In this document: positions 1 to 44,342 of the stretch, in pieces
Position numbering within the stretch: position 1 is the stretch's first letter
Layout of the letters: each line of letters begins with the position of its first letter
Source of the DNA: a virus
Lineage: Duplodnaviria; Heunggongvirae; Uroviricota; Caudoviricetes
IMG/VR virus record: IMGVR_UViG_2547132254_000004
Coordinates: 1-44,342 of that record
Direction: 5' to 3' (one strand)
Length of the DNA stretch: 44,342 nt
The notes under the pieces: generated by a model
Seen by the model: the letters and a program-made list of their open reading frames with translations, nothing else
The model's database searches: none
What the model was told of the DNA's origin: nothing
Position numbers and translations under genes: made by a program

Positions 1-1209
1 ATGTCGGTTTTTCATAACTGGCTGCTTGATATCGCAAGCGGGAATTACTTTATCTACATCAAACGCCTTTCTGCAAACGACACAGGCGCAACAGGTGGCC
101 ATCAGGTCGGACTTTATATCCCCTCAAATATCGTTGAAAAGCTTTTTCCATCTATCAATCATACTCGCGAACTGAACCCTTCAGTCTTCCTTACTGCGCA
201 TGTATCATCCCATGATTGCCCTGATACCCAAGCACGCGCAATTTATTACAACAACCGTTATTTTGGTAAGACCCGAAACGAAAAAAGAATTACGCGCTGG
301 GGGAGAGGAAGTCCATTACAGAACCCTGAAAATACAGGAGCCCTCACAATTCTTGCTTTCAGGTTAAACGAACAGAACACTGACTGTTCCGAGGTAGATA
401 TATGGGTCTGCGTCAATCCCGATGAAGAGGATATCATCGAGTCTGCTATTGGCGAAATCATACCTGGAACCCTAATTTCCGGCCCTGCCGGACAAATTTT
501 GGGCGGATTGTCTCTTCAGCAAACTCCAGTAAATCATAAATATGTTATTCCTGAAGACTGGAAGAAGCGTTTTCCTTCTGGAAACGAAATTATTCAATAT
601 GCTGCTGGCCATTATGCTAAAAACTCCAAGGATCCAGATGAGCAACTGATTGACCGTCGGCGTGTCGAGTATGATATTTTTCTACTCGTCGAGGAATTAC
701 ATGTTCTTGATATTATTAAGAAAGGGTTCGATTCTGTAGATGAGTTTATTGCATTAGCCAACTCTGTCAGTAATCGACGTAAATCAAGGGCAGGTAAATC
801 ACTTGAACTTCACCTAGAGAAGCTTTTTATCGAGCACGGACTACGGCATTTCTCCACTCAGGCAGTTACTGAAGGTAATAAAAAACCAGATTTCCTGTTT
901 CCTTCAGCAGAGGCATATCATAACGCTGAATTTCCTGTAGAAAACTTACGTATGCTGGCAGTAAAGACCACCTGCAAAGATCGCTGGCGTCAGATACTGA
1001 ATGAAGCAGATAAAATCCATCAGGTACATTTATTTACGCTGCAAGAAGGTGTTTCTTCAGCACAATACCGAGAAATGAAAGATGCGGGTGTCAGACTCGT
1101 TGTACCATCAACTTTACATAAAAAATACCCAGAAGCAGTTAGAGAAGAATTAATAACGCTCGGAGCATTCATTACTGAGCTGATAGAACTTTACACTGAA
1201 CTATCATAG
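1..1209 (+). CDS. ecoRIIR: Type II restriction endonuclease, EcoRII family (CCWGG-type)
   Basis: 402-aa ORF starting at ATG pos 1; N-terminus MSVFHNWLL...YIKRLSANDTGATGGHQVGLYIP and overall length match my recollection of R.EcoRII; convergent with a Dcm-type methyltransferase. Identity from memory, not a search. Confidence 0.85.
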   Translation: MSVFHNWLLDIASGNYFIYIKRLSANDTGATGGHQVGLYIPSNIVEKLFPSINHTRELNPSVFLTAHVSSHDCPDTQARAIYYNNRYFGKTRNEKRITRWGRGSPLQNPENTGALTILAFRLNEQNTDCSEVDIWVCVNPDEEDIIESAIGEIIPGTLISGPAGQILGGLSLQQTPVNHKYVIPEDWKKRFPSGNEIIQYAAGHYAKNSKDPDEQLIDRRRVEYDIFLLVEELHVLDIIKKGFDSVDEFIALANSVSNRRKSRAGKSLELHLEKLFIEHGLRHFSTQAVTEGNKKPDFLFPSAEAYHNAEFPVENLRMLAVKTTCKDRWRQILNEADKIHQVHLFTLQEGVSSAQYREMKDAGVRLVVPSTLHKKYPEAVREELITLGAFITELIELYTELS

Positions 1210-1214
1210 GCTGA

Positions 1215-1237
1215 CTCCCGGCTTAAAAGGCCGGGAG
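1215..1237. terminator. Inverted repeat between the convergent R and M stop codons (possible bidirectional terminator)
   Basis: CTCCCGGC-N7-GCCGGGAG stem in the 34-bp gap between stops at 1209 and 1244; no clear U-tract. Confidence 0.4.
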
Positions 1238-1243
1238 GTGTTC

Positions 1244-2677
1244 TCAAGGCTGCCCAGTCTTACCAGCATCAGCAGAAACAGCTTTGAGGATATAGGGTTC
1301 CAGAAGTCTGGCAACGGCTTCAAATACTGGCACCACAACGGAGTTACCGAACTGCCGATATGACTGAGTATCTGAAACCGGAATACGGAATGGTTTCCCT
1401 CCAGGTTTTTCAAACCCCATAAGGCGTGCGCACTCTCGGGGAGTCAGCCTGCGTGGTCGACGAGCCTGGTTACTCTCATTCATAAAGTCAGCCTCTCCCG
1501 TTGCCATATCCCAACCACGATCAATAAGAATTTCTGATCCGTCTTTGTGATATCTGGCAGAAAGTGTGCGTGCAATGCTTTCCTTATTCTCAGGATTGAC
1601 CAACCCAAAGCCAAAACCATTCCCCTTGGCTGCATGCTTTTTGGCGTAGTTATAAAGGTACTCCCATAGTTTTGGCGTAAGTATATATTTACTGTCGACT
1701 ACAGGCTCCAGCAATTCACCAAATGATGGGCGGTGTTCCGGATAAAAACGACTGATATCACGCAAGGTAAACCCCTTGTGAATATTCAGATCTCGTCTAA
1801 ATCCGACCAGAACAATGCGTTCACGATGCTGAGGCAAAAAATGCTTCCCATCGATAATCTTTGGATCGTTTTTTCCCATTTCTGCAGCATCGGCAACTTC
1901 GTAGCCCAGCTCGTCAAGGGTCTCCATAATGACTTTGAAAGTTTTACCCTTATCATGGCTCTTCAGATTTTTGACATTTTCCAGCACAAAAATTGCCGGT
2001 TTTTTTGCTCGTATAATACGTGCCACGTCAAAAAAAAGTGTTCCTTGTGCTTCACATTCAAAACCATGCGCACGACCAAGTGAGTTTTTCTTACTAACAC
2101 CAGCAAGGCTAAATGGCTGGCACGGGAACCCCGCAAGAAGCACATCATGATCCGGCACATGCTCATCAATATATGCATAAGCATCCGTTTCCAATACATC
2201 GGTTTTATCACTCAGCGTGACTTCCCGAATATCGAGATTGAATTTATGCACCTGTTCATCGTTAAACCAGTTGGCCTTGTATGTACGCACAGCATCTTTA
2301 TTCCATTCACTGGTAAAAACACACTGGCCTCCAATGGCCTCAAAACCTTTCCGTATCCCTCCAATTCCAGCAAATAAGTCAATGAAGCGGAAAGCATATT
2401 CCGGATGGTTTGCAGGTGGTTCTGGTAGCATCTTACGCAGAAGAGACTCTTCTACTGAAGTCAACGATTTTGGTAAACACTTGCCATTAATCCAGCGGTT
2501 AATGGTTTCACGGCTCCACTCATTTTTTCCGACTTTTCTCAGTAATTCAGCCACATACTTCTGATCATAGATTTCCAGCACTTTCTCGATAAGCTTTTTA
2601 TCATTTTCCTGTCGCAGCTTTTCTTCCGCCTCGGCTTCCTTCAGCAGATGCTGTGCCAACACTTCAAATTCAGACAT
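1244..2677 (-). CDS. ecoRIIM: DNA-cytosine C5-methyltransferase, M.EcoRII/Dcm family
   Basis: C5-MTase motifs [26 protein letters not shown]. Start placed at ATG 2677 (MSEFE..., 477 aa) preceded by GGAGG; track ORF extends 14 codons further to 2719. Confidence 0.9.
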
Positions 2678-2984
2678 AATTCCTCCAAGGGGTCTAATGG
2701 GTGAAACTTTATCACTCATTCAACCCAGAAGGAAATGTTTTATCTGGATATTTAAACAGTGACTACAACGTAATCTAGCACTGGTGATGCTTTGTTAGGC
2801 ATAGAGAATCATTCTATATACGACTAATGACAGAAAAACAGCAGACAAGTAGTTTGTTCATAAATTAACGCATACTACGTGCCTACGGTTTTCGAGACCG
2901 GTCCAATCATCAAACGAAACATAAAATTAGCTCACATTATGAGGAAAAGTATCTTTTTTGTACTCTGTAAATTCAAAGGCTTAG

Positions 2985-3971
<987 letters not shown>

Positions 3972-4404
3972 TATTCTCAGCAGGACACCGGTCAGATAGT
4001 GCGGCAGATCAATGTCTGGTGAATATTGATGTCCGCTGCCCGCTGATTCTATTGCCGAAACTGTGCGGGAAAAGATGTGGCAAGATATTGTTGGTAAAAA
4101 ATTCTCAGTGACTTTATGCCAGCAAATCAGTTTACCTGGCATCCAGTATCGTGTGCGGTGGATAATGTCAAAAAACATGGGGAGTCGATTAAACAGGTAT
4201 AATCGTTAAAAACCTTCAAACTCCAGGCAAAACCCTATTTCATAGAACATGTACTTTCATCTGGTATACATGAACGAATTATGACTGCGTTAGTAAAATT
4301 ATCCTGGTTAAATTACAGGCAGAGATATATGTTCCAGTCCAGTGTTTTTTCGTTTACAATATTTATCTTTCATTATCACTTGACTTTATTAAAAGAGGTT
4401 CGTT

Positions 4405-5470
4405 GTGACGAATGTTTTTGGGAAGAGAATATATACCCTGGATGTTCTGAGAGGATTTGCCGCACTTTCCGTTGTGTTATGGCATTGGCAACATTTTTTT
4501 ATGAAAAAGAATGCTGCATCTGACATAATCATAAACCGCCAACCTTTTTATGAATTTTTTCCGTCTTTTATCATTACGGTTTATATGCTGTCGAATTGTT
4601 TTTTATGATTTCTGGATTCATATTTTTTTATCTATACGCTGACAATATACACAGCAATAAAACCTCAGCAAAAACTTTTATAGTTAACCGTGTCAGTAGA
4701 TTATATCCACTTTATATATTTACATTTGCTGTCGTGGCAATATTACAAATTATTTTCTTTAAAAGTCATAATTATTTTTTGTTTATCCTATGAATGACAT
4801 TTACCATGCCATTCTGAATTTATTGATGATTCAATCATGGGGATTTGAGCGAGGTTGGTCCTTCAACGCCCCGACATGGTCCGTGTCGATTGAAGTACTT
4901 ATGTACATGATATTTTTTATATTATGCAAGTTCACATCAAAAACAACATTCATATCAATTTTAATAGTTGCATTATCGTACTACTTTTTCAAAATTAACA
5001 ATCCCATAATGATCGGCGCATTCTCTTTCTTTATTGGTGGTCTGACTTATAAAATTACGATTGCGGCCATAAAAAATATTAGCGCAAAGTTATTTTTTAT
5101 TTTTGCTTGTGTTTTTCTATTGATCTCATGGGGAGTTATATTTACCCTGCAAGTAGCAGATATATTCTCAATTATCTTATTCGGATTTACCTCCATAATC
5201 TTTTTCCTTGTATCAATTAGCGCAATACGAAACGATTTTGGGAAAAAAATTGAATGGTTGGGCGATATCAGTTATTCATCTTATCTTTTACATTTTCCTT
5301 TGCAAATCATTGTTGTTTATTTAGCTGACAAGATTGGCTATGGACGCGATCTTTTTTACAGCCCCAAGGTATTCATTTTATTCATGCTTACATTAATGGC
5401 AATTAGCTATATGTCATATATATTCATTGAAAAACCATCGCAACAATTCATCCGAGATAAATTTCATTAA
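4405..5470 (+). pseudogene. Acyltransferase family 3 (O-antigen/LPS acetylase-like) gene split over three frames
   Basis: Track ORFs 4405-4608, 4596-4793, 4790-5470 lie in three frames and concatenate to ~358 aa with N-terminal LDVLRGFAALSVVLWH and a WSVSIEV motif; highly hydrophobic; both junctions at T6 runs; GTG start at 4405 preceded by AAGAGG; AT-rich. Confidence 0.6.
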
Positions 5471-5488
5471 GTAAAGTCACTTTGCAAT

Positions 5489-5523
5489 GATTAGAGTCAA
5501 CAACTATTACTTTGACTCTAATC
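5489..5523. repeat. Perfect 12-bp inverted repeat (GATTAGAGTCAA-N11-TTGACTCTAATC) between convergent genes
   Basis: Read directly; lies between the acyltransferase stop (5470) and the tail fibre assembly gene stop (5731); no U-tract. Confidence 0.4.
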
Positions 5524-5730
5524 ACACTGCAGTTTATCCGTATGCTCTATATTCATAAAAATCGACATCAATATATAGAATGGAAATAAACGAAACCGCG
5601 TCACATCCTCAATATAGAAGCGTTCAAAGCCTTGCAAACCATTGCGAGGCTTTATGTGTCACAGTTTTGTCCTACTTTTATTACACAAAAAGAATTGAGT
5701 TACAATTAAACCGCTTCTCCTCAACAGACT

Positions 5731-6171
5731 TTACTCAGCGAAGCACGGTTCATCCGGCCACTCAAAATCCGGTGCAATGCTGGTATCTGTTGCCGTCACA
5801 GCCTCGATATAATCCAGCACAACGTTAAGTCGGGTAGTTTCTTCTTGCGTCAGTTTGCGCCCGGCCTGCAGCTTTAACTGAATCACGCTGATATTGGCCA
5901 TTGCTGCGTCTATCAGCGACTGTTTTTTCTGTTCAGCGTCAGCTACCAGTTCATCATGAGAACGTTCCGGAGGGAGCGGCGCAGTAAATACCCCGTCTGA
6001 ATACCCCCAGCCGATTCCGGGATGCTCACTGATATCAGAAATATCAATGAGCTGCTGATTATCCGGCACTGTGAATTCAGCCTCGCCATCCCAGACAATG
6101 ACATTCACAACCATCCCATTTTCAATAACTGCATATGACGCATTCATTATGCAAACTCCTCGATAATACAA
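5731..6171 (-). CDS. Tail fibre assembly protein (Tfa/Mu U-like)
   Basis: 146 aa directly downstream of the tail fibre gene on the minus strand; sequence typical of enterobacterial prophage Tfa proteins. Confidence 0.75.
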
Positions 6172-7073
6172 ATCCCAGCAGCACCTTTCCCGCCTGTCAT
6201 ACTGGTTCCGCTATAACCGGCATCGTATGCGCCACCGCCACCTGAACCATATGCCTTACCACTAACACCACCGCCAGCGCCTGCGCGTCCACCGCCCCCC
6301 CAGTACGATGTTCCGCCTTCACCGCTGACGCCGATATTTCCGGACTGACCGTCGCCTCCATTTCCACCAATGATGTTGATACCGCCAGTACTTGGCACAC
6401 CGCCGTTACCACCGTTCGTGTTTGTGACTCCTGATTTTCCACCACCTTCACCACCAGGGGCTATTACCGATCCGAACGAGCTATCACCGCCCTTGAGGCC
6501 GTTCGTCGCACTAACGCCGCCGGCCCCACCTGCGCCGATAGTGACAGGATAACTATCCTTCGTCAGGATCAGCGTGGTGATTACTGTCCCACCTGCCCCG
6601 CCGCCAGCACCGAAAAACGTTTCATTATTGGATATAGCCTTACAGCCGCCCCCTCCGCCACCGCCGCCCGTTATTGTGACCCTGATCCGTTTTGTTCCTG
6701 GCGTCGGGGTGTACGTACCTGATGACGTGAAAACCCGGGTATTCACCCAGCGTCCCACGTATCCGCTTGTATCCCCCAAACCAAGGTTTTCGAGAGCCGT
6801 TTTCACCGTGCCGTCCGATTTGATATCGCCAAACGGATTCTTGCGGCTTAACAGCAGCGCGCGAAGTGCGGTAAGCAACTGATCGTGCCGCCCCTTCTCC
6901 AGACTGGCACCGGATGCCTCCACAACACTGCAAAGTTCCTCCTGCAACATGTCAAAGTAGTCATCATCCAGATCGGTGGCAGGCGTGCCTGTCTGGGGGT
7001 TACCACGGGTAAAACCGTTCTTACCCGCGCCGAACTTATCCTTTTGCGCGGTTTTCGTGTCTATACGATGCAT
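6147..7073 (-). CDS. Tail fibre protein with glycine-rich repeats
   Basis: 308 aa with ATG start; long GGxGG tracts including a G8 run; last gene of the Mu-like baseplate/fibre block. Confidence 0.75.
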
Positions 7074-7076
7074 GGA

Positions 7077-7661
7077 TTACTCCGGATATTTAAAAATTAC
7101 GTAGGTATGCGACGGGCAGAGTTTGTTAAGCACGCACTCGATAACGGTGTCCCCCCAGATACGCAGTGCGGAATCGCAGGGATCGCCACATGTCATCCAG
7201 GTGGTGTTGGTGGCAGCTGGCATATTGACCTGCCAGTAATACCGCCATTCCGGCGCATTCACCGCGTCAGTACAGGCCGATGAGCAGGTGAACGTGCTTT
7301 TGTCGTATCGCGTGATGGTGGCATCTGGTCTGCCCAGGGCAGCAAGCTGCGCAAGGTAAAAATCCTCATTGATGCCGCCCGCCAGGTTAACCTTCGCATC
7401 CAGCCGTTGCTGACGCTGGCGAAGGGTCTGCGTCCCTGCCGGAATACATTCATCCGGCAGGCCGCACAGACGCTCCCAGCGGTTTATCAGTTCGGTGGTG
7501 GTGCGCGGATCCAGCTCCCGCATCAGGGCATCCGCACGCTGATGAACGCGGGTTAATGACGGTGCCGCACCGGCAATCGCCGGATCGCTGGCTGACCACG
7601 CCGGACCGGGGGGCAACAGTGCCGACAACAGACGGATGTAATCATCGTTTGTCACGTCCAT
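7077..7661 (-). CDS. Mu gp48-like tail protein (YmfQ/DUF2313 type)
   Basis: 194 aa in conserved order between the baseplate J-like gene and the tail fibre; recalled similarity to e14 YmfQ-type proteins. Confidence 0.65.
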
Positions 7662-8710
7662 GAAATCGTCCCCAGTACCGCCAGTTCATTTTTTGCAATG
7701 GAGATATTGTCTGCCGGTGCAAGCAACTGATGGCTGTATTCCCCGTTCGCACCGGAAATCGCCTCACTGATACGCGATACCTTCAGTTCTCCCTGCGGAT
7801 AACCATCACGCAGCAGGAACGAACGCAACTCCGCGGTGATGGCAGCCCGTATTTCCGGTGTGTCCGGCGTCACACGGATATGAAAATCCACCGTATGTGC
7901 CACCGGCCTGAACACATACAAATCAGAGCCTGCCACCGGGGCCAGTGGCCCGATATGTTGTCTTGCCGCCGTTTCCGTTGATTCTTCCGGAATGGGATTA
8001 ATCAGGTCACTGCTGGCAATCATCACACCGACAGTCCCCGTTCCCATCCAGTGTCGGTATGTCCATGCGCGGGTAATGCCAGGCACTTCTTTAGCCCAGA
8101 CGACATAGTCCCCGTCAGCCCCGCCCTGCGGCGTCCAGTAATACCGCTCAATGACGCGGGCGCGCCACGTTTCCAGCTCTTCAGTATCAAATCCGCCTGT
8201 CAGGGTGTCAGCCACACCGGAAGACGGCAGACCATTCACCGGCGTGACCAGGATTAATGCCGTACCGTCGTCAGCGTTACCGACCGCACCTGCACTTGAG
8301 CAGGCGATCGGCACGCGCAGGACACCACCGGAGCTGATTGCATCGTCAGTTGTCGTGTACTGCACCAGGTCATCGCGCTGAATAACACTCCCGGCAGTCA
8401 CCTTCAGGCCATCGCTGACACCTTCCCAGCGCATATACCCGCTGGCAACCGTGGCTCCCTTACGCGGACACCGTTTCATCGCAGCATGTCGCGCCAGCCA
8501 GAACTCATCGCACAGGTCAGGCAGCATGTTCATTGCCAGATAATCGATGTACCCGTAAACCGTATGCAGCGCCGCCGCATACACCTTTGCCCGCACGTCT
8601 TCATCCATGCGCCGGAGCGTGTCGCTGACGTCCAGCCTGGCGAATAAATCGTTACGGAGCATACTGATATTTTCTGCCAGCGTCGGGCGCTGAAATTCAC
8701 TGTCCGCCAT
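7652..8710 (-). CDS. Baseplate J-like protein (Mu gp47-like)
   Basis: 352 aa, translationally overlapping both neighbours; position and sequence consistent with the baseplate J family. Confidence 0.75.
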
Positions 8711-9125
8711 GCGTTATCGCACTCCACAGATCATCAAAAGAAATCATTACCGGTCCGTCACGACGCCAGAGAGTGATACTGTTACCCAGTTCATTAATCC
8801 CGGTGCGGCGGATATCCAGATCAATGCGGGACACCACGCCGTCATCAATCATCCATTGCAGGCATTCGCGGATATACCCCCTTACCGTCTGCACCAGTTG
8901 ATTGGTCAGTTTGCTGCGCTGAAGCAGCCACAGTCGGGAGCCGTAACGGTCATTCTGTACCGCAGGCCAGGTATCCCCCCACCATCCCATCGGGACGTCG
9001 GCATTGTCATCAGGCTCCGCCCGCCGCCAGGTAAACAGGGAAATCACCACGGCGCGGGTCAGCGGATCCAGCGGTGCGCTGGCGCAGGTGCGTTTACCGT
9101 TCACCGTCAGCCACAGTTCCATCAT
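8697..9125 (-). CDS. Mu gp46-like baseplate protein
   Basis: 142 aa in conserved synteny between the gp45-like and gp47-like genes. Confidence 0.6.
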   Translation of the reverse strand: MMELWLTVNGKRTCASAPLDPLTRAVVISLFTWRRAEPDDNADVPMGWWGDTWPAVQNDRYGSRLWLLQRSKLTNQLVQTVRGYIRECLQWMIDDGVVSRIDLDIRRTGINELGNSITLWRRDGPVMISFDDLWSAITHGGQ

Positions 9126-9670
9126 GCCTCCATCGCTTTATCAGGTTTGTCGGTGTTACTGCCCTGACCGTTCTCTCTGTGACGATGCCCGTTATAGGCA
9201 AGCCGCATCGCTGACATGGTGGTGCCGCCGGAGTCGCACAGGTCTTTCACCTGTCCGGTCACTTCAAGGTCCATTTCAAAACGTGCTTCAGGTGCATTGC
9301 GAAACGTGATCGTTTTACCTGCACCGTCCACCACGATCCCCTCCCGGGTCAGCGTCACGGACTGCCCCTGATCGTCATAGACAGCCACCTCACCCGTCTG
9401 CAGCCCTTTCAGGCGGTAGCGCCGGTCCGACACCGTAACAACCACCGCATGAGAACGATCGCCATCCGGAAACAACACCACCGCTTCCGCACCGCTGTTT
9501 GCCCTTGCGGTAAAACCGTAGGGTTCAAGATGTTCAACCCCGGCTTTGGGTTCACCGGCAATCAGGGACACATCCACGGTCTGACATTTCGTGGCGGCAC
9601 TGATGCTTTTCACCACGGCCCGCCCAATCAGGCCGAGGAGTTGTCGCTGCATGGCTTCAATCGTCCTCAT
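9122..9670 (-). CDS. Baseplate assembly protein V / spike (Mu gp45-like)
   Basis: 182 aa in conserved synteny; overlapping stop/start with neighbours. Confidence 0.65.
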   Translation of the reverse strand: MRTIEAMQRQLLGLIGRAVVKSISAATKCQTVDVSLIAGEPKAGVEHLEPYGFTARANSGAEAVVLFPDGDRSHAVVVTVSDRRYRLKGLQTGEVAVYDDQGQSVTLTREGIVVDGAGKTITFRNAPEARFEMDLEVTGQVKDLCDSGGTTMSAMRLAYNGHRHRENGQGSNTDKPDKAMEA

Positions 9671-10749
9671 CAGAACGGGTCCTCCTGTACTCTGGCTTTT
9701 TTCTTTTTCCGCGCGCCGGGGGCTTCGGGTTCAGGCAGATAAGCATCAGGTGGGCCGACTCGGATTTCCGTCAGGGTGCCGTTCTGGTCCTGAGTAAACG
9801 TGACTTCCGAGACAAGCAGTTCGGTATTGTCGAAACCACAGACCGGATCGAAGACAATCACCCGCTGGTTGGGCTGCCACAGCGTACCGTTACCCTGTCG
9901 CCAGCCCTGCACCACATAGGTGGTTTCATCCGTCCGCGCCGCCCGTTGCCGGGCTTCAAAGTCCGCACGGGCAATACAGCCTGCCCCCGTAGCCTGCCCT
10001 GTCTGCCTGATATACATCGGACGGTAACGGGCAATAAATGCGTCTTCTGTGCGGGCCCGCAGCGCGGTGGTGGTGGCCTCACCGAAATCATCGTCATTTC
10101 CGGCACGCTGCCCCGCCACCTGGTAAACTGAAAACCGCTCCCGGATACTCTTCTCCGTATCGCAGGAAAGGATGTTTTCCCCAAGTACCAGCGCGGTATG
10201 TGCCCGCGTTGAGCCAATACCGCCAATCACTAGCCTGCCGTGCGGGTCGTCGTAAGCCAGCGCCTGCTGCTGACCGAGTATTTTGTTGATCACCTCAATC
10301 ACCGTTTCACCGTGATCAGGCTGGACATCAGGAATAACACCAGACGGCGCACCGCTGTTCACCACCTCAATGCCGAAAGGCGCAGCAAGCGCCTGCGCAA
10401 TCTGAACCAGCGATCGTCCGTTAAACTGTGTCGGTTCGGCTGCACAGTCAATCAGGTCAGCGGTCAGACTACGCCCAGCAATACCGGTGCTGACCGAACG
10501 GGCATCGTAACGAACGGGAGTCGCCTCCACCCAGCCGGTGATCACCAGCTCATCACCAATCAGCACTTCCACTTTTGAACCGTTTTTAATACGCGGCTGA
10601 AGCGTGGTGATACCCTCATCTCCCGGCCACTGGCGGGTGATCTCCACACTGAAATCCCGCGTCAGCCGTTCAATACCGGCACCGATGCGCACCGATGTCC
10701 AGCCATTCCACTCCCGGCCATTTACCCGTAGCGTGACTTTATCATTCAT
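9670..10749 (-). CDS. Mu P (gp44)-like tail/baseplate hub protein
   Basis: 359 aa following the DNA circularisation gene in Mu order. Confidence 0.6.
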   Translation of the reverse strand: MNDKVTLRVNGREWNGWTSVRIGAGIERLTRDFSVEITRQWPGDEGITTLQPRIKNGSKVEVLIGDELVITGWVEATPVRYDARSVSTGIAGRSLTADLIDCAAEPTQFNGRSLVQIAQALAAPFGIEVVNSGAPSGVIPDVQPDHGETVIEVINKILGQQQALAYDDPHGRLVIGGIGSTRAHTALVLGENILSCDTEKSIRERFSVYQVAGQRAGNDDDFGEATTTALRARTEDAFIARYRPMYIRQTGQATGAGCIARADFEARQRAARTDETTYVVQGWRQGNGTLWQPNQRVIVFDPVCGFDNTELLVSEVTFTQDQNGTLTEIRVGPPDAYLPEPEAPGARKKKKARVQEDPF

Positions 10750-12074
10750 AGCACTGGCACCTTCAGAGGGATCACCGGCACAAAGCCGGGATGCGTAATG
10801 GCATTACGCCGGATAATGTCCGCGTCACGCGCCGCGTTATCAAACCAGGTCGCCGCCAGCACCAGCGCGGGTAAGACCTCATCCGGCGTGCGCTGAATGA
10901 TCCGTGCAGACTGTTCAAGGCGCGTGTTGATATCCGCATTCAGATCTGCTTTCACCCGGCGCAGCGCCAGAAACAGCGCATCACTGGTTGTACGGGACAA
11001 CTCCTTATCAATTGCCGTATTCAGTGTGTCGCGAATGTCAGTCAGTTCTTCCCACGTCGGCAGGTCAACCGTGTTTTTCACCGCCGGTGCATTGTTCAGT
11101 GCCGGATGCGTGACGGAAGGCCAGTCGGTGCTCTGCGCGGGTGTTGTTGACTGCCCCACTGCGGCATTCTGCATCACCGCGGAAATTGTTGGCGCAGGCA
11201 ATCGGGTGATGGCATACGCTGCTTCGCTGATTGCGGTCGTACGAAGGGTGCTGGCAACCACGTTACGCTGCTGCGTTGCCGTGACGGTGGTTTTACTGTC
11301 CGTTTTCCAGACGCCGCGCGGTTGCAGATCGCTGCCGAGGCTGACACCAGAAAGCGTTTTGATCATGGTGACCAGGTCGCTGGCGTTACCATAAAGGCGC
11401 TTCCCGGTACGCCACATTTTCTGCACCTGCTCAACGAAATTTTTTCCTGACGATGGCGGCGGCAGAAGTACCGAGATATCCCCCTGCAACAGCCTGGCGG
11501 CATCCGATACGGCAGAATCCACCACTTTCATCGCATCAGAAACATACCCCAGCATTGTGCTGGCATTACCGATAACGTCGTTCTGTACGAAATCCGCCAC
11601 GCCATCGATACTGAAACCACTGAAGCTGTCACTGATGCAGTCATCCAGCGCAGAACAGGATGACATCAGCGTCTGCGCCGTCGCCGCGCCTGATGTGGGG
11701 TAAGAGAGTTCTCCCGCTTCGACAAACTTCAGGTCAAAGCGGACAATACGCCCTTCACTCTTCGATGTGCTGACCCGAACTTCCCCGTCAACACAGACTT
11801 TCAGCTCACCGTATGTCGGGTGGACAAGCGTGCCGGGACCGGGTTTATTCAGCGCTTCAATCAGGCGATCACGCTGGTCAAAGCAGTCATCTCCCACCAC
11901 ATAAGCCGTGATGGACGGGCGGAAAGTGATTTTCCCCAGGTCTTCGGTATAGGGTTTGTCGCGGTTCGGGTATTCGTGTGTTTCCACACGGCGACCGGTT
12001 CCCGCACTTTCTTCTTCAACCTTAAACGGCACGCCGCGAAATGACGCGTCCTGAAGTCTGTCTTTCCACGTCAT
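10746..12074 (-). CDS. DNA circularisation protein N (Mu gpN-like)
   Basis: Start placed at ATG 12074 (MTWKDRLQDASFRGVPFKVEEE...) with GGAG 7 nt upstream; the track extension to 12116 translates a terminator hairpin. Confidence 0.7.
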   Translation of the reverse strand: MTWKDRLQDASFRGVPFKVEEESAGTGRRVETHEYPNRDKPYTEDLGKITFRPSITAYVVGDDCFDQRDRLIEALNKPGPGTLVHPTYGELKVCVDGEVRVSTSKSEGRIVRFDLKFVEAGELSYPTSGAATAQTLMSSCSALDDCISDSFSGFSIDGVADFVQNDVIGNASTMLGYVSDAMKVVDSAVSDAARLLQGDISVLLPPPSSGKNFVEQVQKMWRTGKRLYGNASDLVTMIKTLSGVSLGSDLQPRGVWKTDSKTTVTATQQRNVVASTLRTTAISEAAYAITRLPAPTISAVMQNAAVGQSTTPAQSTDWPSVTHPALNNAPAVKNTVDLPTWEELTDIRDTLNTAIDKELSRTTSDALFLALRRVKADLNADINTRLEQSARIIQRTPDEVLPALVLAATWFDNAARDADIIRRNAITHPGFVPVIPLKVPVL

Positions 12075-12087
12075 ATAAACTCCGGAT

Positions 12088-12113
12088 ATAAAAAAACCCG
12101 CCGAAGCGGGTTT
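12088..12113 (-). terminator. Rho-independent terminator downstream of the lipoprotein moron
   Basis: Minus-strand reading GAAACCCGC-TTCG-GCGGGTTT followed by a T7 run, 14 nt upstream of the gpN start. Confidence 0.6.
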
Positions 12114-12127
12114 CATTAAATTATCGC

Positions 12128-12805
12128 TTATCTAAAGTTACTTATTACCCGATACCTTATGCTTTGGTTACTCGCATCAAGTACTTCGAATTTAGCCCCT
12201 TTATAGCCAATTGTTTTAGACTCCGCGAGATCATACTCAACATCGTTGTTGAAGGCCGGGCGTGCTGTATTCGATGAAAATTCACGATATCCAATGTTGA
12301 TTTTGTTTCCGACCCTTCCGTTGTAAAGCAGAGCTTGCTGGAAAGATGAATCACCACTGATATTCAGAGTAACCTTTTCGATAGGCATGTTAGTTTCACA
12401 GTTGGTAACACCGAAAACTGTTATTACACATAAGGCATTCTTTTTCTTTTCTACCATGATGCCCTGCCACATATCGGCAAGGGCTGCCTTTTCCACATTG
12501 GCTGAATCAGCACCGTTTGTGAGAAAGTAATAATCAGCCTTGTTATCCTCACCAACCTTTTTCAGCATCCCCGGAGTGATCGTATACGCCCAGGAAATTC
12601 TCGCAGGAGCATTAACCTTCAGACCTTCAAACCTCTGTGACACCCCCTGCTTAATCATTGAATCACCGACATAAGCTGTATTAATGCTTCCTACAGGAGG
12701 TTCACTATAATTTTCTGTTTTTGGTAAATAATTGTACTTCGGAGAGGTACATCCCCCGAGTAAAAGAGCCATGCCGACAACTGAATAAATTGTTAAGACT
12801 TTCAT
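12128..12805 (-). CDS. Predicted lipoprotein, function unknown (moron inside the tail operon)
   Basis: Start placed at ATG 12805 (MKVLTIYSVVGMALLLGGC...) preceded by a purine-rich RBS; signal peptide with LLGGC lipobox; 225 aa; AT-rich by eye; sits between tape measure and gpN, a junction normally contiguous in Mu-like tail clusters. Confidence 0.6.
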   Translation of the reverse strand: MKVLTIYSVVGMALLLGGCTSPKYNYLPKTENYSEPPVGSINTAYVGDSMIKQGVSQRFEGLKVNAPARISWAYTITPGMLKKVGEDNKADYYFLTNGADSANVEKAALADMWQGIMVEKKKNALCVITVFGVTNCETNMPIEKVTLNISGDSSFQQALLYNGRVGNKINIGYREFSSNTARPAFNNDVEYDLAESKTIGYKGAKFEVLDASNQSIRYRVISNFR

Positions 12806-12886
12806 ATCCCTATTCCCATCATTAAAGTATCGGACTAATCCTACCAAGAACCTGCTAAACGACAAAACCCGTGTTTAAGCGGGGTA

Positions 12887-14728
12887 TCAGCCCCCCATAC
12901 CAAATCGGGTGTAGCCAACGTCGTGATTCACGTCGATACCGCTGGATCGCGTTTCCATAACCCGCATACCCGGAGGCGAATTCACAAAAGATACCTTGAT
13001 CTCACCATCAACTTTTGGCGCAGAAGCTTTGTTAATCATGAAGGGATTCGGGCCTGTGGCATTAGAGGCGTTGTTTGACTGAGCCGGATCCACCGCCGGA
13101 TAAGGTGTGTATCCCCGCGCCGGTATTCCCGTCCCATAAGCATCATAAGCACCCGCGCCCCACTGCGCCGAGTTAATGGCATCGACCGTGTCACCGGAAC
13201 TGTCGGTAAGCCACTCAATAATTGGCTTCAGCTTGTCCCACATATCCTGAAACCACTTAACAACCGGCCCCCAGTTATTGATCACCATCCCCAGCGGCGA
13301 CCAGGCAAAAACTTTCTTAAGGAGTTCCCAGCCAGCCTCAAAATAAGGACCAATGGTTTCCCAGAGCTTCTTGAAATAAGGTCCGACAACATCCCAGTTA
13401 GTGATAATTAATCCCGCAGCCAGGGCTATCGCCGTCGCAATCATGCCAATCGGCGTCATCGACATGATCCTGCTGACAATACTGATGGCACTGCCCACGC
13501 CCATCAATCCCAGTTTCAGAATCGCAAGACCGGCAGCAAGCCCGACGACGCCGCGAATAACCCGGGGATTTTCATCCGCAAACTTCGTGAATTTTTCCCC
13601 CAATTCCCCCAGCCATTGCGTGATATTTTTGGCGTCACCAGAAAATACGCCGCCAATAGCCGCAAGGCCGTTAGTTGCGGTCCCCGTCATTGCCTCCCAC
13701 AGGTTGGACAGCGTACCAAGCTGTGCCTGAACACGTTTATTCAGGCTGGCCTGTTTATTCATCTTCTGCTGGATCTGATCGTAGCCATCCTTTCCTTTAT
13801 CGATTAGTGCATTGACCACCTGAAGGGTTTCGGCATCATCACCAAATATTGCCTTAAGTACACCTGTTCGCTTAACGTCGGTCAGTTTTCGCAGCTTTGC
13901 CAGTTGCCTGAACATGTTATCAAGACCGCCAAAACTTCCTTTGCCGTCAGTAAAATCGAGCTGTACCCCGAGTTTCTGGCGGGCCATAACTTTATTAACG
14001 TCTCTGATTTTCTTAACGCTTAACCCGGACTGGATAACTTTTCGCAGGGCATTACCTGCCGACTCCCCGTTCATCCCCATCTGATCCATCATGACGCTGA
14101 TGGGAGCAAGGCTCTGTGCAGCCTGAAGACCGTCCTTATTCACCATCTTCAGAACAGAACTGGTTTTAGTGAAGAAGGACAACATGTTGGTATCGTCAAC
14201 GCCCAGATAAAACGCCTTCTGGATAGTGTCGAACAGCCCCATCATGTCTTCTGACGCCGTTCCGGTAGCATCCTGCATCTTTGCAGCAAACTCAGCAGCC
14301 GCTTCCGGTGTTTTTTTCAGTTGTACCGCAAGATAAGCTGTCGCTTTACCCACACCACCCAGAATGTTTTCTGCCGGGATCCCCTGACGCACCAGCATCT
14401 GCATCATGTTCTGGAAATCAGCCGTTGTACCGGGTAGCTGGTTACCCAGGCCAATAGCCAGTTTATTGATGTCCTGAAAGCGCTTTCCAACCTCGCCGTT
14501 CGCATCCATCATGGCGACTTTCAGCCCGGTGGCGGCGTTTTCCTGATCGGCATAAGATTTCAGGGAAAGCGTCAGACCCGCTGCCAGTCCGCCACCAAGC
14601 GCCAGCCCACCCTGTGACGCTTCTTCCGCCTGGCGTTTAAATCCCCGGATTTTCTTTTGCATTTTCGACAGCGCGGGAGAAAGCCTGTCGACACCGGTGA
14701 TCAACGCCTTAAGCTCAAATTCAGCCAT
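12887..14728 (-). CDS. Tail tape measure protein
   Basis: 613 aa, Ala/Gly/Leu-rich with hydrophobic segments, directly downstream of the frameshifted chaperone pair. Confidence 0.85.
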   Translation of the reverse strand: MAEFELKALITGVDRLSPALSKMQKKIRGFKRQAEEASQGGLALGGGLAAGLTLSLKSYADQENAATGLKVAMMDANGEVGKRFQDINKLAIGLGNQLPGTTADFQNMMQMLVRQGIPAENILGGVGKATAYLAVQLKKTPEAAAEFAAKMQDATGTASEDMMGLFDTIQKAFYLGVDDTNMLSFFTKTSSVLKMVNKDGLQAAQSLAPISVMMDQMGMNGESAGNALRKVIQSGLSVKKIRDVNKVMARQKLGVQLDFTDGKGSFGGLDNMFRQLAKLRKLTDVKRTGVLKAIFGDDAETLQVVNALIDKGKDGYDQIQQKMNKQASLNKRVQAQLGTLSNLWEAMTGTATNGLAAIGGVFSGDAKNITQWLGELGEKFTKFADENPRVIRGVVGLAAGLAILKLGLMGVGSAISIVSRIMSMTPIGMIATAIALAAGLIITNWDVVGPYFKKLWETIGPYFEAGWELLKKVFAWSPLGMVINNWGPVVKWFQDMWDKLKPIIEWLTDSSGDTVDAINSAQWGAGAYDAYGTGIPARGYTPYPAVDPAQSNNASNATGPNPFMINKASAPKVDGEIKVSFVNSPPGMRVMETRSSGIDVNHDVGYTRFGMGG

Positions 14729-14903
14729 GTGTGCGTTTCTCCTGCTCTATCCTGTTTGCCTGACTGACCAGTAAGGGAATTTCACTGATCGGCATATTCA
14801 GCAATTCGAAAGGATTAATGCGCCAGTAGCTGGCGCAGTCAAAGAAGCGATCAGTGAGGTATTCAGCCGTCAGGCCTGGAGGAAAAAACCGGCCACAAGC
14901 CAC
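14721..14903 (-). CDS. Tail assembly chaperone frameshift extension (GT-like -1 frame)
   Basis: ORF overlaps the 3' end of the upstream chaperone ORF; the overlap contains the slippery heptamer U UUU UUC (minus strand, 14882-14888), so translation likely enters by -1 frameshift rather than from the track ATG. Confidence 0.55.
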   Translation of the reverse strand: MACGRFFPPGLTAEYLTDRFFDCASYWRINPFELLNMPISEIPLLVSQANRIEQEKRTHG

Positions 14904-15139
14904 GCCGCTGCATTCAGGTCTGCCGGAGACATCTGGTCGACAGAGCTTTGCGGCACTTTCGCCAGCCGCACAATGTATTTCGACACCACATGCGCCAGAA
15001 GTCTGACGGACTCATCCTGATTCATCTGGTAGGGATACCCCAGCTCGCGGACATCCTTCCCGGTGGGCTCATCAAACTCCAGTACGGAGAGTGTCTCGCC
15101 ATGAGCAGTAATCGGTTTCTTTAACTCAAGCTCTTTCAT
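14870..15139 (-). CDS. Tail assembly chaperone (lambda G-like / Mu gp41-like)
   Basis: 89 aa between tail tube and tape measure; ends ...LVAGFFLQA just past the slippery site. Confidence 0.6.
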   Translation of the reverse strand: MKELELKKPITAHGETLSVLEFDEPTGKDVRELGYPYQMNQDESVRLLAHVVSKYIVRLAKVPQSSVDQMSPADLNAAAWLVAGFFLQA

Positions 15140-15495
15140 TACTGGTAATCCCCTTCTTCACCGTGGAACTCAAGATCAACCGTGCCTTCTTCGGCATTAT
15201 GGTTCGCTTCGCCGTGCAGCCAGGCGGACGACAATACATAGACCTGACCGTTCGCCAGCTCGGCAGTGATGGTCATCTCATCAGACGAGGTGATTTTGCT
15301 CACCGGAAAATTCTTCGGCACCTTGAAGGTCCCTTTGACATAAGGCGCACGGTGAGTTTCCTTGCGGTCCACTGAACCGTCCAGGCCGATGATGTCATCA
15401 TTGACCGTCCTGTTCATGGGCACCTCAATGCCGCCGGTCAGCGATAGCTGCTGACCGTCAATTTTGAAATAACAGGTTCCCCCGATACGGGCCAT
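15139..15495 (-). CDS. Tail tube protein (Mu M-like)
   Basis: 118 aa immediately downstream of the sheath gene. Confidence 0.75.
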   Translation of the reverse strand: MARIGGTCYFKIDGQQLSLTGGIEVPMNRTVNDDIIGLDGSVDRKETHRAPYVKGTFKVPKNFPVSKITSSDEMTITAELANGQVYVLSSAWLHGEANHNAEEGTVDLEFHGEEGDYQ

Positions 15496-16991
15496 TATGC
15501 AGACTCCTCTGAATACTGAAGACGGAACTGGTTAACCACGGCAAAGACACGCAACTGGTTAACATAGTCAGGCGGGAACAGCGTGTTCAGGCGGTTCGGA
15601 TCGCTGGCATCACGCTCCACAGCCAGGTACTGCTTAAACAGTTCGTAGTTTTCCACGATCCCCGCACGCTCAAGCTGACGGTAGGTTGCCAGCAGTTCCC
15701 CTTTGATCACCGCCGGTGTGACAATCGCCTGACCGGGACCAAAGCGGGTACCGTCACTGGCAAGCTTGTGACGCCCGTACTTACTGGTAATGACGGATTT
15801 CAGTTTGCGCAGCACATACGCGCTGGTATGCAGCGTCTCGCTGTCGAGGTAGCTGTTATCCGCAACACCGTAAGCATTTTTCCTGTACGTGGTGACATCA
15901 CGCTGAATGCGCAGTACCCCGCTTTCGACATACGCCGTTGCCACGCCATGAGACAGCAGGGTCTGTTGTTCGGTCATCGTGAACCGTTTCCCCTTCGGCG
16001 CAGGCAGCATACCCACCAGCTCACCGGTCTGCGTGGGACGTGCCGGATCGTTGCGGATAAACACCGCTGCGCGGGCGGTACGGCTTGCCGCCAGTTCGTC
16101 GGCAGGCGTCTGGGTGTCTTTTTCGTACCCCGCCAGGGTAATGTGCTGCTGGTTAAACTGGTCACCTGCGGTCACCAGTTCTGACAGCGTGCCGATCTTT
16201 GCCGTATACACATGACCATACAGCTGACGCGCATAGCTCCAGCGACCGCTGGTATCGTTCATCTCGGTCACCAGCGTGTTAACGGAGGCCGTGTCGTTGA
16301 ACGGCAGACCGATATAATCAAACGGCTCATCCGCCATTGCAGCCACCGCGCCGGTGAGAACCGGAGCGCCCGTTCCGGCGGTCCCCGTCGCCACGGCAAT
16401 CTGTACGCCCGCTGGCAGCACTTCGCCCCCACCGAAGCCGTAGTAATTGAGGCTGACAGGAATTTCATTCCCGCAAAGCCCCTTATGACGCGCGGTCAGC
16501 GTGACAACACCAGCCGAAGATGAAGCTGTAAACGGCAGAGTCGGAACGGCATTGATGGCATCTTTGATACTGCTGGCAATCGTCGTGACGTTATCGCCGT
16601 TGGTCACCGGAGCCTGCACGCGGGTACGTCCCACATAGACATTCACCGTGCCGCTTTCGGTTGCTTCCCCGGTCACCGTCAGCGTAACCGTTGCCGCCGC
16701 GCCTGTGGCTTCCGGAACGGCAATCACATACAGCTCACCAAACGGGTCGGTCTGGCGATAAGCCTCGACCATACGCGCCAGCTGACTTCCCGCACCACAA
16801 ATCTGGCGTGCATAGTCTGCCGACGGCATCAGCACCAGACTGTTGGCAACAATCTCTGCACCGTTATTGGCATGACCAATCAGCAGCGATGCTCCGCTGT
16901 CCTGTGCAGTATTCGCAGCCTGGTTATCCATTTCCGCATAAAACAGCGGAACCAGCGTATTCGACGGAATGGTGTTAAAGCTTATCGTCAT
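15495..16991 (-). CDS. Tail sheath protein (Mu L-like)
   Basis: 498 aa with ATG start; position and sequence typical of contractile-tail sheath proteins. Confidence 0.85.
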   Translation of the reverse strand: MTISFNTIPSNTLVPLFYAEMDNQAANTAQDSGASLLIGHANNGAEIVANSLVLMPSADYARQICGAGSQLARMVEAYRQTDPFGELYVIAVPEATGAAATVTLTVTGEATESGTVNVYVGRTRVQAPVTNGDNVTTIASSIKDAINAVPTLPFTASSSAGVVTLTARHKGLCGNEIPVSLNYYGFGGGEVLPAGVQIAVATGTAGTGAPVLTGAVAAMADEPFDYIGLPFNDTASVNTLVTEMNDTSGRWSYARQLYGHVYTAKIGTLSELVTAGDQFNQQHITLAGYEKDTQTPADELAASRTARAAVFIRNDPARPTQTGELVGMLPAPKGKRFTMTEQQTLLSHGVATAYVESGVLRIQRDVTTYRKNAYGVADNSYLDSETLHTSAYVLRKLKSVITSKYGRHKLASDGTRFGPGQAIVTPAVIKGELLATYRQLERAGIVENYELFKQYLAVERDASDPNRLNTLFPPDYVNQLRVFAVVNQFRLQYSEESA

Positions 16992-17145
16992 CGGTGTTCA
17001 CCTTTTTATTCACGCGCCGGATATCACCCGCTGCTTCACGGCGCAGCCAGTAGTTGTTCTCATCAACATTTCGCCCTTCGGCGGGCAAAAGGTCGCCGCG
17101 GGCAGGGTCAGGCACTGACCGCCCTTTAACAGGTTTCACAAACAT
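16975..17145 (-). CDS. Small conserved tail-module protein (Mu gp38/DUF2635-like)
   Basis: 56-aa ORF (MFVKPVKGRSVPDPARGDLLPAEGRNVDENNYW...) below the track cut-off, found by hand; ATG at 17143-17145, stop overlapping the sheath start. Confidence 0.4.
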   Translation of the reverse strand: MFVKPVKGRSVPDPARGDLLPAEGRNVDENNYWLRREAAGDIRRVNKKVNTDDDKL

Positions 17146-17153
17146 GATGATCC

Positions 17154-17714
17154 TCAGGAAGGAAGGGGTATTTCGGTGTGATGTTCGATATCGCCGTCAG
17201 ACCCGTTACCGGGATCGAGATAATCAACATCAATCGCCAGCGTTCGCAGTTCATCCAGACTGTTCAGGTCATCCTGCTGGCGGGTATCGTCTTCGGTCAG
17301 CTCGCTGATGACCGAAAAATCGAACTGATAAATCAGCTCATGACGATTCAGATCCAGCAGCGTGCCGCCGTCATAGGTAATCGGGTTACCGCACGCTTCC
17401 GGGTTCCAGCCCAGCAGAGCCTTAAAGAGCATCTGCCGGACATCGTCCACCACATCATACGAGGCAAACTGACCGCGCTCATCACGCCCGTTACTCAGTA
17501 TGACAACCACGGAGAAGCCCTCTTTCAGCTCCTGCCAGTAGTCGGTCTGGCTTTTGTTTTCTCCCGGAGAATCATCACCCGGTACAACATATGCCGCCGG
17601 GAGTTTCAGCTTTCCGACCTCCGGCAGATTTTTGAACTGGGCCGCGCCTGCCACCCGGTTTTCAAAATACGGGCAGCGGGCACGCAGCGCAGCAATAACA
17701 GGCGTCAGTTTCAT
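17154..17714 (-). CDS. Mu gp37-like tail protein
   Basis: 186 aa, acidic, upstream of the sheath gene in Mu order; assignment by synteny. Confidence 0.45.
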   Translation of the reverse strand: MKLTPVIAALRARCPYFENRVAGAAQFKNLPEVGKLKLPAAYVVPGDDSPGENKSQTDYWQELKEGFSVVVILSNGRDERGQFASYDVVDDVRQMLFKALLGWNPEACGNPITYDGGTLLDLNRHELIYQFDFSVISELTEDDTRQQDDLNSLDELRTLAIDVDYLDPGNGSDGDIEHHTEIPLPS

Positions 17715-18217
17715 CTGTGTCGTCGCTCCGGCTTCAGTGATTTACGCAATTCCCGCGCCAGAAAATAGCGTGTCCAGCTGCGGTTCTTTTCAAGAGTTTC
17801 CACCATGAAGTTATTACGTGGAGCCAGTCGCCAGCCGCTGCCACCGGATGCACCACGATGATGACTACGACGACGTTTTGCTCCTCCCCGGACACCAAAA
17901 AACAGAAACGCCGGATAGAAGTCACCAGAGATCATCCGGTTCCCCTTCCCGTTGCGCTGGTTAGGGGCAATGCGTGTCATAAAACCGGCTCGCTTTTTAC
18001 TGGCTCTCGGCACCATATAACCAATCGAACGAGCCAGGCGTCCGGTCTGATAACCGGGGTTTTCACCCGGTGCCGACCGCGCACGGCGCATCACCAGCCG
18101 ACGGGCATCACGCATATGATGCTGCCCAATCGTGACAAACGCCCGCCGGACACGGGCGCGGTTAAAGCGCATCTCGGCGGGCTGCTGAACATCAACGTGA
18201 AAAAAGGGAGTCGCCAT
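17711..18217 (-). CDS. HK97 gp10-like head-tail joining protein
   Basis: 168 aa, basic; ATG preceded by GGAGG; lies between head-closure and tail genes. Confidence 0.45.
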   Translation of the reverse strand: MATPFFHVDVQQPAEMRFNRARVRRAFVTIGQHHMRDARRLVMRRARSAPGENPGYQTGRLARSIGYMVPRASKKRAGFMTRIAPNQRNGKGNRMISGDFYPAFLFFGVRGGAKRRRSHHRGASGGSGWRLAPRNNFMVETLEKNRSWTRYFLARELRKSLKPERRHR

Positions 18218-18602
18218 TGCTGCCTCCGTGACTCTGCCTACATTCGCCCAGCTCCGTACACTCCAGCAGCAGAAAGCGCCGCGCCCCGTTCAGATCGCGC
18301 TGACGTTTCACCCGGTACACACTGTCACCGCAGACCACCTCATAATCAGCGGTGATCCCCCGGCGGTAACGAATGGTGATGTAATGGGTGATGGCGTCCC
18401 CGGTCTGCGCGGTTTCCTGCCAGGTGGTGGCACTGGTCTGGATAACCTTCGCCCATGTCCGGAACGTAACCGGGTATTGAGGCTCCACGCCAAAGTTATC
18501 CGCGGGCATATCCACCCGCAGGCGGATCAGGACGCGTTTATTCAGTTCACCGGGGTCCGGCAGAATGTAGGTTGCGCTGGTCTGCGCCTGACGAATTTTC
18601 AT
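18192..18602 (-). CDS. Head closure / head-tail adaptor protein
   Basis: 136 aa in the conserved connector block after the major capsid gene. Confidence 0.5.
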   Translation of the reverse strand: MKIRQAQTSATYILPDPGELNKRVLIRLRVDMPADNFGVEPQYPVTFRTWAKVIQTSATTWQETAQTGDAITHYITIRYRRGITADYEVVCGDSVYRVKRQRDLNGARRFLLLECTELGECRQSHGGSNGDSLFSR

Positions 18603-18922
18603 TGCGGAAAGTACCTGTACGGGCCGACAAGCCAGCCAAAACTCTGCGGCATGTCGAGTTTCTCCACTTCCGTAACCGACGAGCGGTTTTCGTAAAAATG
18701 GCTGATAAGCATCAGCATCCCCAGACGAATATCATCCGTCAGGTGCAGCCCGTCCGGATCGCTCTCCGGAATGGTTTCATCCGGTGCATAGAGCTTCCGG
18801 TTCAGATACGTTTCCGTCCGCTTTTGCGCCGCACAGGCCAGCAGTTGCAGATGGCGGTCATCAGCATCGAAATCCTCATCCAGCCGGAGTTGGGCTTTAA
18901 TCTCTTCCATTGTCAGAAGCAT
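18599..18922 (-). CDS. Head-tail connector protein (gp6-like)
   Basis: 107 aa (MLLTMEEIKAQLRLDEDFD...), typical N-terminus of phage gp6-type connector proteins. Confidence 0.55.
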   Translation of the reverse strand: MLLTMEEIKAQLRLDEDFDADDRHLQLLACAAQKRTETYLNRKLYAPDETIPESDPDGLHLTDDIRLGMLMLISHFYENRSSVTEVEKLDMPQSFGWLVGPYRYFPQ

Positions 18923-18924
18923 AC

Positions 18925-19125
18925 TCAGCCCTCTTTACTGGTCGTGGCTTTTTTCTCTTTTGCCGCTTTACTGCTTTTTGCACTGGTTCCGCGCTCTGCT
19001 AACCCGGCCTGAAGTGCAATCTCCTGCACCCGGGCAGGAAGCGCCCCGTCGTCATACTCACCGGCCCGAATGACCTCAACACGCATACCGTCCGGTGACC
19101 ATTTCAGATCTTGTTTCAGGATCAT
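18925..19125 (-). CDS. Small hypothetical head-module protein
   Basis: 66-aa ORF packed between capsid and connector genes; Lys/Ala-rich C-terminus. Confidence 0.3.
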   Translation of the reverse strand: MILKQDLKWSPDGMRVEVIRAGEYDDGALPARVQEIALQAGLAERGTSAKSSKAAKEKKATTSKEG

Positions 19126-19174
19126 GATTCTTCACCCGTCAGAACAGGGGGCGCGGTTCCGCGCCCCTGAGTGA

Positions 19175-20380
19175 TTACGCCGCTGCAATCTTCAGCAGTT
19201 TGATGGCCTGCGAATCGACCAGCATCCCGCCGGTGCGCTTGGTGGTATAAAAACCGACAAACGGTTTATTGGTGTACGGGTCACGCAGAATGCGGGTGCC
19301 GATACGATCAACGATGGTGTAACCCCGTTTGAAGTTACCAAATGCAATGGCTTTCGCATCCGCGGCGATATCCGGCATCTGTTCGTTTTCAGCGATACCG
19401 TAACCCGCCAGAGAGGACGGCTGCCCCAGTTCCAGCCCCGGACGCCACAGATAGTTACCCTCGGTGTCTTTCAGCAGACGGATGGCAAACAGGCTGTTGT
19501 TGTTCATCATGAACTTCGCGCCGGTGCGGTGTGCCTTACGCAGCGTGTAAATCAGTTTGATAATGGCGTCTGCGGTCACCGCAGTCGCGTCGCCGGATAC
19601 AATATGCTGAAGTTTGCCGAACGCCCGGACCTTATCGGTTTCATCCGTGGATTCATACGCCAGGAACCCTTTCGGCTTCTTGGTACCATCGCCGGTGGTA
19701 AAGGCAATTTCTTCCTGTTCGGCAAATTCGGTTGCCAGCTCGCTGTTGATCCATGCTTCCACGTTGAAAAAGGCATCATCCAGCATTTTCTGGGTGGCCT
19801 GCGGGTTACCGTAGATTTCCCCCATGAAAGGTTCAATCAGGCCCAGTTTTGAGGTGGCAGTCTGGGAGCGCGCGTCAGTCTCGCCAACCCATCCGGAAGC
19901 CGTGCCGCCCAGATTCACCAGTTTTTTGTAGTCGGAACCACCAATGGTGATCACCGTGGCTTCCTGACGCATCACCACTTCATCTTTCAGCAAGGTCAGA
20001 ATGTTGCGATCCAGCGCTTCCGGCACGGCATAGCCGCCGTCTTCATCGGTGCCCACCTGTAATGCCTTGCGCTCCAGATCGCGCAGACCATCTTCACGGC
20101 CTTTACGCAGGAAGCCCACAAACGCTTCTTTATGCTCGGTGGTCAGTTTATTTTGCGCACCACCTGCCGGACGTTTCAGCTCAAGCAGCTCTTTTTCAAG
20201 ATCGCTTTTGAGGTTTTCCAGCTCGCTGAGTTTTCCGTTCAGGGTTTCCACCTGCCCGGCAAGCTTGCCTTTTTCCTGCTCAATCGCATCCACGCGCTTG
20301 TCGTTCTTTGCTTTGAAGTCGTCAAACTTCTGCTGCAGCTCCTGCGCGACCTGTTCGACATCTTTAATATCAACCGCCAT
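19175..20380 (-). CDS. Major capsid protein, HK97 family
   Basis: 401 aa with an N-terminal coiled-coil delta region (MAVDIKDVEQVAQELQQKFDDFKAKNDK...) then capsid body, directly downstream of the prohead protease. Confidence 0.9.
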   Translation of the reverse strand: MAVDIKDVEQVAQELQQKFDDFKAKNDKRVDAIEQEKGKLAGQVETLNGKLSELENLKSDLEKELLELKRPAGGAQNKLTTEHKEAFVGFLRKGREDGLRDLERKALQVGTDEDGGYAVPEALDRNILTLLKDEVVMRQEATVITIGGSDYKKLVNLGGTASGWVGETDARSQTATSKLGLIEPFMGEIYGNPQATQKMLDDAFFNVEAWINSELATEFAEQEEIAFTTGDGTKKPKGFLAYESTDETDKVRAFGKLQHIVSGDATAVTADAIIKLIYTLRKAHRTGAKFMMNNNSLFAIRLLKDTEGNYLWRPGLELGQPSSLAGYGIAENEQMPDIAADAKAIAFGNFKRGYTIVDRIGTRILRDPYTNKPFVGFYTTKRTGGMLVDSQAIKLLKIAAA

Positions 20381-20394
20381 CGTATTTCTCCTGA

Positions 20395-21081
20395 TTAGAA
20401 GTTCAGATTTTTCAGTGCATTCAGTGCAGAGCCCACATCCTCAGCGTCGCGCAGGGACAGTGCGCCATAGCCCCCGGCCATGAATGCTTTGGCCTGGGTA
20501 CGGGAGAGTCCGACATCACGCAGGACTCTTTCGATTTTTTTCTGTTCGGGGATTTCCCCGCGGGCCAGTGCGTTCTTGACGTCGCTGATCCGCGCCTCGT
20601 CGTTAGACGGGAACGTCACCAGGCTGACTTCCCAGAGGTCGATTTCTTTCAGCAGAAAGGCTTCTTTGCTCCGGTCGTATTCCCAGTCTTTCAGGACGTA
20701 CCCAATAGAAAGGCCGGTTAACGAACCGGCCTTCATGTGTGCATGTGCGCGTTTTGCGAGGGGATCATCATCAATAAGCAACCGTCCCCTGACGTAAAGC
20801 CCGACATCGTCTTCCTTCATTTCGGTGTAAACACCGATGGGTTCATCCATGCGGTGCTGCCAGAGCAGCGCAGGTAACGCTTTTCTGTCACTCCACGCCC
20901 GCAGGGAAGCAGCAAATGCCCCGGACATCACCACATCATCGTGGCTGTCCTTTACACCAAAGACGGAGCCATACCCTTCAAACTCACCGGAGTCACTGAC
21001 AGATTTCAGACTCAGCGGTACATCAAGACGTTGTTTCGTCTGCATTGGCGTTATCCTTCTGCTTACCGGCTTTACTGCCAT
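20395..21081 (-). CDS. Prohead protease, HK97 family
   Basis: 228 aa between portal and capsid; GYGSVFGVKDSHDDVVMSGAF motif region typical of this family. Confidence 0.85.
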   Translation of the reverse strand: MAVKPVSRRITPMQTKQRLDVPLSLKSVSDSGEFEGYGSVFGVKDSHDDVVMSGAFAASLRAWSDRKALPALLWQHRMDEPIGVYTEMKEDDVGLYVRGRLLIDDDPLAKRAHAHMKAGSLTGLSIGYVLKDWEYDRSKEAFLLKEIDLWEVSLVTFPSNDEARISDVKNALARGEIPEQKKIERVLRDVGLSRTQAKAFMAGGYGALSLRDAEDVGSALNALKNLNF

Positions 21082-22264
21082 CGGAGGGTTTCGTGGTCAT
21101 GTTCATCGGTGTGAGATAGACATCACCACCGGGACGCGGATTCATATCTTCCAGGTCGCGGCAGTCATTGGGAGAGTAAATTCCCCAGTTAATCCCGGTG
21201 GCGTAGGCTTCAAAACGGGACTTCATATCCCCGCGCAGTAACGCCCCGGCGTTAAATTTGGCGTAATAAACACCCTGCTTACTTTTTCGTACCAGTCCGG
21301 TGTTGATCCGCTGCTCAATGCGGGTCAGATACGGCACCAGTGAATAGTTGATAAATCCGAGCCCCAGCTCTTCGATATTGTTGAAGGTGGCGCGATCGGT
21401 GTTCTGCACCATGTGCAATGGCACCCGGAACAGACGACAGATTTCTTCAAGCTGAAACTTGCGGGTTTCCAGGAACTGGCTGTCCTCGGCGTTCAGCGCC
21501 ATCGACTTCCAGTCCAGCCCCATCTCAAGGATCATCGGGCGGTGAGCATTGCCAAGCCCGGTGTGACGCTCCTCAAAATCTTTCTTCAGGCGCTCATAAG
21601 CCTGATCTGACAGCGTCTGCTCTGTACGCAACACACCCGACGTCACCGCGCCATTGCTGAACAGTCTGGCCCCGTGCTCTTCGGTCGCTGCCGCCAGCGA
21701 TATTGCCTCGCGGGCATAGGCGATGGGATTCAGCCCCACCAGTCCGTCCAGCGTCAGCGTGCGCACATGCCAGATATCCTCCTGGCTCAGTACATCCGTG
21801 GAGCCATCCGGGAATGTGACCTGATAGACCGGCTCCCAGCTACTGTTAAGCTTCGGTACCACACAGCCGGGATCGACGGGCAGCAGTTCAGCCACTTCGC
21901 CAAATGCTTTCACTTTGTAGGCGTAAAAGTTTCCCCGCAGGCACAGACAGGTGACCACCAGCTCCCAGAACTCCTGCGGCGTCATATAGCCATTGGGATG
22001 CGTGGAGATCAGCTTATGCAGACGTTCGCCAGTGGCTCTCTGCTTCAGGCTGCCGTTCAGGTGATACAGGTTGCAGGGCAACATCCCGACCGACTCCGCC
22101 AGCACCCTGACACAGGAAAAAACCGCCGTCAGTCGCATGGCCCGCTGGCTGCTGATCTGCTTTCCGGTATAGGTGTCGTAGGACAACCCGATAGCATCCG
22201 CCAGCTCTGCTGGCGTGGTCACCGGTGCGTCACTTTTTCGTTGAAATAATCCCGAAAAGAACAC
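21023..22264 (-). CDS. Portal protein, HK97 family
   Basis: 413 aa by track (GTG start); true start may be an internal ATG near MRLTAVFSCVRVLAES. Confidence 0.8.
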   Translation of the reverse strand: MFFSGLFQRKSDAPVTTPAELADAIGLSYDTYTGKQISSQRAMRLTAVFSCVRVLAESVGMLPCNLYHLNGSLKQRATGERLHKLISTHPNGYMTPQEFWELVVTCLCLRGNFYAYKVKAFGEVAELLPVDPGCVVPKLNSSWEPVYQVTFPDGSTDVLSQEDIWHVRTLTLDGLVGLNPIAYAREAISLAAATEEHGARLFSNGAVTSGVLRTEQTLSDQAYERLKKDFEERHTGLGNAHRPMILEMGLDWKSMALNAEDSQFLETRKFQLEEICRLFRVPLHMVQNTDRATFNNIEELGLGFINYSLVPYLTRIEQRINTGLVRKSKQGVYYAKFNAGALLRGDMKSRFEAYATGINWGIYSPNDCRDLEDMNPRPGGDVYLTPMNMTTKPSDGSKAGKQKDNANADETTS

Positions 22265-22446
22265 TATTTACCTCCGCCGACAGACGACTGTGTACGGTCG
22301 AGATATCGCGCCACCAGCCACGACCAGAACAGGCACAACGCCCCGGCAACAACAAACCCCGCCGGGGGATAAATCAGCCAGGCACCATACGCCAGCAAAA
22401 GCGCCCCCAGCACGCCCACCAGAGGCGCGAGAATCAGCATGATCAT
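22264..22446 (-). CDS. Small two-helix membrane protein
   Basis: 60 aa, two hydrophobic helices, between terminase large subunit and portal. Confidence 0.35.
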
Positions 22447-22457
22447 AATTACCTCAG

Positions 22458-24191
22458 TTAAAGCGAGCGGATCCCATAGGACTCAATGTGGTCAGACAGC
22501 GTGTCTTCTTTCTCGTACAGCATGGCTCTGCCAACCGCCATAATCAGCGCAACTGCACCATCGATTTTGTTTTCCGCCTGCTCTTTGACGGGCTTCACCA
22601 CATCATCGTTACCCGGAATGGTTTTGCCGACCACGTTGCCGATACACCAGGTCATGATGGGATTGCCATCATGATGAAAGCGCCCCGATTCAATTGCCGC
22701 TTCCAGCTCTTTCATCGGGTCGGACATGTTGGTGTAGTTCTGAATGATAGTGATGGGGTTCAGGTCTTCATCAGCAAGGTCATGTGAGAGCCCGGTCGCC
22801 CCGAAGGGGTCGATGGGTGACTCGCTGACCGGGCTGATTTTGTTCGCCGCTTTGGCCTCCTCGAGGATGTAGCGATAATCCACCTCCGCACCAGCGGTAA
22901 CGGTCAGAACGCCCATTTCCACCCATTTCTGAAAGCGTTCGGCTGTCCGTCGATCTTCATTTTTCTCGACGCTGTACACCGTGTCATACGGTACCCAGAA
23001 ACGCGGGGCCACACTGTAGTAATGCGTTTTACCGTCAATCTCGCGGGTATAAAGTCGCGCCATGCTGTTCATATCCAGCTTACGCGCCAGGTCAAAGGCC
23101 AGAATGCACGGCTGCCCCTCGAACTGCTCAAGGGTCAGTGATTTATCCTCGCAGCTCTGCCAGCTCACCAGGTTGAAATACGCCGAACGCGCCGACACCC
23201 AGATATTGAGGTGTTTTGTTTTAAAGACGTTTGCCAGACGGGCGTTATTTTTCGCACGCTGCTGCTGACTTAACAAAAATTCGCGATAAACCGACACGCC
23301 AATATTTGGATTGGCTTTTTCCAGCACCTGCGGGTCGGTCCAGTCGTCACCTTCATCAACGGTATAGATGATCCCGAACAGTTCATCGTTGGGCACCGAG
23401 CCGTTGAGCATCTCGATGACTTCCCGCCGCTTGTCGTAGCACGGCCCCTCAATGTTGTACCCGGCAGTAGTAATGGCCCACATCAGTGGCTGACGTCGCG
23501 CCCCCATCCCGGTAAGCATCGTGGTGTAAAGCGCATCGGTGGCGTGCTCGTGATATTCATCCACCACCGCACAGTGGGGTGATGATCCATCACCGGGGTT
23601 ACCGATCAGCGGTTCAAACCGCGCGCCATCCTCCGGACGGTTCATGTTTGAGGCGTTAACCTCAATCCCGAACGCTTCCGTCAGCATGGGTGTGCGTTTA
23701 CACATCAGTCGCGCCGGGCGAAAGACTTCCCACGCCTGTTTCTCTGTCGTGGCACCGGAATACACTTCCGCGCCAAACTCGTTATCACAGGCAAAACAAT
23801 ACAGGGCGACACCGGCAGAGATTGCCGATTTGCCGTTCTTACGGGGGATTTCGGTATACACCTCACGGAAGCGGCGCAGCCGGGAGCCTTTATTGACCCA
23901 GCCAAACGCGCAGCAGATCACAAAGAGCTGCCACGGCTCTAGCGTGATGGGCATCCTCTTGAATGCCCACTCACCCTTGGTGTGCGGCAACAGCTGAATA
24001 AATTTGGCGGCCCGTTCAGCCAGGTCCTTGTCGAAGCGGTAACGAAACGACTTACTTTTTTCCGCCATCAGGTCATCAAGATGGCGCTGGCAGGCCTGAA
24101 TCACAAACTGGCAGGCCACAATCTTTCCGCGAACGACATCCCGGGCATACTGATTGGCAGCATTTACGTTGGGGTAAGATTTCCGGCTCAT
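22458..24191 (-). CDS. Terminase large subunit
   Basis: 577 aa with ATG start; ATPase and nuclease regions typical of HK97-type large terminases. Confidence 0.9.
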
Positions 24192-24691
24192 GATTCGATG
24201 ATTTTCAGAAACGGGTTAGTAGCTTTCTTCTGCCCCGCCAGGCCAATCAGACGCTGGCGGCTGCTGGGGTCGAGTCCGAGCATTGCCCCCGTGCTGCTCA
24301 TCTCGGACTCCTGTTCTTTTTTGGCGGTCAGCTCCGGGTTTTTGACCATACCGCCCATTGCACCGGTGATGGTGTTGCCCTGGCTGGCAATATTTTTCAC
24401 GGCACGTCGCCAGAACTCATAGGCCACGCACCACCGCTCAAGTACCGCCAGGTCAGTCACGCACAACAGGCCCTGACCGCAGAGTTCTTTGGTTGTCAGT
24501 TGCCACATGATCGTGGCGAGAGGGAGATCTTCTTCAGCGAACCACTCCGGTGGCTCAACACCTTTGATGGGCGTAAAAACAGGTTCATCTTTGTTCAGGG
24601 CTCGCTTGCCGGGGTTTCCGGCCAGCGCCTTGCGCGCCGTTGGCTTGGGGCGACGCCCGGAACGCCCCGCCGTTCCAGCCATATGCGGCAC
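24188..24691 (-). CDS. Terminase small subunit (P27 family-like)
   Basis: 167 aa overlapping the large subunit start by 4 nt; basic N-terminus. Confidence 0.75.
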
Positions 24692-24731
24692 TCCTGGTTA
24701 AATTTCATTTTTCGCGGGTATAAAAAACGAT

Positions 24732-24780
24732 GGGGCGGGCAGTCCGGAAGACGTCAGGTCACAGGGATTTGACCCGCCCC
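24732..24780. repeat. GC-rich inverted repeat GGGGCGGG-N33-CCCGCCCC (possible cos-region element)
   Basis: Read directly in the 115-bp gap between the HNH and small terminase genes. Confidence 0.3.
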
Positions 24781-24806
24781 TCCCCTCAGACAGTTGAGAA
24801 TTATTA

Positions 24807-25157
24807 TCACTTTAACCGTTCACGGGCCGTCTTCGCCTTATGACACGGCCAGCACAGACTCTGCAGATTACTGTCAGCATCAGTGCCGCCATGCGCTTTA
24901 GGGATGATGTGGTCAACAGTTTTCGCCTCACGCACCACACCGGCACGCAGACATAACTGACACAGGCCTTTGTCACGCTTCAGGACACGCGCGCGGATAC
25001 TGTCCCACTTCGAACCGTAGCCGCGCTGATGACGGGATTGTCCAGGTTTGTATTGCTTCCAGCCTTCGCTTTTGTGGCTTTCGCAATAGCCTGACGGGTC
25101 AGTGGTGGTATGGCGGCAGCCGCGAACACGGCAGGCTTTTGGGGTTCGTGGGGGCAT
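24807..25157 (-). CDS. HNH endonuclease (terminase-associated)
   Basis: 116 aa with Cys pairs and DHIIPKAHGGTDADSNLQSLCWPCH motif, immediately upstream of the terminase genes. Confidence 0.85.
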   Translation of the reverse strand: MPPRTPKACRVRGCRHTTTDPSGYCESHKSEGWKQYKPGQSRHQRGYGSKWDSIRARVLKRDKGLCQLCLRAGVVREAKTVDHIIPKAHGGTDADSNLQSLCWPCHKAKTARERLK

Positions 25158-25204
25158 TTAAATTTCTCCTTCAATCATTACTACTGGTCTACCCATCGTA
25201 ATGG

Positions 25205-25238
25205 CAACAAAAAACCGCCCGTGGAAAGTGGGCGGTTT
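25205..25238 (-). terminator. Rho-independent terminator downstream of the GrlR-like gene
   Basis: Minus-strand AAACCGCCC-N9-GGGCGGTTT followed by a T-run. Confidence 0.5.
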
Positions 25239-25252
25239 AGGAGAGAATCGAT

Positions 25253-25573
25253 TTAAATCAAATTGCCGATAAATTTCGCCTGTACAGACAGAGTCGCACC
25301 AGGAACACCAGCAATTCCACCTTCAAGGTAATAACCATCCCCAATATCTCTCACTGAGAGATCCATCACATAATCGTTAAGGCCTGCAATAACGTTTTGT
25401 GCTGAAGGGTTGTGGCGGGATACATGAAGTTTCAATACCCCATCTTGTACACGCCCCTGATAGGTAAACCCAAAATCACCACCATTAACCGCATTATCCT
25501 TCACAACGACCGTGCCATTGCCAACATCATTATGACCGCTTCTGAACACAACAAAATAAATGCCGTCTTTCAT
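25253..25573 (-). CDS. GrlR-like protein (tentative), moron after the lysis cassette
   Basis: 106 aa (MKDGIYFVVF...GGD...YQG...LHVSRHN) resembling, from memory, the LEE regulator GrlR; AAGGA RBS; AT-rich gene and upstream region; own terminator. Confidence 0.4.
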   Translation of the reverse strand: MKDGIYFVVFRSGHNDVGNGTVVVKDNAVNGGDFGFTYQGRVQDGVLKLHVSRHNPSAQNVIAGLNDYVMDLSVRDIGDGYYLEGGIAGVPGATLSVQAKFIGNLI

Positions 25574-25665
25574 GTGTATAGTCCTTCAAAAAAATCACCC
25601 AAATCAGGTGCTTTGTATCTATTGGGTCATCACATATCAAATCAAGGAACAAAATAAAGTGAACA

Positions 25666-25935
25666 TCATTTTTTTTGCATGATGTGACCACGCTCAACTT
25701 CAATCCTTCTGATGTCAGCTTTATCGGTATTACACTGCGCCAATGCAGACAACAAGGCGGCATTCAGATCTAAGCTCGAGCCCCACGTAAAATGATCAGG
25801 TAAATCAGGCTGAGGGGTTTCAACCGTCAGGCTGGCTGGCAGTGGTGCCGTCGGAGTGTTCACGTAAACTGTCCGCGTACTTCCGCAACCGCTCAGCAGC
25901 GGCAGCAGGCACAAGACGTGAAGCACAATCATCAT
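25666..25935 (-). CDS. Rz1: Rz1-like o-spanin lipoprotein
   Basis: Alternate-frame ORF overlapping the 3' end of Rz; MMIVLHVLCLLPLLSGCGS lipobox then Pro-rich sequence; start placed at tandem ATGs 25930-25935. Confidence 0.6.
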   Translation of the reverse strand: MMIVLHVLCLLPLLSGCGSTRTVYVNTPTAPLPASLTVETPQPDLPDHFTWGSSLDLNAALLSALAQCNTDKADIRRIEVERGHIMQKK

Positions 25936-26212
25936 CCGCAACGGCCATTTTGATATCTTCCTGGGCTCTCTGTGACTCCAGTGCGATCTGCTGTTTTGCA
26001 TGCTGGTTAGCCTCCAGAACTGTATTGACGATTTGCAGTGATTGCAGGACGTTATTGGTAATGGCCATTGCTGATCCAGCATTTCGTACAGACTCATCAG
26101 CACGTTTCTTTTCGTACTGATATTTGCTGTAGTAGTGGTTGGCTGACCAGATGAAAGAACCAATGACAGTAACGAAGAAAGCAGCGATAACCAGCTTATA
26201 GCTCAACTTCAT
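25820..26212 (-). CDS. Rz: Rz-like i-spanin
   Basis: 130 aa with N-terminal transmembrane helix and coiled-coil, overlapping the endolysin stop. Confidence 0.7.
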   Translation of the reverse strand: MKLSYKLVIAAFFVTVIGSFIWSANHYYSKYQYEKKRADESVRNAGSAMAITNNVLQSLQIVNTVLEANQHAKQQIALESQRAQEDIKMAVADDDCASRLVPAAAAERLRKYADSLREHSDGTTASQPDG

Positions 26213-26672
26213 TTATCACCCCACCAGCCTCTTCAAACCGTGCAATCAGGTCACCGATTTTATGTTCATACTGACCGTAACCTGCACCAGGTAATGACGC
26301 CCAGATATTGCTGCAACGGTCGATTGCCTGACGAATATTGCCGCGGTCAATCATCGGTAAAGCGCCACACTCTTTAATCTGCTGCAGAGCTACAACGTCC
26401 TGGCTTTCTGGAGAAAAATCTTTCAGGCCAAGCTGTTTACGGTAAGCATCCCACCAGCGTGAAAGAAGCTGGTAACGTCCGGCGGCTGTTGACTTGAGTT
26501 TCGGGTTTAGCGTGACAAGTTTGCGAGGGTGATCGGAGTAATCAGTGAAGAGTTCACCACCAACAATAACGTCATAACCGTGGTTACGTGTCGGTTGTCG
26601 TCCGTTATCCGTTCCTTCTGACCAAGCCACCATATCGAGGAAAGCTTTACGCTGGGAATTTAGTACCTGCAT
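26196..26672 (-). CDS. R: Endolysin, lambda R-type lytic transglycosylase
   Basis: 158 aa; NSQRKAFLDMVAWSEGTDNGRQPTRNHGYDVIVGGELFTDYSDHPRK... closely matches my recollection of lambda R. Confidence 0.9.
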   Translation of the reverse strand: MQVLNSQRKAFLDMVAWSEGTDNGRQPTRNHGYDVIVGGELFTDYSDHPRKLVTLNPKLKSTAAGRYQLLSRWWDAYRKQLGLKDFSPESQDVVALQQIKECGALPMIDRGNIRQAIDRCSNIWASLPGAGYGQYEHKIGDLIARFEEAGGVINEVEL

Positions 26673-26675
26673 AAA

Positions 26676-27002
26676 TTACTCCTTAGAGCCACCAAATTTG
26701 TTACCGATTACTCGCATTGCAGCCCCACGAATAGCATCGACACCGATCAGCCCCACCCCACCACCAATGGCAACAGATAGTGATTTAGGCCATCCGACAT
26801 ACTCAAGAGCGGATGCAAAAGTCAGCGTCAGAGCGCCACAGAGTAGAATTTCGAGTGTTTTTCGCTTCCAGCCGCCACCACCGCCAAAATAGGCAATACG
26901 TAAACCAGCCATAACAATCGACATAATCACTGCGCCCAGCGGTGTGTCTCCACGCCACCAGCTCTGGACCAACTCCAGCCAGGTATTTGGGTTATGAGGC
27001 AT
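26676..27002 (-). CDS. S: Holin (class I, three predicted TM helices)
   Basis: 108 aa with three hydrophobic segments and a charged C-terminus, directly upstream of the endolysin. Confidence 0.7.
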   Translation of the reverse strand: MPHNPNTWLELVQSWWRGDTPLGAVIMSIVMAGLRIAYFGGGGGWKRKTLEILLCGALTLTFASALEYVGWPKSLSVAIGGGVGLIGVDAIRGAAMRVIGNKFGGSKE

Positions 27003-27153
27003 TTGTAGTTATCTCTCACCTCGCCAATACAGGAGGTGCAAATTGAGGGAACATCATGTACCGCAAATCAGAAGCGGAAACGTAAAAGAGGCCGAGCCAA
27101 TGGATAACTGCGGTATAGACCAGGCTCAACAAATAGCCGGGGCCAGAAACGAC

Positions 27154-27175
27154 AAACCCGCTCGACGGCGGGTTT
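27154..27175 (-). terminator. Hairpin in the late leader upstream of the holin (tR'-like, weak)
   Basis: AAACCCGC-N6-GCGGGTTT stem with a partly U-rich 3' tail on the minus strand, ~150 nt upstream of the holin start. Confidence 0.3.
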
Positions 27176-27402
27176 AAGCTGTGTGGCGAAGTGACCACTC
27201 TTAACACGATACAATAGTTTTTGCGTACGCGTTAGCATTTTTGATGGAAGTTAATGGTTGTTAATCTTATACTCAGTAAACAAAATTTATGCCGCCTTGA
27301 GCATGATGCGACATTAGGCACATGTTTGGATCTTCCTCGAAGATTCGTGCGGTAGCTATGCTCAAAATCCAATCAGCTCATAAAACATACTATGGGTTTT
27401 AA

Positions 27403-28092
27403 ATGCTCATTCCAACATCTCTATCAAAACAACCAGTAATCGAAGCTGCTTTCGAAATGCGTTTTTCTAAAGAAACACAAATATCGGAAATAGTTCCAGG
27501 GTTTCTTTTTCACGCTCTAGGTTGTACAAAACCAGTAATTAGTTTACCACCCAGTCAAATACCTAAAAATGTTCGTGAGGGAGATGAACAATTACATTAC
27601 GCAGTTGTCAGTCGCCTCGAAATCGAAGGGTACTATATTGGACTAAGTGACCATGGTGTTGTTGTATCCACCAGCACCAAATATCAAGGGTGGAGTCATT
27701 TTAGAGAAAAAATCATTCATGTATTAAATGAGCTTAACAAATTAAATTTAAATGACAACATCATCCGCTACTCATTAAAGTATGTAGATTTTTTCCCAAA
27801 AGAAGACGATTCTAATTTATTTGATAAGCTAAACGTCAGCTTAAATATGGCTGGCGAGTCTATGTCTAATTATCCGATCAATATCAGAATCGATAAAAAT
27901 GAAGGCGCATTTCTAAATATAATTCAAATATTATCTCATGCTTTAGTCATGTCAGATAATGGAGAATTTAATAAAAAAGGACTAATCCTAGACATAGACA
28001 GCATTAGGCAAATCACTAATACTGATGAAATAGATAAGTTTAAAAACGAACCAAAAAAATTCTTGATGATCTTCACTCCTGTAATAAATTAG
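27403..28092 (+). CDS. Hypothetical protein P1 of the AT-rich Q-S cassette
   Basis: 229-aa ATG ORF; AT-rich; opposite strand to all flanking phage genes; N-terminus KQPVIEAAFEMRF vaguely recalls the uncharacterised TIGR04255-type family (uncertain). Confidence 0.5.
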   Translation: MLIPTSLSKQPVIEAAFEMRFSKETQISEIVPGFLFHALGCTKPVISLPPSQIPKNVREGDEQLHYAVVSRLEIEGYYIGLSDHGVVVSTSTKYQGWSHFREKIIHVLNELNKLNLNDNIIRYSLKYVDFFPKEDDSNLFDKLNVSLNMAGESMSNYPINIRIDKNEGAFLNIIQILSHALVMSDNGEFNKKGLILDIDSIRQITNTDEIDKFKNEPKKFLMIFTPVIN

Positions 28093-28166
28093 CTTTCTTT
28101 AGTTGCCTTAAAGAGTCAACAATTCAAGAACTAGAACCATCCTACAAATAGAAATGGTGGTATGAT

Positions 28167-28511
28167 ATGTATCCGTCTCATCATGTTTATCGAGCTCAAC
28201 TTCAAGTATTAACTTTGGTTTTATATGGTCTGCATATAACTGCATTAACAGACATTGCCCAAAATCAACAGCATGGTCCTCAACAAAGTTTAATCGTCAA
28301 AAATCACGCTTTGGAGTATAAGTCTTCAACTACCGATTCAGTTCATTCCATCACACAAACATATAAAGCAGGGAGCACAATCTCAGTTGATCAAAGACTT
28401 GCAGTCTCGATGACAAACTTTTATGAAAAATTATCGACAAACCAGGTGTCTTTAGGCAGTGAAATAAATAAAGTCGTTCATGCTTCACTGTGGGATTTAT
28501 ACTTGGATTAA
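28167..28511 (+). CDS. Hypothetical protein P2 of the Q-S cassette
   Basis: 114-aa ATG ORF with GGTGG 8 nt upstream. Confidence 0.45.
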   Translation: MYPSHHVYRAQLQVLTLVLYGLHITALTDIAQNQQHGPQQSLIVKNHALEYKSSTTDSVHSITQTYKAGSTISVDQRLAVSMTNFYEKLSTNQVSLGSEINKVVHASLWDLYLD

Positions 28512-28514
28512 GTG

Positions 28515-28748
28515 ATGAGTAATAACATTTTTGATATCGAGAAATTCAAAGATCAAATTCCATATTATTTAACAGCTCATCAAAAAGAAGGGCTAATAAA
28601 TGCACTTAGAGATTTCCCTGAAAACACTAACTACTACCTTAGCAATTATCATGATGATCTGAAAAATGCTGCACTCCAGGGAGATATATTTAAGGAGCTT
28701 ACAGTATATTCAATTAAAGGGACTAAAAAACACGAGGCATTATATTAA
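28515..28748 (+). CDS. Hypothetical protein P3 of the Q-S cassette
   Basis: 77 aa; TAA-GTG-ATG junction with P2 suggests translational coupling. Confidence 0.45.
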   Translation: MSNNIFDIEKFKDQIPYYLTAHQKEGLINALRDFPENTNYYLSNYHDDLKNAALQGDIFKELTVYSIKGTKKHEALY

Positions 28749-28792
28749 GCAACAGTTGCGATATAGATACAAGTAATAATCGTGATGTGCCA

Positions 28793-29128
28793 ATGCGTGC
28801 AGTCTTTGCTCCGTTAGTAAGTTTATCTAAGTTCGAAGCTATTCTTCTCTCCAACGGAGTTTCTAAGACTTCAATAGATAGCAAAATTGATGCTATAAGG
28901 AAGCAGTTAATTACTAATATTTTTTATCTTCCTGAATCAGACAACTTAGAAGAATGCATCGTTTTTCTTGATGATGTATACCAATTACCAACGGAAGAAT
29001 TACAAAAACTCTTGAATGATAAATGCAAAGCCATAACTTTAAGTCAAGTTGGTTTCTACATTTTACTATTCAAAATATCTATTCACTTTTGTAGATTCCA
29101 TGAAAACATACAACGATTCGATCATTAA
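28793..29128 (+). CDS. Hypothetical protein P4 of the Q-S cassette
   Basis: 111 aa from ATG 28793 (track starts at GTG 28787); followed by an intrinsic terminator. Confidence 0.4.
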   Translation: MRAVFAPLVSLSKFEAILLSNGVSKTSIDSKIDAIRKQLITNIFYLPESDNLEECIVFLDDVYQLPTEELQKLLNDKCKAITLSQVGFYILLFKISIHFCRFHENIQRFDH

Positions 29129-29156
29129 GGCGGTACTACCGCCTTTTATTATTTTA
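29127..29156 (+). terminator. Rho-independent terminator ending the Q-S cassette
   Basis: AAGGCGG-TACTA-CCGCCTT followed by TTTTATTATTTT, overlapping the P4 stop and abutting the Q stop. Confidence 0.55.
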
Positions 29157-29513
29157 CACAAGTATACTTACAACCCCCTCTATAAAACCGATTGCGGTTT
29201 GCAACTCCTTCCTAATAGTGCCATCAGAGCACCTTCTCCTTTTGGCAATAGTGCGTAATGAGATACCAATAACAAAGTGGGCTATGATGAGCTCATATTC
29301 CTCTGGTTTATACTTTCTCAACCGAGCCACACAACTGTCTATCATAATGCCTTCGTCATCATCACACTGAATCCGTGACTTTTTGCCATGAGGTAAAAGC
29401 CCCTTGAAGCCTGCTGCTACCGGCTGCCAGTCCACACCACTGTTGTCTGCTGCAGCCCATGCTCCCCAGCGGTCCAATACTTCATACATATCACGCATCA
29501 ACTTACCCCACAA
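29154..29513 (-). CDS. Late-gene antitermination protein Q-like
   Basis: 119 aa at the end of the early-right operon upstream of the lysis genes; sequence compatible with the phage-82-type Q family by recollection. Confidence 0.6.
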   Translation of the reverse strand: MWGKLMRDMYEVLDRWGAWAAADNSGVDWQPVAAGFKGLLPHGKKSRIQCDDDEGIMIDSCVARLRKYKPEEYELIIAHFVIGISLRTIAKRRRCSDGTIRKELQTAIGFIEGVVSILV

Positions 29514-29516
29514 AAA

Positions 29517-30512
29517 TCAGGCCAGCACGCCAATTGCCAGCGCACGATCGATAAAACGAAATATCAGCTCCAACTGAGAGCCATACTTTTCTTCAAATAC
29601 CACGGTATCCGCATGCAGCTCGTCGTGATGCTTTCTGCACAAAGGCAACACAAAAAGGTCATGCGCTTTTGTTCCCATTCCACCCTGACCGTAACCTATC
29701 AGGTGGTGGGGATCATCAGCGGGCTTTCCACAACATGCACACGGCTGTGTCTTAACCCAGCGCGTGTACTTTTCATTAACCCAGCGGCGACGTTTTGGGC
29801 GTAACATAAAAGACTCCGGCGACTCCGGATCCACTTTCAGCGCCAGCACCTTTTTCGCCTTATCCTGGATGATGCTGGTGGCAGGAACCGAAGGCACAAG
29901 GTCACTTTCCCGGGTGACAGACGGCACAACAGGCTTCGGTAATCTCAGTGCCTTACGGGCTGCACTTTCCGGTAAGGCATCCGCCAGGTCATTACGAATC
30001 AGCCACCAGCACAGTTCCGGCATTGTCACAACGTGACTGTCATCAAAACCGAGATCCCGACGCACAACAGACAACACCCAGCGGGCACAGTTATCCGTTG
30101 CCATTGATTCCAGCCGTTCCGTGAACTGATCGCGCAGCTGGTTATCGCAGTGCCAGCACAGACGGATTGCACCCGGAGCGTGTCGCATTGTGGTCATGTT
30201 CTCGCTGTGCCAGTCGGAATGAGGCCACTGGCAGCCTTTTTCACGAAGTAACCAGCTTTCAAGACATTCCACGCCACCAGCACGACGGATCACTGCCTCA
30301 TTGCGGAACACGGCCCGAACGGTAGGATCATCCGCCAGCGGTTGTGATGCCGCCGGAACGGCACCACTGGCGAAAGATGAATAACGTTCCGGCTCAGGCT
30401 CCAGCAGGACACGCCCCTGCATAAACAGGGGCATCAGCTCTGAACCTGGTCTGAACAATACGATCCCCATACGCGGGGCAATTTCAGGGGTCAGTAGTGC
30501 TCTCACGGTCAC
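29517..30512 (-). CDS. DUF968-type prophage protein with HNH-like C-terminal Cys/His cluster
   Basis: 331 aa; C-terminal CACCGKPADDPHHLIGYGQGGMGTKAHDLFVLPLCRKHHDELH. Confidence 0.5.
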   Translation of the reverse strand: MTVRALLTPEIAPRMGIVLFRPGSELMPLFMQGRVLLEPEPERYSSFASGAVPAASQPLADDPTVRAVFRNEAVIRRAGGVECLESWLLREKGCQWPHSDWHSENMTTMRHAPGAIRLCWHCDNQLRDQFTERLESMATDNCARWVLSVVRRDLGFDDSHVVTMPELCWWLIRNDLADALPESAARKALRLPKPVVPSVTRESDLVPSVPATSIIQDKAKKVLALKVDPESPESFMLRPKRRRWVNEKYTRWVKTQPCACCGKPADDPHHLIGYGQGGMGTKAHDLFVLPLCRKHHDELHADTVVFEEKYGSQLELIFRFIDRALAIGVLA

Positions 30513-30513
30513 C

Positions 30514-31356
30514 TCAATGTACGGTATCGAGCAGCTTTAACAGCTCAGGGAATCGGGATTCGAAGAAATGCGGCTGCGTCTCGCGCGGATTTGCGGGACT
30601 GGTGATGTTCTTGCCGAACATGCAGCCTTTCGCTGTCAGTGACCAGAATTTTTTGATGTTGTTAATCGCGGTACGGCTGTATCGTTCGCGCTGCTCGACG
30701 ATCCCCAGCTTCACCATCTGGTGATATGCCTGATTAGCTGTCAGGCGGATACCATACTGCTTCAGCAATGCACTCAGTGACAGCGTGGGGCGGCTTGAGC
30801 CATCAGGCGCGTCAGCAGGAGCATCAATGGCATAGCGCGGTGCCAGATTCGGTAAGCCAACAGCCTCCTGGAGTTTCTGACAGGCCCCAAGCACTGAAGA
30901 GTTAGACAGGTTTAACTCCCTGCGCATAAAGTCCAGCAGAATCACTCCAGCCTGCATCTTGTCAGCAGCCTGCCCGGATAATTTTTCCGGTGCGCTGGTT
31001 ACCATATCGAAAGTACGGATCACCTTCAGATGGAATGACGGGCTGATCCACATTGCATAGGCATACACCAGTTCCTTGCAGACATAAGTTCCCCGTTCAT
31101 TTCCCCCATGAATCACACTCACCGGGTCAACACCCAAATTCTGGGTGTTGGTCAATTCATGAACAAGTTCAACAGTTTGTTGGCTGGAAAGAAACTTTCC
31201 TGGCTCCTTGGTTCTGGCATTTGCACCAGATGCTACTGCTGCGCGATGCAGATCGTTCAGGCTGTAACGCCCATAAGCATCACGACGAACTTCAATACCA
31301 TCAATGACCATCAGATTATTCATACTTCGTTTCTCCTTTTGCTCAGGCAGCTGCAC
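30514..31356 (-). CDS. KilA-N domain protein (antirepressor-like)
   Basis: 280 aa; N-terminal MNNLMVIDGIEVRRDAYGRYSLNDLHRAA fits KilA-N/APSES-type domains. Confidence 0.55.
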   Translation of the reverse strand: MQLPEQKEKRSMNNLMVIDGIEVRRDAYGRYSLNDLHRAAVASGANARTKEPGKFLSSQQTVELVHELTNTQNLGVDPVSVIHGGNERGTYVCKELVYAYAMWISPSFHLKVIRTFDMVTSAPEKLSGQAADKMQAGVILLDFMRRELNLSNSSVLGACQKLQEAVGLPNLAPRYAIDAPADAPDGSSRPTLSLSALLKQYGIRLTANQAYHQMVKLGIVEQRERYSRTAINNIKKFWSLTAKGCMFGKNITSPANPRETQPHFFESRFPELLKLLDTVH

Positions 31357-31732
31357 CCGCCGTTTTCTCGTACTTACTGATAGTGATCTCGACCTTCCCT
31401 TCCGGGATAACCGGTCCCCACTCCACCAGCATTCTTTTCACCTGACTGTCGTCTTCCCACACCCCCGCGTGGGTCAGGGCGTCAAACAGCGCCTTGTTAT
31501 AGTTGTCCAGATCGCGGATCCGGTTATCCGGAGGAAACAACACGATCTCCACTGAAGCAGGTGCCGACGTTGGTTTCGGCAGACGACGTAGCTGCTCAAC
31601 TATTGCTGCGCACGCCGCACTCTGGAATTTTCGCCCCGCCGCGCTTATCAGGCTCTTACCAGCAAACGCCCCTTTGTTGGGGTGTCGCCAGTACGTGTTC
31701 ACGCTGGGCGGAAAAGGCAGAATCAGCTTCAT
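31343..31732 (-). CDS. rusA: Holliday junction resolvase RusA
   Basis: 129 aa with LPFPPSVNTYWRH and RIRDLDNYNKALFDALTHAGVWEDDSQV, matching the RusA pattern. Confidence 0.85.
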   Translation of the reverse strand: MKLILPFPPSVNTYWRHPNKGAFAGKSLISAAGRKFQSAACAAIVEQLRRLPKPTSAPASVEIVLFPPDNRIRDLDNYNKALFDALTHAGVWEDDSQVKRMLVEWGPVIPEGKVEITISKYEKTAGAAA

Positions 31733-32088
31733 ACTTTCAGGCCCCTCTCATGTAACCAGTGGGCTGCACGCAGCCTGGCGTTTTCCTCACCGGCAAGCAG
31801 TGAGCGGATAATCCCGACCGCCTCGCTGTCGTCGTCCTTCACCGCGGTATGAAGCGTTATCCCCCGGGCCACGCCACGCTTTATCGTGATGACGCCTTTT
31901 TTCTCCAGTGCGCGAAGATGCTCTACCGCTGCATTCACTGAACGGTATCCCAGCATGGTTGCCACCTCCTGATTGGTTGGCGGAAAGCCACGCTCTTTCT
32001 GATAAGAAATCAGCATATCCAGCACCTGCTGCTGGCATTGAGTTAACGTCGTCATTACGCCCCCACGTAATTCCCTGACAGATACCAC
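31729..32088 (-). CDS. LexA-N-like winged-helix DNA-binding protein
   Basis: 119 aa; TQCQQQVLDMLISYQKERGFPPTNQEVATMLGYRSVNAAVEHLRALEKKGVI resembles the LexA N-terminal domain; no peptidase domain. Confidence 0.5.
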   Translation of the reverse strand: MVSVRELRGGVMTTLTQCQQQVLDMLISYQKERGFPPTNQEVATMLGYRSVNAAVEHLRALEKKGVITIKRGVARGITLHTAVKDDDSEAVGIIRSLLAGEENARLRAAHWLHERGLKV

Positions 32089-32549
32089 TCATCACTCGAT
32101 ACAGCGCGCTTGCTGCTTTTCCGTAAACACTGCTCACGACGCGCCAGAAAATTGTTTCGTTCTGGCTGGGAGTGGCTTTCACGGAATGCCGCCATCCACA
32201 CCGTTGCAGCACGACGGTATAAGCCCCTGGACTCCAGTTCTTCAGCCTGGCGGGTCAGGCACAAAATCTCCCGCGGGTCGTTAGTGCCGACATAGAAATT
32301 GCGCACAGGTCTGGTTTCACGAACTGGTTGCGGTTCCGCCTCCTGCGCTCTCTCAGTCAGGCGCGGGAAATGTCTGCGTGTATCCCCTTCACAACGGTGA
32401 GCCACACGCCCACTCTGACGTAACTTGCTTGCTGACTGCAGAACGCGCTGCCGTGAGTAACCTGCAAAAGCATCCGCAATGTCTCCGGAAGTACACCCCG
32501 GATGGGCTTCAATGTATTTCTGAACTTCATTCAAAAGACTCATGATCAC
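32055..32549 (-). CDS. PerC-family-like transcriptional regulator
   Basis: 164 aa; C-terminal LESRGLYRRAATVWMAAF matches the recalled PerC/Pch signature; N-terminal helix-turn-helix-like region. Confidence 0.45.
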   Translation of the reverse strand: MIMSLLNEVQKYIEAHPGCTSGDIADAFAGYSRQRVLQSASKLRQSGRVAHRCEGDTRRHFPRLTERAQEAEPQPVRETRPVRNFYVGTNDPREILCLTRQAEELESRGLYRRAATVWMAAFRESHSQPERNNFLARREQCLRKSSKRAVSSDEWYLSGNYVGA

Positions 32550-33487
32550 CCCCTGAATCCTGCCGGGATCTGGCTGTAGTCCACGTTGTCGTAACTGGCT
32601 TTGAAGTACGGGTCTTCGCGTTTTTCTGTGTACGTGCTGACGGACGGCGATAAGCGCAGGGAAAGCTCATCCCATTTTTCCCGCAGCTTCGACGGGCTGA
32701 GCACGTTACGGCACCAGAACGGATCGCGGCTGACGCGGCTGTACATCTCGCAGATTTGTTTGTGAGTACGACCATCCTGCACACACATCAGGCGAATTTC
32801 GTTTGCCCAGGCTGTCCAGTTCGGTTCTTTGGGACGAACCACCTCGCCGTCACATTCGGCGGCCAGCTCGTACAGGGCGATGATTTTTTTCCAGAGCCAC
32901 TGTGCGCAGGTCAAATCATCCTGCGTTCCCCACTGGCGCTTTTTAGGGCTGAATACAACCGCATCAGGATGGCGAGTTAAAAACTCCTGTTCAGCCGTCT
33001 GCGTGTCCGGTTGCGAAGCGTCCGGACGAGAAGTTTTTTTATCTGACGGATCATGTTTTGATTTTACTGACGGATCCCCGCCAGATTCTGACGGGTGAAA
33101 ACCCGCTTTTTTGCCAGATTTCGACGCATCAAATTTTGACGGGTCAGATTTTGATGCGTCAGATTTTGACGGGTCAGAATCTGACAATTGAGAAAATGCC
33201 GCTGCCTGAAGCTTCGCAACGTTAAGCTGATAAACATTCGACGCATTGCGGTTACCCTGGCGACGCGCCTTACGCGTTAACCAGCCTTCTGCTTCCAGCC
33301 GTGCGATAGCCGTTCTGACGGTACTCATCCCCGCGCCAATCTGACGGGCAATGGTTTCAATTGATGGCCAGCACACACCTTCGTCATTACTGAAATCAGC
33401 CAGGCGGGCCATAATTGCCACGCTGGATAATTTCATGCCTGACGCAGCGCAACCATCCCATACATAGCCGGTTAATTTAGTGCTCAT
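32546..33487 (-). CDS. Replication initiation protein (N-terminal wHTH; contains the iteron array)
   Basis: 313 aa; N-terminal HTH-like SVAIMARLADFSNDEGVCWPSIETIARQIGAGMSTVRTAIARLEAEGWL; internal SKSD peptide repeats coincide with 15-bp DNA repeats. Confidence 0.6.
   Translation of the reverse strand: MSTKLTGYVWDGCAASGMKLSSVAIMARLADFSNDEGVCWPSIETIARQIGAGMSTVRTAIARLEAEGWLTRKARRQGNRNASNVYQLNVAKLQAAAFSQLSDSDPSKSDASKSDPSKFDASKSGKKAGFHPSESGGDPSVKSKHDPSDKKTSRPDASQPDTQTAEQEFLTRHPDAVVFSPKKRQWGTQDDLTCAQWLWKKIIALYELAAECDGEVVRPKEPNWTAWANEIRLMCVQDGRTHKQICEMYSRVSRDPFWCRNVLSPSKLREKWDELSLRLSPSVSTYTEKREDPYFKASYDNVDYSQIPAGFRG
33040..33190. repeat. Iteron-like direct repeats (putative replication origin) inside the initiator gene
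   Basis: About 8 copies of a TCTGACGG(A/G)TC-centred unit; the last five (AGATTTTGACGGGTC / AGATTTTGATGCGTC) are spaced exactly 15 bp apart. Confidence 0.6.
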
Positions 33488-33496
33488 GACCGACCT

Positions 33497-33835
33497 CTAT
33501 TTCCCTGAATTTACGACGAAACTGTTCGAGCGGACTGAAGCATTCATGCTCATAGCCTTCGCGGAGGTAGATAACCCGTTGTGTTTCCGGCTCCCAACGA
33601 ATGACTCTGACGGGTACTCCGTAGTGATCTTTGAACCAGCGGTTAACTTGTCGCAAAGGACTGTCTCCTTTTGCCGGTTAAAATCACCCACAGCCCACTC
33701 TGCAAAGCTGTGGGTTACAATTACCCTGCCACCTGGTACATTTACTGCATAGCAATACTCCACCTTCGCTTTTCCACCCGGTACAGGAAGCGCAATCAGT
33801 TGCGAGCGACGGTAGTGTGTTGTTAAACTGTTCAT
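33497..33835 (-). CDS. Hypothetical protein between the cII-like and replication genes
   Basis: 112-aa track ORF in operon orientation; no recognisable motif. Confidence 0.3.
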
Positions 33836-34383
33836 GCGTTAGTTTCTCCACAGTCACGACACGCCACGGCGCCCGGAGCTGCACACTCGCGGGCGTCATT
33901 ACTTTCTGAAATGCAAAAAATTTTGTAGACCAGTGCTGCATGCTCCTGCAGCTTCGAAATTGAGAGGTACAGCTCGTCGTTAATTGCTGTCTTCTCATGC
34001 GGTTCCACTACACCGTCTTCAATTGCTGAACGAATCTGTTTTGAATAACTGCCGATCTGTTCAATGACCTCCAGCAGGCGTTGGTTGATATCGGCGTTGT
34101 CCACATCCTCGACATCAGGAAGAGACACAAAGACGCCATTTGCAGACTGCGCCACAGCGTCAGCAATGAAGTGAGTTCCACCAGCACGTTGCAAAATCAT
34201 TGCCCATCCCAGCGGGAAAATCTGATCGCCATCGGCACGAAGGCGGTTAAATAATGCGTTCTCTGTTACATCCAGCCAGTCAGCAGCTTCAGCGTACCCC
34301 CCCGGCAACGCTGCGATAGTTTTTCTGACAGCTTTCACGTACCACTCAGGCTGTTTTTCTACTTTCCAGTGATGCTTACCCAC
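33832..34383 (-). CDS. CII-like regulatory protein (CP76-type)
   Basis: 183 aa directly downstream of cro in the rightward operon; family assignment from recollection. Confidence 0.5.
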
Positions 34384-34636
34384 GGTTCACCTCCTGTTCC
34401 TGTGGTTTAAACCCATTCTGGTTTTGGCTAGATTGAAAACGTGCCGGATAAAGAATCTGCATTTCGCTGACTTCACCCTTAAAAAAATTGGCTAAACGTT
34501 CTGCAAGCTCGATAGATGGAATCTGCTCCAGCCTCTCAATACGACTCAACGTCGCTGGATTGACTTGAACACCCGCAGCAACATGCTGCAAAGTGAAACC
34601 ATGCGCCTTACGCACATTTCGTAATGGTGATTGCAT
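34376..34636 (-). CDS. Cro-like HTH (XRE family) repressor
   Basis: 86 aa with HTH HGFTLQHVAAGVQVNPATLSRIE; divergent from cI across an operator-containing spacer. Confidence 0.7.
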   Translation of the reverse strand: MQSPLRNVRKAHGFTLQHVAAGVQVNPATLSRIERLEQIPSIELAERLANFFKGEVSEMQILYPARFQSSQNQNGFKPQEQEVNRG

Positions 34637-34733
34637 ATGCCCTCCAAATATTGCGCGTTATGCATGTTATTTCACGCAATTATTTTGCGCAAGTTGATTT
34701 GCTTATCACGCAATAAAGAAATGTAATAAACGC
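34637..34733. promoter_or_regulatory. Right operator/promoter region with TTGC-N7-GCAA palindromes
   Basis: Palindromic 15-mers TTGCGCGTTATGCAT (34651-34665) and TTGCTTATCACGCAA (34699-34713), plus TTGCGCAA (34685-34692), between divergent cro and cI. Confidence 0.5.
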
Positions 34734-35426
34734 ATGAACATAGGAAACCGAGTCAGACAACTTCGCCAAGCGAAGAACATGAAAATCGCCGATCTCGCTG
34801 AAGCGATAGGAGTAGATGCGGCGAACATCTCGCGCTTAGAAACGGGTAAGCAAAAACAATTTACCGAACAAACACTGAGTAATATTGCCAAGAGCTTAGG
34901 TGTTGATATTGCTGATCTCTTTACCTCTGCCCACAAAAGTAATACTGTATATAAAAACAGTAATAATGAGGATGTTGCGCAGGTGAAGGATGTGTTCCGT
35001 ATTGAAATGCTGGATATCAGTGCCAGTGCGGGAAATGGCCTTATCCAGGGCGGTGATGTCATTGATGTGATTCATGCCATCGAATACAGAACTGATAATG
35101 CTGTATCAATGTTCGGCGGACGACCAGCCAATCACATCAAAGTTATCAACGTTCGTGGGGACAGTATGTGTCCAACCATTGAGCCAGGAGATCTCATCTT
35201 CGTTGATGTCAGCATCAATCAGTTTGATGGTGATGGTATATATGTCTTTGGTTTTGATGACAAAATATACGTTAAAAGACTTCAAATGATTCCTGACAAA
35301 CTGCTGGTGATTTCTGATAACCAGATTTACCGTGAATGGGGAATTACTAGCGAAAACGAACACCGATTCATGGTCTTTGGAAAGGTCTTAATCAGTCAGT
35401 CGCAAACCCTTAAGAGACATAATTAA
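34734..35426 (+). CDS. CI-type prophage repressor (XRE HTH plus S24/LexA-like peptidase domain)
   Basis: 230 aa; N-terminal HTH RVRQLRQAKNMKIADLAEAIGVDAANISRLETGK; C-terminal S24-like region (GDSMCPTIEPGDLIFVD ... VKRL). Confidence 0.85.
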   Translation: MNIGNRVRQLRQAKNMKIADLAEAIGVDAANISRLETGKQKQFTEQTLSNIAKSLGVDIADLFTSAHKSNTVYKNSNNEDVAQVKDVFRIEMLDISASAGNGLIQGGDVIDVIHAIEYRTDNAVSMFGGRPANHIKVINVRGDSMCPTIEPGDLIFVDVSINQFDGDGIYVFGFDDKIYVKRLQMIPDKLLVISDNQIYREWGITSENEHRFMVFGKVLISQSQTLKRHN

Positions 35427-35445
35427 CCTCAATATCCCATCCATC

Positions 35446-35469
35446 GGCCACCGAAAGGTGGCTTTTTAT
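35446..35469 (+). terminator. Rho-independent terminator after cI
   Basis: GCCACC-GAAA-GGTGGC followed by TTTTTATT, 20 nt after the cI stop. Confidence 0.55.
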
Positions 35470-35480
35470 TACCTATAAAT

Positions 35481-35517
35481 TTGCATATCTCGCAAACATC
35501 ACTTGCATATCTCGCAA
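35481..35517. promoter_or_regulatory. Left-operator-like pair of identical palindromes TTGCATATCTCGCAA
   Basis: Two identical copies (35481-35495, 35503-35517), same TTGC-N7-GCAA architecture as the cro/cI sites, upstream of the early-left genes. Confidence 0.45.
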
Positions 35518-35702
35518 TTTAATTTTATCTTTTGTTCCAGACCAACTACAGGATTACAACAAAATCTGGTTGCAACACGGTGCATGTGTCGTAAGCAGTC
35601 AGTAAATGTCAAAAACGAACAGGCAGGACGCCCACGAAGTAGCCGCCGGTGGCGTATGAATGACCGGATGATTCGTTAAATACTATGTGTAAGAGAGCGC
35701 AA

Positions 35703-35906
35703 ATGAACCGTTATTTCACATGCTCGTTTTGTGGCGCAAACGAGCTGCAGGCAAAAAAAATCATCGCCAAAGGCGGAAAAGATGAAGTTGCTATCTGCTC
35801 TGAGTGCGTAGTCTTGTGTGTCGGGGCATTAATCAATAGCAGCACAACTATTCGGTTCACACCAAATGAGAATGCGCCTTTAGATGCGCGGAAATCTGGA
35901 GGTTAA
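35703..35906 (+). CDS. Small ClpX-type C4 zinc-finger-like protein
   Basis: 67 aa from ATG 35703 (MNRYFTCSFCGANELQAKKIIAKGGKDEVAICSECVVLCV...); CSFCG...ICSECV spacing resembles the ClpX N-terminal zinc-binding domain; AAGAGAG RBS. Confidence 0.45.
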   Translation: MNRYFTCSFCGANELQAKKIIAKGGKDEVAICSECVVLCVGALINSSTTIRFTPNENAPLDARKSGG

Positions 35907-35914
35907 AGAACAAA

Positions 35915-36190
35915 ATGAAAGTCCAGATTTTAAACAATAGTGGTGAAGTCGTTTGGTCATACGACATAGCCGCTCCTGTAGATCAGAGCGGCGATAGCTG
36001 GACCAATGGGAAACATCAGATTATGGCTGGAGTTGTATTCTCTTTACGCCGTGCTTTGGAACAGGCTGAAGTCTTTCCATCAGACCCTGAATGGAAATGG
36101 CCTTTTTCTATTTGTCCAAATTCGGAGAGTACATTTCAGAAAATTGGTCAGAAAGTCGCACTCGAAGAGCATCAGCCAACTGTTTCCTGA
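35915..36190 (+). CDS. Hypothetical early-left protein
   Basis: 91-aa ATG ORF; 3' end overlaps a convergent minus-strand ORF, so one of the two may be spurious. Confidence 0.3.
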   Translation: MKVQILNNSGEVVWSYDIAAPVDQSGDSWTNGKHQIMAGVVFSLRRALEQAEVFPSDPEWKWPFSICPNSESTFQKIGQKVALEEHQPTVS

Positions 36191-36353
36191 TTTTTTCAGG
36201 TAACTCGTCGGCATCGCAGAAACAACAACGCTCGATCATGTTGAAAGCCGATTCGTAGAACTGTTTCTGCTGAGTGTCGCTGAGACAGGAAAAGAGCGAC
36301 GTTACGATGATTTTATTAATTGCATTATCAAGTTCTTTTTCATCAAAAGTCAT
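36108..36353 (-). CDS. Hypothetical small acidic protein, antisense to the early-left operon
   Basis: 81 aa with ATG start and AAGGA RBS; helical/acidic composition. Confidence 0.35.
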   Translation of the reverse strand: MTFDEKELDNAINKIIVTSLFSCLSDTQQKQFYESAFNMIERCCFCDADELPEKIRKQLADALRVRLSDQFSEMYSPNLDK

Positions 36354-36790
36354 TTGATTTTCCTTTTATGTATACGGGCTTAAAAGGATACCACCGAGCC
36401 TGAAGTGGTGAAAAGACAGGCACATAACAGCTAAGTATTTTCAACCAGAGAGAATCCTTAGCGTTGTGGTGAATGCGGCTCAGCGCACGCGGGTTAAGGT
36501 TGAGGCTGACAGTCGACCTTCTGTGGATACCCACCCGCCTGGTGTGCAACCTTCGCCAGGCACCGGGAGGCACCCGGCACCACAACTTTATGCTGTGTGT
36601 AGTCCTGGCGGTACCAGTTTGTACCCTTGCTTCCGGCTGGTACCGCTCTTTTTACAAAACAGAGAAGAGCATCACCGGACGACGGGCTCATAACCCAATC
36701 CATCCGGGCGGCTGCCACCGCAGGTGTTCTTCTCTGTTTTGTGGAGAAACTAATCGGCCTTGCAGGGTCGATATGATGAGGAGCAGCAAA

Positions 36791-37153
36791 ATGGCTAGCG
36801 AACGCAGTACTGATGTGCAGGCATTTATCGGGGAGCTGGACGGCGGCGTATTTGAAACCAAAATCGGCGCAGTTCTCAGTGAAGTCGCTTCCGGTGTGAT
36901 GAACACGAAAACCAAAGGGAAGGTCTCACTCAATCTGGAAATCGAACCGTTTGATGAGAACCGTGTGAAAATCAAACACAAACTCTCATATGTTCGCCCG
37001 ACTAACCGCGGGAAAATTTCCGAAGAAGACACCACCGAAACGCCGATGTATGTCAATCGCGGTGGTCGCCTGACTATTCTGCAGGAAGACCAGGGACAAT
37101 TACTGACTCTTGCCGGTGAACCTGACGGAAAACTCCGCGCAGCAGGTCGTTAA
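36791..37153 (+). CDS. yfdP: YfdP-like prophage protein
   Basis: 120 aa from ATG 36791 (MASERSTDVQAF...) with GAGGAG RBS; size and position before the yfdQ-like gene match CPS-53 as I recall it; the longer track ORF from 36473 is judged an artefact. Confidence 0.5.
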   Translation: MASERSTDVQAFIGELDGGVFETKIGAVLSEVASGVMNTKTKGKVSLNLEIEPFDENRVKIKHKLSYVRPTNRGKISEEDTTETPMYVNRGGRLTILQEDQGQLLTLAGEPDGKLRAAGR

Positions 37154-37218
37154 TATCGTTCTTAATAAACTGATTATTTATCTCATCACTGAATATCTTT
37201 ATATAGTGAGGACTTATT

Positions 37219-38043
37219 ATGTCTCAGAACTTAGACGCAACCGCAATTAATCAAATCCATGCCCTTATTTCTGCTCAGGGTGTTAATGAAATTATCAGTA
37301 AGATTGGTGCCGATGCTGTGGCATTGCCTGAGAATTACCGCATTCATGATCTGGAAAAATTTAATTTAAATCGTTTCCGTTTCCGTGGTGCGCTTTCCAC
37401 TGCCAGCATCGATGACTTTACCCGTTATTCTAAAGATCTTGCAGATGAAGGCACCCGCTGCTTTATCGATGCCGATAATATGCGTGCCGTCAGTGTGCTT
37501 AACCTGGGTACTATTGATGAGCCAGGTCACGCAGATAACACTGCCACTCTCAAACTGAAAAAGACAGCACCGTTCTCTGCTCTGTTGTCTGTTAACGGCG
37601 AGCGTAACTCCCAGAAGTCACTGGCAGAATGGATCGAAGACTGGGCCGACTACCTTGTGGGCTTTGATGCTAATGGTGATGCCATTCAGGCAACAAAAGC
37701 GGCTGCGGCAGTCCGTAAAATCACGATTGAAGCAAACCAGACTGCTGATTTTGAAGATAATGACTTCAGCGGCAAACGCTCCCTGATGGAGTCTGTCGAA
37801 GCGAAGACCAAAGACATTATGCCAGTGGCATTTGAGTTTAAATGCGTTCCGTTTGAAGGTCTGAAAGAACGTCCGTTTAAATTACGCCTCAGCATTATCA
37901 CTGGCGATCGTCCGGTACTGGTTCTGCGCATTATTCAGCTGGAAGCGGTGCAGGAAGATATGGCTAACGAATTTCGTGATCTGCTTGTTGAGAAATTCAA
38001 GGACAGCAAAGTAGAAACCTTTATTGGGACTTTCACCGCCTGA
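37219..38043 (+). CDS. yfdQ: YfdQ-like prophage protein (DUF2303-type)
   Basis: 274 aa with GAGGA RBS; length and N-terminus match my recollection of CPS-53 YfdQ. Confidence 0.55.
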
Positions 38044-38334
38044 TTTCATTACTGCAAATGCCCCTGCGGGGGCATTTATGGAAACGTAATTGACTCAATA
38101 ATCGCCTGAAGGCGAGGGTTTTCTTTAACCAAAATTCAGCGCGGTGCAGCGCATATAACGTGGAGAACAAAATGTCATTTATTAAAACTTTTTCCGGGAA
38201 GCATTTTTATTATGACAGGATAAATAAAGACAACATCGATATTAACGATATCGCGGTTTCCCTTTCAAATATCTGTCGCTTTGCCGGCCATCTTTCACAC
38301 TTCTACAGCGTCGCCCAACATGCGGTGCTTTGCA

Positions 38335-39663
38335 CTGATGAATCCCCTAATGATTTTGGTAAAAATCATTAAGTTAAGGTGGATACACATCTTGTCATAT
38401 GATCAAATGGTTTCGCGAAAAATCAATAATCAGACAACAAGATGTGCGAACTCGATATTTTACACGACTCTCTTTACCAATTCTGCCCCGAATTACACTT
38501 AAAACGACTCAACAGCTTAACGTTGGCTTGCCACGCATTACTTGACTGTAAAACTCTCACTCTTACCGAACTTGGCCGTAACCTGCCAACCAAAGCGAGA
38601 ACAAAACATAACATCAAACGAATCGACCGATTGTTAGGTAATCGTCACCTCCACAAAGAGCGACTCGCTGTATACCGTTGGCATGCTAGCTTTATCTGTT
38701 CGGGCAATACGATGCCCATTGTACTTGTTGACTGGTCTGATATTCGTGAGCAAAAACGACTTATGGTATTGCGAGCTTCAGTCGCACTACACGGTCGTTC
38801 TGTTACTCTTTATGAGAAAGCGTTCCCGCTTTCAGAGCAATGTTCAAAGAAAGCTCATGACCAATTTCTAGCCGACCTTGCGAGCATTCTACCGAGTAAC
38901 ACCACACCGCTCATTGTCAGTGATGCTGGCTTTAAAGTGCCATGGTATAAATCCGTTGAGAAGCTGGGTTGGTACTGGTTAAGTCGAGTAAGAGGAAAAG
39001 TACAATATGCAGACCTAGGAGCGGAAAACTGGAAACCTATCAGCAACTTACATGATATGTCATCTAGTCACTCAAAGACTTTAGGCTATAAGAGGCTGAC
39101 TAAAAGCAATCCAATCTCATGCCAAATTCTATTGTATAAATCTCGCTCTAAAGGCCGAAAAAATCAGCGCTCGACACGGACTCATTGTCACCACCCGTCA
39201 CCTAAAATCTACTCAGCGTCGGCAAAGGAGCCATGGGTTCTAGCAACTAACTTACCTGTTGAAATTCGAACACCCAAACAACTTGTTAATATCTATTCGA
39301 AGCGAATGCAGATTGAAGAAACCTTCCGAGACTTGAAAAGTCCTGCCTACGGACTAGGCCTACGCCATAGCCGAACGAGCAGCTCAGAGCGTTTTGATAT
39401 CATGCTGCTAATCGCCCTGATGCTTCAACTAACATGTTGGCTTGCGGGCGTTCATGCTCAGAAACAAGGTTGGGACAAGCACTTCCAGGCTAACACAGTC
39501 AGAAATCGAAACGTACTCTCAACAGTTCGCTTAGGCATGGAAGTTTTGCGGCATTCTGGCTACACAATAACAAGGGAAGACTTACTCGTGGCTGCAACCC
39601 TACTAGCTCAAAATTTATTCACACATGGTTACGCTTTGGGGAAATTATGAGGGGATCTCTCAG
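38335..39663 (+). mobile_element. IS10 (IS4 family), 1329 bp, flanked by 9-bp target duplication TGCTTTGCA
   Basis: Ends CTGATGAATCCCCTAATGATTTTGG... and ...GGGGATCTCTCAG match IS10 termini; identical TGCTTTGCA at 38326-38334 and 39664-39672. Confidence 0.95.
38442..39650 (+). CDS. IS10 transposase
   Basis: 402 aa (MCELDILHDSLYQFCPELHLKRLNSLTLACHALLDCKTLTL...) matching the IS10/Tn10 transposase. Confidence 0.95.
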   Translation: MCELDILHDSLYQFCPELHLKRLNSLTLACHALLDCKTLTLTELGRNLPTKARTKHNIKRIDRLLGNRHLHKERLAVYRWHASFICSGNTMPIVLVDWSDIREQKRLMVLRASVALHGRSVTLYEKAFPLSEQCSKKAHDQFLADLASILPSNTTPLIVSDAGFKVPWYKSVEKLGWYWLSRVRGKVQYADLGAENWKPISNLHDMSSSHSKTLGYKRLTKSNPISCQILLYKSRSKGRKNQRSTRTHCHHPSPKIYSASAKEPWVLATNLPVEIRTPKQLVNIYSKRMQIEETFRDLKSPAYGLGLRHSRTSSSERFDIMLLIALMLQLTCWLAGVHAQKQGWDKHFQANTVRNRNVLSTVRLGMEVLRHSGYTITREDLLVAATLLAQNLFTHGYALGKL

Positions 39664-40036
39664 TGCTTTGCAGCCAGCTGGTACCGCAGGAATTTGCTTT
39701 TGAAGCGTTAATGCATGATGCAACAGAAGCGTATTGCCAGGACATCCCGGCTCCACTGAAACGCCTTCTTCCTGACTATAAACGGATGGAAGAAAAAATA
39801 GACGCCGTAATCCGTGAGAAATACGGGTTACCCCCGGTTATGAGTACACCCGTGAAATATGCCGATCTCATCATGCTGGCAACCGAACGCCGCGATCTCG
39901 GGCTTGATGATGGCTCTTTCTGGCCTGTGCTGGAAGGTATCCCGGCAACAGAGATGTTCAACGTGATTCCACTGGCTCCAGGCCATGCCTACGGGATGTT
40001 TATGGAACGCTTTAACGAATTATCGGAGTTACGCAA

Positions 40037-40399
40037 ATGCGCATAAATGTTTTCGAAATGGAAGGGTTTCTTCGCGGGAAATGTGTACCGCAAGATCTGA
40101 AAGTGAACGAAACAAATGCTGAGTACCTGGTACGTAAATTCGACGCGCTTGAAGCTAAATGTGCGGCACTGGAAAGCAAAATAATACCAGTGTCAGCTGA
40201 ACTGCCACCAGCAAATGAAAGTGTTCTGTTATTTGATGCTAACGGAGAAGGCTGGCTGATTGGCTGGCGTTCTCTCTGGTACACCTGGGGACAAAAAGAA
40301 ACCGGAGAATGGCAGTGGACATTTCAGGTCGGGGACCTTGAAAACGTCAATATCACTCACTGGGCAGTAATGCCGAAAGCACCAGAGACTAAGAAATGA
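40037..40399 (+). CDS. yfdS: YfdS-like prophage protein
   Basis: 120 aa with ATG start and GGAG RBS, immediately after the yfdR-like gene. Confidence 0.45.
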   Translation: MRINVFEMEGFLRGKCVPQDLKVNETNAEYLVRKFDALEAKCAALESKIIPVSAELPPANESVLLFDANGEGWLIGWRSLWYTWGQKETGEWQWTFQVGDLENVNITHWAVMPKAPETKK

Positions 40400-40611
40400 G
40401 CGTGATAAAAACTCATACAGGAATTGTTATCACCCGAGACGGTGAAAAGCGGATGAAATTACATTCCACTGAAACGTCCTGGGTTGCCGGACGTTGTGAA
40501 TCCTACGACAAAAAGACTGGTTACCGTTGGGGGGCACCTAACATGCGTCGCCGTCTGCTACTGGACAGCATCAGGCCAATAAAACAGGTAGCAACCAGGG
40601 AACAAAATTAA
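40396..40611 (+). CDS. Small hypothetical protein (YfdT-position)
   Basis: 71 aa overlapping the upstream stop by 4 nt. Confidence 0.35.
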   Translation: MSVIKTHTGIVITRDGEKRMKLHSTETSWVAGRCESYDKKTGYRWGAPNMRRRLLLDSIRPIKQVATREQN

Positions 40612-40658
40612 TTATCAGGACTGGAATTTGATATTACTGCCCGTGTGCAGCGGGCTAA

Positions 40659-40877
40659 GTGGAGAAACATATGCTGAACCTCGATTGTGTTCCAATCTCA
40701 ACTTATTGCAAAGAAACTGGCGAAACTCCTGAAGCAATAAACAAACGTGTACAGCGCGGTGTTTGGCGTGAAGGTGTTCAGGTTTTAAAGGTTGAAGGCG
40801 TTAAGGAGAGGTGGATTGATCTTAGTGAGGTTGCAAAATGGGCCAGACAAAACTGCTCAAACTACCGCGCGGCGTAA
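40659..40877 (+). CDS. Excisionase-like protein
   Basis: 72 aa immediately upstream of and overlapping the integrase start. Confidence 0.5.
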   Translation: MEKHMLNLDCVPISTYCKETGETPEAINKRVQRGVWREGVQVLKVEGVKERWIDLSEVAKWARQNCSNYRAA

Positions 40878-42010
40878 CAATCAGGAAACACCGCCTGGGC
40901 GAAACGATCAATATAACTTTCACCTATAAAGGAGTTAAATGTCGTGAGCCTCTTTCCAATCTGGAAGTAATACCAAAGAACATAAAATACGCCGAGCGCA
41001 CACTCGGCGAAATTCATAATAAGATCGAAAGGGGAACATTCATTTATGCGGAATATTTTCCCCGTTCTGCTCGTTTGAAAATTTTTGGTAATGCTGCTGC
41101 AGGCAAAACGGTAAAAATGTACCTGGACGAATACCTTGAAATCTGCGAAACGAGAAAACTTTCACCCTCTACGATTGGTGGTTATAAAAAATGCCGTAGT
41201 GCGTTAGCCTCACTCCACATTTGCCCTGCAAGTGAATTAACACCAGCAATCCTGAAAGCGTGGATTCAAAGCCAGAAAACGACCTTAAAAACAATTCGCA
41301 ACCAGTTATCTTTCCTGCGGTCAGCACTTGATGAAGCCGTAACCGATGGGGTACTTCAAATTAACCCCGTATCGTTGGTAACTGCTTCGCGCTACCAAAG
41401 TGATAAGTCAGAAGCAGAAAGCAGCTACGTGGTTGATCCGCTATCACCAGCAGAAGTTGATGCATTACTAGCAGCAGCCGGAAACAAACAATGGGAAAAT
41501 CTGTTCCGGTTCGCTATACATACAGGCCTGCGTAGTTCTGAATTATGTGCCCTTCGATGGCGTGATATCGACTTTGTTGGAAAAACTGCCCATGTCCAGA
41601 GCGCAAGTGTTGTCGGTGTTATCAAAGGGACAAAGACAAAAGCAGGTACTCGGAAAGTTGAACTGACAGAAGAGGCAATGTTGGCGCTGATAAATCAGAA
41701 GCCATTTACATTCATGAAGGATGCTACTGTCTTTGAAGATCCAAAGACCAATAAGCCTTGGGCAAGTGCTGATGCAATTAGGAAAAAAGCATGGGTGCCA
41801 ACATTGCGAAAAGCAGGTATTCGTTACAGAAACCCATATCAAACCAGGCATACATTCGCCACCAGCCATATCAGCCGAGGAGCAAACCTGTTTTGGCTTG
41901 CAGCTCAAATGGGGCATAAAGGGCCGGAGATGCTTTTCAGGCACTATGGTTCGTATCTTAAAGAGTATGATAACTTTACATCGATAAATCATTTGCATAA
42001 TCATAATTAA
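40838..42010 (+). CDS. Tyrosine integrase (lambda Int family) of the lambdoid prophage
   Basis: 390 aa with ATG start; C-terminal catalytic region with RHTFATSHISRGANLFWLAAQMGHK...LFRHY; reads toward the ssrA-derived attachment core. Confidence 0.85.
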   Translation: MGQTKLLKLPRGVTIRKHRLGETINITFTYKGVKCREPLSNLEVIPKNIKYAERTLGEIHNKIERGTFIYAEYFPRSARLKIFGNAAAGKTVKMYLDEYLEICETRKLSPSTIGGYKKCRSALASLHICPASELTPAILKAWIQSQKTTLKTIRNQLSFLRSALDEAVTDGVLQINPVSLVTASRYQSDKSEAESSYVVDPLSPAEVDALLAAAGNKQWENLFRFAIHTGLRSSELCALRWRDIDFVGKTAHVQSASVVGVIKGTKTKAGTRKVELTEEAMLALINQKPFTFMKDATVFEDPKTNKPWASADAIRKKAWVPTLRKAGIRYRNPYQTRHTFATSHISRGANLFWLAAQMGHKGPEMLFRHYGSYLKEYDNFTSINHLHNHN

Positions 42011-42020
42011 TATTTAATAA

Positions 42021-42047
42021 TCCCCGCATTTTTAAAATCGGGGATTT
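42021..42047 (+). terminator. Hairpin after the integrase gene (weak terminator)
   Basis: TCCCCG-N12-CGGGGA followed by TTT. Confidence 0.35.
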
Positions 42048-42051
42048 AAAG

Positions 42052-42348
42052 TTGATTACAATTACATTCGACAAACTAATCACCTACATATCTTCAGTTG
42101 GTACTTTCATTTCAGCAATTGCTGCATTATATGCAATATGGTTAACGATATTTCAAAGAAGGCTCTCTTATAAACCCAATTTAGTGATAGACACTTTAAA
42201 TGTCAAGATGAATGTTAACGATTTCAACGGTTTTCATGTTGATATCTTACAAGCCCCTACGCTTCCACAAACAAAATTTTCAAACATAGGATTGGGGGCG
42301 GCAATTTCACTTAGATATCATTGGGATTTTAATTATAAAAAAACATAA
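42052..42348 (+). CDS. Hypothetical membrane protein (AT-rich cargo between int and att), possible 5' part of a frameshifted gene
   Basis: 98 aa from TTG; N-terminal TM helix YISSVGTFISAIAALYAIWLTIF; ends at an A7 run. Confidence 0.4.
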   Translation: MITITFDKLITYISSVGTFISAIAALYAIWLTIFQRRLSYKPNLVIDTLNVKMNVNDFNGFHVDILQAPTLPQTKFSNIGLGAAISLRYHWDFNYKKT

Positions 42349-42362
42349 ATCTATACTTAGAG

Positions 42363-42830
42363 TTGTTTTCGAAAAAATTCAAAAAAGAAGATAAATCTTT
42401 TACAACCGACTCCCAGTATGGAATGTTCAAAATAATAAAAGAAAGAAAAGTATATATGTACAATACTTTATCGACACCTTACGATATTGATTTTTCGTTA
42501 CCATATAGTATAGATAAGAAGTCAAAAAACATTTTTGTACCAACCGCGGCAATTGATATTCTATTGAATATAGCATATCTTTCACATAGACTTAAATTAG
42601 TCGGTTCTTCATCATTCACTGGTCCAAAATTAATTATTGAATATCAAGATATAGAGGGTAAAACTAAAAAAGTCACTTGGCAAACAAAATTGGAACGTGG
42701 AGTGGCACGTTTCAGTGGTGATAATATGGAGGCAGATTTTGCACTACGGTTTACACCTGTACCAGAGAAATGGACTACAAAAGGTCTAGAGAAGATACGC
42801 AAAAGCGCCGCAAACGCCATGTTCAGATAA
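42363..42830 (+). CDS. Hypothetical protein, possible 3' part of the same frameshifted gene
   Basis: 155 aa from TTG; frame is open from 42339; one extra A in the A7 run at 42337-42343 would fuse it to the upstream ORF. Confidence 0.4.
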   Translation: MFSKKFKKEDKSFTTDSQYGMFKIIKERKVYMYNTLSTPYDIDFSLPYSIDKKSKNIFVPTAAIDILLNIAYLSHRLKLVGSSSFTGPKLIIEYQDIEGKTKKVTWQTKLERGVARFSGDNMEADFALRFTPVPEKWTTKGLEKIRKSAANAMFR

Positions 42831-42867
42831 ATATATAATTAAAACAACAGGTTAATATTTTTCAGAC

Positions 42868-42895
42868 ACGGGTTCAACTCCCGCCAGCTCCACCA
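42868..42895 (+). other. ssrA: Prophage attachment core: 3'-terminal ~28 nt of ssrA (tmRNA) ending CCA
   Basis: ACGGGTTCAACTCCCGCCAGCTCCACCA matches the E. coli tmRNA 3' end as I recall it; sequence to the left is phage cargo, not the tmRNA body. Confidence 0.65.
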
Positions 42896-42942
42896 AAATT
42901 CTCCATCGGTGATTACCAGAGTCATCCGATGAAGTCCTAAGA

Positions 42943-42975
42943 GCCCGCACGGCGCAAGCCCTGCGGGCTTTTTTG
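42943..42975 (+). terminator. Rho-independent terminator (native ssrA terminator)
   Basis: GCCCGCA-N12-TGCGGGC followed by TTTTTT. Confidence 0.6.
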
Positions 42976-43028
42976 TGCCCTCAATTTGTCCCGCGAAGTC
43001 CGAAGAAAACTAATTAAATCCGATCCTT

Positions 43029-43082
43029 TTAGGCACCTTGTTAGGCACCTCATAAAGCTTTATTGTTTTTTGAGGTGCCTAA
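43029..43082. repeat. Three copies of TTAGGCACC (two direct, one inverted) upstream of the intA-like gene
   Basis: 43029-43037, 43041-43049 direct; 43074-43082 inverted (GGTGCCTAA); possible integrase arm-type or regulator binding sites. Confidence 0.4.
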
Positions 43083-43100
43083 AACTATGGAAACCCGGCA

Positions 43101-44342
43101 ATGGCAAGACAAACCAAACCTCTATCCGTTAAAGAAATAGAATCAGCCAAACCCAAGGAGGCGGACTACGTTCTCTATGATGGCGATGGCCTTGAGCTAC
43201 TCATTAAATCCAGCGGGAGTAAAATCTGGCAGTTTCGCTACATTCGCCCTGTCACCAAGAAACGAGCAAAGAAGAGCATAGGCTCCTACCCGTCAGTTAC
43301 CCTTGCCGATGCCAGAAACTACCGTGCAGAGTCCCGCTCACTACTGGCTAAACAGATCGATCCGCAGGAACATCAGCAAGAACAATTGCGCAGTTCGCTG
43401 GAAGCCAAAACCAACACTTTCCAACTCGTAGCTGAACGTTGGTGGAATGTGAAGAAAGCCAGTGTGACAGAGGACTATGCGGAAGATATCTGGCGCTCTC
43501 TTGAAAGAGACGTCTTTCCTGCGATTGGCGACGTTAGCGTTACAGATATTAAAGCTCATACACTGGTTCAGGCCGTACAACCGGTTCAGGCCAGAGGAGC
43601 ACTGGAAACTGTTCGTCGCCTGTGCCAACGTATTAATGAGGTCATGATCTATGCCCAGAACACAGGGCTGATTGATGCTGTTCCCAGCGTTAATATCGGT
43701 AAAGCCTTCGAGAAGCCTCAGAAAAAGAACATGCCCAGCATTCGACCGGATCAGCTACCTCAGTTAATGCAGACGATGCGAACAGCCAGCATTAGCCTTT
43801 CCACACGCTGCCTGTTCATGTGGCAACTTCTTACTATTACCCGCCCTGCCGAAGCGGCTGAAGCTCTCTGGGAAGAGGTAGACATAGAAGCGCGAGAGTG
43901 GAAGATTCCTGCAGCACGCATGAAAATGAACCGCGACCATACTGTTCCATTGTCAGATGAAGCAATTGCGATACTAGAGATGATGAAGCCGTTAAGTGGA
44001 AATCGAGAATTTATCTTTCCCAGCCGCATCAAGCCAAACCAGCCGATGAACAGTCAGACCGTAAACGCATCGCTAAAACGCGCAGGTTTTGGTGGGGTGC
44101 TCGTTTCACACGGCCTGCGATCTATCGCCAGTACAGCCCTTAATGAGCAGGGATTTCCACCTGATGTTATTGAGGCTGCACTTGCTCATGTGGATAAGAA
44201 TGAGGTTCGTCGTGCGTATAACCGTAGTGATTATCTTGAGCAGCGACGGCCTATGATGCAGTGGTGGGCTGATTTTGTGATGGCTGCAGATCACGGTAGT
44301 ATGATTGAAGGAGGGATAAAGGCAATGCGGTTAGTTGGATGA
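43101..44342 (+). CDS. intA: P4-family tyrosine integrase, CP4-57 IntA-like
   Basis: 413 aa (MARQTKPL...LYDGDGLELLIKSSGSKIWQFRY...), same length and position relative to ssrA as E. coli K-12 IntA; catalytic HGLRSIASTALNEQG...AHVDKNEVRRAYNRSDY. Confidence 0.85.
   Translation: MARQTKPLSVKEIESAKPKEADYVLYDGDGLELLIKSSGSKIWQFRYIRPVTKKRAKKSIGSYPSVTLADARNYRAESRSLLAKQIDPQEHQQEQLRSSLEAKTNTFQLVAERWWNVKKASVTEDYAEDIWRSLERDVFPAIGDVSVTDIKAHTLVQAVQPVQARGALETVRRLCQRINEVMIYAQNTGLIDAVPSVNIGKAFEKPQKKNMPSIRPDQLPQLMQTMRTASISLSTRCLFMWQLLTITRPAEAAEALWEEVDIEAREWKIPAARMKMNRDHTVPLSDEAIAILEMMKPLSGNREFIFPSRIKPNQPMNSQTVNASLKRAGFGGVLVSHGLRSIASTALNEQGFPPDVIEAALAHVDKNEVRRAYNRSDYLEQRRPMMQWWADFVMAADHGSMIEGGIKAMRLVG

Follow-up and report, generated by a model that had tools for sequence, protein, structure and literature searches.

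Gene content of the locus

The window (the whole 44,342-nt stretch analysed) opens with a restriction-modification pair, an EcoRII-type endonuclease gene (R) and a C5 cytosine methyltransferase gene (M), and continues with two further cargo genes and the body of a myovirus prophage (Table 1). The convergent arrangement of the two genes in the original prediction was confirmed, with the longest M reading frame at 1244..2719 on the minus strand and Pfam domains that agree with both assignments.

Table 1. Features of the window and their coordinates
Feature	Position	Strand	Remark
R gene, EcoRII-type Type IIE restriction endonuclease	1..1209	+	402 aa from window base 1
Spacer between convergent R and M	1210..1243	.	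34 bp, holds hairpin
M gene, M.EcoRII/Dcm-type C5 cytosine methyltransferase with N-terminal repressor domain	1244..2677	-	477 aa
M leader, putative promoter and operator	2678..2759	-	conserved with pN3
GIY-YIG gene PD-T4-3/CMoRE	3081..3971	+	PADLOC and PDB matches
Acyltransferase gene, Acyl_transf_3 family	4405..5470	+	three ORFs in the window
SfII/SfI/SfV-like myovirus prophage body	5731..42010	.	annotation from the near-identical AR_0369 locus
Integrase	40838-42010		within prophage body; integrase domains found
attR, 28-bp copy of ssrA 3' end (CGGGTTCAACTCCCGCCAGCTCCACCAA)	42869..42896	+	att repeat

The endonuclease and methyltransferase genes

The R protein is built of two domains, as EcoRII is: an N-terminal B3-like effector domain (EcoRII-N, residues 16-163, E 4e-61) followed by a C-terminal PD-(D/E)XK catalytic domain (EcoRII-C, residues 227-391, E 2e-71). 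It aligns without gaps to PDB 1NA6 over the full length (residues 1-401, E 4e-242), and the solved EcoRII structure is ~86% identical to it. No NCBIfam model matched R. Against R.EcoRII of the IncN plasmid N3 (pN3), protein identity is 85.9%; for M against M.EcoRII of the same plasmid it is 90.4%. These values are not the low identity that would speak against the EcoRII family, and the family assignment of the original prediction stands.

We compared R with the published list of EcoRII functional residues (PMC2770665), which covers catalytic, recognition, base-pocket and effector-domain positions. The catalytic E271, D299, K324 and E337 correspond to residues 269, 297, 322 and 335 of the window protein and are all kept (4/4). 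The CC:GG readers (K328, D329, R330, N260), the flipped-base pocket (R222, E225, Y226, F229, R265, A266) and 13 effector-domain contacts (N28, H36, Q37, Y41, R81, Y85, K92, T93, R94, E96, R98, T100, R101; all in EcoRII numbering) are identical at 23/23 positions, and R88 is kept as well. EcoRII numbering applied to the window protein without a shift matches at only 1 of the 28 residues, and an offset of two matches at all 28, which reveals a start upstream of the window. RefSeq places the R start at the ATG at window base 1. The 404-aa EcoRII begins with M-L-M-S-V (1NA6), and the counterpart of this classical start is an in-frame ATG (M-Y-M-S-V) 6 nt further upstream. By homology, R is predicted to cleave /CCWGG, to need at least two sites, and to be blocked by 5-methylation of the inner C.

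The M protein matches DNA_methylase (PF00145, E 5e-78), DNA_meth_N (PF18284, E 7e-27), NCBIfam model NF007772 (927 bits, cut-off 710) and the Dcm-type chain 3ME5 (E 5e-209, residues 42-482). All six motif patterns checked (FxGxG, PCQ, ENV, QxRxR, TPRE and GN) are present, at residues 102, 185, 233, 283, 412 and 444 of the 477-aa protein; the conserved C5-methyltransferase motifs among them include I (FxGxG), IV (PCQ), VI (ENV), VIII (QxRxR), IX and X (GN). Identity to M.EcoRII of pN3 reaches 95-100% across most of the middle of the protein, including the target-recognition region, where the 40-residue blocks over residues 281-400 all fall in this range. With neither the 28 R residues nor the six M motifs carrying an inactivating substitution, the apparent intactness of the pair held up.

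The plausible starts originally proposed were right in part: the R start agrees with RefSeq, with the classical start lying just outside the window, and the M start has to be moved. The 491-aa M reading frame begins at an upstream in-frame ATG at 2719 that lacks a good ribosome-binding site, yet is present in pN3 too. Position 2677 is preceded by GGAGG and is the start used by RefSeq and in pN3 (477 aa); it is the likely start of M.

At the DNA level, the pair is ~80% identical to that of pN3, with saturated synonymous divergence (dS ~1.7) and a dN/dS of 0.03-0.05 (0.048 for R, 0.034 for M). Both genes are under purifying selection. Judged by its sequence, the pair is a copy of the classic EcoRII system that has diverged but stayed intact.

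Spacer, leaders and control signals

The inverted repeat expected in the 34-bp spacer is there as a single perfect 8-nt repeat, CTCCCGGC at 1215-1222 and GCCGGGAG at 1230-1237. Folding energies of the hairpin are -19.1 kcal/mol (plus strand) and -16.2 kcal/mol (minus strand), with z-scores of -3.0 and -2.6 versus shuffles, and neither strand has a T-run after it. The same hairpin occurs in pN3, although the remaining spacer bases have diverged, which argues that it is more than a chance feature. It is probably a two-way transcript-end or stabilizing structure.

Similarity to pN3 extends ~82 nt upstream of the M start and then ends, the plasmid matches stopping at query position 2759-2761. Within this leader lie the GGAGG ribosome-binding site and an inverted repeat, CCAGA...TCTGG. 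Autoregulation of M.EcoRII has been described (PMC12707154), and on this basis we suggest that the leader may act as an operator. Upstream of R, ~57 nt are conserved with pN3, including a TATAAC/TATAAT hexamer, and a strong terminator (-22 kcal/mol, z -6.6) lies between ssrA and R. The upstream sequence, pointed to originally as the place where the R promoter and any controller element would lie, thus yielded a conserved leader and a terminator but no promoter at threshold: a sigma-70 consensus scan of the R and M leaders returned no hit at the scan threshold, so that both promoters are predicted from pN3 conservation only. In or beside the pair, the Rfam scan found no known RNA except the upstream tmRNA. 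EcoRII-type systems are not known to have a separate controller protein; control is exerted via the repressor domain fused to M; that domain is present in the window M (DNA_meth_N).

Prophage carrier and attachment site

In the prophage body are genes for tail-fibre assembly, baseplate, sheath, HK97-type head and terminase, together with an early region that has an IS10 insertion. Its structural genes are 97% nucleotide-identical to those of Shigella phages SfII, SfI, SfIV and SfV and of coliphage vB_EcoM-689R6. The partner of the 28-bp attR repeat, attL, is in the 3' end of ssrA; in AR_0369 it lies 234 bp ahead of window base 1. R and M therefore lie inside the att-bounded element, between attL and the tail-fibre genes. 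In a 43.7-kb circular record, int is followed by attP, R, M, the GIY-YIG gene, the acyltransferase and the tail genes. In Shigella SfII/SfI/SfV-like phages this locus holds O-antigen conversion genes, with the gtr cassette beside attP and int. The pair is prophage cargo at the attP-proximal conversion locus, integrated at the E. coli ssrA site, and the prophage or defence-islet setting originally proposed is borne out both by this position next to an att site and by the identity of the GIY-YIG neighbour.

CCWGG is only mildly underrepresented in the window (92 sites observed versus ~130 expected, ratio 0.71). The host flank has a similar density (2.26 versus 2.68 sites per kb), which gives no clear sign of long-term restriction pressure, and we draw no conclusion on CCWGG avoidance by the prophage.

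Neighbouring cargo genes

The GIY-YIG gene matches the PADLOC PD-T4-3 model (PDLC04031, E 2e-133) and solved CMoRE structures (9U75, E 1e-171; 9U7U, E 4e-150; residues 1-257). Going by these matches, it is the known anti-phage nuclease PD-T4-3/CMoRE. CMoRE, a type IV nuclease, acts specifically on 5hmC and glucosyl-5hmC DNA and leaves 5mC and plain cytosine DNA uncut (PMC12923530); such a preference is compatible with M and would complement R. At 3808, an A7 run contracted to A6 puts the last ~15 codons of the gene out of frame and lengthens the ORF to 3971; the AR_0369 copy corresponds to window 3081-3853 (257 aa).

The acyltransferase gene, which had been called degraded, is interrupted twice, at 4554 and at 4774, each time by a T7-to-T6 contraction. 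In AR_0369 the gene has neither contraction and is intact (355 aa), and an acyltransferase is annotated in 30/30 best-matching E. coli records. Both contractions are probably sequencing errors. Real decay of the cargo islet is less likely, since all three frameshifts are 7-to-6 homopolymer contractions found in this sequence alone.

Distribution and host dcm

The allele occurs in about 260 of 5,426 complete E. coli genomes (~5%), mostly livestock and human isolates. A query for the R junction counted 249 genomes, a figure that also takes in copies preceded by the 28-bp att core alone; the stricter query for a complete ssrA gene adjoining R gave 129. In roughly 120 genomes, phage-type DNA stands ahead of the att core next to R, and these may be tandem lysogens or other integration sites. 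Neither R nor M carries a pseudogene flag in any of nine related records inspected, re-translation was clean in 6/6, and identical R and M protein accessions recur across unrelated strains. R and M co-occur with PD-T4-3/CMoRE in E. coli records. Against isolated phage genomes, megablast with the pair returned no match and tblastn returned distant homologues only (at best 40% identity). Plasmid records matching the pair number 643, of which 466 lie within the 80-90% identity band. A dcm-like gene is present in 5,367 of the 5,426 E. coli genomes, and each of the 15 top-listed lysogen chromosomes carries an additional M-like locus, in the 60-80% identity class annotated dcm.

Proposed function and alternatives

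The reading we favour, and consider likely, is that an SfII/SfV-like temperate myovirus carries a working Type IIE restriction-modification system of EcoRII specificity (CCWGG) as accessory cargo, with expression from the prophage. That the enzymes are active, have this specificity, are expressed and confer defence is predicted from sequence homology. By analogy with EcoRII, M would methylate C5 of the inner cytosine in CCWGG on phage and host DNA, and its fused N-terminal repressor domain would silence its own promoter once the substrate sites are saturated. The R dimer would be kept inactive by the N-terminal B3-like effector domains; with these bound to unmethylated CCWGG, the C-terminal PD-(D/E)XK domains would close on a further site, flip its central base pair and cleave on the 5' side of the first C. 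Cutting by such an effector-gated dimer would be limited to DNA that is both unmethylated and multi-site. A lysogen would destroy phage or plasmid DNA arriving from hosts that do not methylate CCWGG, PD-T4-3/CMoRE would destroy hydroxymethylcytosine DNA that escapes such enzymes, and the acyltransferase may change a surface receptor. As dcm is nearly universal, most DNA from other E. coli would already be protected, and the benefit in defence correspondingly narrower.

The original prediction also allowed for an addiction module, in which prophage loss would dilute M and residual R would cut the chromosome, so that the prophage would be kept. Post-segregational killing by plasmid-borne EcoRII is documented, and the pair does sit right at one end of a mobile element. 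However, the lysogens checked also carry dcm, so the host already has another methylase of the same specificity and prophage loss should leave CCWGG sites protected; Dcm is indeed reported to attenuate host killing after EcoRII loss (PMC3874152 for both EcoRII observations). We regard addiction as the main role of the pair as unlikely. The same host background bears on the idea that the pair serves the phage itself, M pre-methylating progeny against the widespread plasmid-borne EcoRII of new hosts and R breaking down, in the lytic phase, DNA of competitors or unmethylated DNA of the host. M would otherwise be redundant in dcm-positive hosts, the classical allele is common on enterobacterial plasmids, as the plasmid counts above show, and the EcoRII-C, Vsr and Dcm module of phage KL3 has been read in this way (PMC3091744). 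Yet progeny from dcm-positive E. coli are already methylated without the phage M, the conserved leaders and upstream terminator resemble autonomous cargo rather than part of a lytic operon, and the pair sits at a lysogenic-conversion locus; a phage-serving role seems to us quite unlikely. A remnant that is silent or in decay, with R inactive or unexpressed and M alone or neither gene working, is a very improbable reading of the pair. The lack of a consensus promoter hit in the leaders and the frameshifts in nearby cargo genes would fit decay, but the frameshifts are peculiar to the window source, and the low dN/dS across a saturated synonymous distance, the complete set of functional residues in R and the unflagged records with accessions shared by unrelated strains all point the other way.

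A broader extension of the defence reading is tentative, and we doubt it more than we credit it: next to attP, SfII-like coliphages may have a hotspot of exchangeable defence genes, where an old, phage-adapted EcoRII lineage and CMoRE form a two-layer check on cytosine state. R would cut unmodified CCWGG DNA and CMoRE hydroxymethylated DNA, and both would spare 5-methylated self DNA. In dcm hosts the pair would then filter DNA from dcm-negative lineages or other genera, rather than act as a self-contained system of the classical kind. That the genes behind this idea occur together is observed; synergy between R and CMoRE is putative.

The analysis replaces generic RefSeq labels ('type II restriction endonuclease' and 'DNA cytosine methyltransferase') with a specific prediction, namely that a prophage-borne enzyme with the specificity of EcoRII sits next to CMoRE in ~5% of complete E. 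coli genomes. This may help to predict barriers to plasmid and phage transfer into carrier strains, for example for DNA from dcm-negative cloning hosts, to read 5mC methylomes where Dcm and a second CCWGG methylase coexist, and to predict host range for phage therapy. The pair is a tidy but ordinary case, one more example of the known pattern of temperate phages with defence genes beside their attachment sites, and it opens no new question.

Comparison with known systems

The closest known system is EcoRII of plasmid N3 (1NA6/3HQF/3HQG). The two share convergent gene order, a 33-34 bp spacer with a hairpin, protein lengths (404/402 and 477 aa), domain architecture, short leaders of both genes and all functional residues and motifs checked. 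They differ at 14% of residues in R and 10% in M, and in their carriers, a temperate phage at ssrA versus a conjugative plasmid, with all flanking DNA unrelated.

E. coli Dcm shares with M the predicted CCWGG target, the fold, NF007772 and the N-terminal domain. In contrast to M, it is an orphan enzyme without an endonuclease, paired with Vsr, and its DNA is ~69% identical to the window M. The prophage has no vsr gene and would depend on the host copy. A CCWGG-type module on a temperate phage is also known from the Burkholderia P2-like phage KL3 (PMC3091744). However, the KL3 enzyme matches the catalytic half of R alone (residues 169-395, 39% identity), and its module includes Vsr, has co-directional genes and belongs to a different phage family. 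The single-domain base-flipping enzymes PspGI and Ecl18kI (CCWGG/CCNGG) have the catalytic core and base-flipping pocket in common with R (PMC2770665), with weak direct matches (E 3.8e-4 and 1.6e-4, respectively); they lack an effector domain and hence are not Type IIE enzymes.

With respect to the carrier, the nearest relatives are the conversion loci of SfII, SfI, SfIV and SfV, which have the same backbone and the same cargo position between tail-fibre genes and attP. Unlike these Shigella phages, the window prophage integrates at ssrA, and where they carry gtrABC it carries the restriction-modification pair together with PD-T4-3/CMoRE and the Acyl_transf_3 acyltransferase.

EcoRII-family identity of the pair

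We compared the endonuclease gene (R) and the methyltransferase gene (M) with the original EcoRII genes of the IncN plasmid pN3. The proteins are 85.9% (R) and 90.4% (M) identical to their pN3 counterparts, and M is 95–100% identical over most of its middle part; low identity to EcoRII, which had been considered a possible objection to the original prediction of an EcoRII-family pair, is thus not observed. Synonymous sites have reached saturation (dS about 1.7), and dN/dS is 0.048 (R) and 0.034 (M). Together with the protein identities, these values indicate that the pair is an old, separately evolving EcoRII lineage under strong purifying selection. It is neither a recent escape from a plasmid nor a decaying copy.

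Both EcoRII Pfam domains were found in R, and its alignment with the EcoRII structure 1NA6 is gap-free (E 4e–242). We tested the functional residues defined in the EcoRII-DNA co-crystal paper (PMC2770665): the catalytic E271, D299, K324 and E337, the CC:GG readers K328, D329, R330 and N260, the flipped-base pocket (R222, E225, Y226, F229, R265, A266) and thirteen effector-domain contacts. With a two-residue offset applied, R keeps 28/28, a count that includes R88, the site mutated in 1NA6. M has a C5-methyltransferase domain and an N-terminal DNA_meth_N domain (Pfam), is assigned to NCBIfam subfamily NF007772 and contains all six motif patterns checked (FxGxG, PCQ, ENV, QxRxR, TPRE, GN). Hence, no inactivating substitutions were found in the residues and motifs checked, and none of the 9 related records inspected carries a pseudogene flag on R or M. 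By every sequence feature testable, the pair belongs to the EcoRII family, with activity and specificity predicted.

Gene starts, spacer and control regions

The ORF listing bears out the convergent layout and the short spacer with an inverted repeat. The repeat is a single perfect 8-nt one (arms 1215–1222 and 1230–1237); as RNA, the hairpin reaches –19.1 kcal/mol on the plus strand and –16.2 kcal/mol on the minus strand (z –3.0 and –2.6 versus shuffles), and no T-run follows it on either strand.

Coordinates of features of the prophage and its surroundings
Feature	Position	Strand	Remarks
R ORF	window 1..1209	+	402 aa; ORF listing
M longest ORF	window 1244..2719	–	convergent with R; ORF listing
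Spacer between the two stop codons	window 1210–1243		34 bp
attL	E. coli AR_0369 locus (L001) 19740–19767		28-bp ssrA 3'-end repeat
attR	window 42869–42896		28-bp ssrA 3'-end repeat
Prophage integrase	window 40838–42010
Second integrase, P4/CP4-57 type	window 43101–44342		Arm-DNA-bind_3, Phage_int_M and Phage_integrase domains
RNA-OUT of IS10	window 38380–38449	–	Rfam, 98.8 bits
IS10 DDE transposase ORF	window 38442–39650		402 aa

Both genes had been described as full length with plausible starts; the first part holds, but the starts move. In the 100% identical AR_0369 chromosome the R frame runs on upstream as ATG-TAT-ATG, and the solved EcoRII chain 1NA6 starts M-L-M-S-V, so the classical start of a 404-aa R lies 6 nt before window base 1. 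The start used in RefSeq and in the window is the second ATG, with a better-spaced AAGGG. For M, RefSeq and pN3 use the ATG equivalent to 2677, which is preceded by GGAGG, gives 477 aa and is the likely start. The in-frame ATG at 2719, 14 codons upstream, lacks a good ribosome-binding site and is also present in pN3; over these codons (2678–2719) the two lineages differ by two synonymous and three amino-acid changes. M may also exist as a longer isoform that starts there.

Non-coding similarity to pN3 comprises three elements: the spacer hairpin, an M leader of about 82 nt (2678–2759) and an R leader of about 57 nt, outside the window, that includes a TATAAC/TATAAT hexamer. Flanks beyond them are unrelated, which gives a mobile unit of about 2.8 kb. 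The R promoter had rightly been placed outside the window, and we inspected the upstream region in AR_0369. There, 234 bp separate the ssrA end from the R start; a strong terminator (–22 kcal/mol, z –6.6) comes first in this interval and the conserved R leader after it. As for a controller element, EcoRII-type systems have no separate controller protein; control lies with a repressor domain fused to M. Here M has this domain and its gene has the conserved leader, and self-repression by M is predicted by analogy.

The pair within a prophage at ssrA

In AR_0369, ssrA (its tmRNA confirmed by Rfam) immediately precedes the pair, after which come the GIY-YIG gene, the acyltransferase gene and genes for tail, baseplate, sheath, head and portal. 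The element is bounded by a repeat of the ssrA 3' end. Beyond attR comes the sequence found after the ssrA 3' end in K-12, together with the second integrase; the prophage therefore stands in tandem with another island at ssrA, to which that integrase belongs. The window ends with the stop codon of this second integrase. In strain CT01, a 43.7-kb circular record has the order int, DinI-like gene, attP, R, M, GIY-YIG gene, acyltransferase, tail genes. The pair is thus part of the phage genome, adjoining attP, and the proposed prophage setting is confirmed.

This record (NZ_CP081794.1) was deposited as a non-mobilizable plasmid, as were NZ_CP081704.1 and NZ_CP104634.1; the records are 30–44 kb long and carry the pair at 99.8% identity. 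NZ_CP081794.1, the one inspected, is the circular form of the phage, with int, attP, the pair, and tail and head genes. A chromosomal copy of the cargo region is present in strains CT01 and AH02 as well. In NZ_CP081794.1 the DinI-like gene, between int and attP, is preceded at about 11049–11095 by two LexA-box-like CTGT-N8-ACAG sequences. Small int-proximal ORFs of the window (42052–42348 and 42363–42830) have no Pfam match. The early region of the prophage is interrupted by a copy of IS10 (38380–39650). AR_0369 carries IS421 between tail genes (L001 32951–34063), which the window lacks; apart from it, the first 12.9 kb are 99.86% identical.

Distribution

At ≥99% identity, this allele occurs in 263 E. 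coli genome records, mostly chromosomal. Plasmid copies in E. coli genomes are the classical allele (80–90% identity), a band with 466 plasmid records across Enterobacterales. The att core, 234-nt leader and R occur together in 249 genomes, of which 129 have a complete ssrA gene directly upstream. Other carriers sampled (L005, L007, L009, L011) have a phage-type arm before the att core, resembling the attP of the circular form; the regions concerned are L005 4600–5000, L007, L009 and L011 1–400, and L012 45460–47158. Roughly half of the carriers have such phage-type DNA instead of ssrA upstream of R, and in strain PigCaeca_1 the copy adjoins paoD, after a 379-aa hypothetical gene. Tandem lysogeny, rearrangement or a second integration site may account for these carriers.

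The pair is usually accompanied by PD-T4-3, the GIY-YIG gene; the full arrangement including the acyltransferase, at 80% coverage, was found in only 5 genomes. Many related prophages, those of O157:H7 and ETEC H10407 among them, have PD-T4-3 but not the pair at this position, next to pinE and the tail-fibre genes (in H10407, L004 5626–8580). Between there and the integrase, the H10407 prophage has a gene for an AraC-family regulator and a fragment of a transposase (integrase-core). The locus resembles a hotspot for variable cargo.

Neighbouring genes

The PADLOC PD-T4-3 model (E 2e–133) and the solved CMoRE structures 9U75 (E 1e–171) and 9U7U (E 4e–150) all match the GIY-YIG gene. CMoRE, a type IV nuclease, degrades 5hmC or glucosyl-5hmC DNA and spares 5mC and plain cytosine DNA (PMC12923530), so it would be compatible with M and would cover phages evading R. 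The CMoRE paper mentions neither prophages nor neighbouring genes or genomic context (PMC12923530).

The acyltransferase (Acyl_transf_3) had been read as degraded. Compared with AR_0369, the first 6.2 kb of the window show two substitutions, three single-base deletions and, where the aligned stretch ends, a 3-nt difference. Each deletion shortens a homopolymer from seven to six bases, an A run at 3808 and T runs at 4554 and 4774; they frameshift PD-T4-3 and, twice, the acyltransferase. Such changes are typical of long-read assembly errors. As the best 30 matching E. coli records all list both genes, the acyltransferase breaks most likely stem from homopolymer sequencing error or, failing that, from a very recent change, and the same most likely applies to the altered C-terminus of PD-T4-3.

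Proposed function and comparison with known systems

By homology, M would methylate the inner C of CCWGG. Binding of unmethylated sites by its effector domains would release R from autoinhibition, and R would then cut multi-site unmethylated DNA (mechanism in PMC2770665, PMC5766183). The likely benefit is defence of the lysogen and hence of the prophage. An addiction module had been offered as an alternative. However, a second M-like place was found in 15/15 top-listed lysogen chromosomes, in an identity class annotated dcm, and Dcm attenuates killing after EcoRII loss (PMC3874152), which makes an addiction role unlikely in these dcm-bearing hosts. A dcm-like gene is present in 5,367/5,426 E. 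coli genomes, so DNA arriving from other dcm-positive E. coli already has protection; as a defence, the system would mainly bar DNA whose source is a dcm-negative strain, another genus or a laboratory host. CCWGG sites (92 observed versus about 130 expected; 2.26 per kb in the phage versus 2.68 per kb in the host flank) give no clear signal.

The structural genes are 97% identical to those of Shigella phages SfII, SfI, SfIV and SfV and coliphage vB_EcoM-689R6. In the Sf phages the locus between tail fibres and attP is an O-antigen conversion cassette, whereas here it holds defence genes. We tentatively raise the possibility, which we consider rather doubtful, that a cytosine-state defence hotspot, joining an EcoRII-type pair with CMoRE, exists at the SfII-like phages' conversion locus; if true, this would be modestly interesting. 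No close homologue of the pair was found in isolated coliphage records. Burkholderia phage KL3 likewise bears a phage-borne CCWGG module, but its enzyme corresponds to R in the catalytic half alone, and its module also includes Vsr (PMC3091744). Overall, the pair is real and was rightly interpreted in the original prediction, and is a further example of an already known system.

What the first reader, a model, noticed from the sequence alone, without database searches (positions are those of the whole stretch)
4405..5470. Acyltransferase-3 (O-antigen acetylase-like) gene broken by two frameshifts at T6 runs
Three consecutive ORFs in three frames together give a typical ~358-aa membrane acyltransferase. 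Both breaks sit at T6 homopolymers (around 4599-4604 and 4775-4780). Options are real slipped-strand phase variation of a serotype-conversion gene, pseudogenisation, or homopolymer sequencing error.
Basis: seen in the sequence. Interest (0 to 1): 0.45.

Follow-up and report, generated by a model that had tools for sequence, protein, structure and literature searches.

The report
Broken prophage acyltransferase gene, one break doubtful
This is an ordinary E. coli prophage gene for a membrane sugar-acetylating enzyme; one single-base loss in a run of T's looks like a real recent mutation, and the second break is most likely a sequencing miscount of another T run, so there is no sign of a programmed on/off switch.

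Summary
Window 4405-5470 is one gene. It encodes a 355-aa stand-alone Acyl_transf_3 (AT3) membrane O-acyltransferase and sits as cargo between a GIY-YIG gene and the tail-fibre genes of an SfV/e14-like E. coli prophage at ssrA.

It is split into three ORFs by two 1-nt losses in T7 tracts. The true lesions are at 4555-4560 and 4775-4780. Adding one T to each tract gives a protein identical to WP_000185984.1.

An independent assembly of the same strain (GCA_000194295.2) has 0 SNPs over 15 kb. It shares T6 at 4555 but has T7 at 4775, and A7 where the window has A6 in the neighbouring GIY-YIG gene. A Logan contig with the same haplotype agrees. Against its nearest other relative the window shows 6 contractions of A/T runs of 7 or more, no expansions, and only 7 SNPs.

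Verdict: the first frameshift is a real, recent inactivating mutation. The second is most likely a homopolymer undercall in this assembly.

Across public E. coli assemblies all four T7 tracts carry +1 or -1 alleles on several haplotypes. The number of tracts matches codon-composition expectation, and other copies are killed by an IS1 insertion or other deletions. That pattern fits slippage hot spots in a dispensable gene rather than designed phase variation. Interest is low.

The parts
4405..5470 (+). Whole acyltransferase (AT3, Acyl_transf_3) gene. It is 1066 nt here and 1068 nt (355 aa) when intact.
   Evidence: The restored product is identical to WP_000185984.1.
4405..4608 (+). Fragment 1 (67 aa). 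It has the GTG start and about 51 native residues, including the R16-X10-H27 motif, followed by about 15 out-of-frame residues and a stop.
   Evidence: The same 67-aa product is called on 6 Logan contigs.
4555..4560 (+). Lesion 1: a T6 tract where intact copies have T7 (gene nt 151-157, codons Phe51-Phe52). This is the true site of the first frameshift and is probably a real mutation.
   Evidence: It is shared by the same-strain assembly L066 and by L019. The nearest relatives L057, L058 and L061 have T7.
4599..4604 (+). It is not a lesion, because intact homologues also have T6 here.
   Evidence: alignment, columns 219-226.
4596..4793 (+). Fragment 2 (65-aa ORF). It carries the native residues from about 65 to 124, including FMISG and R96-x-x-R99.
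4775..4780 (+). Lesion 2: a T6 tract where intact copies have T7 (gene nt 372-378, Phe125-Phe126). It is probably an assembly undercall.
   Evidence: It is T7 in the same-strain assembly L066 and in the identical-haplotype contig L019.
4790..5470 (+). Fragment 3 (226 aa), the C-terminal two thirds of the enzyme.
   Evidence: The exact sequence occurs on at least 36 public contigs that carry a frameshift upstream.
4494..4500 (+). T7 tract (gene nt 90-96), intact in the window. It is T6 in the complete genomes of DS26-1 and EH09-18-41.
4623..4629 (+). T7 tract (gene nt 220-226), intact in the window. Other assemblies carry T6 or T8 here.
   Evidence: L013, L015.
3081..3971 (+). Neighbouring LEM-3-like GIY-YIG gene. 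A 1-nt loss in the A tract at 3809-3814 (A6, versus A7 elsewhere) replaces its C-terminus and extends the ORF from about 3853 to 3971.
   Evidence: The tract is A7 in the same-strain assembly L066.

Best explanation
The locus is a single lysogenic-conversion-type cargo gene. It encodes a 355-aa stand-alone AT3 (Acyl_transf_3) integral-membrane O-acyltransferase. It lies between a GIY-YIG gene and the tail-fibre assembly gene, near the ssrA-proximal end of an SfV/e14-like (Mu-type baseplate) E. coli prophage.

By family analogy the intact enzyme moves an acyl group from cytoplasmic acyl-CoA through its membrane pore onto a surface glycan, probably O-antigen. That step is inferred and the substrate is unknown.

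In this strain the gene is dead. A recent slippage event shortened the T7 tract at 4555-4560 to T6. This separates the TMH1 R-X10-H catalytic motif from the rest of the protein. This lesion is supported by two independent sequences.

The second 1-nt loss, at 4775-4780, is most likely not biological. I read it as a homopolymer undercall specific to the assembly from which the window was taken, like the A6 in the neighbouring GIY-YIG gene. The four other one-base contractions of A/T runs in the window are probably undercalls too, although two of them are alleles that also circulate naturally in unrelated samples.

Across E. coli the four T7 tracts in the first 380 nt are ordinary slippage hot spots. 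They arise from Phe-Phe codons in a 32% GC membrane-protein gene, and they repeatedly inactivate this dispensable gene.
For: Identity of the gene.
- Pfam PF01757 scores 87.3 bits against a cut-off of 31.
- PHROG 3333 matches at E=1e-40.
- The restored protein is identical to WP_000185984.1.
- The R16-X10-H27 and R96-x-x-R99 motifs are present. PMC9833829 defines these motifs and reports them as essential.

Genomic context.

Lesion sites.

Lesion 1 looks real.
- L066 (GCA_000194295.2) matches window 1-15073 with 0 mismatches and also has T6 at 4555.
- L019 matches window 3826-5807 with 0 mismatches and has T6 at 4555.
- The lineage-specific 442-aa protein ties L066 to the window's strain.
- The nearest relatives, at 2 SNPs per 15 kb, have T7.

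Lesion 2 looks like an artefact.
- Both L066 and L019 have T7 at 4775.
- The only other difference between the window and L066 is A6 versus A7 at 3809.
- Against GCA_008304165.1 the window has 7 SNPs, one poly-C length difference at 3925-3932 where the window is longer (C8 vs C7), and 6 one-base contractions of A/T runs of 7 or more, with no expansions of A/T runs.
- All clean A/T-run indels against six references go in the same direction.
- Natural alleles at these tracts go both ways, T6 and T8.
- The fragment products caused by the contractions at 28725 and 42337 are found in Logan SRR063736. They are not found in the same strain's other data set SRR387483 or in the NCBI assembly.

Hot-spot reading.
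- +1 or -1 alleles occur at gene nt 90, 151, 220 and 372 on several SNP backgrounds.
- The gene has 5 tracts of 7 or more, against 4.5 expected from synonymous shuffles (P=0.50).
Against: No reads were available, so no tract length is directly verified.

The sequencing platforms of SRR063736 and SRR387483 are unknown. How the .2 assembly was corrected is also unknown, and I could not identify the window's exact source record.

Logan contigs from SRR063736 reproduce the window's states at 24722, 28053, 28725 and 42337 exactly. Those four contractions are therefore present in at least one raw data set. The alleles at 28053 (229-aa product) and 28725 (77-aa product) also occur in several unrelated samples, so not every contraction in the window need be an error.

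Natural multi-hit pseudogenes of this gene exist: L063 has GG at nt 838, T8 at nt 372 and an IS1 insertion, and L018 has T6 at nt 151 and GG at nt 838. A real second hit is therefore not implausible in itself.

The disagreement of the .2 assembly at 28053, 28725 and 42337 is only indirect. It rests on the absence of called fragment products.
Confidence: 0.62

Rival explanations
1. Both frameshifts are real. The window would come from an isolate or sub-culture in which an already dead gene took a second slippage hit, along with similar hits in other AT-rich cargo genes, for example in a mismatch-repair-deficient or long-decaying lineage. On this reading it is a genuine two-hit pseudogene.
For: Natural multi-hit copies exist: L063 and L018. 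T6 at nt 372-378 is a naturally occurring allele on other haplotypes, including a MEGAHIT metagenome contig (L006, L007, L011, L012). Logan SRR063736 contigs reproduce four other contractions of the window. Two of those alleles circulate in unrelated samples.
Against: The same-strain assembly L066 and the identical-haplotype contig L019 both have T7 at 4775. All 6-7 indels private to the window are contractions, whereas natural alleles are split between +1 and -1. Private indels are about as numerous as private SNPs (6 versus 7 in about 35 kb), which is far from normal divergence. The restored protein has no amino-acid change.
Confidence: 0.2
2. Both frameshifts are sequencing errors and the gene is intact in the living strain.
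For: The window shows a general tendency to undercall long A/T runs. Restoring both T's gives a protein with no substitutions. The nearest relatives are intact.
Against: T6 at 4555 survives in the revised assembly GCA_000194295.2, which differs from the window at the two other tracts within the same 1 kb. It also appears in L019 from a different run accession. The same T6 allele occurs on three further haplotypes in other samples.
Confidence: 0.1
3. The gene is a genuine slipped-strand contingency locus. Its T7 tracts would switch O-acetylation on and off, and the window would capture an OFF phase.
For: All four 5'-proximal T7 tracts show both T6 and T8 alleles. Some pairs sit on identical SNP haplotypes: L007 and L008, L010 and L011, L013 and L015. 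About 6-12% of copies in unselected samples are broken, and more in one tail-fibre-matched set. Two sequences of one strain differ at 4775. A hypervariable poly-C tract lies upstream at 3925-3932.
Against: The number of tracts equals the synonymous-shuffle expectation (P=0.50). The tracts are only 7 nt long, and several of them spread over 380 nt is not the usual single-switch layout. The window's two hits sum to -2, so neither one alone restores function. Other copies are inactivated irreversibly by a 7-nt deletion, a 2-nt deletion, GGG to GG, or an IS1 insertion. Intergenic runs nearby vary just as much, which points to relaxed constraint. No within-population read evidence is available.
Confidence: 0.06

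Closest known systems
Stand-alone AT3 O-antigen acetyltransferases of temperate phages (Oac of Shigella phage Sf6 and the OacB/C/D group), as reviewed in PMC9833829
   Same: It has a single Acyl_transf_3 domain of about 330-360 aa and no SGNH domain. It carries the R-X10-H motif in TMH1 and the RXXR motif at TMH3. It is carried as prophage cargo at the edge of the element, beside the tail-fibre and attachment region.
   Different: Similarity to deposited phage proteins is only distant. The best tblastn hit in the phage collection is 38% identity to an uncultured faecal phage contig, and E. coli phage TL-2011b O-acetyltransferase is 26.5% identical. The substrate and any serotype effect are untested. 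In the window the gene is frameshifted.
WP_000185984.1 'acyltransferase family protein' of E. coli prophages
   Same: The restored sequence is 100% identical. The neighbours are the same (GIY-YIG gene, tail-fibre assembly gene) in AR_0369, NIST0056 and others.
   Different: The window lacks one T in each of two T7 tracts, so no full-length product is encoded.
Homopolymer-length errors in assemblies that fragment genes (for example the problem addressed by Kastor, PMC12007338)
   Same: The changes are single-base contractions confined to long A/T runs. They disagree with another assembly of the same strain and break otherwise perfectly conserved genes.
   Different: One of the two lesions in this gene (4555-4560) is reproduced by independent sequences and so appears to be real. 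The platform behind the window is unknown.
Slipped-strand phase-variable surface-glycan acetyltransferase genes of Neisseria and Haemophilus (recalled from my own knowledge, not tested here)
   Same: A surface-glycan acyltransferase carries intragenic repeat tracts whose length varies among isolates and shifts the reading frame.
   Different: Here the tracts are short (7 nt), multiple, and not enriched over codon expectation. They sit alongside irreversible lesions in other copies. No switching within a population has been shown.

Membership tests
Acyl_transf_3 (AT3, PF01757) stand-alone O-acyltransferase | Match to the family profile above the curated threshold across the whole domain | tested here: met
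   For the restored 355-aa protein, PF01757 scores 87.3 bits against a cut-off of 31, covering residues 10-334. PHROG 3333 matches at E=1.4e-40.
Acyl_transf_3 (AT3, PF01757) stand-alone O-acyltransferase | R-X10-H motif in TMH1 and RXXR motif at TMH3, which PMC9833829 reports as essential | tested here: met
   R16-GFAALSVVLW-H27 and R96-VS-R99 are present in the restored sequence. In the window they lie on two different fragments, separate from the C-terminal 226 aa.
Acyl_transf_3 (AT3, PF01757) stand-alone O-acyltransferase | Ten-TMH architecture with no fused SGNH domain | tested here: inconclusive
   The length of 355 aa and a single Pfam domain argue for a stand-alone AT3. A crude hydropathy scan shows many hydrophobic segments but does not resolve the number of helices. 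No structure was predicted.
Acyl_transf_3 (AT3, PF01757) stand-alone O-acyltransferase | Uninterrupted reading frame, giving a functional enzyme | tested here: not met
   The window has three ORFs in three frames. The same-strain assembly still carries one frameshift.
Acyl_transf_3 (AT3, PF01757) stand-alone O-acyltransferase | Acetylates O-antigen and converts serotype | not testable with these tools
   This needs LPS chemistry or serology with the intact allele.
Slipped-strand (simple-sequence-repeat) phase-variable contingency gene | An intragenic repeat tract whose length varies by +1 or -1 among isolates and shifts the frame | tested here: met
   T6, T7 and T8 alleles occur at gene nt 90, 151, 220 and 372 on several haplotypes.
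Slipped-strand (simple-sequence-repeat) phase-variable contingency gene | The tract is longer or more frequent than composition predicts, a sign of selection for mutability | tested here: not met
   There are 5 runs of 7 or more, against 4.5 +/- 1.6 expected from synonymous-codon shuffles (P=0.50). All the T tracts are Phe-Phe codons.
Slipped-strand (simple-sequence-repeat) phase-variable contingency gene | Reversible, high-frequency ON/OFF switching within a clonal population | not testable with these tools
   No reads are available. The only same-strain comparison differs at 4775, but it also differs at an unrelated A tract in the neighbouring gene.
Homopolymer sequencing or assembly artefact | Disagreement with an independent sequence of the same strain | tested here: met
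   This is met for 4775-4780 and for 3809-3814, which are T7 and A7 in L066; L019 also has T7 at 4775. It is NOT met for 4555-4560, which is T6 in both.
Homopolymer sequencing or assembly artefact | Directional bias confined to long runs | tested here: met
   All 6-7 clean indels against the references and the nearest relative are -1 changes in A/T runs of 7 or more, with none at +1 in an A/T run.
Homopolymer sequencing or assembly artefact | Read pile-ups that show the true tract length | not testable with these tools

The most novel reading that the evidence does not exclude
The four T7 tracts in the 5' third of this prophage acyltransferase gene might act as a low-rate, multi-site contingency switch. 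It would let E. coli lysogens turn a surface-glycan acetylation on and off under phage or immune pressure, possibly together with the hypervariable poly-C tract at 3925-3932 upstream. On this reading, the T6/T7 difference at 4775 between two sequences of one strain would be real population heterogeneity.
Probability: 0.07. Interest if true: 0.5.

Novelty: already known. Interest (0 to 1): 0.15.

Why it matters
Mainly as a caution. A 'two-hit phase-variable serotype gene' turns out to be one genuine recent frameshift plus one probable homopolymer miscount. The same window carries similar one-base contractions that break or alter four other AT-rich cargo genes. Annotating this record at face value would therefore overstate pseudogene content.

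There is a smaller biological point. This prophage acetyltransferase is inactivated again and again in E. coli at Phe-Phe T7 tracts. Some public 'intact' annotations, the 396-aa products in DS26-1 and EH09-18-41, are in fact frameshift fusions that lack the catalytic R-X10-H motif.

Tried and rejected
- Near-identity search against deposited phage genomes found nothing. A protein-level search gave only distant hits of 38% identity or less.
- I searched for the exact double-T6 configuration in IMG/VR and in the GTDB representative genomes and found no match.
- My first working hypothesis was that every contraction in the window is a long-read-type artefact. I softened this after finding the same fragment alleles in Logan assemblies of the same strain and of unrelated samples. 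I then refined it using the same-strain assembly L066.
- I tried to reach the 24-29 kb part of GCA_000194295.2 or SRR387483 through look-ups of the 114-aa, RusA, TerS and capsid proteins. These proteins are too common and the target contigs were not shown.
- A literature search for the accession, run or strain found nothing.
- The promoter and terminator scan gave no more hits than chance.
- The window's private substitutions looked like ordinary mosaic divergence and gave no platform signature.

Full report
**What is in the sequence.** Window 4405-5470 holds three consecutive ORFs in three frames: 4405-4608 (67 aa), 4596-4793 (65 aa) and 4790-5470 (226 aa). Megablast against complete E. coli genomes finds the region in 51 records at 97-99.7% identity. 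There it is annotated as a single 1068-nt 'acyltransferase family protein'. The alignment shows that the window lacks exactly two bases, one T in each of two tracts that are T7 in intact copies. The tracts lie at window 4555-4560 and 4775-4780. It merely sits where the shifted frame reaches its stop codon. Adding one T to each tract gives a 355-aa protein identical to WP_000185984.1, with only two synonymous differences from strain AR_0369.

**What the gene is.** The restored protein matches Pfam Acyl_transf_3 (PF01757) at 87.3 bits against a cut-off of 31, over residues 10-334. It also matches PHROG 3333 'O-acetyltransferase' at E=1e-40. It carries the two motifs that PMC9833829 describes as conserved and essential in AT3 proteins, R-X10-H in TMH1 (R16...H27) and RXXR at TMH3 (R96-VS-R99). 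It has no SGNH domain, so it is a stand-alone AT3 like the phage Oac enzymes. Its similarity to anything in deposited phage genomes is 38% or less, and its substrate is unknown. The gene is cargo in an SfV/e14-like prophage with a Mu-type baseplate, integrated at ssrA or in some strains at icd. It lies between a LEM-3-like GIY-YIG gene and the tail-fibre assembly gene. The slot is variable, and strain HCM-21C-2 carries other cargo there. In the window's broken form the R-X10-H motif, the RXXR motif and the C-terminal two thirds lie on three separate fragments, so no functional enzyme can be made.

**Is the damage real? First pass.** Against six related prophages, every clean indel in well-aligned sequence is a one-base contraction of an A/T run of 7 or more in the window. 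The sites are 3809-3814 (A6, in the GIY-YIG gene), 4555, 4775, 24722 (intergenic), 28053, 28725 and 42337. There is no expansion of an A/T run against all references. These contractions alter or split five genes. That pattern suggested systematic homopolymer undercalling.

**Complication.** Exact look-ups showed that several of the resulting protein fragments exist in public assemblies. Logan contigs from run SRR063736 are 100% identical to window 17403-37665 and 39639-44342, including the run lengths at 24722, 28053, 28725 and 42337. So that run comes from the same strain and reproduces those four states. The 229-aa and 77-aa fragment alleles also occur in several unrelated samples. Such alleles therefore circulate naturally as well.

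**Decisive comparison.** NCBI assembly GCA_000194295.2 (contig AEZP02000004.1, locus L066) matches window 1-15073 with zero mismatches and exactly two gaps. It has A7 at 3809-3814 and T7 at 4775-4780, and it shares T6 at 4555-4560. A 442-aa protein that carries a substitution private to this lineage is found only in that assembly and in Logan run SRR387483, plus one place not shown. L066 is therefore the same strain. A 1983-bp Logan contig from SRR22535156 (L019) equals window 3826-5807 with zero mismatches, again with T6 at 4555 and T7 at 4775. The nearest other genomes, at 2 SNPs per 15 kb, have T7, T7 and A7 and an intact 355-aa gene. Against GCA_008304165.1 the window differs over about 35 kb by 7 SNPs, by six one-base contractions, and by one poly-C length difference. 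The fragment products caused by the contractions at 28725 and 42337 are listed for SRR063736. They are not listed for SRR387483 or for the NCBI assembly. This indirectly suggests that the other data for this strain do not share them.

**Inference.** The first frameshift, T6 at 4555-4560, is reproduced by two independent sequences and is absent from the closest relatives. It is most likely a real and very recent inactivating slippage mutation. The second, T6 at 4775-4780, is contradicted by both independent sequences. It comes with an identical type of discrepancy 960 nt upstream in the neighbouring gene. It is most likely a homopolymer-length error in the assembly from which the window was taken. 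I cannot verify this without reads. The sequencing platforms are unknown, and my suspicion that the 2010-era run SRR063736 is pyrosequencing data rests only on recollection.

**Phase variation.** Public assemblies carry T6 or T8 at gene nt 372-378, T6 or T8 at nt 220-226, T6 at nt 151-157 on four haplotypes, and T6 at nt 90-96. Some T6/T8 pairs sit on identical SNP backgrounds, and the GIY-YIG gene in those contigs is intact. One carrier is a MEGAHIT short-read metagenome contig. These events are therefore recurrent and largely real. Broken copies make up 3 of 50 in complete genomes, 1 of 8 in IMG/VR, and 4 of 10 in a set matched by tail-fibre protein.

Several observations argue against a designed switch.
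- The gene has 5 runs of 7 or more, against 4.5 expected from synonymous-codon shuffles (P=0.50). Every T tract is a Phe-Phe pair in a 32% GC membrane-protein gene.
- Nearby intergenic runs vary just as freely.
- Other copies are killed irreversibly by a 7-nt deletion, a 2-nt deletion, GGG to GG at nt 838, or an IS1 insertion. Some copies accumulate several hits.
- The window's two losses sum to -2, which does not restore the frame.

The better reading is mutational hot spots in a dispensable cargo gene under weak or fluctuating selection.

**Verdict.** This is a known, widely annotated prophage AT3 acyltransferase gene. In this strain it is a recent single-frameshift pseudogene, and the window's record adds a probable homopolymer undercall. 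The novelty is nil and the interest is low. The residual novel reading, a low-rate multi-tract contingency switch, has a probability of about 0.07.

Noticed in passing
window 3081-3971 (A tract 3809-3814): The neighbouring LEM-3-like GIY-YIG gene is frameshifted by A7 to A6 near its 3' end. This swaps its last 14 residues for a 53-residue extension. The tract is A7 in the same-strain assembly GCA_000194295.2 and in all 18 or more other loci examined. The 313-aa frameshifted product nevertheless exists as a public protein record (UPI00030ED9BD).
   Followed up: yes
window 3925-3932 (poly-C) and 3956-3963 (A8): An intergenic poly-C tract about 475 nt upstream of the acyltransferase start is hypervariable among strains, from roughly C5 to C10, in short-read assemblies. 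The adjacent A run is A7 or A8. I did not examine whether the poly-C tract affects expression of the downstream gene.
   Followed up: partly
window 27403-28092, 28515-29128, 42052-42830, 24722-24727: There are four more one-base contractions of A runs. The TIGR04255-family gene is truncated to 229 aa from 249. A 204-aa hypothetical is split into a 77-aa ORF (28515-28748) and a 113-aa ORF (28787-29128), which the Logan gene caller on the identical SRR063736 contig starts 2 codons later (111 aa). A 259-aa hypothetical is split into 98 aa plus 155 aa. One intergenic A7 is shortened to A6. Logan SRR063736 reproduces all four. The 229-aa and 77-aa alleles also occur in unrelated samples.
   Followed up: partly
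L034 (NZ_CP035879.1) and L035 (NZ_CP063503.1); corresponds to window 4281-4523 and 4494-4500: In strains DS26-1 and EH09-18-41 a T7 to T6 change at gene nt 90-96 fuses an upstream out-of-frame ORF to the acyltransferase. The result is a 396-aa CDS annotated as intact, but it lacks the native N-terminus and the R-X10-H motif. These are likely mis-annotated pseudogenes.
   Followed up: yes
L003 (NZ_CP081794.1) and NZ_CP081704.1: Strains CT01 and AH02 each have a 43.7-kb circular 'plasmid' record that is the same prophage as a chromosomal copy in the same genome. This suggests that the excised or replicating phage was assembled separately. The CT01 circular copy differs from the chromosomal copy by a GGG to GG frameshift in the acyltransferase.
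   Followed up: partly
window 1-2719; L006, L009, L059, L025: The prophage end beyond the GIY-YIG gene is a swap-site for defence cargo. The window has an EcoRII-like restriction endonuclease and a cytosine methyltransferase. Other strains carry HEPN/GmrSD, DUF6650 or HEPN_RiboL-PSP genes. In one strain the acyltransferase slot itself holds a recombinase remnant and a ClpP gene.
   Followed up: no
window 40838-42010 and 43101-44342: Two integrase genes lie at the right end of the window, with the split 259-aa hypothetical between them. This may mean that the window spans the prophage plus part of an adjacent integrative element.
   Followed up: no
NZ_CP027140.1 (AR_0369), about 1056238-1057305 and 3226636-3227703: Strain AR_0369 carries two copies of the intact acyltransferase gene in two different prophages.
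   Followed up: no

Follow-up and report, generated by a model that had tools for sequence, protein, structure and literature searches.

The window, that is, the whole stretch of DNA analysed here (44,342 nucleotides), contains a prophage that is an SfV-type lambdoid temperate myovirus of E. coli. The initial annotation spoke of a “Mu-like tail operon”, which holds for the contractile tail, but the phage is otherwise of the SfV type, with an HK97-type head, lambda-type lysis genes (holin, endolysin and Rz/Rz1-type genes), a Q antiterminator and an integrase. Between the tail tape measure gene and the gene for a gpN-like protein lies an open reading frame (ORF) for a lipoprotein, which runs in the same direction as the late tail operon. 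The features considered here, all on the minus strand, are listed below.

12887..14728 (−), tail tape measure protein, 613 aa, upstream flank (PF10145, E 5e-27; tape measure PHROGs)
12860..12865 (−), candidate −35 hexamer TTGTCG (function inferred; TTGnnn kept in homologous contexts)
12838..12846 (−), candidate extended −10 element TGG-TAGGAT (from the conservation of TAGGAT)
12810..12814 (−), Shine-Dalgarno sequence AGGGA, inside the conserved start region ATAGGGATATGAA
12128..12805 (−), lipoprotein coding sequence, 225 aa (PHROG 1353; WP_000866660.1, annotated “hypothetical protein”)
12090..12114 (−), cassette intrinsic terminator with a 9-bp stem, a UUCG loop and a 7-T run
10746..12074 (−), gpN-like DNA-circularization/baseplate hub protein, 442 aa, downstream flank
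29154..29513 (−), phage Q antiterminator (PF06530, E 1.4e-44)

The tape measure flank shared 96–97% DNA identity with SfV, SfII and SfI. On the other side, the gpN-like protein matched PF07157 (DNA circularisation N-terminus, E 8e-34) and phrog_184 (baseplate hub), and its Shine-Dalgarno sequence, GGAG at 12083–12080, lies 6 nt past the T-run of the cassette. The lipoprotein ORF starts with the ATG at 12805 and ends with the TAA at 12130–12128. A mechanical ORF list began it at a TTG at 12865 (245 aa); this start was rejected because the ATG at 12805 and its AGGGA Shine-Dalgarno sequence are kept in all homologues. The translation start region was invariant in six genomic contexts in which the coding DNA had diverged to a dS of about 1.2. 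When the gene was compared with two diverged alleles, dN/dS was 0.05–0.12, and the ORF is therefore a real gene under purifying selection. No ORF of at least 50 aa was found on the opposite strand across the gene, and an Rfam scan of the region returned no family at the gathering score, all sub-threshold matches falling on the terminator hairpin. The G+C content was 0.40–0.44 in windows within the insert, compared with 0.55–0.60 on the gpN side and 0.50–0.55 on the tape measure side, a drop of 12–18 points across the insert. Every element of the original description, an A+T-rich lipoprotein ORF of 225 aa between the tape measure and gpN genes, was thus present.

Candidate transcription signals around the lipoprotein gene

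The candidate promoter of the cassette was recognised by its conservation. TTGnnn was found 16 nt upstream of TGnTAGGAT in the E. coli, Citrobacter, Cedecea (chromosomal) and Klebsiella-phage copies, the hexamer of the Klebsiella copy being TTGACC. TAGGAT itself was invariant in an alignment of six genomic contexts and stood at a similar distance from the start codon in 16 of 23 distinct enterobacterial upstream sequences, in most of them directly preceded by TGn. The sequence TGNTAGGAT occurs once in the window where 0.97 occurrences are expected, and so is not significant alone; a generic promoter scan did not call the element, its −35 hexamer being sub-threshold and the hexamer matches weak. 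This conservation around the gene coincides with near-saturated synonymous sites, and the set of TTGnnn–16 nt–TGnTAGGAT, Shine-Dalgarno sequence and terminator accompanies the gene in different phages and at the non-phage Cedecea chromosomal site. Another candidate for the −10 element, TTTAAT at 12818–12823, was rejected: with it the leader would shrink to about 8 nt, and no conserved −35 sequence accompanies it. TGnTAGGAT, which lies further upstream, fits better.

The terminator stem occupies 12114–12093 (GAAACCCGC-UUCG-GCGGGUUUU), and the 7-T run lies at 12096–12090. The predicted RNA fold had an energy of −16 kcal/mol (z = −3.1), and 1 of 200 shuffled sequences folded as well. A pattern scan found 8 such sites in 5 kb against 4.8 expected, which by itself is weak evidence. 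In the copies from E. coli, Citrobacter, Cedecea and Erwinia, the stop codon is followed by a GC-rich hairpin and a T-run, the stems differing by compensatory changes, and we regard the terminator as beyond chance because of its fold energy and because the hairpin is kept with these changes in other contexts. The strong terminator described ahead of gpN was confirmed in the sequence, except that the distance from the end of the T-run to the gpN ATG (12074) is 15 nt, the earlier value of 14 nt being off by one. In its empty form the junction has another hairpin, just as strong (−14.8 kcal/mol) and marked as a terminator in the SfII record; a terminator before gpN, which had been read as the signature of a moron, is consequently not diagnostic by itself. 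A further hairpin just past the tape measure stop codon (12866–12884) was evaluated as an upstream terminator and dropped, its z value against shuffled sequence being −0.3.

The tape measure–gpN junction and its cargo

The gap between the tape measure and gpN genes is 60 nt in SfV, SfII, SfI, a comparison locus (L004) and 542 complete E. coli genomes. The lipoprotein insert was present in 54 E. coli genomes, and two other cassettes (WP_001219112 and WP_000734912) occupied the same junction: one for a 164-aa secreted protein (84 genomes) and one for a membrane-anchored OB-fold protein (PF12869; 54 genomes). All three types of cargo are envelope proteins. Among the related tail clusters compared, SfV, SfII, SfI and most related prophages lacked the insert, so that the lipoprotein is not a conserved component of the virion in this group.

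We judged the insert by the Juhala/Hendrix definition of a moron, as summarised in PMC3594210. It is inserted between otherwise adjacent genes, deviates in composition and has its own terminator as predicted from its sequence. The proposal of a moron inside the tail operon was borne out by the absence of the gene from the 96–97% identical operons of SfV, SfII and SfI and from the 542 E. coli genomes, by its different composition and by the terminator and promoter-like element that accompany it into unrelated contexts. On these comparative grounds the gene is shown to be an autonomous, horizontally mobile single-gene cassette, that is, a moron, with a promoter-like element, a leader with a Shine-Dalgarno sequence, the ORF and a predicted intrinsic terminator. 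Temperate phages house host-altering genes in morons, most of which are uncharacterised; the cassette is well suited to experiment, since natural empty, filled and alternative-cargo alleles of one junction exist in hundreds of sequenced E. coli.

Family, predicted structure and distribution of the lipoprotein

The signal peptide and lipobox take up codons 1–19 (12805–12749), with Cys19 at 12751–12749. The N-terminus reads MKVLTIYSVVGMALLLGGC|TSP. The lipobox is LLGG-C19-TS, without Asp at +2; its Cys was invariant in all 49 aligned homologues, whose lipoboxes include LLAGC, LLSGC and LLTGC. These data agree with the LLGGC lipobox and outer-membrane sorting signal noted at the outset, and the Lol sorting rules predict that the mature protein is anchored in the outer membrane. 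Cys126 and Cys136 were also invariant and probably form an extracytoplasmic disulfide. The most conserved stretch was the C-terminal motif GNKINIGYREFSxNxARPAFNNDVEYDL.

The protein had been said not to be placeable in a family, which proved incorrect: it belongs to PHROG 1353 (function not assigned), which it matched over its full length (residues 1–225 against positions 1–227 of the 230-position profile, E 1.5e-98). Searches at E ≤ 1e-3 yielded 1,067 homologues in a 90%-identity database and 3,057 representatives of 50%-identity clusters, spread across diderm bacteria. Long “fusion” homologues were discarded as mis-called starts and one capsid–lipoprotein chimera, probably an artefact of assembly or rearrangement, and no real multidomain architecture was seen among the homologues. 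Three other PHROG matches were weak (E 0.015–0.26), all to families without an assigned function. A Pfam search gave no family at E ≤ 1, NCBIfam gave just a pilin match below threshold (E 0.0048; 17 bits, the cut-off being 138 bits), and no defence-system model of PADLOC-DB 2.0 matched at E ≤ 10. A phmmer search of the PDB returned nothing, and a profile search of the PDB returned a thioesterase alone (E 0.24). The AlphaFold2 model of this roughly 23-kDa protein was all-beta (pLDDT 90.9), and it had no match among the solved and viral structures of the PDB and BFVD. Nothing functional was found in the literature on STM2726, the WP accessions or phrog_1353.

In phages, the gene occurred at 48–88% identity in myoviruses and siphoviruses of E. 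coli, Klebsiella, Providencia, Acinetobacter and Moraxella, whose tail tips are unrelated. Most phage copies lie on the same strand as the tape measure gene and about 50–700 nt from it, a few being up to about 2.5 kb away, and this adjacency was seen in at least five different tail modules. When large neighbouring proteins were sampled, all 22 were tape measure proteins, from at least three Pfam families. Overall, 25 of 95 protein clusters were adjacent to a tape measure gene, as were 12 of 17 IMG/VR clusters with full flanks. Phages thus appear to have repeatedly placed a gene of this family in the classical moron site beside the tape measure gene.

The family extends across free-living diderm phyla at 40–54% identity and mostly lies outside phages. 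The Vibrio parahaemolyticus copy (L179) is a single-ORF integron cassette between attC-like repeats of about 125 nt (TAACAAAGC...GCGTTA), which flank the gene (5001–5681) at 4785–4910 and 5691–5782 and form part of an array in which they recur at least 12 times; the contig showed no integrase. The copy stands in the company of acetyltransferase and other adaptive cassettes. A Geobacter copy adjoins an integrase, and another copy is cargo of an integrative and conjugative element (ICE) beside a Shedu SduA gene. Among the non-phage copies an integrase was the commonest immediate neighbour (4 of 122). Across 80 species-representative genomes, the tape measure gene was the only conserved neighbour, and no operon partner was found. 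Some copies lie near toxin-antitoxin, antirepressor or defence genes. Taken together, these contexts suggest a single-gene module exchanged on phages, integron cassettes, ICEs and islands, with thousands of members, four kinds of mobile element and a confidently predicted structure unmatched in the libraries searched.

Proposed function and comparison with known systems

As a whole, the explanation that we favour, at about even odds, is that of a moron cassette that is expressed in the lysogen and acts in exclusion at the level of the envelope; the functional guess in it, envelope-level superinfection exclusion, is more tentative and we hold it at a little under even. The candidate σ70 extended −10 promoter of the cassette would drive lipoprotein synthesis in the lysogen, and the terminator would keep this transcript out of gpN and the baseplate genes. 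In the lytic cycle, polymerase modified by Q would pass the terminator, as we infer from what Q proteins of lambdoid phages are known to do. The lipoprotein would alter the envelope so that an incoming phage fails after adsorption, at the step where the tail tip or tape measure protein must cross the periplasm for DNA delivery, by a generic envelope mechanism and not by the masking of one receptor. In A. baumannii 17978, a “putative lipoprotein” gene (locus tag probably A1S_3759) directly before a prophage tape measure gene was induced 4.4-fold by mitomycin C and its tail-gene neighbours 8–13.6-fold (PMC3978071). The lower induction of this homologue relative to its neighbours fits a higher basal level in the lysogen. 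The guess also draws on two precedents described below, HK97 gene 15 and a validated lipoprotein defence of E. coli, on the envelope nature of all three cargo types at the junction and on the presence of Q.

The same inducibility (PMC3978071), and the position of the gene on the same strand within the late tail operon, could speak for an accessory or structural role in the lytic cycle, as a tail assembly factor, a spanin-like lysis component or a virion protein. We consider such a role highly improbable. A protein exported by Sec and bearing a lipobox cannot join tail assembly in the cytoplasm; the isolated phages SfV, SfII and SfI and most related prophages do without the gene; the prophage is already equipped with holin, endolysin and Rz/Rz1-type genes; and non-phage copies are common. 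On this evidence, the spanin and virion-component readings were rejected.

A second alternative is receptor masking of the Cor/Llp type, in which the lipoprotein would bind and inactivate the outer-membrane receptor of the phage and its relatives, and would also shield released progeny from debris. Cor (of phi80, N15 and HK022) and T5 Llp are likewise phage outer-membrane lipoproteins of tail-proximal regions that act at the cell surface, and a gene oriented with the late operon would also be expressed late in infection. Cor and Llp are roughly 60–80 aa in their mature form, and the earlier remark that the 225-aa protein is much larger was accurate (about threefold); nor did any profile of the annotated exclusion PHROGs and Pfam families match it. 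Whereas Cor and Llp are specific for FhuA, PHROG 1353 is spread far more widely than any single receptor, and its carriers include phages whose tail tips are unrelated as well as non-phage elements of remote phyla, which is hard to reconcile with one receptor. The conservation of the family across phyla thus argues against a receptor-specific blocker, and we think receptor masking improbable, tenable if the target were BamA, LptD or a similarly universal outer-membrane protein. SfV-type phages, for their part, use the O antigen as receptor, and exclusion proceeds through its modification by gtr or oac.

More weight, although still on the unlikely side, is given to a lysogenic-conversion or host-fitness factor unrelated to phages, which mobile elements would carry since any diderm host benefits. 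It would strengthen or modify the envelope, and its role might lie in contacts between outer membrane and peptidoglycan, in resistance to stress, bacteriocins, tailocins, type VI effectors or predators, or in ligand binding. The presence of the family in free-living diderm phyla, mostly outside phages, and the adaptive cassettes around the Vibrio copy are in keeping with this, and strong purifying selection together with the highly conserved C-terminal motif suggests a universal ligand. Lambda Bor and Lom are precedents of envelope morons with functions unrelated to phages (PMC3594210). Against it, no known envelope-function family was matched in Pfam or NCBIfam, no conserved neighbour ties the gene to a pathway, and the recurrent siting in tail operons, and close to toxin-antitoxin, antirepressor and defence genes, fits conflict between phages better. 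If the protein is a general envelope-fitness factor, it would exemplify one adaptive gene pool common to phages and integrons.

Should envelope-level exclusion or defence be correct, a widespread mechanism acting at the envelope would join a catalogue made up largely of cytoplasmic systems, and the family would bear on the choice of therapeutic phages for Klebsiella, Acinetobacter and E. coli lysogens. In its boldest form, which we offer as a speculation with a low chance of being right, PHROG 1353 would be a previously unrecognised pan-diderm, single-gene module of envelope immunity with a new fold; from its anchor in the outer membrane it would block the trans-periplasmic genome delivery of many unrelated tailed phages through the tape measure or tail-tip channel; phages would keep it linked to the tape measure gene, and bacteria would trade it on integron cassettes, ICEs and islands.

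A close parallel is HK97 gene 15, the prototype moron, whose superinfection exclusion protein gp15 is expressed from the prophage and blocks genome injection in a manner dependent on the tail region of the incoming phage (PMC3594210). Both are extra tail-operon genes beside the tape measure gene, independent cassettes for envelope proteins with bacterial, non-phage homologues, and siphovirus copies of the lipoprotein family occupy the same chaperone-to-tape-measure site. They differ in that the YebO-like gp15 is small, spans the inner membrane with a single helix and has homologues in Enterobacteriaceae only, whereas the lipoprotein has 225 aa, a predicted outer-membrane location, a distribution over many phyla and no sequence relationship to gp15; moreover, the gene studied here is located on the downstream side of the tape measure gene, and its tail module is a contractile one. 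PMC3952083 describes Ltp of Streptococcus thermophilus phage TP-J34 as a prophage-encoded lipoprotein that causes exclusion by stopping DNA injection. Ltp, however, is a lipoprotein of the Gram-positive cell surface, folds as helical repeats and is encoded within the lysogeny module, whereas the present protein is predicted to be all-beta, belongs to diderm hosts and is encoded in the tail operon, and no homology was detected between them. The target of Ltp is reportedly the tape measure protein, a result attributed to Bebeacua et al. 2013. Neither in sequence profile nor in fold was the lipoprotein similar to Cor, Llp, Ltp or Bor/TraT (Pfam, PHROG, PDB and BFVD).

Lambda Bor and plasmid TraT, which is of similar size, resemble the lipoprotein in being mobile-element lipoproteins that are expressed by the resident element and modify surface properties, but their functions are serum resistance or conjugative surface exclusion, and the lipoprotein matched no Pfam family, the Bor and TraT families included. 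A single-gene lipoprotein from the E. coli pangenome has been validated as a phage defence that leaves adsorption unaffected (Vassallo et al. 2022; PMC9519451). From the supplementary tables, this system is probably PD-lambda-6, and if so its gene is about 396 bp long (about 131 aa), compared with 225 aa for the lipoprotein described here.

The lipoprotein gene and its junction

The initial annotation placed a 225-aa lipoprotein between the tape measure and gpN genes, and the ORF, its lipobox and the Pfam assignments of both flanking genes confirmed this arrangement; the minus-strand orientation is to be added.

Features of the locus, with the antiterminator gene of the same prophage
12887-14728, minus strand: tape measure gene (PF10145, E 5e-27)
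81 nt: spacer from the tape measure gene to the lipoprotein ATG
12865-12860 (TTGnnn) and 12846-12838 (TGn-TAGGAT), minus strand: promoter-like elements
ATG at 12805 to TAA at 12128-12130, minus strand: lipoprotein ORF, 678 nt
Between the lipoprotein ORF and the gpN gene, minus strand: hairpin and T-run
ATG at 12074, minus strand: gpN-type DNA-circularization/baseplate hub gene (PF07157, E 8e-34; phrog_184)
29154-29513: Q antiterminator (PF06530, E 1.4e-44)

The N-terminus of the protein, MKVLTIYSVVGMALLLGGC-TSP, is a classical signal peptide with a lipobox, and position +2 is not Asp. The insert is A+T-rich, as had been noted, with a G+C content of 0.40–0.44 compared with 0.55–0.60 downstream and 0.50–0.55 upstream. 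It ends in the hairpin GAAACCCGC-UUCG-GCGGGUUUU and a seven-U run (−16 kcal/mol, z = −3.1 by RNA folding; 1 of 200 shuffles was as good), which bears out the strong terminator proposed before gpN, except that it ends 15 nt, not 14 nt, 5′ of the gpN start codon (6 nt 5′ of the gpN GGAG). The opposite strand of 12083-12886 contains no ORF of 50 aa or more, and an Rfam search of the region gave sub-threshold matches only, due to the hairpin. The description of the element as Mu-like holds for the contractile tail but not for the rest of the prophage: both the window and a 100%-identical locus in strain M7424 carry an HK97-type head, P27-type terminase, lambda-type holin/endolysin, Q antiterminator and integrase. 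Since only the tail is Mu-like, this is an SfV-type phage.

The 3 kb surrounding the lipoprotein gene matched 1,100 of the 5,426 complete E. coli genomes surveyed, with the middle covered by only 53 matches. A 221-nt probe spanning the uninterrupted junction detected the empty state, with the two genes 60 nt apart, in 542 genomes, and the lipoprotein insert was present in 54, as two alleles approximately 94% identical in DNA. At the position corresponding to 12075-12886, 84 genomes had an unrelated cassette, whose 164-aa product bears a signal peptide and has no Pfam match (WP_001219112; for example, L005:1466-1960 of E. coli M8), and 54 carried an opposite-strand cassette encoding a membrane-anchored, OB-fold tRNA_anti-like protein (PF12869; WP_000734912, L006:1486-1932). 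Envelope-protein cargo has a small hotspot at the tape measure–gpN junction. The junction is empty in the isolated phages SfV, SfII and SfI, which are 96–97% identical to the flanks, indicating that the lipoprotein is dispensable for the virion and upholding the earlier proposal of a moron, as opposed to a conserved virion component; a lytic or structural role is highly improbable. As a genetic element the cassette is a textbook moron, and we are very confident of this anatomy. In strain MSI001, an IS4-like element, IS421, is inserted near the same tape measure–lipoprotein region.

Terminator, boundary and promoter-like sequences

A terminator of its own had been taken as a mark of the moron. 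The hairpin does travel with the gene, showing compensatory stem changes (CCCGC/GCGGG, CTCGC/GCGGGG and TTCGC/GCGAGG), but the empty junction also has a hairpin, the different sequence TCCCAC-UCCG-GUGGGA plus U6 (−14.8 kcal/mol, z −3.4; L004:1385-1425), directly 5′ of the gpN ribosome-binding site and annotated as a rho-independent terminator in the SfII record (KC736978, 11928-11966). The three junction states transcribed with the tail operon (empty, lipoprotein and 164-aa) all read hairpin-T6-(A/G)T(A/G)T(A/C)CGGAG-ATG, which places the 3′ recombination boundary in or beside the T-run; the opposite-strand OB-fold cassette lacks this sequence. The stem of the empty junction, CCCACTCCGGTGGG, resembles terminators found after the lipoprotein cassettes of other phages, such as GCCCACTCCGTTGGGC in locus L040, so the "empty" state could be a scar of cassette loss.

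Six contexts were aligned: the two E. coli alleles, the Pseudocitrobacter, Citrobacter and Erwinia prophages, whose copies precede a siphovirus tape measure gene, and a chromosomal site in Cedecea that has no phage genes in its vicinity. Homology extended from approximately 55–80 nt 5′ of the ATG to the terminator hairpin. Although synonymous sites between aligned copies were near saturation (dS ~1.2), two upstream blocks were invariant, TAGGAT and ATAGGGATATGAA, the latter comprising the Shine-Dalgarno site and start codon. Most copies have TGn before TAGGAT and TTGnnn another 16 nt upstream (TTGACC in a Klebsiella phage), a conserved motif with the layout of a candidate extended −10 σ70 promoter, which in the window predicts a transcript start near 12831 and a leader of approximately 25 nt. 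Of the 23 distinct sequences upstream of enterobacterial homologues, 16 contained the TAGGAT block; the 9-mer TGn-TAGGAT alone is expected by chance about once per window, and a generic promoter scan did not call the element. Downstream of the Pseudocitrobacter lipoprotein gene (L098, ~8750-8800), translation of a second short ORF (MKKWFFVAAL...) would begin from the same GATAGGGATATGAAG initiation sequence as that of the lipoprotein gene, pointing to a duplication of the start region or to a related companion cassette.

A widespread family recurrently linked to tape measure genes

The protein, which the initial annotation could not place in a family, was a full-length match to PHROG 1353, a family of unknown function (E 1.5e-98), while Pfam, NCBIfam, PADLOC and PDB sequence searches gave no significant match. 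The family comprised 1,067 matches in a 90%-identity database and, at E ≤ 1e-3, 3,057 representatives of 50%-identity clusters (1,897 at ≤ 1e-10). In an alignment of 49 sequences, the lipid Cys, Cys 126 and Cys 136, the segment right after the lipid Cys (P22, N25, Y26) and the C-terminal motif GNKINIGYREFSxNxARPAFNNDVEYDL...GYKGA were invariant or nearly so, and dN/dS of the gene was 0.05–0.12. AlphaFold2 gave a confident all-beta model (mean pLDDT 90.9, pTM 0.73), for which Foldseek found no convincing match in the PDB (best E 0.15, TM below 0.2) and nothing at E ≤ 0.001 in BFVD. No genuine domain fusions were found, the longer matches being mis-called starts or one capsid chimera. The latter, P0160 (446 aa), joins an HK97-type-major-capsid-like N-terminal ~300 aa to residues 99–225 of the E. 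coli allele-2 lipoprotein, and probably reflects a chimeric assembly or a rearranged prophage.

Phage copies ranged from 64–88% identity to the window protein in Klebsiella, Providencia, Citrobacter, Pseudocitrobacter and Erwinia prophages to 48% in Acinetobacter siphoviruses and 46% in Moraxella phage Mcat28. P2-like phages form a distant branch (27%), with Fels-2 STM2726 in the accessory region after gpA/TumB. The other phage copies mostly lie near the tape measure gene on the same strand, usually ~50–700 nt upstream of it (up to ~2.5 kb in a few) and after the tail chaperone genes, a site that often also holds Arc/Mnt/antirepressor or toxin-antitoxin morons; in the window phage and a Providencia siphovirus the gene is directly downstream. 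The large neighbours sampled were tape measure proteins in 22 of 22 cases, from at least three Pfam families (TMP_3, 13; TMP_2/TMP_4, 7; PhageMin_Tail, 2). Twenty-five of 95 lipoprotein clusters (90% identity) were tape-measure-adjacent, always on the same strand, as were 12 of 17 IMG/VR clusters with full flanks. A random site would fall within 3 kb of the tape measure gene of a 45-kb phage with a chance of ~13%, giving ~4e-5 for five independent tail modules, our rough estimate, weakened by shared ancestry. In siphoviruses, a small membrane-protein gene often intervenes between the two genes (L002:4683-4946; L008:6796-7164; L014:5690-5827), encoding in Acinetobacter an 87-aa protein with two transmembrane helices and in Klebsiella a 122-aa protein whose transmembrane segments flank a zinc ribbon. 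The E. coli window has no counterpart of these genes, which are possibly second morons of the gp15 type.

Outside phages, copies with 40–54% identity occur across Pseudomonadota and in Planctomycetota, Nitrospirota, Verrucomicrobiota, Gemmatimonadota, Omnitrophota and Bacteroidota. Their immediate neighbours are mainly housekeeping genes, integrase being the commonest family (4/122), and no recurrent neighbour besides the tape measure gene was found in this survey. In Vibrio parahaemolyticus, the copy forms a single integron cassette with attC-like repeats on both sides, a Geobacter copy abuts an island integrase, and one gammaproteobacterial copy is ICE cargo adjoining Shedu SduA (L184:7102-8238). 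In a Providencia prophage (L017:1-1052), an AAA_15/AAA_21 ATPase and a D12 methyltransferase lie beside the lipoprotein gene; like SduA, these can be recognised as defence genes. A neighbour-joining tree roughly followed host taxonomy, with three phage-dominated clades (Enterobacterales, Acinetobacter and Moraxellaceae) among the bacterial copies. These data indicate an autonomous mobile cassette, whose product is exported, lipobox-bearing, disulfide-capable, all-beta and strongly constrained. Homology tests of the protein against Cor, Llp, Ltp, Bor, TraT, gp15 and catalogued defence proteins were all negative; it belongs to an existing, uncharacterised family and stands among the envelope-protein morons. 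Its breadth over mobile-element types, recurrent tape measure linkage and confident fold with no match in the PDB or BFVD are more than routine and justify treating it as an experimental lead; none would surprise a specialist.

Possible function and other genes of the prophage

By the Lol sorting rules, the lipoprotein would be anchored in the outer membrane. The candidate promoter of the cassette would allow expression in the lysogen, the terminator would insulate the downstream tail genes, and during lytic growth Q-dependent read-through of such terminators would be expected from lambdoid biology. The protein may then exclude superinfecting phages at the envelope, after adsorption, at the step of genome delivery, a function that we favour tentatively and at less than even confidence. 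It is favoured by the precedent of the prototype moron, HK97 gene 15, whose product gp15 acts in superinfection exclusion and which occupies the same tape-measure-adjacent site (PMC3594210), and by a single lipoprotein validated as a defence in E. coli, with adsorption left intact (PMC9519451). From the supplementary tables we infer that the latter is the 396-bp PD-lambda-6; it represents a different family, because the PADLOC search of the window protein gave no match. Exclusion is further favoured because the alternative cargo at the junction consists of envelope proteins, because conflict genes adjoin and because the Acinetobacter homologue was induced less by mitomycin C (4.4-fold) than its tail-gene neighbours (8–13.6-fold; PMC3978071).

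Conservation across phyla is in keeping with a universal target: peptidoglycan, for example, or an outer-membrane machine that is itself conserved, or some generic feature of tail-tip/tape-measure penetration. Such conservation argues against a specific receptor, and Cor/Llp-style receptor masking is improbable. The same conservation supports equally the main rival to exclusion, a general envelope-fitness function unrelated to phages, which we consider somewhat less likely than exclusion.

What looks like a restriction-modification/defence cluster lies next to the tail-fibre end of the prophage (1-2719 and 3030-3971). Its EcoRII-type restriction endonuclease (PF09019/PF09217) is cut off by the start of the window, and a C-5 cytosine methylase (PF00145) and a GIY-YIG protein (PF22945) accompany it. 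A 226-aa ORF (4790-5470) matches only the C-terminal two-thirds of Acyl_transf_3 (PF01757) and is possibly a serotype-conversion gene of the O-antigen acetylase-like kind in truncated form; gtrA/gtrB occupy the corresponding region of the related M7424 prophage. A DDE transposase (PF01609) lies within the prophage early region (38442-39650).

What the first reader, a model, noticed from the sequence alone, without database searches (positions are those of the whole stretch)
14721..15139. Programmed -1 frameshift site (U UUU UUC) in the tail assembly chaperone pair
The two ORFs upstream of the tape measure gene overlap by 34 nt; the overlap contains the canonical slippery heptamer on the minus strand (complement of 14882-14888), and a -1 slip yields ...LVAGFF-PPGLTAEYL..., i.e. 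a lambda G/GT-type fusion.
Basis: partly seen in the sequence, partly recalled or inferred. Interest (0 to 1): 0.4.

Follow-up and report, generated by a model that had tools for sequence, protein, structure and literature searches.

The report
P2-type tail chaperone frameshift site
Near the end of a small phage tail-assembly gene, a run of U's most likely lets some ribosomes slip back one base and make a longer second protein; this is a well-known phage mechanism (same site as in phage P2), well supported here but missing from public annotations.

Summary
On the minus strand, GG-T TTT TTC (14888-14882) lies in X XXY YYZ phase five codons before the stop of an 89-aa ORF (15139-14870; Pfam Phage_TAC_7), between the tail tube and tape-measure genes of an SfV-like prophage. 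A -1 slip gives a 139-aa fusion whose stop overlaps the tape-measure ATG. The heptamer alone is not statistically unusual; the case rests on context and conservation. All 19 distinct relatives (40-100% identity) and five named phages keep an in-phase T TTT TTY and a 50-59-aa -1 extension. The extension is under purifying selection only in the -1 frame (pN/pS 0.24 against 1.2-1.3). GGT TTT TTC lacks synonymous variation although 41 of 46 other conserved codons have it. Eleven of 19 relatives have no start codon for a separate second gene. A profile of the fusions aligns end to end with phage P2 E+E' (E 9e-5), with the shift site in the same column, so the closest relative is the experimentally proven P2 E/E+E' shift. 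Lambda G/GT is only an analogue, and Mu uses -2. No stimulatory RNA structure is conserved. Public records annotate only the short ORF. It is an ordinary, correctly recognised recoding site and a new member of a known kind.

The parts
14870..15139 (-). Short tail assembly chaperone ORF (0 frame), 89 aa, the P2 gpE equivalent. Its ATG overlaps the tube gene stop (TAATG).
   Evidence: ORF list. Pfam PF10109 Phage_TAC_7 at E 1.9e-16, 60.3 bits against a cut-off of 25. PGAP names it 'phage tail assembly protein'.
14882..14888 (-). Slippery heptamer U UUU UUC, read GG-U UUU UUC in the 0 frame (Gly84-Phe85-Phe86).
   Evidence: Sequence and phase. Invariant as GG TTTTTTY in 19 of 19 distinct relatives while neighbouring synonymous sites vary. 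Codons 84-86 are three of only five conserved codons without synonymous variation. Aligns with the annotated P2 E+E' shift site.
14721..14882 (-). -1 frame extension (the E'/T part): 53 codons from the re-read C at 14882 (PPGLTAEYLTDRFFDCASYWRINPFELLNMPISEIPLLVSQANRIEQEKRTHG) plus the TGA stop at 14723-14721.
   Evidence: Translation. pN/pS is 0.24 in this frame against 1.32 and 1.20 in the other two. A 50-59-aa homologous extension is present in all relatives. It matches phrog_32181 at E 4e-40. It aligns with P2 E'.
14721..15139 (-). Predicted frameshift fusion CDS, join(15139..14882, 14882..14721) on the minus strand, 139 aa (the P2 E+E' equivalent).
   Evidence: The profile of 14 such fusions aligns over residues 4-130 with residues 7-135 of P2 E+E', E 8.8e-5.
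14870..14872 (-). 0-frame stop codon (TGA) of the short product, 9 nt after the heptamer.
   Evidence: Its distance from the heptamer start varies from 16 to 49 nt in the genome loci and reaches 70 nt in ST64B, phiP27 and SfIV, so it is not part of a conserved signal.
12887..14728 (-). Tape measure protein gene (613 aa). Its ATG (14728-14726) overlaps the stop of the fusion (ATGGCTGA), and an AGGAG lies upstream inside the extension's coding sequence.
   Evidence: ORF list. PF10145 PhageMin_Tail at E 5e-27. Junction sequence.
15139..15495 (-). Tail tube protein gene (118 aa), directly upstream. By analogy with lambda, the tube protein is the presumed partner of the -1 frame extension.
   Evidence: PF10618 Tail_tube at E 2.4e-33.

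Best explanation
This is a programmed -1 ribosomal frameshift of the phage P2 E/E+E' type in the tail assembly chaperone gene of an SfV-like temperate myophage.

Most ribosomes translate the 89-aa chaperone and terminate at the UGA at 14872-14870. A minority slip when tRNA-Phe occupies the P site on UUU and the A site on UUC of GG-U UUU UUC. Both tRNAs re-pair one base back on UUU UUU. This is fully cognate, because E. coli's single tRNA-Phe(GAA) reads both UUU and UUC (established knowledge). Translation then continues in the -1 frame for 53 codons and ends on a UGA that overlaps the tape-measure ATG, giving a 139-aa fusion.

By analogy with lambda gpG/gpGT, the short form would coat the tape-measure protein. 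The rarer long form would do the same and also recruit the tube protein through its extension, so the fixed ratio would be set by slip frequency.

Shown here: the anatomy, the phase, conservation, frame-specific selection, absence of a conserved independent start, and homology to P2 E+E' at the same site.

Inferred: that slippage is ribosomal, its frequency (probably in the per-cent range), and the chaperone roles of the two products.
For: - Anatomy and phase.
- Family and synteny: PF10109 at 60 bits, flanked by the tube (PF10618) and tape-measure (PF10145) genes.
- Conservation: all 20 genome loci (19 distinct sequences, 40-100% aa identity, from Enterobacteriaceae to the betaproteobacterium Derxia) have an in-phase TTTTTTC/T and a 50-59-aa -1 extension with the motif FDCA.YWRINP...QANRI, while the +1 frame is closed after 7 nt in the window.
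- Named phages: ST64B, phiP27 and SfIV (T TTT TTT), Pantoea AH07 and Burkholderia BgVeeders33 (T TTT TTC) all give 138-142-aa fusions; the extension stop overlaps the tape-measure start in the first four and lies 3 nt before it in BgVeeders33.
- Synonymous sites: the flanking codons vary (GCC/GCT/GCG/GCA before, CTC/CTG/CTT after) but GG TTTTTTY never does. 41 of 46 invariant-residue codons show synonymous variation, and three of the five that do not are GGT TTT TTC.
- Coding frame: pN/pS downstream of the 0-frame stop is 0.24 in the -1 frame against 1.32 and 1.20.
- No separate gene: 11 of 19 relatives have no ATG/GTG/TTG in the -1 frame upstream of the heptamer.
- Homology: hhalign of the fusion profile against P2 E+E' gives E 8.8e-5 over the full length, with VAGF aligned to VVGF. 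P2's annotated -1 site is GGT TTT TTG, with E 91 aa, E+E' 142 aa, and the stop overlapping the T start.
- Literature: the P2 shift is established and has no downstream structure (PMC3091744, citing Christie 2002 and Xu 2004). The G-T type shift is conserved in long-tailed phages (PMC5009743). U_UU.U_UU.C is shift-prone in E. coli: 0.12% unstimulated and up to 7.6% with a pseudoknot (PMC4066793).
Against: - There is no experimental evidence for this phage or for any SfV/ST64B-group member. I found no paper reporting it.
- The motif alone gave only 0.12% in a reporter, and no stimulatory structure at 5-9 nt is conserved, so an efficiency useful for assembly is assumed, not shown. However, the lambda and P2 motifs also give only 0.28% and 0.12% in that reporter, yet work at about 3% or more natively.
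- The G-F-F residues are conserved, so part of the nucleotide conservation is forced by the protein. Only the GGT and TTT codon choices are free evidence.
- Sequence alone cannot separate ribosomal from transcriptional slippage.
- Similarity to P2 E+E' is remote: hhalign probability is 60% and BLASTP is not significant.
Confidence: 0.88

Rival explanations
1. Transcriptional slippage: RNA polymerase occasionally adds one U on the T6-7 run, producing a subpopulation of mRNAs in which the two ORFs are fused in frame. Translation itself is standard.
For: The site is a homopolymer run, and one extra U would give exactly the same 139-aa protein. A weak terminator-like hairpin abuts the run in the window. 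Several relatives fold a hairpin ending 0-4 nt before the run.
Against: The run is short (6 T in most relatives, 7 in some). To my knowledge, efficient bacterial slippage needs longer runs. The upstream hairpin is not conserved: 64.0% of cells are paired against 62.6% in shuffles, 158 of 500 shuffles are as high, and +/-3 slides give 56.6%, which is a codon-periodicity effect. Upstream fold z-scores run from +1.0 to -1.8. The homologous P2 site is described as a translational frameshift.
Confidence: 0.05
2. Two independent genes: the 60-aa ORF (14903-14721) is translated on its own from the GTG at 14903, as annotated in ON470584 and collected in phrog_32181.
For: A GTG exists 15 nt upstream of the heptamer in the window. 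One phage record annotates it as a hypothetical protein, and a PHROG family exists for it.
Against: 11 of 19 distinct relatives have no ATG, GTG or TTG anywhere in the open -1 frame upstream of the heptamer. In the eight that do, the start-type codon (GTG, ATG or TTG) falls at a single position, 15 nt upstream of the heptamer, and the 16 nt before it show no evident Shine-Dalgarno. The internal Met of the extension is not conserved. This reading would not explain the synonymous-site freeze on GGT TTT TTC or the full-length alignment with the P2 fusion.
Confidence: 0.03
3. Chance heptamer and a non-functional open frame: the gap before the tape-measure gene is non-coding and the run of T's merely encodes Phe-Phe.
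For: In-phase slippery heptamers are common (49 in about 12,300 codons). TTTTTTC is over-represented in the window. GenBank, RefSeq and PGAP leave the 141-nt stretch unannotated.
Against: There is frame-specific purifying selection on the stretch (pN/pS 0.24). The -1 frame is open and homologous in every relative down to 40% identity, and in most it ends at the tape-measure start. It is homologous to P2 E'.
Confidence: 0.02

Closest known systems
Phage P2 gpE / gpE+E' (-1 frameshift in the FETUD tail operon; Christie et al. 2002, cited through PMC3091744 and PMC5009743; RefSeq NC_001895 features P2p25/P2p26)
   Same: Same Pfam family for the short protein (PF10109 'E, or 41 or 14'). Same position between the tube and tape-measure genes. 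Nearly the same sizes (91 and 142 aa against 89 and 139 aa). Same site context (GTC GGT TTT TTG against GCC GGT TTT TTC), falling in the same alignment column (VVGF/VAGF). The second ORF has no start of its own. The fusion stop overlaps the tape-measure start. No downstream hairpin.
   Different: The last base of the heptamer is C (or T in relatives) rather than G, so the A-site tRNA is tRNA-Phe re-pairing cognately rather than a tRNA-Leu. Sequence identity is very low, detectable by profile only. The rest of the tail module here is Mu-like (sheath similar to Mu gpL, DNA_circ_N, GpP-type hub) rather than P2-like. There are no experimental data for this group.
Phage lambda gpG / gpGT (-1 shift at G GGA AAG; Levin 1993 and Xu 2013, 2014, cited through PMC5009743)
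   Same: Same logic and genomic position: a small chaperone gene before the tape-measure gene, a low-frequency -1 slip near its end, a fusion sharing the N terminus, and no requirement for a stimulatory structure.
   Different: No sequence relationship was detected; the only significant Pfam hit is PF10109. The heptamer and tRNAs differ. Lambda has a siphovirus tail, this phage a contractile one. The functional model (G coats the tape measure, T binds the tube protein) is transferred by analogy only.
Phage Mu gp41 (Mup41) chaperone with a -2 frameshift (Xu 2004, cited through PMC5009743)
   Same: Same gene position in a homologous tail module (Mu-like sheath, tube, DNA circulation protein and baseplate hub).
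   Different: Mu gp41 is 144 aa and shows no detectable similarity (hhalign E 0.43). Mu reaches the +1 frame by a -2 shift. Here the +1 frame closes after 7 nt and the -1 frame is the one conserved. This Mu-like tail module therefore carries a P2-type chaperone cassette.

Membership tests
P2 gpE/gpE+E'-type tail assembly chaperone (Pfam PF10109 Phage_TAC_7) | Short product matches the family profile above the curated threshold | tested here: met
   PF10109 at E 1.9e-16, 60.3 bits against a cut-off of 25, covering residues 4-86 of 89.
P2 gpE/gpE+E'-type tail assembly chaperone (Pfam PF10109 Phage_TAC_7) | Gene lies between the tail tube gene and the tape-measure gene | tested here: met
   The order is tube 15495-15139, chaperone 15139-14870, tape measure 14728-12887, all on the minus strand.
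P2 gpE/gpE+E'-type tail assembly chaperone (Pfam PF10109 Phage_TAC_7) | In-phase T TTT TTN heptamer near the 3' end, at the position homologous to the P2 site | tested here: met
   Phase. P2 site. VAGF aligns with VVGF in hhalign. The site is invariant in 19 of 19 relatives.
P2 gpE/gpE+E'-type tail assembly chaperone (Pfam PF10109 Phage_TAC_7) | A -1 frame extension of about 50 aa without its own start, under coding selection, homologous to E' | tested here: met
   The extension is 53 codons. pN/pS is 0.24 in the -1 frame only. No start codon in 11 of 19 relatives. It aligns with P2 E' within the full-length hhalign hit, E 8.8e-5 but probability only 60%. hmmscan found no significant Pfam hit for the extension alone.
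P2 gpE/gpE+E'-type tail assembly chaperone (Pfam PF10109 Phage_TAC_7) | Both products are made in vivo from one start, and both are needed for tail assembly | not testable with these tools
   Requires protein analysis and genetics. No publication on SfV-group phages was found.
Canonical -1 programmed ribosomal frameshift signal | X XXY YYZ heptamer in the 0-frame phase that allows both tRNAs to re-pair | tested here: met
   GG-U UUU UUC. The motif is classed as shift-prone in E. coli (PMC4066793).
Canonical -1 programmed ribosomal frameshift signal | Stimulatory hairpin or pseudoknot 5-9 nt downstream, or an SD-like element upstream | tested here: not met
   Only a 4-bp hairpin lies at spacer 5 in the window, with fold z of 0.15-0.23. 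The alignment consensus is -4.4 kcal/mol with no covariation. By inspection, an SD-like GGGAG appears upstream in only two relatives (L018, L019). This feature is not required in the phage G-T/E-E' class.
Lambda gpG/gpGT family | Sequence membership in the lambda-type chaperone family and a G GGA AAG site | tested here: not met
   hmmscan at E up to 1 returns only PF10109 for the fusion, and the heptamer differs. It is a functional analogue, not a member.
Mu gp41-type chaperone (-2 shift) | Similarity to Mu gp41 and a conserved extension in the +1 frame | tested here: not met
   hhalign E 0.43. The +1 frame extension is 7 nt in the window.

The most novel reading that the evidence does not exclude
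The SfV subfamily may carry an unusual distal RNA element that tunes the frameshift, or couples it to tape-measure translation. An approximately 76-nt structure starts 24 nt after the heptamer: a 10-bp long-range stem (14857-14848 with 14791-14782) enclosing an 8-bp hairpin (14837-14819). It is far more stable than synonymous recodings of the same peptide (z -2.9 to -4.2 in five subfamily members). More broadly, P2-type sites would then owe their reportedly high native efficiency, despite 0.12% for the bare motif in a reporter, to a stimulator not yet recognised, such as the conserved nascent peptide W-x-V-A-G-F-F or a distal structure.
Probability: 0.1. Interest if true: 0.45.

Novelty: new member of a known kind. 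Interest (0 to 1): 0.2.

Why it matters
The biology is textbook. The conserved chaperone frameshift of long-tailed phages was established for lambda and P2 and surveyed by Xu et al. 2004, so a specialist would not be surprised.

The practical value is in annotation. The 139-aa fusion is absent from the SfV, SfI, SfII, SfIV, ST64B and phiP27 records I checked. It is also absent from the two PGAP-annotated E. coli prophages I inspected, and the region occurs in 1,086 of 5,426 complete E. coli genomes. In one record its second half is called a separate hypothetical protein, and that ORF has its own 'unknown function' PHROG.

The analysis also shows that a Mu-like contractile tail module can carry a P2-type (-1, U-run) chaperone cassette instead of Mu's own -2 type, which is a small example of mosaicism within a tail operon.

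Tried and rejected
- **Heptamer statistics as evidence.** Rejected. In-phase slippery heptamers and TTTTTTC are common in this window.
- **Downstream stimulatory structure at canonical spacing.** None was found in the window, in the 17-sequence alignment or sequence by sequence including P2.
- **Upstream terminator-like hairpin that would favour transcriptional slippage (flagged).** Not conserved and indistinguishable from shuffles.
- **Rfam scan of the region.** Only a sub-threshold CRISPR-repeat chance hit.
- **In-frame 'natural fusions' in the protein database (P0001-P0006).** They change frame at scattered positions. The two I traced (P0002, P0003) sit on short 5-6-kb contigs, one at 2.4-fold coverage. 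I dismissed them as assembly errors.
- **IMG/VR loci.** All 80 were 100% identical at the protein level and uninformative.
- **Structure prediction.** The fusion without an alignment gave pLDDT 47 and was unusable. The 89-aa protein with 13 sequences gave pLDDT 64, and its Foldseek search of the PDB gave nothing below E 6. A profile search of PDB sequences gave only a chance hit.
- **NCBIfam.** No model matches the short protein, the fusion or the extension.
- **Primary papers.** Christie 2002 and Xu 2004 are not held, so I could not check whether Xu et al. already list SfV.
- **Sharma et al. 2014.** Their conserved-frameshift clusters do not include this one.
Full report
**What the window is.** The region is 99% identical to Shigella serotype-converting phages SfV, SfI and SfII and to E. 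coli phages vB_EcoM-689R6 and SKA5. Other ORFs in the window match an integrase, an IS transposase, a large terminase, an HK97-type capsid protein and baseplate J. On the minus strand the order is:
- sheath, 16991-15495;
- tube, 15495-15139 (PF10618);
- an 89-aa ORF, 15139-14870 (PF10109 Phage_TAC_7, 60 bits);
- tape measure, 14728-12887 (PF10145);
- then, further on, Mu-type DNA circulation and GpP hub genes.

**Checking the observation.** All stated features are present.
- TTTTTTC lies at 14888-14882 on the minus strand.
- The 0 frame reads GCC GG-T TTT TTC CTC CAG GCC TGA, so the heptamer is in X XXY YYZ phase.
- The ORF called from the GTG at 14903 overlaps the upstream ORF by 34 nt.
- A -1 slip yields ...LVAGFF-PPGLTAEYL... 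and a 139-aa product.
- The product's TGA (14723-14721) overlaps the tape-measure ATG (ATGGCTGA).
- The -1 frame is in fact open from 15011, so the 34-nt figure depends on the ORF-calling convention.

**Is it more than chance?** The heptamer alone is not. In-phase slippery heptamers occur at 49 of 12,287 codon positions in the window's long ORFs, and TTTTTTC occurs 27 times. The evidence has to be comparative.

**Comparative evidence.** A pattern scan of one genome per species returned 20 loci (19 distinct sequences) at 40-100% protein identity, ranging from Shigella and Edwardsiella to Derxia, a betaproteobacterium.
- Every locus has TTTTTTC or TTTTTTT in the same phase, followed by an open -1 frame of 50-59 codons with a shared motif (F/Y)FDCA.YWRINP...QANRI.
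- In most loci the -1 frame ends at or overlapping the tape-measure start.
- The 0-frame stop drifts from 16 to 49 nt after the start of the heptamer.
- The +1 frame is not conserved as open; in the window it closes after 7 nt.
- Aligned on the heptamer, GG TTTTTTY is invariant. The preceding Ala codon appears as GCC, GCT, GCG and GCA, and the following Leu codon as CTC, CTG and CTT.
- In the 12-sequence ungapped subgroup, 41 of 46 codon columns with an invariant degenerate residue show synonymous variation. Three of the five that do not are the consecutive codons GGT TTT TTC.
- Downstream of the 0-frame stop, pooled pairwise pN/pS is 0.24 in the -1 frame against 1.32 and 1.20 in the other two frames. 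The stretch that GenBank, RefSeq and PGAP leave empty therefore encodes protein, in the -1 frame.
- Eleven of the 19 distinct sequences have no ATG, GTG or TTG in the -1 frame upstream of the heptamer, so independent initiation cannot be the conserved mode of expression.

Named phages outside the closest group behave the same way. ST64B, phiP27 and SfIV have CG-T TTT TTT, and Pantoea AH07 and Burkholderia BgVeeders33 have GG-T TTT TTC. The extensions are 52-54 aa and the fusions 138-142 aa. None of these records annotates the shift.

**Closest known system.** RefSeq P2 annotates E (91 aa), E+E' (142 aa, joined CDS) and the site of the -1 translational frameshift.
- The P2 sequence is GTC GG-T TTT TTG TCG, and the E+E' stop overlaps the T (tape measure) start.
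- A profile of 14 fusion sequences from this family aligns with P2 E+E' over residues 4-130 against 7-135 (E 8.8e-5, probability 60%).
- VAGF falls opposite VVGF, and the two extensions align (D.A..W..P.E....L....A.R). BLASTP alone sees nothing.
- Mu gp41, the chaperone of the phage whose tail genes otherwise resemble this module, is unrelated (E 0.43). According to Atkins et al. 2016 it uses a -2 shift.
- Lambda G/GT is a functional analogue. No lambda-type chaperone family appears among the Pfam matches.

The precise relative is P2 E/E+E', sitting in a Mu-like tail operon.

**Mechanism.**
- Shown: anatomy, phase, conservation, coding frame, lack of a conserved start, and homology to an experimentally established site.
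- Inferred: tandem slippage of tRNA-Phe in the P and A sites from UUU UUC to UUU UUU. Both pairings remain cognate because E. coli's one tRNA-Phe(GAA) reads both codons (established knowledge).
- Published motif data: Sharma et al. 2014 place H_HH.U_UU.Y among the most efficient E. coli motifs. For UUUUUUC they measured 0.12% without a stimulator, 0.89% with the IS911 stimulators and 7.6% with the IS3 pseudoknot.
- Calibration: in the same reporter the lambda and P2 motifs give 0.28% and 0.12% unstimulated. Natively, lambda G:GT is about 30:1, and P2 is reported two- to three-fold higher. Bare-motif reporter values therefore underestimate native phage sites, and the efficiency here cannot be predicted. 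I assume the per-cent range.
- The division of labour between short and long forms is transferred from lambda and is not tested.

**Stimulatory elements.**
- At canonical spacing the window has only a 4-bp hairpin, and the 60-nt fold has z = 0.15.
- The 17-sequence alignment gives a consensus of -4.4 kcal/mol with no covariation.
- Sequence-by-sequence folds show no consistent hairpin, and none in P2. This agrees with the literature on P2-like phages.
- The weak terminator-like hairpin upstream of the U run, which could have pointed to hairpin-assisted transcriptional slippage, is not conserved: 64.0% of cells paired against 62.6% in shuffles.

**An unexplained structure further downstream.** A 10-bp long-range stem (14857-14848 with 14791-14782) encloses an 8-bp hairpin (14837-14819), beginning 24 nt after the heptamer.
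- The 120-nt fold has z = -3.1.
- The stems are kept at 7-10 of 10 pairs in the close subfamily and lost in diverged relatives.
- In five subfamily members the native segment is much more stable than synonymous recodings of the same peptide (z -2.9 to -4.2). This does not hold in L014, L016, L018, L019 or L023, and L017 and L025 are borderline (z -2.0 and -1.7).
- It is too far from the site for a canonical stimulator and is not a family-wide companion of the heptamer. Its members are related, so it may reflect a single evolutionary event. I record it as unexplained.

**Rivals.**
- Transcriptional slippage cannot be excluded by sequence. It is disfavoured by the short run, the lack of a conserved hairpin and the P2 precedent.
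- Two separate genes is contradicted by the missing start codons.
- Chance or non-coding is refuted by the selection and conservation data.
- A Mu-like -2 shift is excluded by the closed +1 frame.

**Annotation status and novelty.**
- SfV in GenBank and RefSeq lists only orf13, leaving a 141-nt gap.
- PGAP lists only a 'phage tail assembly protein' of 89 aa in the two genomes I inspected. The region is present in 1,086 of 5,426 complete E. coli genomes.
- One phage record calls the second half a hypothetical protein, which corresponds to phrog_32181, 'unknown function'.
- The large protein database contains no clean fusion, only indel-ridden contig artefacts.
- I found no paper reporting the shift for this phage group, and it is not among the clusters of Sharma et al.. 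The Xu et al. 2004 survey, which may list it, could not be read.

**Verdict.** This is a well-supported but ordinary recoding site: a new, unannotated member of a well-known kind, of low interest beyond fixing the annotation.

Noticed in passing
window 14782-14857 (minus strand): Subfamily-specific RNA structure inside the -1 frame extension: a 10-bp long-range stem (14857-14848 with 14791-14782) around an 8-bp hairpin (14837-14819), starting 24 nt after the heptamer. It is much more stable than synonymous recodings of the same peptide in the SfV-like subfamily (z -2.9 to -4.2) but absent in diverged relatives. Function unknown.
   Followed up: partly
window 12128-12865 (minus strand): A 245-aa ORF lies between the tape-measure and DNA-circulation genes, where SfV has only a 45-nt gap. 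Its N terminus looks like a lipoprotein signal (…LLLGGC). It has no Pfam family, no match in 50,697 phage records, and is present as 'hypothetical protein' in 55 of 5,426 E. coli genomes. It looks like a moron inserted in the tail operon.
   Followed up: partly
window 1-2719: An EcoRII-type restriction endonuclease (1-1209, +; EcoRII-N and EcoRII-C domains) and a C-5 cytosine methylase (1244-2719, -) sit at the left end of the window, next to the prophage tail-fibre end. I did not determine whether this is prophage cargo or flanking host DNA.
   Followed up: no
window 3956-3962 (+), end of ORF 3030-3971: An in-phase A AAA AAA lies 13 nt before the stop of a GIY-YIG-domain ORF, with a 49-codon open -1 frame behind it. 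This is probably chance. I made no conservation check.
   Followed up: no
window 4790-5470 (+) and 38442-39650 (+): An acyltransferase-3 ORF matches only positions 105-320 of the 326-position profile, so it may be a truncated O-antigen acyltransferase. A DDE transposase (IS) sits inside the prophage near the integrase gene at 40838-42010.
   Followed up: no
L110 (ST64B), L111 (phiP27), L112 (SfIV), L113 (Pantoea AH07), L114 (Burkholderia BgVeeders33): These published phage genomes have the same unannotated -1 site (T TTT TTT or T TTT TTC) and 52-54-aa extensions. Their records list only the 0-frame ORF.
   Followed up: yes
proteins P0001-P0006 (metagenome and Logan contigs L108, L109): Database 'fusion' proteins of 107-139 aa that look like in-frame chaperone fusions change frame at scattered positions. 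The two I traced (P0002, P0003) sit on short contigs, one at 2.4-fold coverage. They look like assembly or indel artefacts, not natural fusions.
   Followed up: yes
whole window, both strands: TTTTTTC is over-represented: 27 copies against 12.3 +/- 3.8 expected from dinucleotide-preserving shuffles. Motif counts alone cannot flag recoding sites in this genome.
   Followed up: no

What the first reader, a model, noticed from the sequence alone, without database searches (positions are those of the whole stretch)
25205..25660. GrlR-like gene with own terminator in the post-lysis moron position
After Rz/Rz1 and before the HNH/terminase genes there is an AT-rich 106-aa ORF with its own RBS and terminator. 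Its N-terminus and central motifs recall GrlR, the negative regulator of the LEE type III secretion system. A prophage-borne copy could rewire host virulence or motility regulation. The homology is from memory and tentative.
Basis: partly seen in the sequence, partly recalled or inferred. Interest (0 to 1): 0.5.

Follow-up and report, generated by a model that had tools for sequence, protein, structure and literature searches.

The report
Orphan GrlR-family gene in prophage
A small accessory gene between the lysis and DNA-packaging genes of an E. coli prophage really is a distant relative of the virulence regulator GrlR, but it lacks GrlR's partner and partner-binding motif, its hosts lack the virulence island, databases already label it, and its function is unknown.

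Summary
Window 25253-25573 (minus strand) is a 106-aa ORF. It has an AAGGA ribosome-binding site, a strong terminator and lower GC than its neighbours. It lies between Rz/Rz1 and the HNH/terminase genes.

It is not a LEE GrlR:
- It scores 38 bits against an equivalog cut-off of 205.
- The EDED GrlA-binding motif is replaced by QDGV.
- No grlA lies in the window or in related phages.
- None of the 14 complete E. coli genomes carrying this cassette matched a LEE grlR probe.
- The clade occurs in Klebsiella, Enterobacter, Serratia, Salmonella and Acinetobacter phages.

An empty-site prophage shows the gene is a 542-bp insertable cassette (a moron) in a variable cargo slot. It is under strong purifying selection (dN/dS 0.03-0.07).

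RefSeq already calls it "GrlR family regulatory protein"; PHROG 2483 lists it as unknown function.

My best guess, by inference only, is a cytoplasmic beta-barrel dimer that binds and neutralises a protein other than GrlA. A conserved sigma-32-like promoter motif and a 5' hairpin were noticed upstream.

Interest is modest.

The parts
25253..25573 (-). 106-aa GrlR-family protein gene (stop codon included). Identical to RefSeq WP_000651448.1, 'GrlR family regulatory protein'.
   Evidence: ORF. GrlR homology. Fold. RefSeq annotation. PHROG 2483 at E 8.8e-52. dN/dS 0.03-0.07.
25582..25586 (-). Shine-Dalgarno AAGGA, 8 nt upstream of the ATG.
   Evidence: Read directly from the sequence.
25209..25238 (-). 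Intrinsic terminator: 9-bp stem AAACCGCCC/GGGCGGUUU, 9-nt loop, U-run.
   Evidence: Fold -14.8 kcal/mol, z -3.4. An equivalent GC hairpin plus T-run follows almost every phage-borne copy examined; the L066/L067 pair and the non-phage A. baumannii chromosomal copy (L016) are the exceptions.
25596..25611 (-). 5'-UTR stem-loop (G)CACCUG-AUU-UGGGUG followed by U7, 22 nt before the ATG. Weak in this copy.
   Evidence: Scanner hit. Fold -5.8 kcal/mol, z -0.9, not significant alone. Most of the 40 distinct upstream regions have a hairpin at about 19-25 nt before the ATG, with different, complementary stem sequences.
25619..25646 (-). Conserved two-box motif CTTGATT-N13-CCCAATAG. It has the geometry of the sigma-32 promoter consensus, and the predicted +1 is G25611.
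   Evidence: It is the only match to TTGA[AT][ATG]-N12-14-CCC[CA]AT in the whole window on both strands (0.2 expected). It is present in 14 of 40 distinct upstream regions with variable spacer sequence. Consensus promoter from PMC10216364. Promoter function is inferred, not shown.
25158..25699 (-). The insertable cassette: C-terminal codons of Rz1, 92-nt spacer, gene, terminator and the HNH ribosome-binding region.
   Evidence: An otherwise homologous prophage (L006, strain FDAARGOS_1373) matches up to window 25157 and again from 25700, with 63 bp in place of these 542 bp.
25666..26212 (-). Upstream neighbours Rz (DUF2570, 25820-26212) and embedded Rz1/LysC (25666-25932): the end of the lysis cassette.
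24807..25157 (-). Downstream neighbour: HNH endonuclease, the first gene of the packaging module.

Best explanation
This is an accessory gene cassette (a moron) of an SfV/e14-like temperate phage integrated at tRNA-Thr next to proA. It encodes a small cytoplasmic eight-stranded beta-barrel protein of the GrlR superfamily.

Shown:
- It is a real gene under strong purifying selection.
- It is homologous to GrlR in sequence and in predicted fold.
- It is a self-contained unit with spacer, RBS, ORF and terminator, present or absent between the lysis and packaging modules.
- It belongs to a clade spread among temperate phages of Enterobacterales and Acinetobacter.
- It has no GrlA partner, no EDED motif and no association with the LEE.

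Inferred:
- Like GrlR, it forms a homodimer through the conserved N-terminal sheet (strands 1-4).
- It acts by binding and neutralising another protein, most plausibly a DNA-binding regulator of the host or of a competing element, that is not GrlA. The more variable C-terminal half and the strand 4-5 loop would set the specificity.
- It is transcribed with the Q-antiterminated late operon. It may also be transcribed on its own from a non-sigma-70, sigma-32-like promoter in the spacer, with the terminator ending that short transcript.

My rough probabilities: real GrlR-superfamily gene 0.97; dispensable moron cassette 0.9; protein-sequestering mechanism 0.35-0.4.
For: Homology and fold.

All seven superfamily-invariant residues are present (G4, F10, G20, G31, D33, Y38, G40).

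Several GrlR dimer-interface positions listed in PMC1868957 are kept or conservatively replaced, and are invariant within the clade. I7 maps to I5, I25 to V23, Q41 to Q39, I107 to I102, and I23 to T21.

I see no signal-peptide or transmembrane features in the N-terminus (read by eye; no predictor was run); overall GRAVY is 0.02.

Cassette nature:
- An empty site, and four alternative contents of the same slot.
- A terminator accompanies almost every phage-borne copy examined.
- Among the related loci, the gene sits after lysis cassettes of several types and before at least four small-terminase families. In single phages it lies instead among tail genes or between Q and the lysis genes.

Constraint: dN/dS 0.03-0.07 in both halves.

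The N-terminal half is more conserved than the C-terminal half: 75% against 55% mean pairwise identity.

GrlR works by sequestering GrlA as a GrlR2-GrlA trimer. It also represses promoters independently of GrlA, even in K-12, so a conserved non-LEE target exists for this fold (PMC9979310).

Upstream motif.
Against: - No partner is identified, and nothing here tests binding or dimerisation.
- The acidic EDED patch that mediates GrlR's one known interaction is absent, and that position is variable.
- Two interface residues are polar here: T21 and T37, in place of I23 and V39.
- The barrel fold is shared with many small-molecule binders. GrlR itself has a hydrophobic cavity that held detergent, so a ligand-based function is equally compatible with the fold.
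- No canonical sigma-70 promoter exists in this copy. Expression in the lysogen is therefore unproven.
- The sigma-32-like -10 box is CCCAAT rather than CCCCAT.
Confidence: 0.4

Rival explanations
1. First reader's idea. The prophage protein is a functional GrlR that binds GrlA, and so represses the LEE type III secretion system and relieves GrlA-mediated repression of flagella in its host.
For: True homology and the same fold as GrlR. A second E. coli allele of the family does co-reside with a second probe match, presumably LEE grlR, in at most 6 of 54 genomes, including O103:H2 and O121 strains. The same prophage carries a PerC-family regulator gene.
Against: - None of the 14 genomes with this cassette matched the LEE grlR probe, while 697 other genomes did.
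- Allele 2 co-occurs with the LEE at about the base rate: at most 11%, against 12.8%.
- No GrlA homologue is found in the window or in loci L001-L009, and no CaiF_GrlA-family neighbour appears among 33 non-redundant viral loci.
- EDED becomes QDGV; replacing EDED with AAAA abolishes GrlA binding and repression (PMC1868957).
- NCBIfam GrlR equivalog score is 38.5 against a cut-off of 205.
- Divergent genuine LEE GrlRs (53-54% identical) keep grlA adjacent and keep an acidic patch.
- The clade is common in Klebsiella, Enterobacter, Serratia and Acinetobacter.
Confidence: 0.05
2. The barrel is a ligand binder. It would sequester, sense or carry a small hydrophobic molecule or a nucleotide second messenger, for example as a sponge against a host signalling-based defence, rather than bind a protein.
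Against: The fold similarity is generic, and no ligand-contacting residues are shared with any characterised binder. There is no hit in PADLOC and no informative viral structure match. The conserved N-terminal sheet coincides with GrlR's dimer interface, which explains its conservation without invoking a ligand.
Confidence: 0.25
3. It is a late-function accessory tied to lysis or packaging, for example tuning lysis timing or the spanin/holin step. It would be expressed only from the Q-dependent late transcript.
For: Most phage-borne copies lie directly downstream of the spanin and endolysin genes and are co-oriented with them, whatever the lysis or terminase type. No sigma-70 promoter is found in this copy.
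Against: - Closely related prophages lack it, or carry unrelated cargo in the same slot.
- Other family members lie among tail genes, between Q and the lysis genes, or in non-phage chromosomal contexts.
- A private terminator, and in 13 of 40 distinct upstream regions a near-consensus -10 box (11 of them a perfect TATAAT), argue for independent expression.
Confidence: 0.15
4. It is a decaying or chance ORF without function.
For: Small, AT-rich, and absent from most related prophages.
Against: dN/dS 0.03-0.07 with dS of at least 1. There are 457 family clusters in 1.84 billion representative proteins. The model is confident, pLDDT 92.5.
Confidence: 0.02

Closest known systems
[quoted passage not shown]
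   Different: 106 aa rather than 123, with no C-terminal tail. EDED is QDGV. No adjacent grlA, not in the LEE, and its hosts lack the LEE. It scores far below the NCBIfam equivalog cut-off and just below Pfam's gathering score. It is carried as a phage cassette with its own terminator.
Phage morons (the concept from HK97/lambda comparisons; examples are lambda bor and lom). Basis: my own knowledge of that literature.
   Same: An extra gene between two genes that are adjacent in related phages. It has lower GC than its surroundings and its own terminator, lies in a known cargo slot at the end of the lysis cassette, and is dispensable judging by the empty-site relatives.
   Different: No canonical sigma-70 promoter in this copy. 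The product is cytoplasmic, not an envelope protein like Bor or Lom.
PHROG 2483 / RefSeq 'GrlR family regulatory protein' (WP_000651448.1, WP_000651450.1)
   Same: This protein is a full-length member (E 8.8e-52), and its DNA is 100% identical to the annotated gene in E. coli ACN002.
   Different: Nothing differs. These entries carry no tested function.
Beta-barrel co-regulators of transcription factors that sense hydrophobic ligands (VtrC, ToxS)
   Different: Those proteins are periplasmic and membrane-anchored, and pair with ToxR-like proteins. There is no sequence similarity and no such partner here.

Membership tests
GrlR superfamily (Pfam PF16518 fold family) | Significant full-length sequence similarity to GrlR | tested here: met
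   phmmer against PDB GrlR, E 1.8e-9 over residues 1-103. Clade profile against GrlR, E 2.4e-16. BLASTP E 1e-14. Caveat: against the Pfam model this single sequence scores 24.1 bits, below the 26.8 gathering score, and aligns only residues 1-61. Many close relatives do carry the precomputed PF16518 hit.
GrlR superfamily (Pfam PF16518 fold family) | Eight-stranded antiparallel beta-barrel with a long plug-like loop | tested here: met
GrlR superfamily (Pfam PF16518 fold family) | Homodimer through a hydrophobic sheet (I7, I23, I25, V39, I107 in GrlR) | tested here: inconclusive
   The aligned residues are I5, T21, V23, T37 and I102, all invariant or nearly so within the clade. No multimer prediction or experiment was possible.
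LEE GrlR proper (NCBIfam NF010652, 'LEE GrlA-binding negative regulator') | Equivalog-level sequence score | tested here: not met
   38.5 bits against a cut-off of 205.
LEE GrlR proper (NCBIfam NF010652, 'LEE GrlA-binding negative regulator') | Surface acidic EDED motif (residues 46-49) required for GrlA binding | tested here: not met
   It aligns to Q43-D44-G45-V46, and the position is variable and mostly uncharged across the clade. The requirement comes from PMC1868957.
LEE GrlR proper (NCBIfam NF010652, 'LEE GrlA-binding negative regulator') | Co-operonic grlA (CaiF_GrlA family) immediately downstream, inside the LEE | tested here: not met
   The downstream gene is an HNH endonuclease. tblastn with Sakai GrlA finds nothing in the window or in loci L001-L009. 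Genuine but divergent LEE copies keep grlA adjacent.
LEE GrlR proper (NCBIfam NF010652, 'LEE GrlA-binding negative regulator') | Host carries the LEE / GrlA | tested here: not met
   14 genomes carry the cassette, 697 carry LEE grlR, and no genome has both. The probe is 160 bp searched by megablast, so a very divergent LEE would be missed.
LEE GrlR proper (NCBIfam NF010652, 'LEE GrlA-binding negative regulator') | Physically binds GrlA and represses ler | not testable with these tools
   Needs pull-down or reporter assays.
Phage moron | Inserted between genes that are adjacent in related phages | tested here: met
   In the empty-site relative L006, 63 bp replace window 25158-25699. Other cargo occupies the same slot in L007 and L008.
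Phage moron | Own transcription terminator | tested here: met
   Window 25238-25209, -14.8 kcal/mol, z -3.4. The terminator is absent from the empty site and present after almost every phage-borne copy examined.
Phage moron | Own promoter | tested here: inconclusive
   No sigma-70 site. A conserved CTTGATT-N13-CCCAATAG motif with sigma-32 geometry is present. Other clades have a TATAAT that ends 33-38 nt before the ATG. No transcript data.
Phage moron | Base composition different from neighbouring phage genes | tested here: met
   GC 43.6% and GC3 36%, against 49-59% and 43-67%.

The most novel reading that the evidence does not exclude
The orphan, phage-borne GrlR-fold proteins may be the general form of this family. 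They would be autonomous, stress-inducible (sigma-32-type promoter) beta-barrel dimers acting on a conserved bacterial factor. That factor would be the same unknown element through which LEE GrlR represses promoters independently of GrlA, even in E. coli K-12. On this reading LEE GrlR is a small domesticated branch that later acquired GrlA binding through its acidic EDED loop. Identifying the phage protein's target would then reveal the second mechanism of GrlR.
Probability: 0.12. Interest if true: 0.6.

Novelty: new member of a known kind. Interest (0 to 1): 0.3.

Why it matters
For genome annotation, the name "GrlR family regulatory protein" or "T3SS negative regulator" on prophage genes should not be read as evidence of LEE or type III secretion control. 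This clade has none of the features that define GrlR's known mechanism, and it lives mostly in LEE-free hosts.

For biology, it is a tightly conserved cassette, widespread among temperate phages of Enterobacterales, whose function nobody has tested. GrlR itself was recently shown to have a GrlA-independent repressor activity of unknown mechanism. These natural GrlA-free relatives offer a practical route to finding that target.

The possible heat-shock-type promoter, if real, would be an unusual way of wiring a phage accessory gene to host stress.

Tried and rejected
- Megablast of the cassette against 50,697 phage records found nothing. The protein-level search found 10 phages.
- PADLOC defence models gave no hit.
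- BFVD viral structures gave no significant match.
- Rfam gave only a sub-threshold hit on the terminator hairpin: NsiR4, 19.7 bits against 40.
- Literature searches for 'GrlR-like', 'GrlR family', and 'negative regulator GrlR' with 'phage' found no study of the phage clade.
- The GrlR-GrlA complex paper (10.1038/ncomms3546) is not held. GrlA-contact residues other than EDED therefore could not be checked.
- Searching with true GrlR recovered only LEE copies, because of the word filter.
- I considered that the divergent C-terminal half reflects an arms race. I dropped the idea because dN/dS is equally low in both halves among close relatives.
- I considered the upstream hairpin plus U-run as a terminator for the lysis genes. 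It is weak here (z -0.9). In other clades the hairpin is not followed by a U-run, so this is not a general explanation.

Full report
**1. What is in the sequence**

The feature lies on the minus strand. An ORF of 106 codons runs from the ATG at 25573 to the stop at 25253. It follows Rz (25820-26212) and the embedded Rz1/LysC gene, which ends at 25666. It precedes the HNH endonuclease (24807-25157), the P27-type small terminase and the large terminase.

- An AAGGA Shine-Dalgarno sequence lies 8 nt before the ATG.
- Fifteen nucleotides after the stop there is a 9-bp GC-rich stem with a 9-nt loop and a U-run, at 25238-25209. It folds at -14.8 kcal/mol and better than all 200 shuffles. The pattern scanner missed it only because its loop limit is 8 nt.
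- The ORF has 43.6% GC and 36% GC3, against 49-59% and 43-67% in the neighbouring late genes.

Its only omission is that the reading direction is the reverse strand.

**2. The element around it**

The cassette (window 25150-25700) is 100% identical to four complete E. coli genomes and at least 99% identical to ten more, out of 5,426. In strain ACN002 the region is a prophage with an HK97-type head module and a Mu-like contractile tail. It has a Q antiterminator and an integrase next to tRNA-Thr and proA. RefSeq already annotates the gene as "GrlR family regulatory protein" (WP_000651448.1).

**3. The GrlR resemblance is real homology**

- The protein matches the solved GrlR chains 2ovs and 4kt5 at E about 2e-9 over residues 1-103.
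- A profile of 40 clade members matches them at E 2.4e-16.
- BLASTP against GrlR translated from the Sakai LEE gives 33% identity over 109 residues.
- An AlphaFold model built on that alignment is confident (pLDDT 92.5). It has eight strands and a long loop at residues 54-66.

Against curated models the picture is more reserved. The Pfam GrlR score is 24.1 bits, just under the 26.8 gathering score. The NCBIfam GrlR equivalog score is 38.5 against a cut-off of 205. PHROG 2483, a family of unknown function, matches end to end at E 8.8e-52.

**4. It is not a LEE-type GrlR**

GrlR's known mechanism is sequestration of the activator GrlA by a GrlR dimer. This requires the surface EDED motif at residues 46-49 (PMC1868957; PMC9979310).

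- That motif aligns to QDGV here, and the position is variable and mostly uncharged across the clade.
- Two divergent but genuine LEE GrlRs, 53-54% identical to the EHEC protein, still sit next to a CaiF_GrlA-family gene inside a LEE. They retain acidic residues at this loop.
- tblastn with GrlA finds nothing in the window or in the nine related or neighbouring loci then held (L001-L009).
- No CaiF_GrlA hit appeared among the neighbours of 33 non-redundant viral loci.
- A combined probe found the cassette in 14 genomes and LEE grlR in 697, with no genome holding both.
- A second E. coli allele (WP_000651450.1, 54% identical) is in 54 genomes, including ETEC H10407. At most six of them have a second probe match, about the 12.8% base rate of the LEE.
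- Homologues are named from Cronobacter, Enterobacter, Klebsiella, Serratia, Yersinia, Pantoea, Pectobacterium, Salmonella and Acinetobacter. They occur in Klebsiella, Escherichia, Acinetobacter and Vibrio-labelled phage genomes.

**5. It is a mobile accessory cassette**

A related prophage in strain FDAARGOS_1373 matches the window up to 25157 and again from 25700, with only 63 bp in between. Other prophages carry different contents in the same slot: a 113-aa ORF on the opposite strand, a 169-aa ORF, or the second GrlR-family allele.

IMG/VR holds 140 viral contigs with a relative. Among the ORFs flanking the gene in 33 non-redundant loci (30 from IMG/VR):

- The upstream ORFs include 24 endolysin-family proteins, many spanins and many holins.
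- The downstream ORFs include four different small-terminase families, HNH nucleases and four large-terminase families.

The gene therefore keeps its place at the lysis-to-packaging junction while the flanking modules change. In single phages it lies elsewhere: among tail genes (Acinetobacter phage qsb1) or between Q and the lysis genes (phage Pm34). In Acinetobacter baumannii a copy is chromosomal, beside a TetR gene and a VgrG island. Almost every phage-borne copy examined is followed by its own GC hairpin and T-run; one pair of loci (L066/L067) is the exception.

**6. Selection and family size**

Against relatives 82-94% identical in protein, dN/dS is 0.03-0.07 with dS of 1 or more, and it is equally low in both halves of the gene. 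Between clades the N-terminal half is better conserved: 75% mean identity, with MKDGIYFVVF and NGGDFGFTYQG nearly invariant. The C-terminal half averages 55%.

A profile search of 1.84 billion representative proteins finds 457 clusters at E of 1e-3 or better. Nearly all are single-domain proteins of 105-125 aa. The LEE GrlRs rank only about 100th, so LEE GrlR is a small branch of a much larger family. Four distant members that I looked up are orphans, in varied and often mobile contexts, and none has a GrlA-like neighbour. [quoted passage not shown] I found no study of the phage clade.

**7. How it probably works**

What is shown is the anatomy. The mechanism is inference.

- The conserved N-terminal sheet coincides with GrlR's dimer interface, and several interface residues are kept. 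A homodimer is therefore likely.
- GrlR acts by binding a protein. It also has a second, GrlA-independent repressor activity that works in K-12. This shows the fold can act on a conserved non-LEE target.

I therefore favour a protein-sequestering role against an unknown partner, at a probability of about 0.35-0.4.

The main rival is a ligand-binding role. The nearest structures after GrlR are ligand-holding barrels, including a cyclic-dinucleotide receptor, and GrlR's own cavity bound detergent. A purely lysis-linked role is made less likely by the empty sites, the alternative positions and the private terminator.

**8. Expression signals**

No sigma-70 consensus promoter precedes this copy. 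In 13 of 40 distinct upstream regions from other clades, a near-consensus -10 box (11 of them a perfect TATAAT) ends 33-38 nt before the ATG.

In the window's clade the spacer instead carries two conserved boxes, TTGA[AT][ATG] and CCC[CA]AT. They are separated by 13 nt whose sequence varies.

- The pattern occurs in 14 of 40 distinct upstream regions.
- It occurs exactly once in the whole window, at 25645, against 0.2 expected.
- Counting from that alignment, the start would be G25611, the first base of a 5' stem-loop.
- Most family members have a stem-loop at that position, with different complementary stems.

This is suggestive but untested. The -10 box is imperfect, and the hairpin in this copy is weak. 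In any case the gene lies inside the Q-dependent late transcription unit. From established knowledge of lambdoid phages, Q-modified polymerase reads through intrinsic terminators.

**9. Verdict**

The observation and the homology are confirmed. The virulence-rewiring interpretation is not supported for this element. The gene is an already-annotated member of a known family, in a functionally unstudied clade. Interest is modest. It lies mainly in the clade's possible use for finding GrlR's second target, and in the possible heat-shock-type promoter.

Noticed in passing
window 25619-25646 (minus strand): Conserved two-box motif CTTGATT-N13-CCCAATAG in the spacer upstream of the gene. It has the same geometry as the sigma-32 heat-shock consensus promoter. 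It is the only such site in the window, and it is conserved with variable spacer sequence in 14 of 40 distinct upstream regions of relatives. The predicted start is G25611.
   Followed up: partly
window 25596-25611 (minus strand), and the equivalent position in loci L002-L098: A short stem-loop ends about 19-25 nt before the start codon in most family members. The stems differ but stay complementary (GCACC/GGTGC, GCACU/AGUGC, GCAUC/GAUGC, GCUGA/UCAGC, CUGGA/UCCAG, GCC/GGC), and loops are often AUUU. It would lie at the very 5' end of a transcript from the predicted promoters. Its role is unknown.
   Followed up: partly
window about 27200-29200 (plus strand): A very AT-rich block (GC 29-37%) lies between the Q antiterminator and the holin, oriented against the late genes. 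RefSeq annotates it as a TIGR04255-family protein plus two hypothetical proteins. It looks like a second cargo island, possibly a defence island.
   Followed up: no
window about 32707-33201 (minus strand; L001 27558-28052): The prophage carries a PerC-family transcriptional regulator gene. PerC/Pch proteins activate the LEE regulator ler in EPEC and EHEC, yet the 14 complete genomes that carry this cassette gave no match to the LEE grlR probe.
   Followed up: no
window 25158-25699 and loci L006-L009: The Rz1-to-HNH junction is a variable cargo slot in E. coli prophages. It can be empty (63 bp) or hold GrlR-family allele 1, allele 2 (54% identical protein, in 54 genomes including ETEC H10407), a 113-aa ORF on the opposite strand, or a 169-aa ORF. 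Alleles 1 and 2 share about 90% DNA identity over the spacer and the N-terminal half of the gene, but are not alignable by blastn over the C-terminal half. This suggests mosaic recombination within the gene.
   Followed up: partly
L016-L018 (Acinetobacter baumannii chromosome), gene at 4001-4324: A chromosomal, non-phage family member (49% identical) lies tail-to-tail with a TetR-family regulator gene that overlaps its 3' end, with a VgrG / Tli4-like type VI secretion island just beyond. It has no terminator hairpin.
   Followed up: no
protein P0088 (E. coli, 99 aa): In this protein the first ~52 residues of the GrlR-family protein are joined to HNH endonuclease domains. It is apparently a deletion that fused the cassette gene to the downstream HNH gene.
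   Followed up: no
proteins P0166 and P0199: Rare superfamily members carry the GrlR-like barrel as the C-terminal domain of a protein of about 210-226 aa, with an unrelated N-terminal domain. The barrel can therefore act as a module.
   Followed up: no

What the first reader, a model, noticed from the sequence alone, without database searches (positions are those of the whole stretch)
33040..33190. Iteron array (putative origin) embedded in the replication initiator gene
Direct repeats centred on TCTGACGG(A/G)TC occur about 8 times; the last five are exactly 15 bp apart, producing SKSD-type pentapeptide repeats in the protein. This mirrors lambda, where the origin iterons lie inside gene O.
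Basis: partly seen in the sequence, partly recalled or inferred. Interest (0 to 1): 0.45.

Follow-up and report, generated by a model that had tools for sequence, protein, structure and literature searches.

The report
Probable replication origin inside initiator gene
A row of short palindromic DNA repeats inside a prophage's replication-initiator gene is conserved as DNA rather than as protein, so it is very probably where the initiator binds to start phage replication, as in phage lambda but with a different protein, a different repeat and unusually tight 15-bp spacing.

Summary
The repeats are real and far beyond chance. The conserved unit is an 11-bp palindrome, TCA(A/G)A(A/T)TCTGA. Five copies lie exactly 15 bp apart and a sixth lies 33 bp further on; these six are the only exact matches in the 44-kb window. 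Two GATC-containing, A-rich 24-bp repeats follow.

The array sits in the 313-aa replication gene (32546-33487, minus strand) of an SfIV/SfII-type lambdoid prophage, between the N-terminal winged-helix domain (Pfam HTH_36) and the C-terminal domain.

Fifteen lineages from nine genera (N-domains 59-100% identical) keep the same layout while the encoded peptide changes, and one copy lies in another reading frame. Synonymous change is suppressed in the array (81-93% identical codons versus 35-49% in the N-domain). Initiators with other N-domains carry other palindromes at the same position. Recombination joints fall just after the array.

The lambda-like "origin inside the initiator gene" reading is therefore supported. 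Binding and origin activity remain untested. No strongly AT-rich unwinding block or DnaA box was found.

It is a new variant of a known kind: not a lambda O homologue, 15-bp phasing, and no P-like partner. The protein ends in the same nine residues as host DnaT. The module occurs in 37% of complete E. coli genomes.

The parts
32546..33487 (-). Replication initiator gene (313 aa), 99.7% identical in DNA to Shigella phage SfIV gp41
   Evidence: ORF. Pfam HTH_36 at aa 23-70, 42.9 bits against a cutoff of 25. phrog_391 'replication initiation O-like', E=1.5e-134. SfIV, SfII and related matches.
33188..33487 (-). Coding region of the N-terminal winged-helix DNA-binding domain (aa 1-100), the presumed iteron reader
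   Evidence: HTH_36, GntR, MarR and DnaD_N hits. MarR-type matches in the PDB. This segment is inherited together with the array in phiNP, which shares nt 2-479 only.
33174..33184 (.). Iteron 1, TCAGATTCTGA (perfect palindrome)
33159..33169 (.). Iteron 2, TCAAAATCTGA
33144..33154 (.). Iteron 3, TCAAAATCTGA
33129..33139 (.). Iteron 4, TCAAAATTTGA (perfect palindrome)
33114..33124 (.). Iteron 5, TCGAAATCTGG
33092..33113 (-). Gap between the tandem block and the distal site. The coding strand reads GCAAAAAAGCGGGTTTTCACCCG, and the A5...TTTT(C/G)ACCCG pattern is conserved across lineages.
   Evidence: Anchored alignment of 15 lineages
33081..33091 (.). Iteron 6 (distal site), TCAGAATCTGG, present in nearly all lineages
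33053..33076 (-). GATC repeat A: GATCCGTCAGTAAAATCAAAACAT (iteron left half-site plus an A-rich tail; Dam site at 33073-33076)
   Evidence: (family D5/D6)
33029..33052 (-). GATC repeat B: GATCCGTCAGATAAAAAAACTTCT (Dam site at 33049-33052). This is the lowest-GC stretch of the gene (about 40%) and a candidate, unproven, unwinding region.
33005..33034 (-). Module joint coding TSRPDASQPD. It is shared almost identically by initiators with unrelated N-domains and is where similarity to mosaic relatives begins or ends.
   Evidence: mEp460_4F5 matches from nt 446 and phiNP matches up to nt 479; alignments
32549..32995 (-). C-terminal domain (aa 165-313), exchangeable between lineages
   Evidence: phrog_2357. 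Other lineages have Phg_2220_C or a phiP27-type C-domain.
32549..32575 (-). C-terminal tail SQIPAGFRG, 8 of 9 identical to the extreme C-terminus of E. coli DnaT (SQIPPGFRG)
   Evidence: BLASTP against DnaT translated from NC_000913.3

Best explanation
The array is the initiator-binding (iteron) part of this prophage's replication origin, embedded in the segment of the initiator gene that codes for the linker between its two domains.

Proposed mechanism:
- The gene is transcribed from the early-right operon (cro, cII-like, DUF4222, rep).
- The protein's N-terminal winged-helix domain binds, probably as dimers, to the six 11-bp palindromes TCA(A/G)A(A/T)TCTGA.
- The 15-bp phasing places neighbouring dimers on nearly opposite faces of the helix, so the DNA becomes densely coated.
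- The adjacent distal block (two GATCCGTCAG plus A-rich repeats, the least GC-rich part of the gene) is the most likely place for strand opening.
- The C-terminal domain then brings in the host helicase. No P-, DnaC- or DnaB-like gene follows rep in this phage.

Shown here: the repeats exist, are unique in the window, are under DNA-level purifying selection, co-vary with the type of N-domain, and are inherited with it as one module.

Inferred: binding by the N-domain, dimeric binding, origin firing, the site of unwinding, and the route of helicase recruitment.
For: (1) All six exact matches to the palindrome in 44 kb lie in 33081-33184, against 1.2 expected. It is the only multi-copy repeat family in the early-right region and the top tandem repeat in the window.

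(2) The same palindrome at 15-bp steps, a distal site and two GATCC repeats occur in 15 lineages from Escherichia/Shigella, Citrobacter, Klebsiella, Yersinia, Proteus, Pantoea, Rahnella and Ewingella.

(3) The encoded peptide varies (SKSD, SESE, SGRSE, PESE, DPSNI). In phiP27 and KH16-043 one site is in another frame and encodes LQNL.

(4) Ser codons inside the sites are fixed: TCA 43 of 46 and TCT 41 of 42, versus 24% and 14% elsewhere in the same genes.

(5) In three lineage pairs, identical codons among same-amino-acid codons are 81-93% in the array and 35-49% in the N-domain (p about 1e-6 to 1e-7), while amino-acid identity in the array is equal or lower.

(6) Covariation with the N-domain. 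A 66%-identical N-domain with a changed recognition helix has TCAAnnnTTGA at the same 15-bp phasing. More distant HTH_36 initiators and an unrelated N-domain have quite different palindromes at the same position.

(7) Mosaic joints fall just after the array. Copy number changes by whole 15-bp units among near-identical prophages. Lambda-type Stx phages likewise gain iterons and 13 residues in O (PMC7466680).

(8) No alternative reading frame stays open across lineages.
Against: - There is no experiment: I found no paper describing this sequence or the origin of this phage group.
- No strongly AT-rich block flanks the array. The minimum is about 40% GC over 40 bp, and the distal block is 52-62% A+T across lineages.
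- No DnaA box lies within 3 kb.
- GATC conservation is not absolute: KH16-043 has GAAC at two of the three positions, and it coincides with a conserved Asp-Pro-Ser peptide.
- 15-bp spacing is atypical for iterons. Relatives use 21-24 bp.
- Repeat units and lineages are not statistically independent, so the p-values overstate significance.
Confidence: 0.75

Rival explanations
1. The initiator does bind the array, but the array acts as a regulatory site rather than the origin. It could block transcription of rep and the downstream late-regulator genes, titrate the initiator, or pair copies to limit replication. The origin would lie elsewhere.
For: The evidence shows DNA-level constraint and covariation with the N-domain, which any cognate binding site would give. 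No clear AT-rich unwinding element or DnaA box is adjacent. Palindromic sites are typical of operators.
Against: No other repeat cluster or candidate origin exists in the early region. The array is inside the gene, not at its promoter. The position, polarity (sites first, then an A-rich block) and modular inheritance match the experimentally defined lambdoid origins (PMC7466680). Five of six distant relatives show 3-4 sites at two-turn spacing, as classical iterons do.
Confidence: 0.12
2. The repeats are only a by-product of a low-complexity, slippage-prone Ser/Asp/Lys linker in the protein and have no function as DNA.
For: The array codes for a pentapeptide repeat. Copy number varies by whole units among near-identical prophages. 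The segment has no predicted secondary structure, though the model is low-confidence.
Against: Codon choice is fixed across nine genera while the peptide changes in charge and character. One site lies in another reading frame. Synonymous sites are more conserved than in the structured N-domain while amino acids are less conserved. The conserved unit is a palindrome, which has no meaning for a peptide.
Confidence: 0.04
3. The constraint is on a nucleic-acid structure: an mRNA hairpin that affects translation or stability, or a cruciform or single-strand hairpin in DNA.
For: The coding-strand RNA of 33030-33200 folds at -54.2 kcal/mol, z = -5.15 against shuffles.
Against: Any array of palindromes gives such a fold. 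The hairpin centres on a palindrome and the spacers bulge out. Copy number and spacers differ among lineages without compensating changes, which would shift the pairing register. The distal site and the out-of-frame site are kept as individual palindromes, not as partners of a particular arm.
Confidence: 0.04
4. The palindromes are bound by another protein, either a host factor or another phage DNA-binding protein such as the neighbouring PerC-like, LexA-like or CII-like proteins, and not by the initiator.
For: Binding was not tested. Several DNA-binding proteins are encoded nearby.
Against: The neighbouring genes differ among lineages that keep the array: methylases, PAPS reductase, or a DnaC-like loader follow rep in place of the PerC-like gene. 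The N-domain is the one constant partner, and the palindrome changes when the N-domain changes.
Confidence: 0.05

Closest known systems
Phage lambda ori within gene O, and the 6-iteron origins of lambda-type Stx phages (PMC7466680)
   Same: Initiator-binding repeats with internal dyad symmetry lie in the middle of the initiator's own gene. They fall between the N-terminal DNA-binding domain and the C-terminal recruitment domain and are followed, in the direction of transcription, by an A/T-richer segment. N-domain and repeats form one exchangeable module. Gaining or losing repeats adds or removes residues in the protein.
   Different: The protein is not a lambda O homologue: it hits Pfam HTH_36, with no Phage_rep_O hit. 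The unit is an 11-bp palindrome on a 15-bp period, whereas lambda iterons are about 19 bp at roughly two-turn spacing (from memory). There is no clear AT-rich block. No P gene follows.
Other HTH_36 'O-like' phage initiators (Min27, Klebsiella ST13-OXA48phi12.5, Pectobacterium ZF40, Vibrio D75 and Va_PF430-3)
   Same: They have the same N-domain fold family and the same position for an intragenic array of palindromes just after the N-domain.
   Different: Their palindromes are different sequences (GGCAGGAGCTGCC, TGCCATCnnATGGCA, GTGACnnnnnGTCAC and others). There are 3-4 copies spaced 21-24 bp, not 4-8 copies at 15 bp. I found no experimental origin data for these either.
Iteron origins of plasmids (RepA, pi, TrfA type)
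   Same: Multiple direct repeats are bound by a winged-helix initiator, and copy number of the repeats varies.
   Different: From general knowledge: plasmid iterons lie outside the rep gene, are about 17-22 bp at about 22-bp phasing, usually have DnaA boxes and a marked AT-rich region, and are bound by monomers. Here the sites are palindromic, lie inside the gene and have no DnaA box nearby.
E. coli DnaT (primosomal protein i)
   Same: The last nine residues are almost identical (SQIPAGFRG versus SQIPPGFRG). Some annotation pipelines therefore call these proteins 'primosomal protein I'.
   Different: No significant similarity beyond the tail: hhalign probability is 30% for one 16-residue stretch and there is no PF17948 hit. 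DnaT has no sequence-specific DNA-binding domain.

Membership tests
Lambdoid origin-inside-initiator-gene (lambda ori type) | Three or more repeats with internal dyad symmetry clustered inside the initiator gene | tested here: met
   Six 11-bp palindromes in 33081-33184, which are the only exact matches in the window; TRF result.
Lambdoid origin-inside-initiator-gene (lambda ori type) | The repeats lie between the N-terminal DNA-binding domain and the C-terminal domain, and are inherited with the N-domain | tested here: met
   HTH_36 at aa 23-70, array at aa 102-136, C-domain from about aa 165. phiNP shares nt 2-479 and mEp460_4F5 shares nt 446-942.
Lambdoid origin-inside-initiator-gene (lambda ori type) | Repeat sequence specific to the initiator's N-domain type | tested here: met
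   Same palindrome for N-domains 59-100% identical. Variant palindrome at 66% identity with a changed recognition helix. Different palindromes for distant or unrelated N-domains.
Lambdoid origin-inside-initiator-gene (lambda ori type) | Marked AT-rich region next to the repeats | tested here: inconclusive
   Only a shallow dip to about 40% GC at 33020-33059. The distal block is 52-62% A+T across lineages. It does contain conserved A-tracts and GATC sites.
Lambdoid origin-inside-initiator-gene (lambda ori type) | The initiator binds the repeats, and the region supports replication | not testable with these tools
   Needs EMSA or footprinting and an origin-cloning test. No publication found.
Lambda O protein family (Pfam Phage_rep_O) | Sequence homology of the initiator to lambda O | tested here: not met
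   The Pfam scan returns HTH_36, GntR, MarR and DnaD_N but no Phage_rep_O. PHROGs calls it 'O-like' by function only.
Lambda O/P replication module | A helicase-recruiting partner gene (P, DnaC-like or DnaB-like) immediately downstream | tested here: not met
   The downstream genes are PerC-like, LexA-DBD-like and RusA. The relative phiP27 does have DnaC-like and DnaB-like genes.
Pfam HTH_36 / phrog_391 phage replication initiators | Profile match above the curated threshold | tested here: met
   HTH_36 at 42.9 bits against a cutoff of 25. phrog_391 E=1.5e-134 over the full length.
Plasmid-type iteron origin | Iterons outside rep, about 22-bp phasing, DnaA box and AT-rich region | tested here: not met
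   The array is intragenic with 15-bp phasing. No DnaA box within 3 kb. Plasmid hits are prophages inside large replicons or excised elements, not plasmids that depend on this module.
DnaT (primosomal protein i) | DnaT DNA-binding domain (PF17948) | tested here: not met
   No PF17948 hit. hhalign probability 30%. Only the 9-residue C-terminal tail matches.

The most novel reading that the evidence does not exclude
This very common prophage replicon may start replication in a way that differs from lambda. A dense, 15-bp-phased coat of initiator dimers would form on alternating faces of the DNA. A C-terminal tail copied from host DnaT (SQIPxGFRG) would then plug the initiator directly into the host DnaT-dependent helicase-loading machinery (PriA/PriB or DnaB-DnaC), so that no phage-encoded loader is needed. 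In the lineages examined, the tail is present where no loader or helicase gene follows rep and absent where DnaC-like and DnaB-like genes do follow. YeP1 is an exception: it lacks both.
Probability: 0.2. Interest if true: 0.65.

Novelty: new variant of a known kind. Interest (0 to 1): 0.4.

Why it matters
The N-domain plus array module is present in 2,006 of 5,426 complete E. coli genomes. It also occurs in serotype-converting Shigella phages, some Stx2 phages (phiP27 type), and Klebsiella, Yersinia and Citrobacter phages. RefSeq nevertheless labels the gene only "helix-turn-helix domain-containing protein", and no origin is annotated.

A defined, testable origin (six palindromes plus the distal block) would:
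- let people map and manipulate replication of these prophages;
- predict replicon incompatibility and specificity classes from the palindrome and the recognition helix;
- explain why the linker of the protein is repetitive and variable in length.

The 15-bp phasing and the DnaT-like tail are concrete handles on how an initiator without a P-like partner recruits the host helicase. As a principle it is not surprising, because it follows the textbook lambdoid design.

Tried and rejected
- The IMG/VR scan with the N-domain returned only 100%-identical loci. These were useless for divergence, though they did show copy-number variation.
- Literature searches for SfIV, SfV or phiP27 origins and for the palindrome sequence itself found nothing relevant. 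The hits to the sequence were unrelated primers. The 'P27' of PMC7466680 has a lambda-type O, so it is not this family.
- PDB sequence searches found only weak MarR-type matches for the N-domain and nothing for the tail.
The single-sequence model was poor (pLDDT 43) and was not used for fold search.
- The plasmid search, run in the hope of finding a small plasmid that depends on this replicon, found prophages in large replicons, an excised e14-type circle with a truncated rep, and a 16-kb prophage fragment.
- Homology of the C-domain to the DnaT domain is inconclusive.
- The function of the DnaT tail was not found in PMC13377028, PMC4129139, PMC5778457 or PMC13220808.
- Rejected: an overlapping ORF as the cause of synonymous constraint; a DnaA-box-dependent origin; a terminator-like hairpin at 33092-33105 on the + strand, since the scan is at chance level (5 found, 3.3 expected).

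Full report
**Context.** The window is an SfIV/SfII-type lambdoid (pro)phage. The gene that holds the finding (32546-33487, minus strand, 313 aa) is 99.7% identical in DNA to Shigella phage SfIV gp41 and 98-99% identical to SfII and several E. coli phages. In those records it is variously annotated 'replication protein', 'primosomal protein' or 'DNA replication protein O'.

It lies in the early-right operon. A cI-like repressor gene (34734-35426, + strand) is transcribed divergently from a minus-strand run of cro-like (34376-34636), CII-like (33832-34383), DUF4222 (33477-33656) and then rep. Rep has a Pfam HTH_36 winged-helix domain at aa 23-70, at 42.9 bits against a cutoff of 25. There is no Phage_rep_O hit. 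It matches phrog_391 'replication initiation O-like' over its full length. The genes downstream are PerC-like, LexA-DNA-binding-domain-like and RusA. No P-, DnaC- or DnaB-like gene is present.

**Observation.** The repeats are real.
- Tandem Repeats Finder reports 33115-33178 with period 15 (4.3 copies) and period 30 (2.1 copies, score 100), the best-scoring tandem repeat in the 44-kb window.
- The repeat finder gives six in-register copies with spacings of 33, 15, 15, 15 and 15 bp.

**Re-centring the unit.** I collected relatives whose N-terminal domain is 59-100% identical: phiNP, two Klebsiella phages, Eeyore, YeP1, Stx2_KH16-043, phiP27 and KpnBHU6. In all of them the invariant part is an 11-bp palindrome, TCA(A/G)A(A/T)TCTGA, repeated every 15 bp and separated by a variable 4-bp spacer.

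In the window the pattern TCRRAWTYTGR matches exactly at six sites: 33174-84, 33159-69, 33144-54, 33129-39, 33114-24 and 33081-91. It matches nowhere else in 44,342 bp (1.2 strand-matches expected, 0 of 100 shuffles reach the observed count).

GATCCGTCAG followed by an A-rich tail occurs twice, 24 bp apart (33053-33076 and 33029-33052), and each copy carries a GATC.

**Is the constraint on DNA or on protein?** Four tests point to DNA.
1. The peptide encoded by the sites differs between lineages (SKSD, SESE, SGRSE, PESE), including charge reversals, while the palindrome is kept.
2. In phiP27 and KH16-043 one copy of the palindrome lies in a different reading frame and encodes LQNL.
3. Codon use is fixed. 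The first Ser of a site is TCA in 43 of 46 cases, against 57 of 236 Ser codons elsewhere in the same genes (p=2e-19). The second is TCT in 41 of 42 cases, against 32 of 236 (p=9e-28). Third-codon positions inside the core are as informative as first and second positions.
4. In three lineage pairs that align without indels, identical codons among same-amino-acid codons are 93%, 81% and 90% in the array block, but 49%, 35% and 46% in the N-domain. Amino-acid identity in the array is equal or lower.

High synonymous conservation combined with relaxed amino-acid conservation is the opposite of what a recent recombination patch or a protein-level constraint would give. The units and lineages are not independent, so the p-values are optimistic. 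The pattern does recur in nine genera, though. Five further lineages from Proteus, Pantoea, Rahnella (two) and Ewingella show the same tandem sites, distal site and GATCC pair. No alternative reading frame is open in all 14 lineages tested (best 6 of 14), which removes an overlapping gene as the cause.

**Link to the initiator's N-domain.**
- The array travels with the N-domain. phiNP shares only nt 2-479 of the gene (N-domain plus array), and its C-domain is of a different type (Phg_2220_C). mEp460_4F5 shares only nt 446-942. The joint is a conserved segment coding TSRPDASQPD (33005-33034).
- mEp460_4F5 has an unrelated N-domain. At the same position it has four different repeats (CATCGGGTCAAAATGACC-like) about 23 bp apart.
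- A lineage with a 66%-identical N-domain and an altered recognition helix (STVKSAI instead of STVRTAI) keeps the 15-bp architecture. Its palindrome changes to TCAAnnnTTGA and its peptide to DPSNI/DPSTV.
- More distant HTH_36 initiators each carry 3-4 copies of their own palindrome just after the N-domain, all 21-24 bp apart: Min27 GGCAGGAGCTGCC, Klebsiella ST13-OXA48phi12.5 TGCCATCnnATGGCA, ZF40 TGTGCC...GCACA, Vibrio D75 GTGACnnnnnGTCAC and Va_PF430-3 GGTCAAATTCCGACC. Salmonella SI8 showed none.
- Among 80 prophages with an identical N-domain, 74 have the window's layout and 6 differ by whole 15-bp units. In lambda-type Stx phages, two extra iterons likewise add 13 residues to O (PMC7466680).

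**What it most likely is.** All of this matches the lambdoid design. In that design the origin lies in the middle of the initiator gene and consists of initiator-binding repeats followed by an A/T-richer region, and the N-domain and its repeats form one specificity module (PMC7466680).

I therefore take the array to be the iteron part of the phage origin. The sites are probably bound by dimers of the winged-helix N-domain, because they are palindromes. The conserved distal block (A5, N5, TTTT(C/G)ACCCG, distal site, then two GATCCGTCAG plus A-rich repeats) is the best candidate for the opening region. Binding, firing and the site of unwinding are inferences.

**Weak points.**
- The lambda-type AT-rich block is not evident. 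The lowest value is about 40% GC at 33020-33059, and the distal block is 52-62% A+T in the 9 lineages measured.
- No DnaA box lies within 3 kb.
- The GATC pair is not fully conserved (KH16-043) and coincides with a conserved Asp-Pro-Ser peptide.
- The 15-bp period is about 1.4 helical turns, unlike the two-turn spacing seen in relatives and in classical iterons (general knowledge). Neighbouring sites therefore face nearly opposite sides of the helix. This is the main architectural novelty, and its consequence is unknown.
- The strong predicted RNA fold (z = -5.15) is what any array of palindromes gives, so it does not discriminate between explanations.

**Helicase recruitment.** This phage has no loader gene after rep. 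The last nine residues of Rep (SQIPAGFRG) are 8 of 9 identical to the extreme C-terminus of E. coli DnaT (SQIPPGFRG), which I checked against DnaT translated from NC_000913.3.
- A similar tail, (I/V/L)Px(x)GFR(G/S), ends the proteins of phiNP, both Klebsiella phages, Eeyore, KpnBHU6 and the CP148542 lineage. None of the lineages I could check has an adjacent loader.
- The tail is absent from phiP27 and KH16-043. In phiP27, DnaC-like and DnaB-like genes follow rep.
- YeP1 lacks both the tail and a loader.
- Beyond the tail, similarity to DnaT is not significant.
- The papers I could read do not assign a function to the DnaT tail. They say DnaT is thought to recruit DnaB/DnaC by an unknown mechanism (PMC13377028, PMC4129139).

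DnaT mimicry is therefore a lead, not a result.

**Comparison and novelty.** It works like lambda ori, but the protein is not a member of the lambda O family, and there is no O/P pair. It belongs to the HTH_36 / phrog_391 'O-like' initiators. I found no description of its origin or of this palindrome in the searchable literature.

The module is very common: 2,006 of 5,426 complete E. coli genomes, usually labelled only 'helix-turn-helix domain-containing protein'. I rate it a new variant of a known kind. The principle is textbook. The particulars that are new are the 11-bp palindrome, the 15-bp phasing, the GATC-bearing distal block, the absence of a loader and the DnaT-like tail.

**Verdict.** Origin function still needs the experiments listed. 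Confidence that the array is the initiator-binding part of the origin is 0.75. Interest is 0.4.

Noticed in passing
window 32549-32575 (minus strand): Rep ends in SQIPAGFRG, 8 of 9 identical to the extreme C-terminus of E. coli DnaT (SQIPPGFRG). Similar tails end the initiators of relatives that lack an adjacent helicase-loader gene. The tail is absent from phiP27-type initiators, and phiP27's rep is followed by DnaC-like and DnaB-like genes. YeP1 is an exception: it has neither.
   Followed up: partly
L098 (OR902851.1) 5500-6989, minus strand: A 15-kb circular e14-type element (icd fragment, mcrA, invertase) carries this same initiator N-domain, identical up to residue 77. It is then fused to an unrelated ORF, and the iteron array is missing, so this is a decapitated copy of the replicon.
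   Followed up: partly
L099 (NZ_CP148542.1) 1675-2700: This lineage has a 66%-identical N-domain and five TCAAnnnTTGA sites at 15-bp steps. The rep reading frame has a stop inside the GATC block (a pseudogene or an assembly error), yet the DNA of that block is conserved. The protein tail here is SEPDTEIPPGFRG, closer still to DnaT.
   Followed up: partly
window 33477-33656 and 33497-33835 (both minus strand): Two overlapping ORFs in different frames lie just upstream of rep: a 59-aa DUF4222 protein (Pfam E=8.6e-19; called by PGAP in many genomes) and a 112-aa ORF annotated as SfIV gp40 (phrog_1170). One may be a mis-call, or they may truly overlap. DUF4222 accompanies rep in almost every lineage.
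   Followed up: partly
window 35481-35495 and 35503-35517: Two perfect copies of TTGCATATCTCGCAA lie 22 bp apart, just downstream of the cI-like repressor gene. They could be operator-like sites.
   Followed up: no
L002, L003, L084, L086, L087 (genes downstream of rep): In many relatives a DNA adenine methylase gene lies directly, or one gene, after rep, while the presumed origin carries a conserved pair of GATC sites. The window's phage has no such methylase in that position.
   Followed up: no
window 33058-33225 (+) and 33064-33246 (-): Alternative-frame ORFs of 55 and 60 aa run through the array only because the repeat unit lacks stop codons in those frames. They are not conserved across lineages and should not be annotated as genes.
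   Followed up: yes
L093 (Salmonella phage SI8) 1438-2070: This is the only HTH_36 initiator examined with no detectable repeat array inside the gene. A primase/helicase gene follows it, so its origin may lie elsewhere.
   Followed up: no
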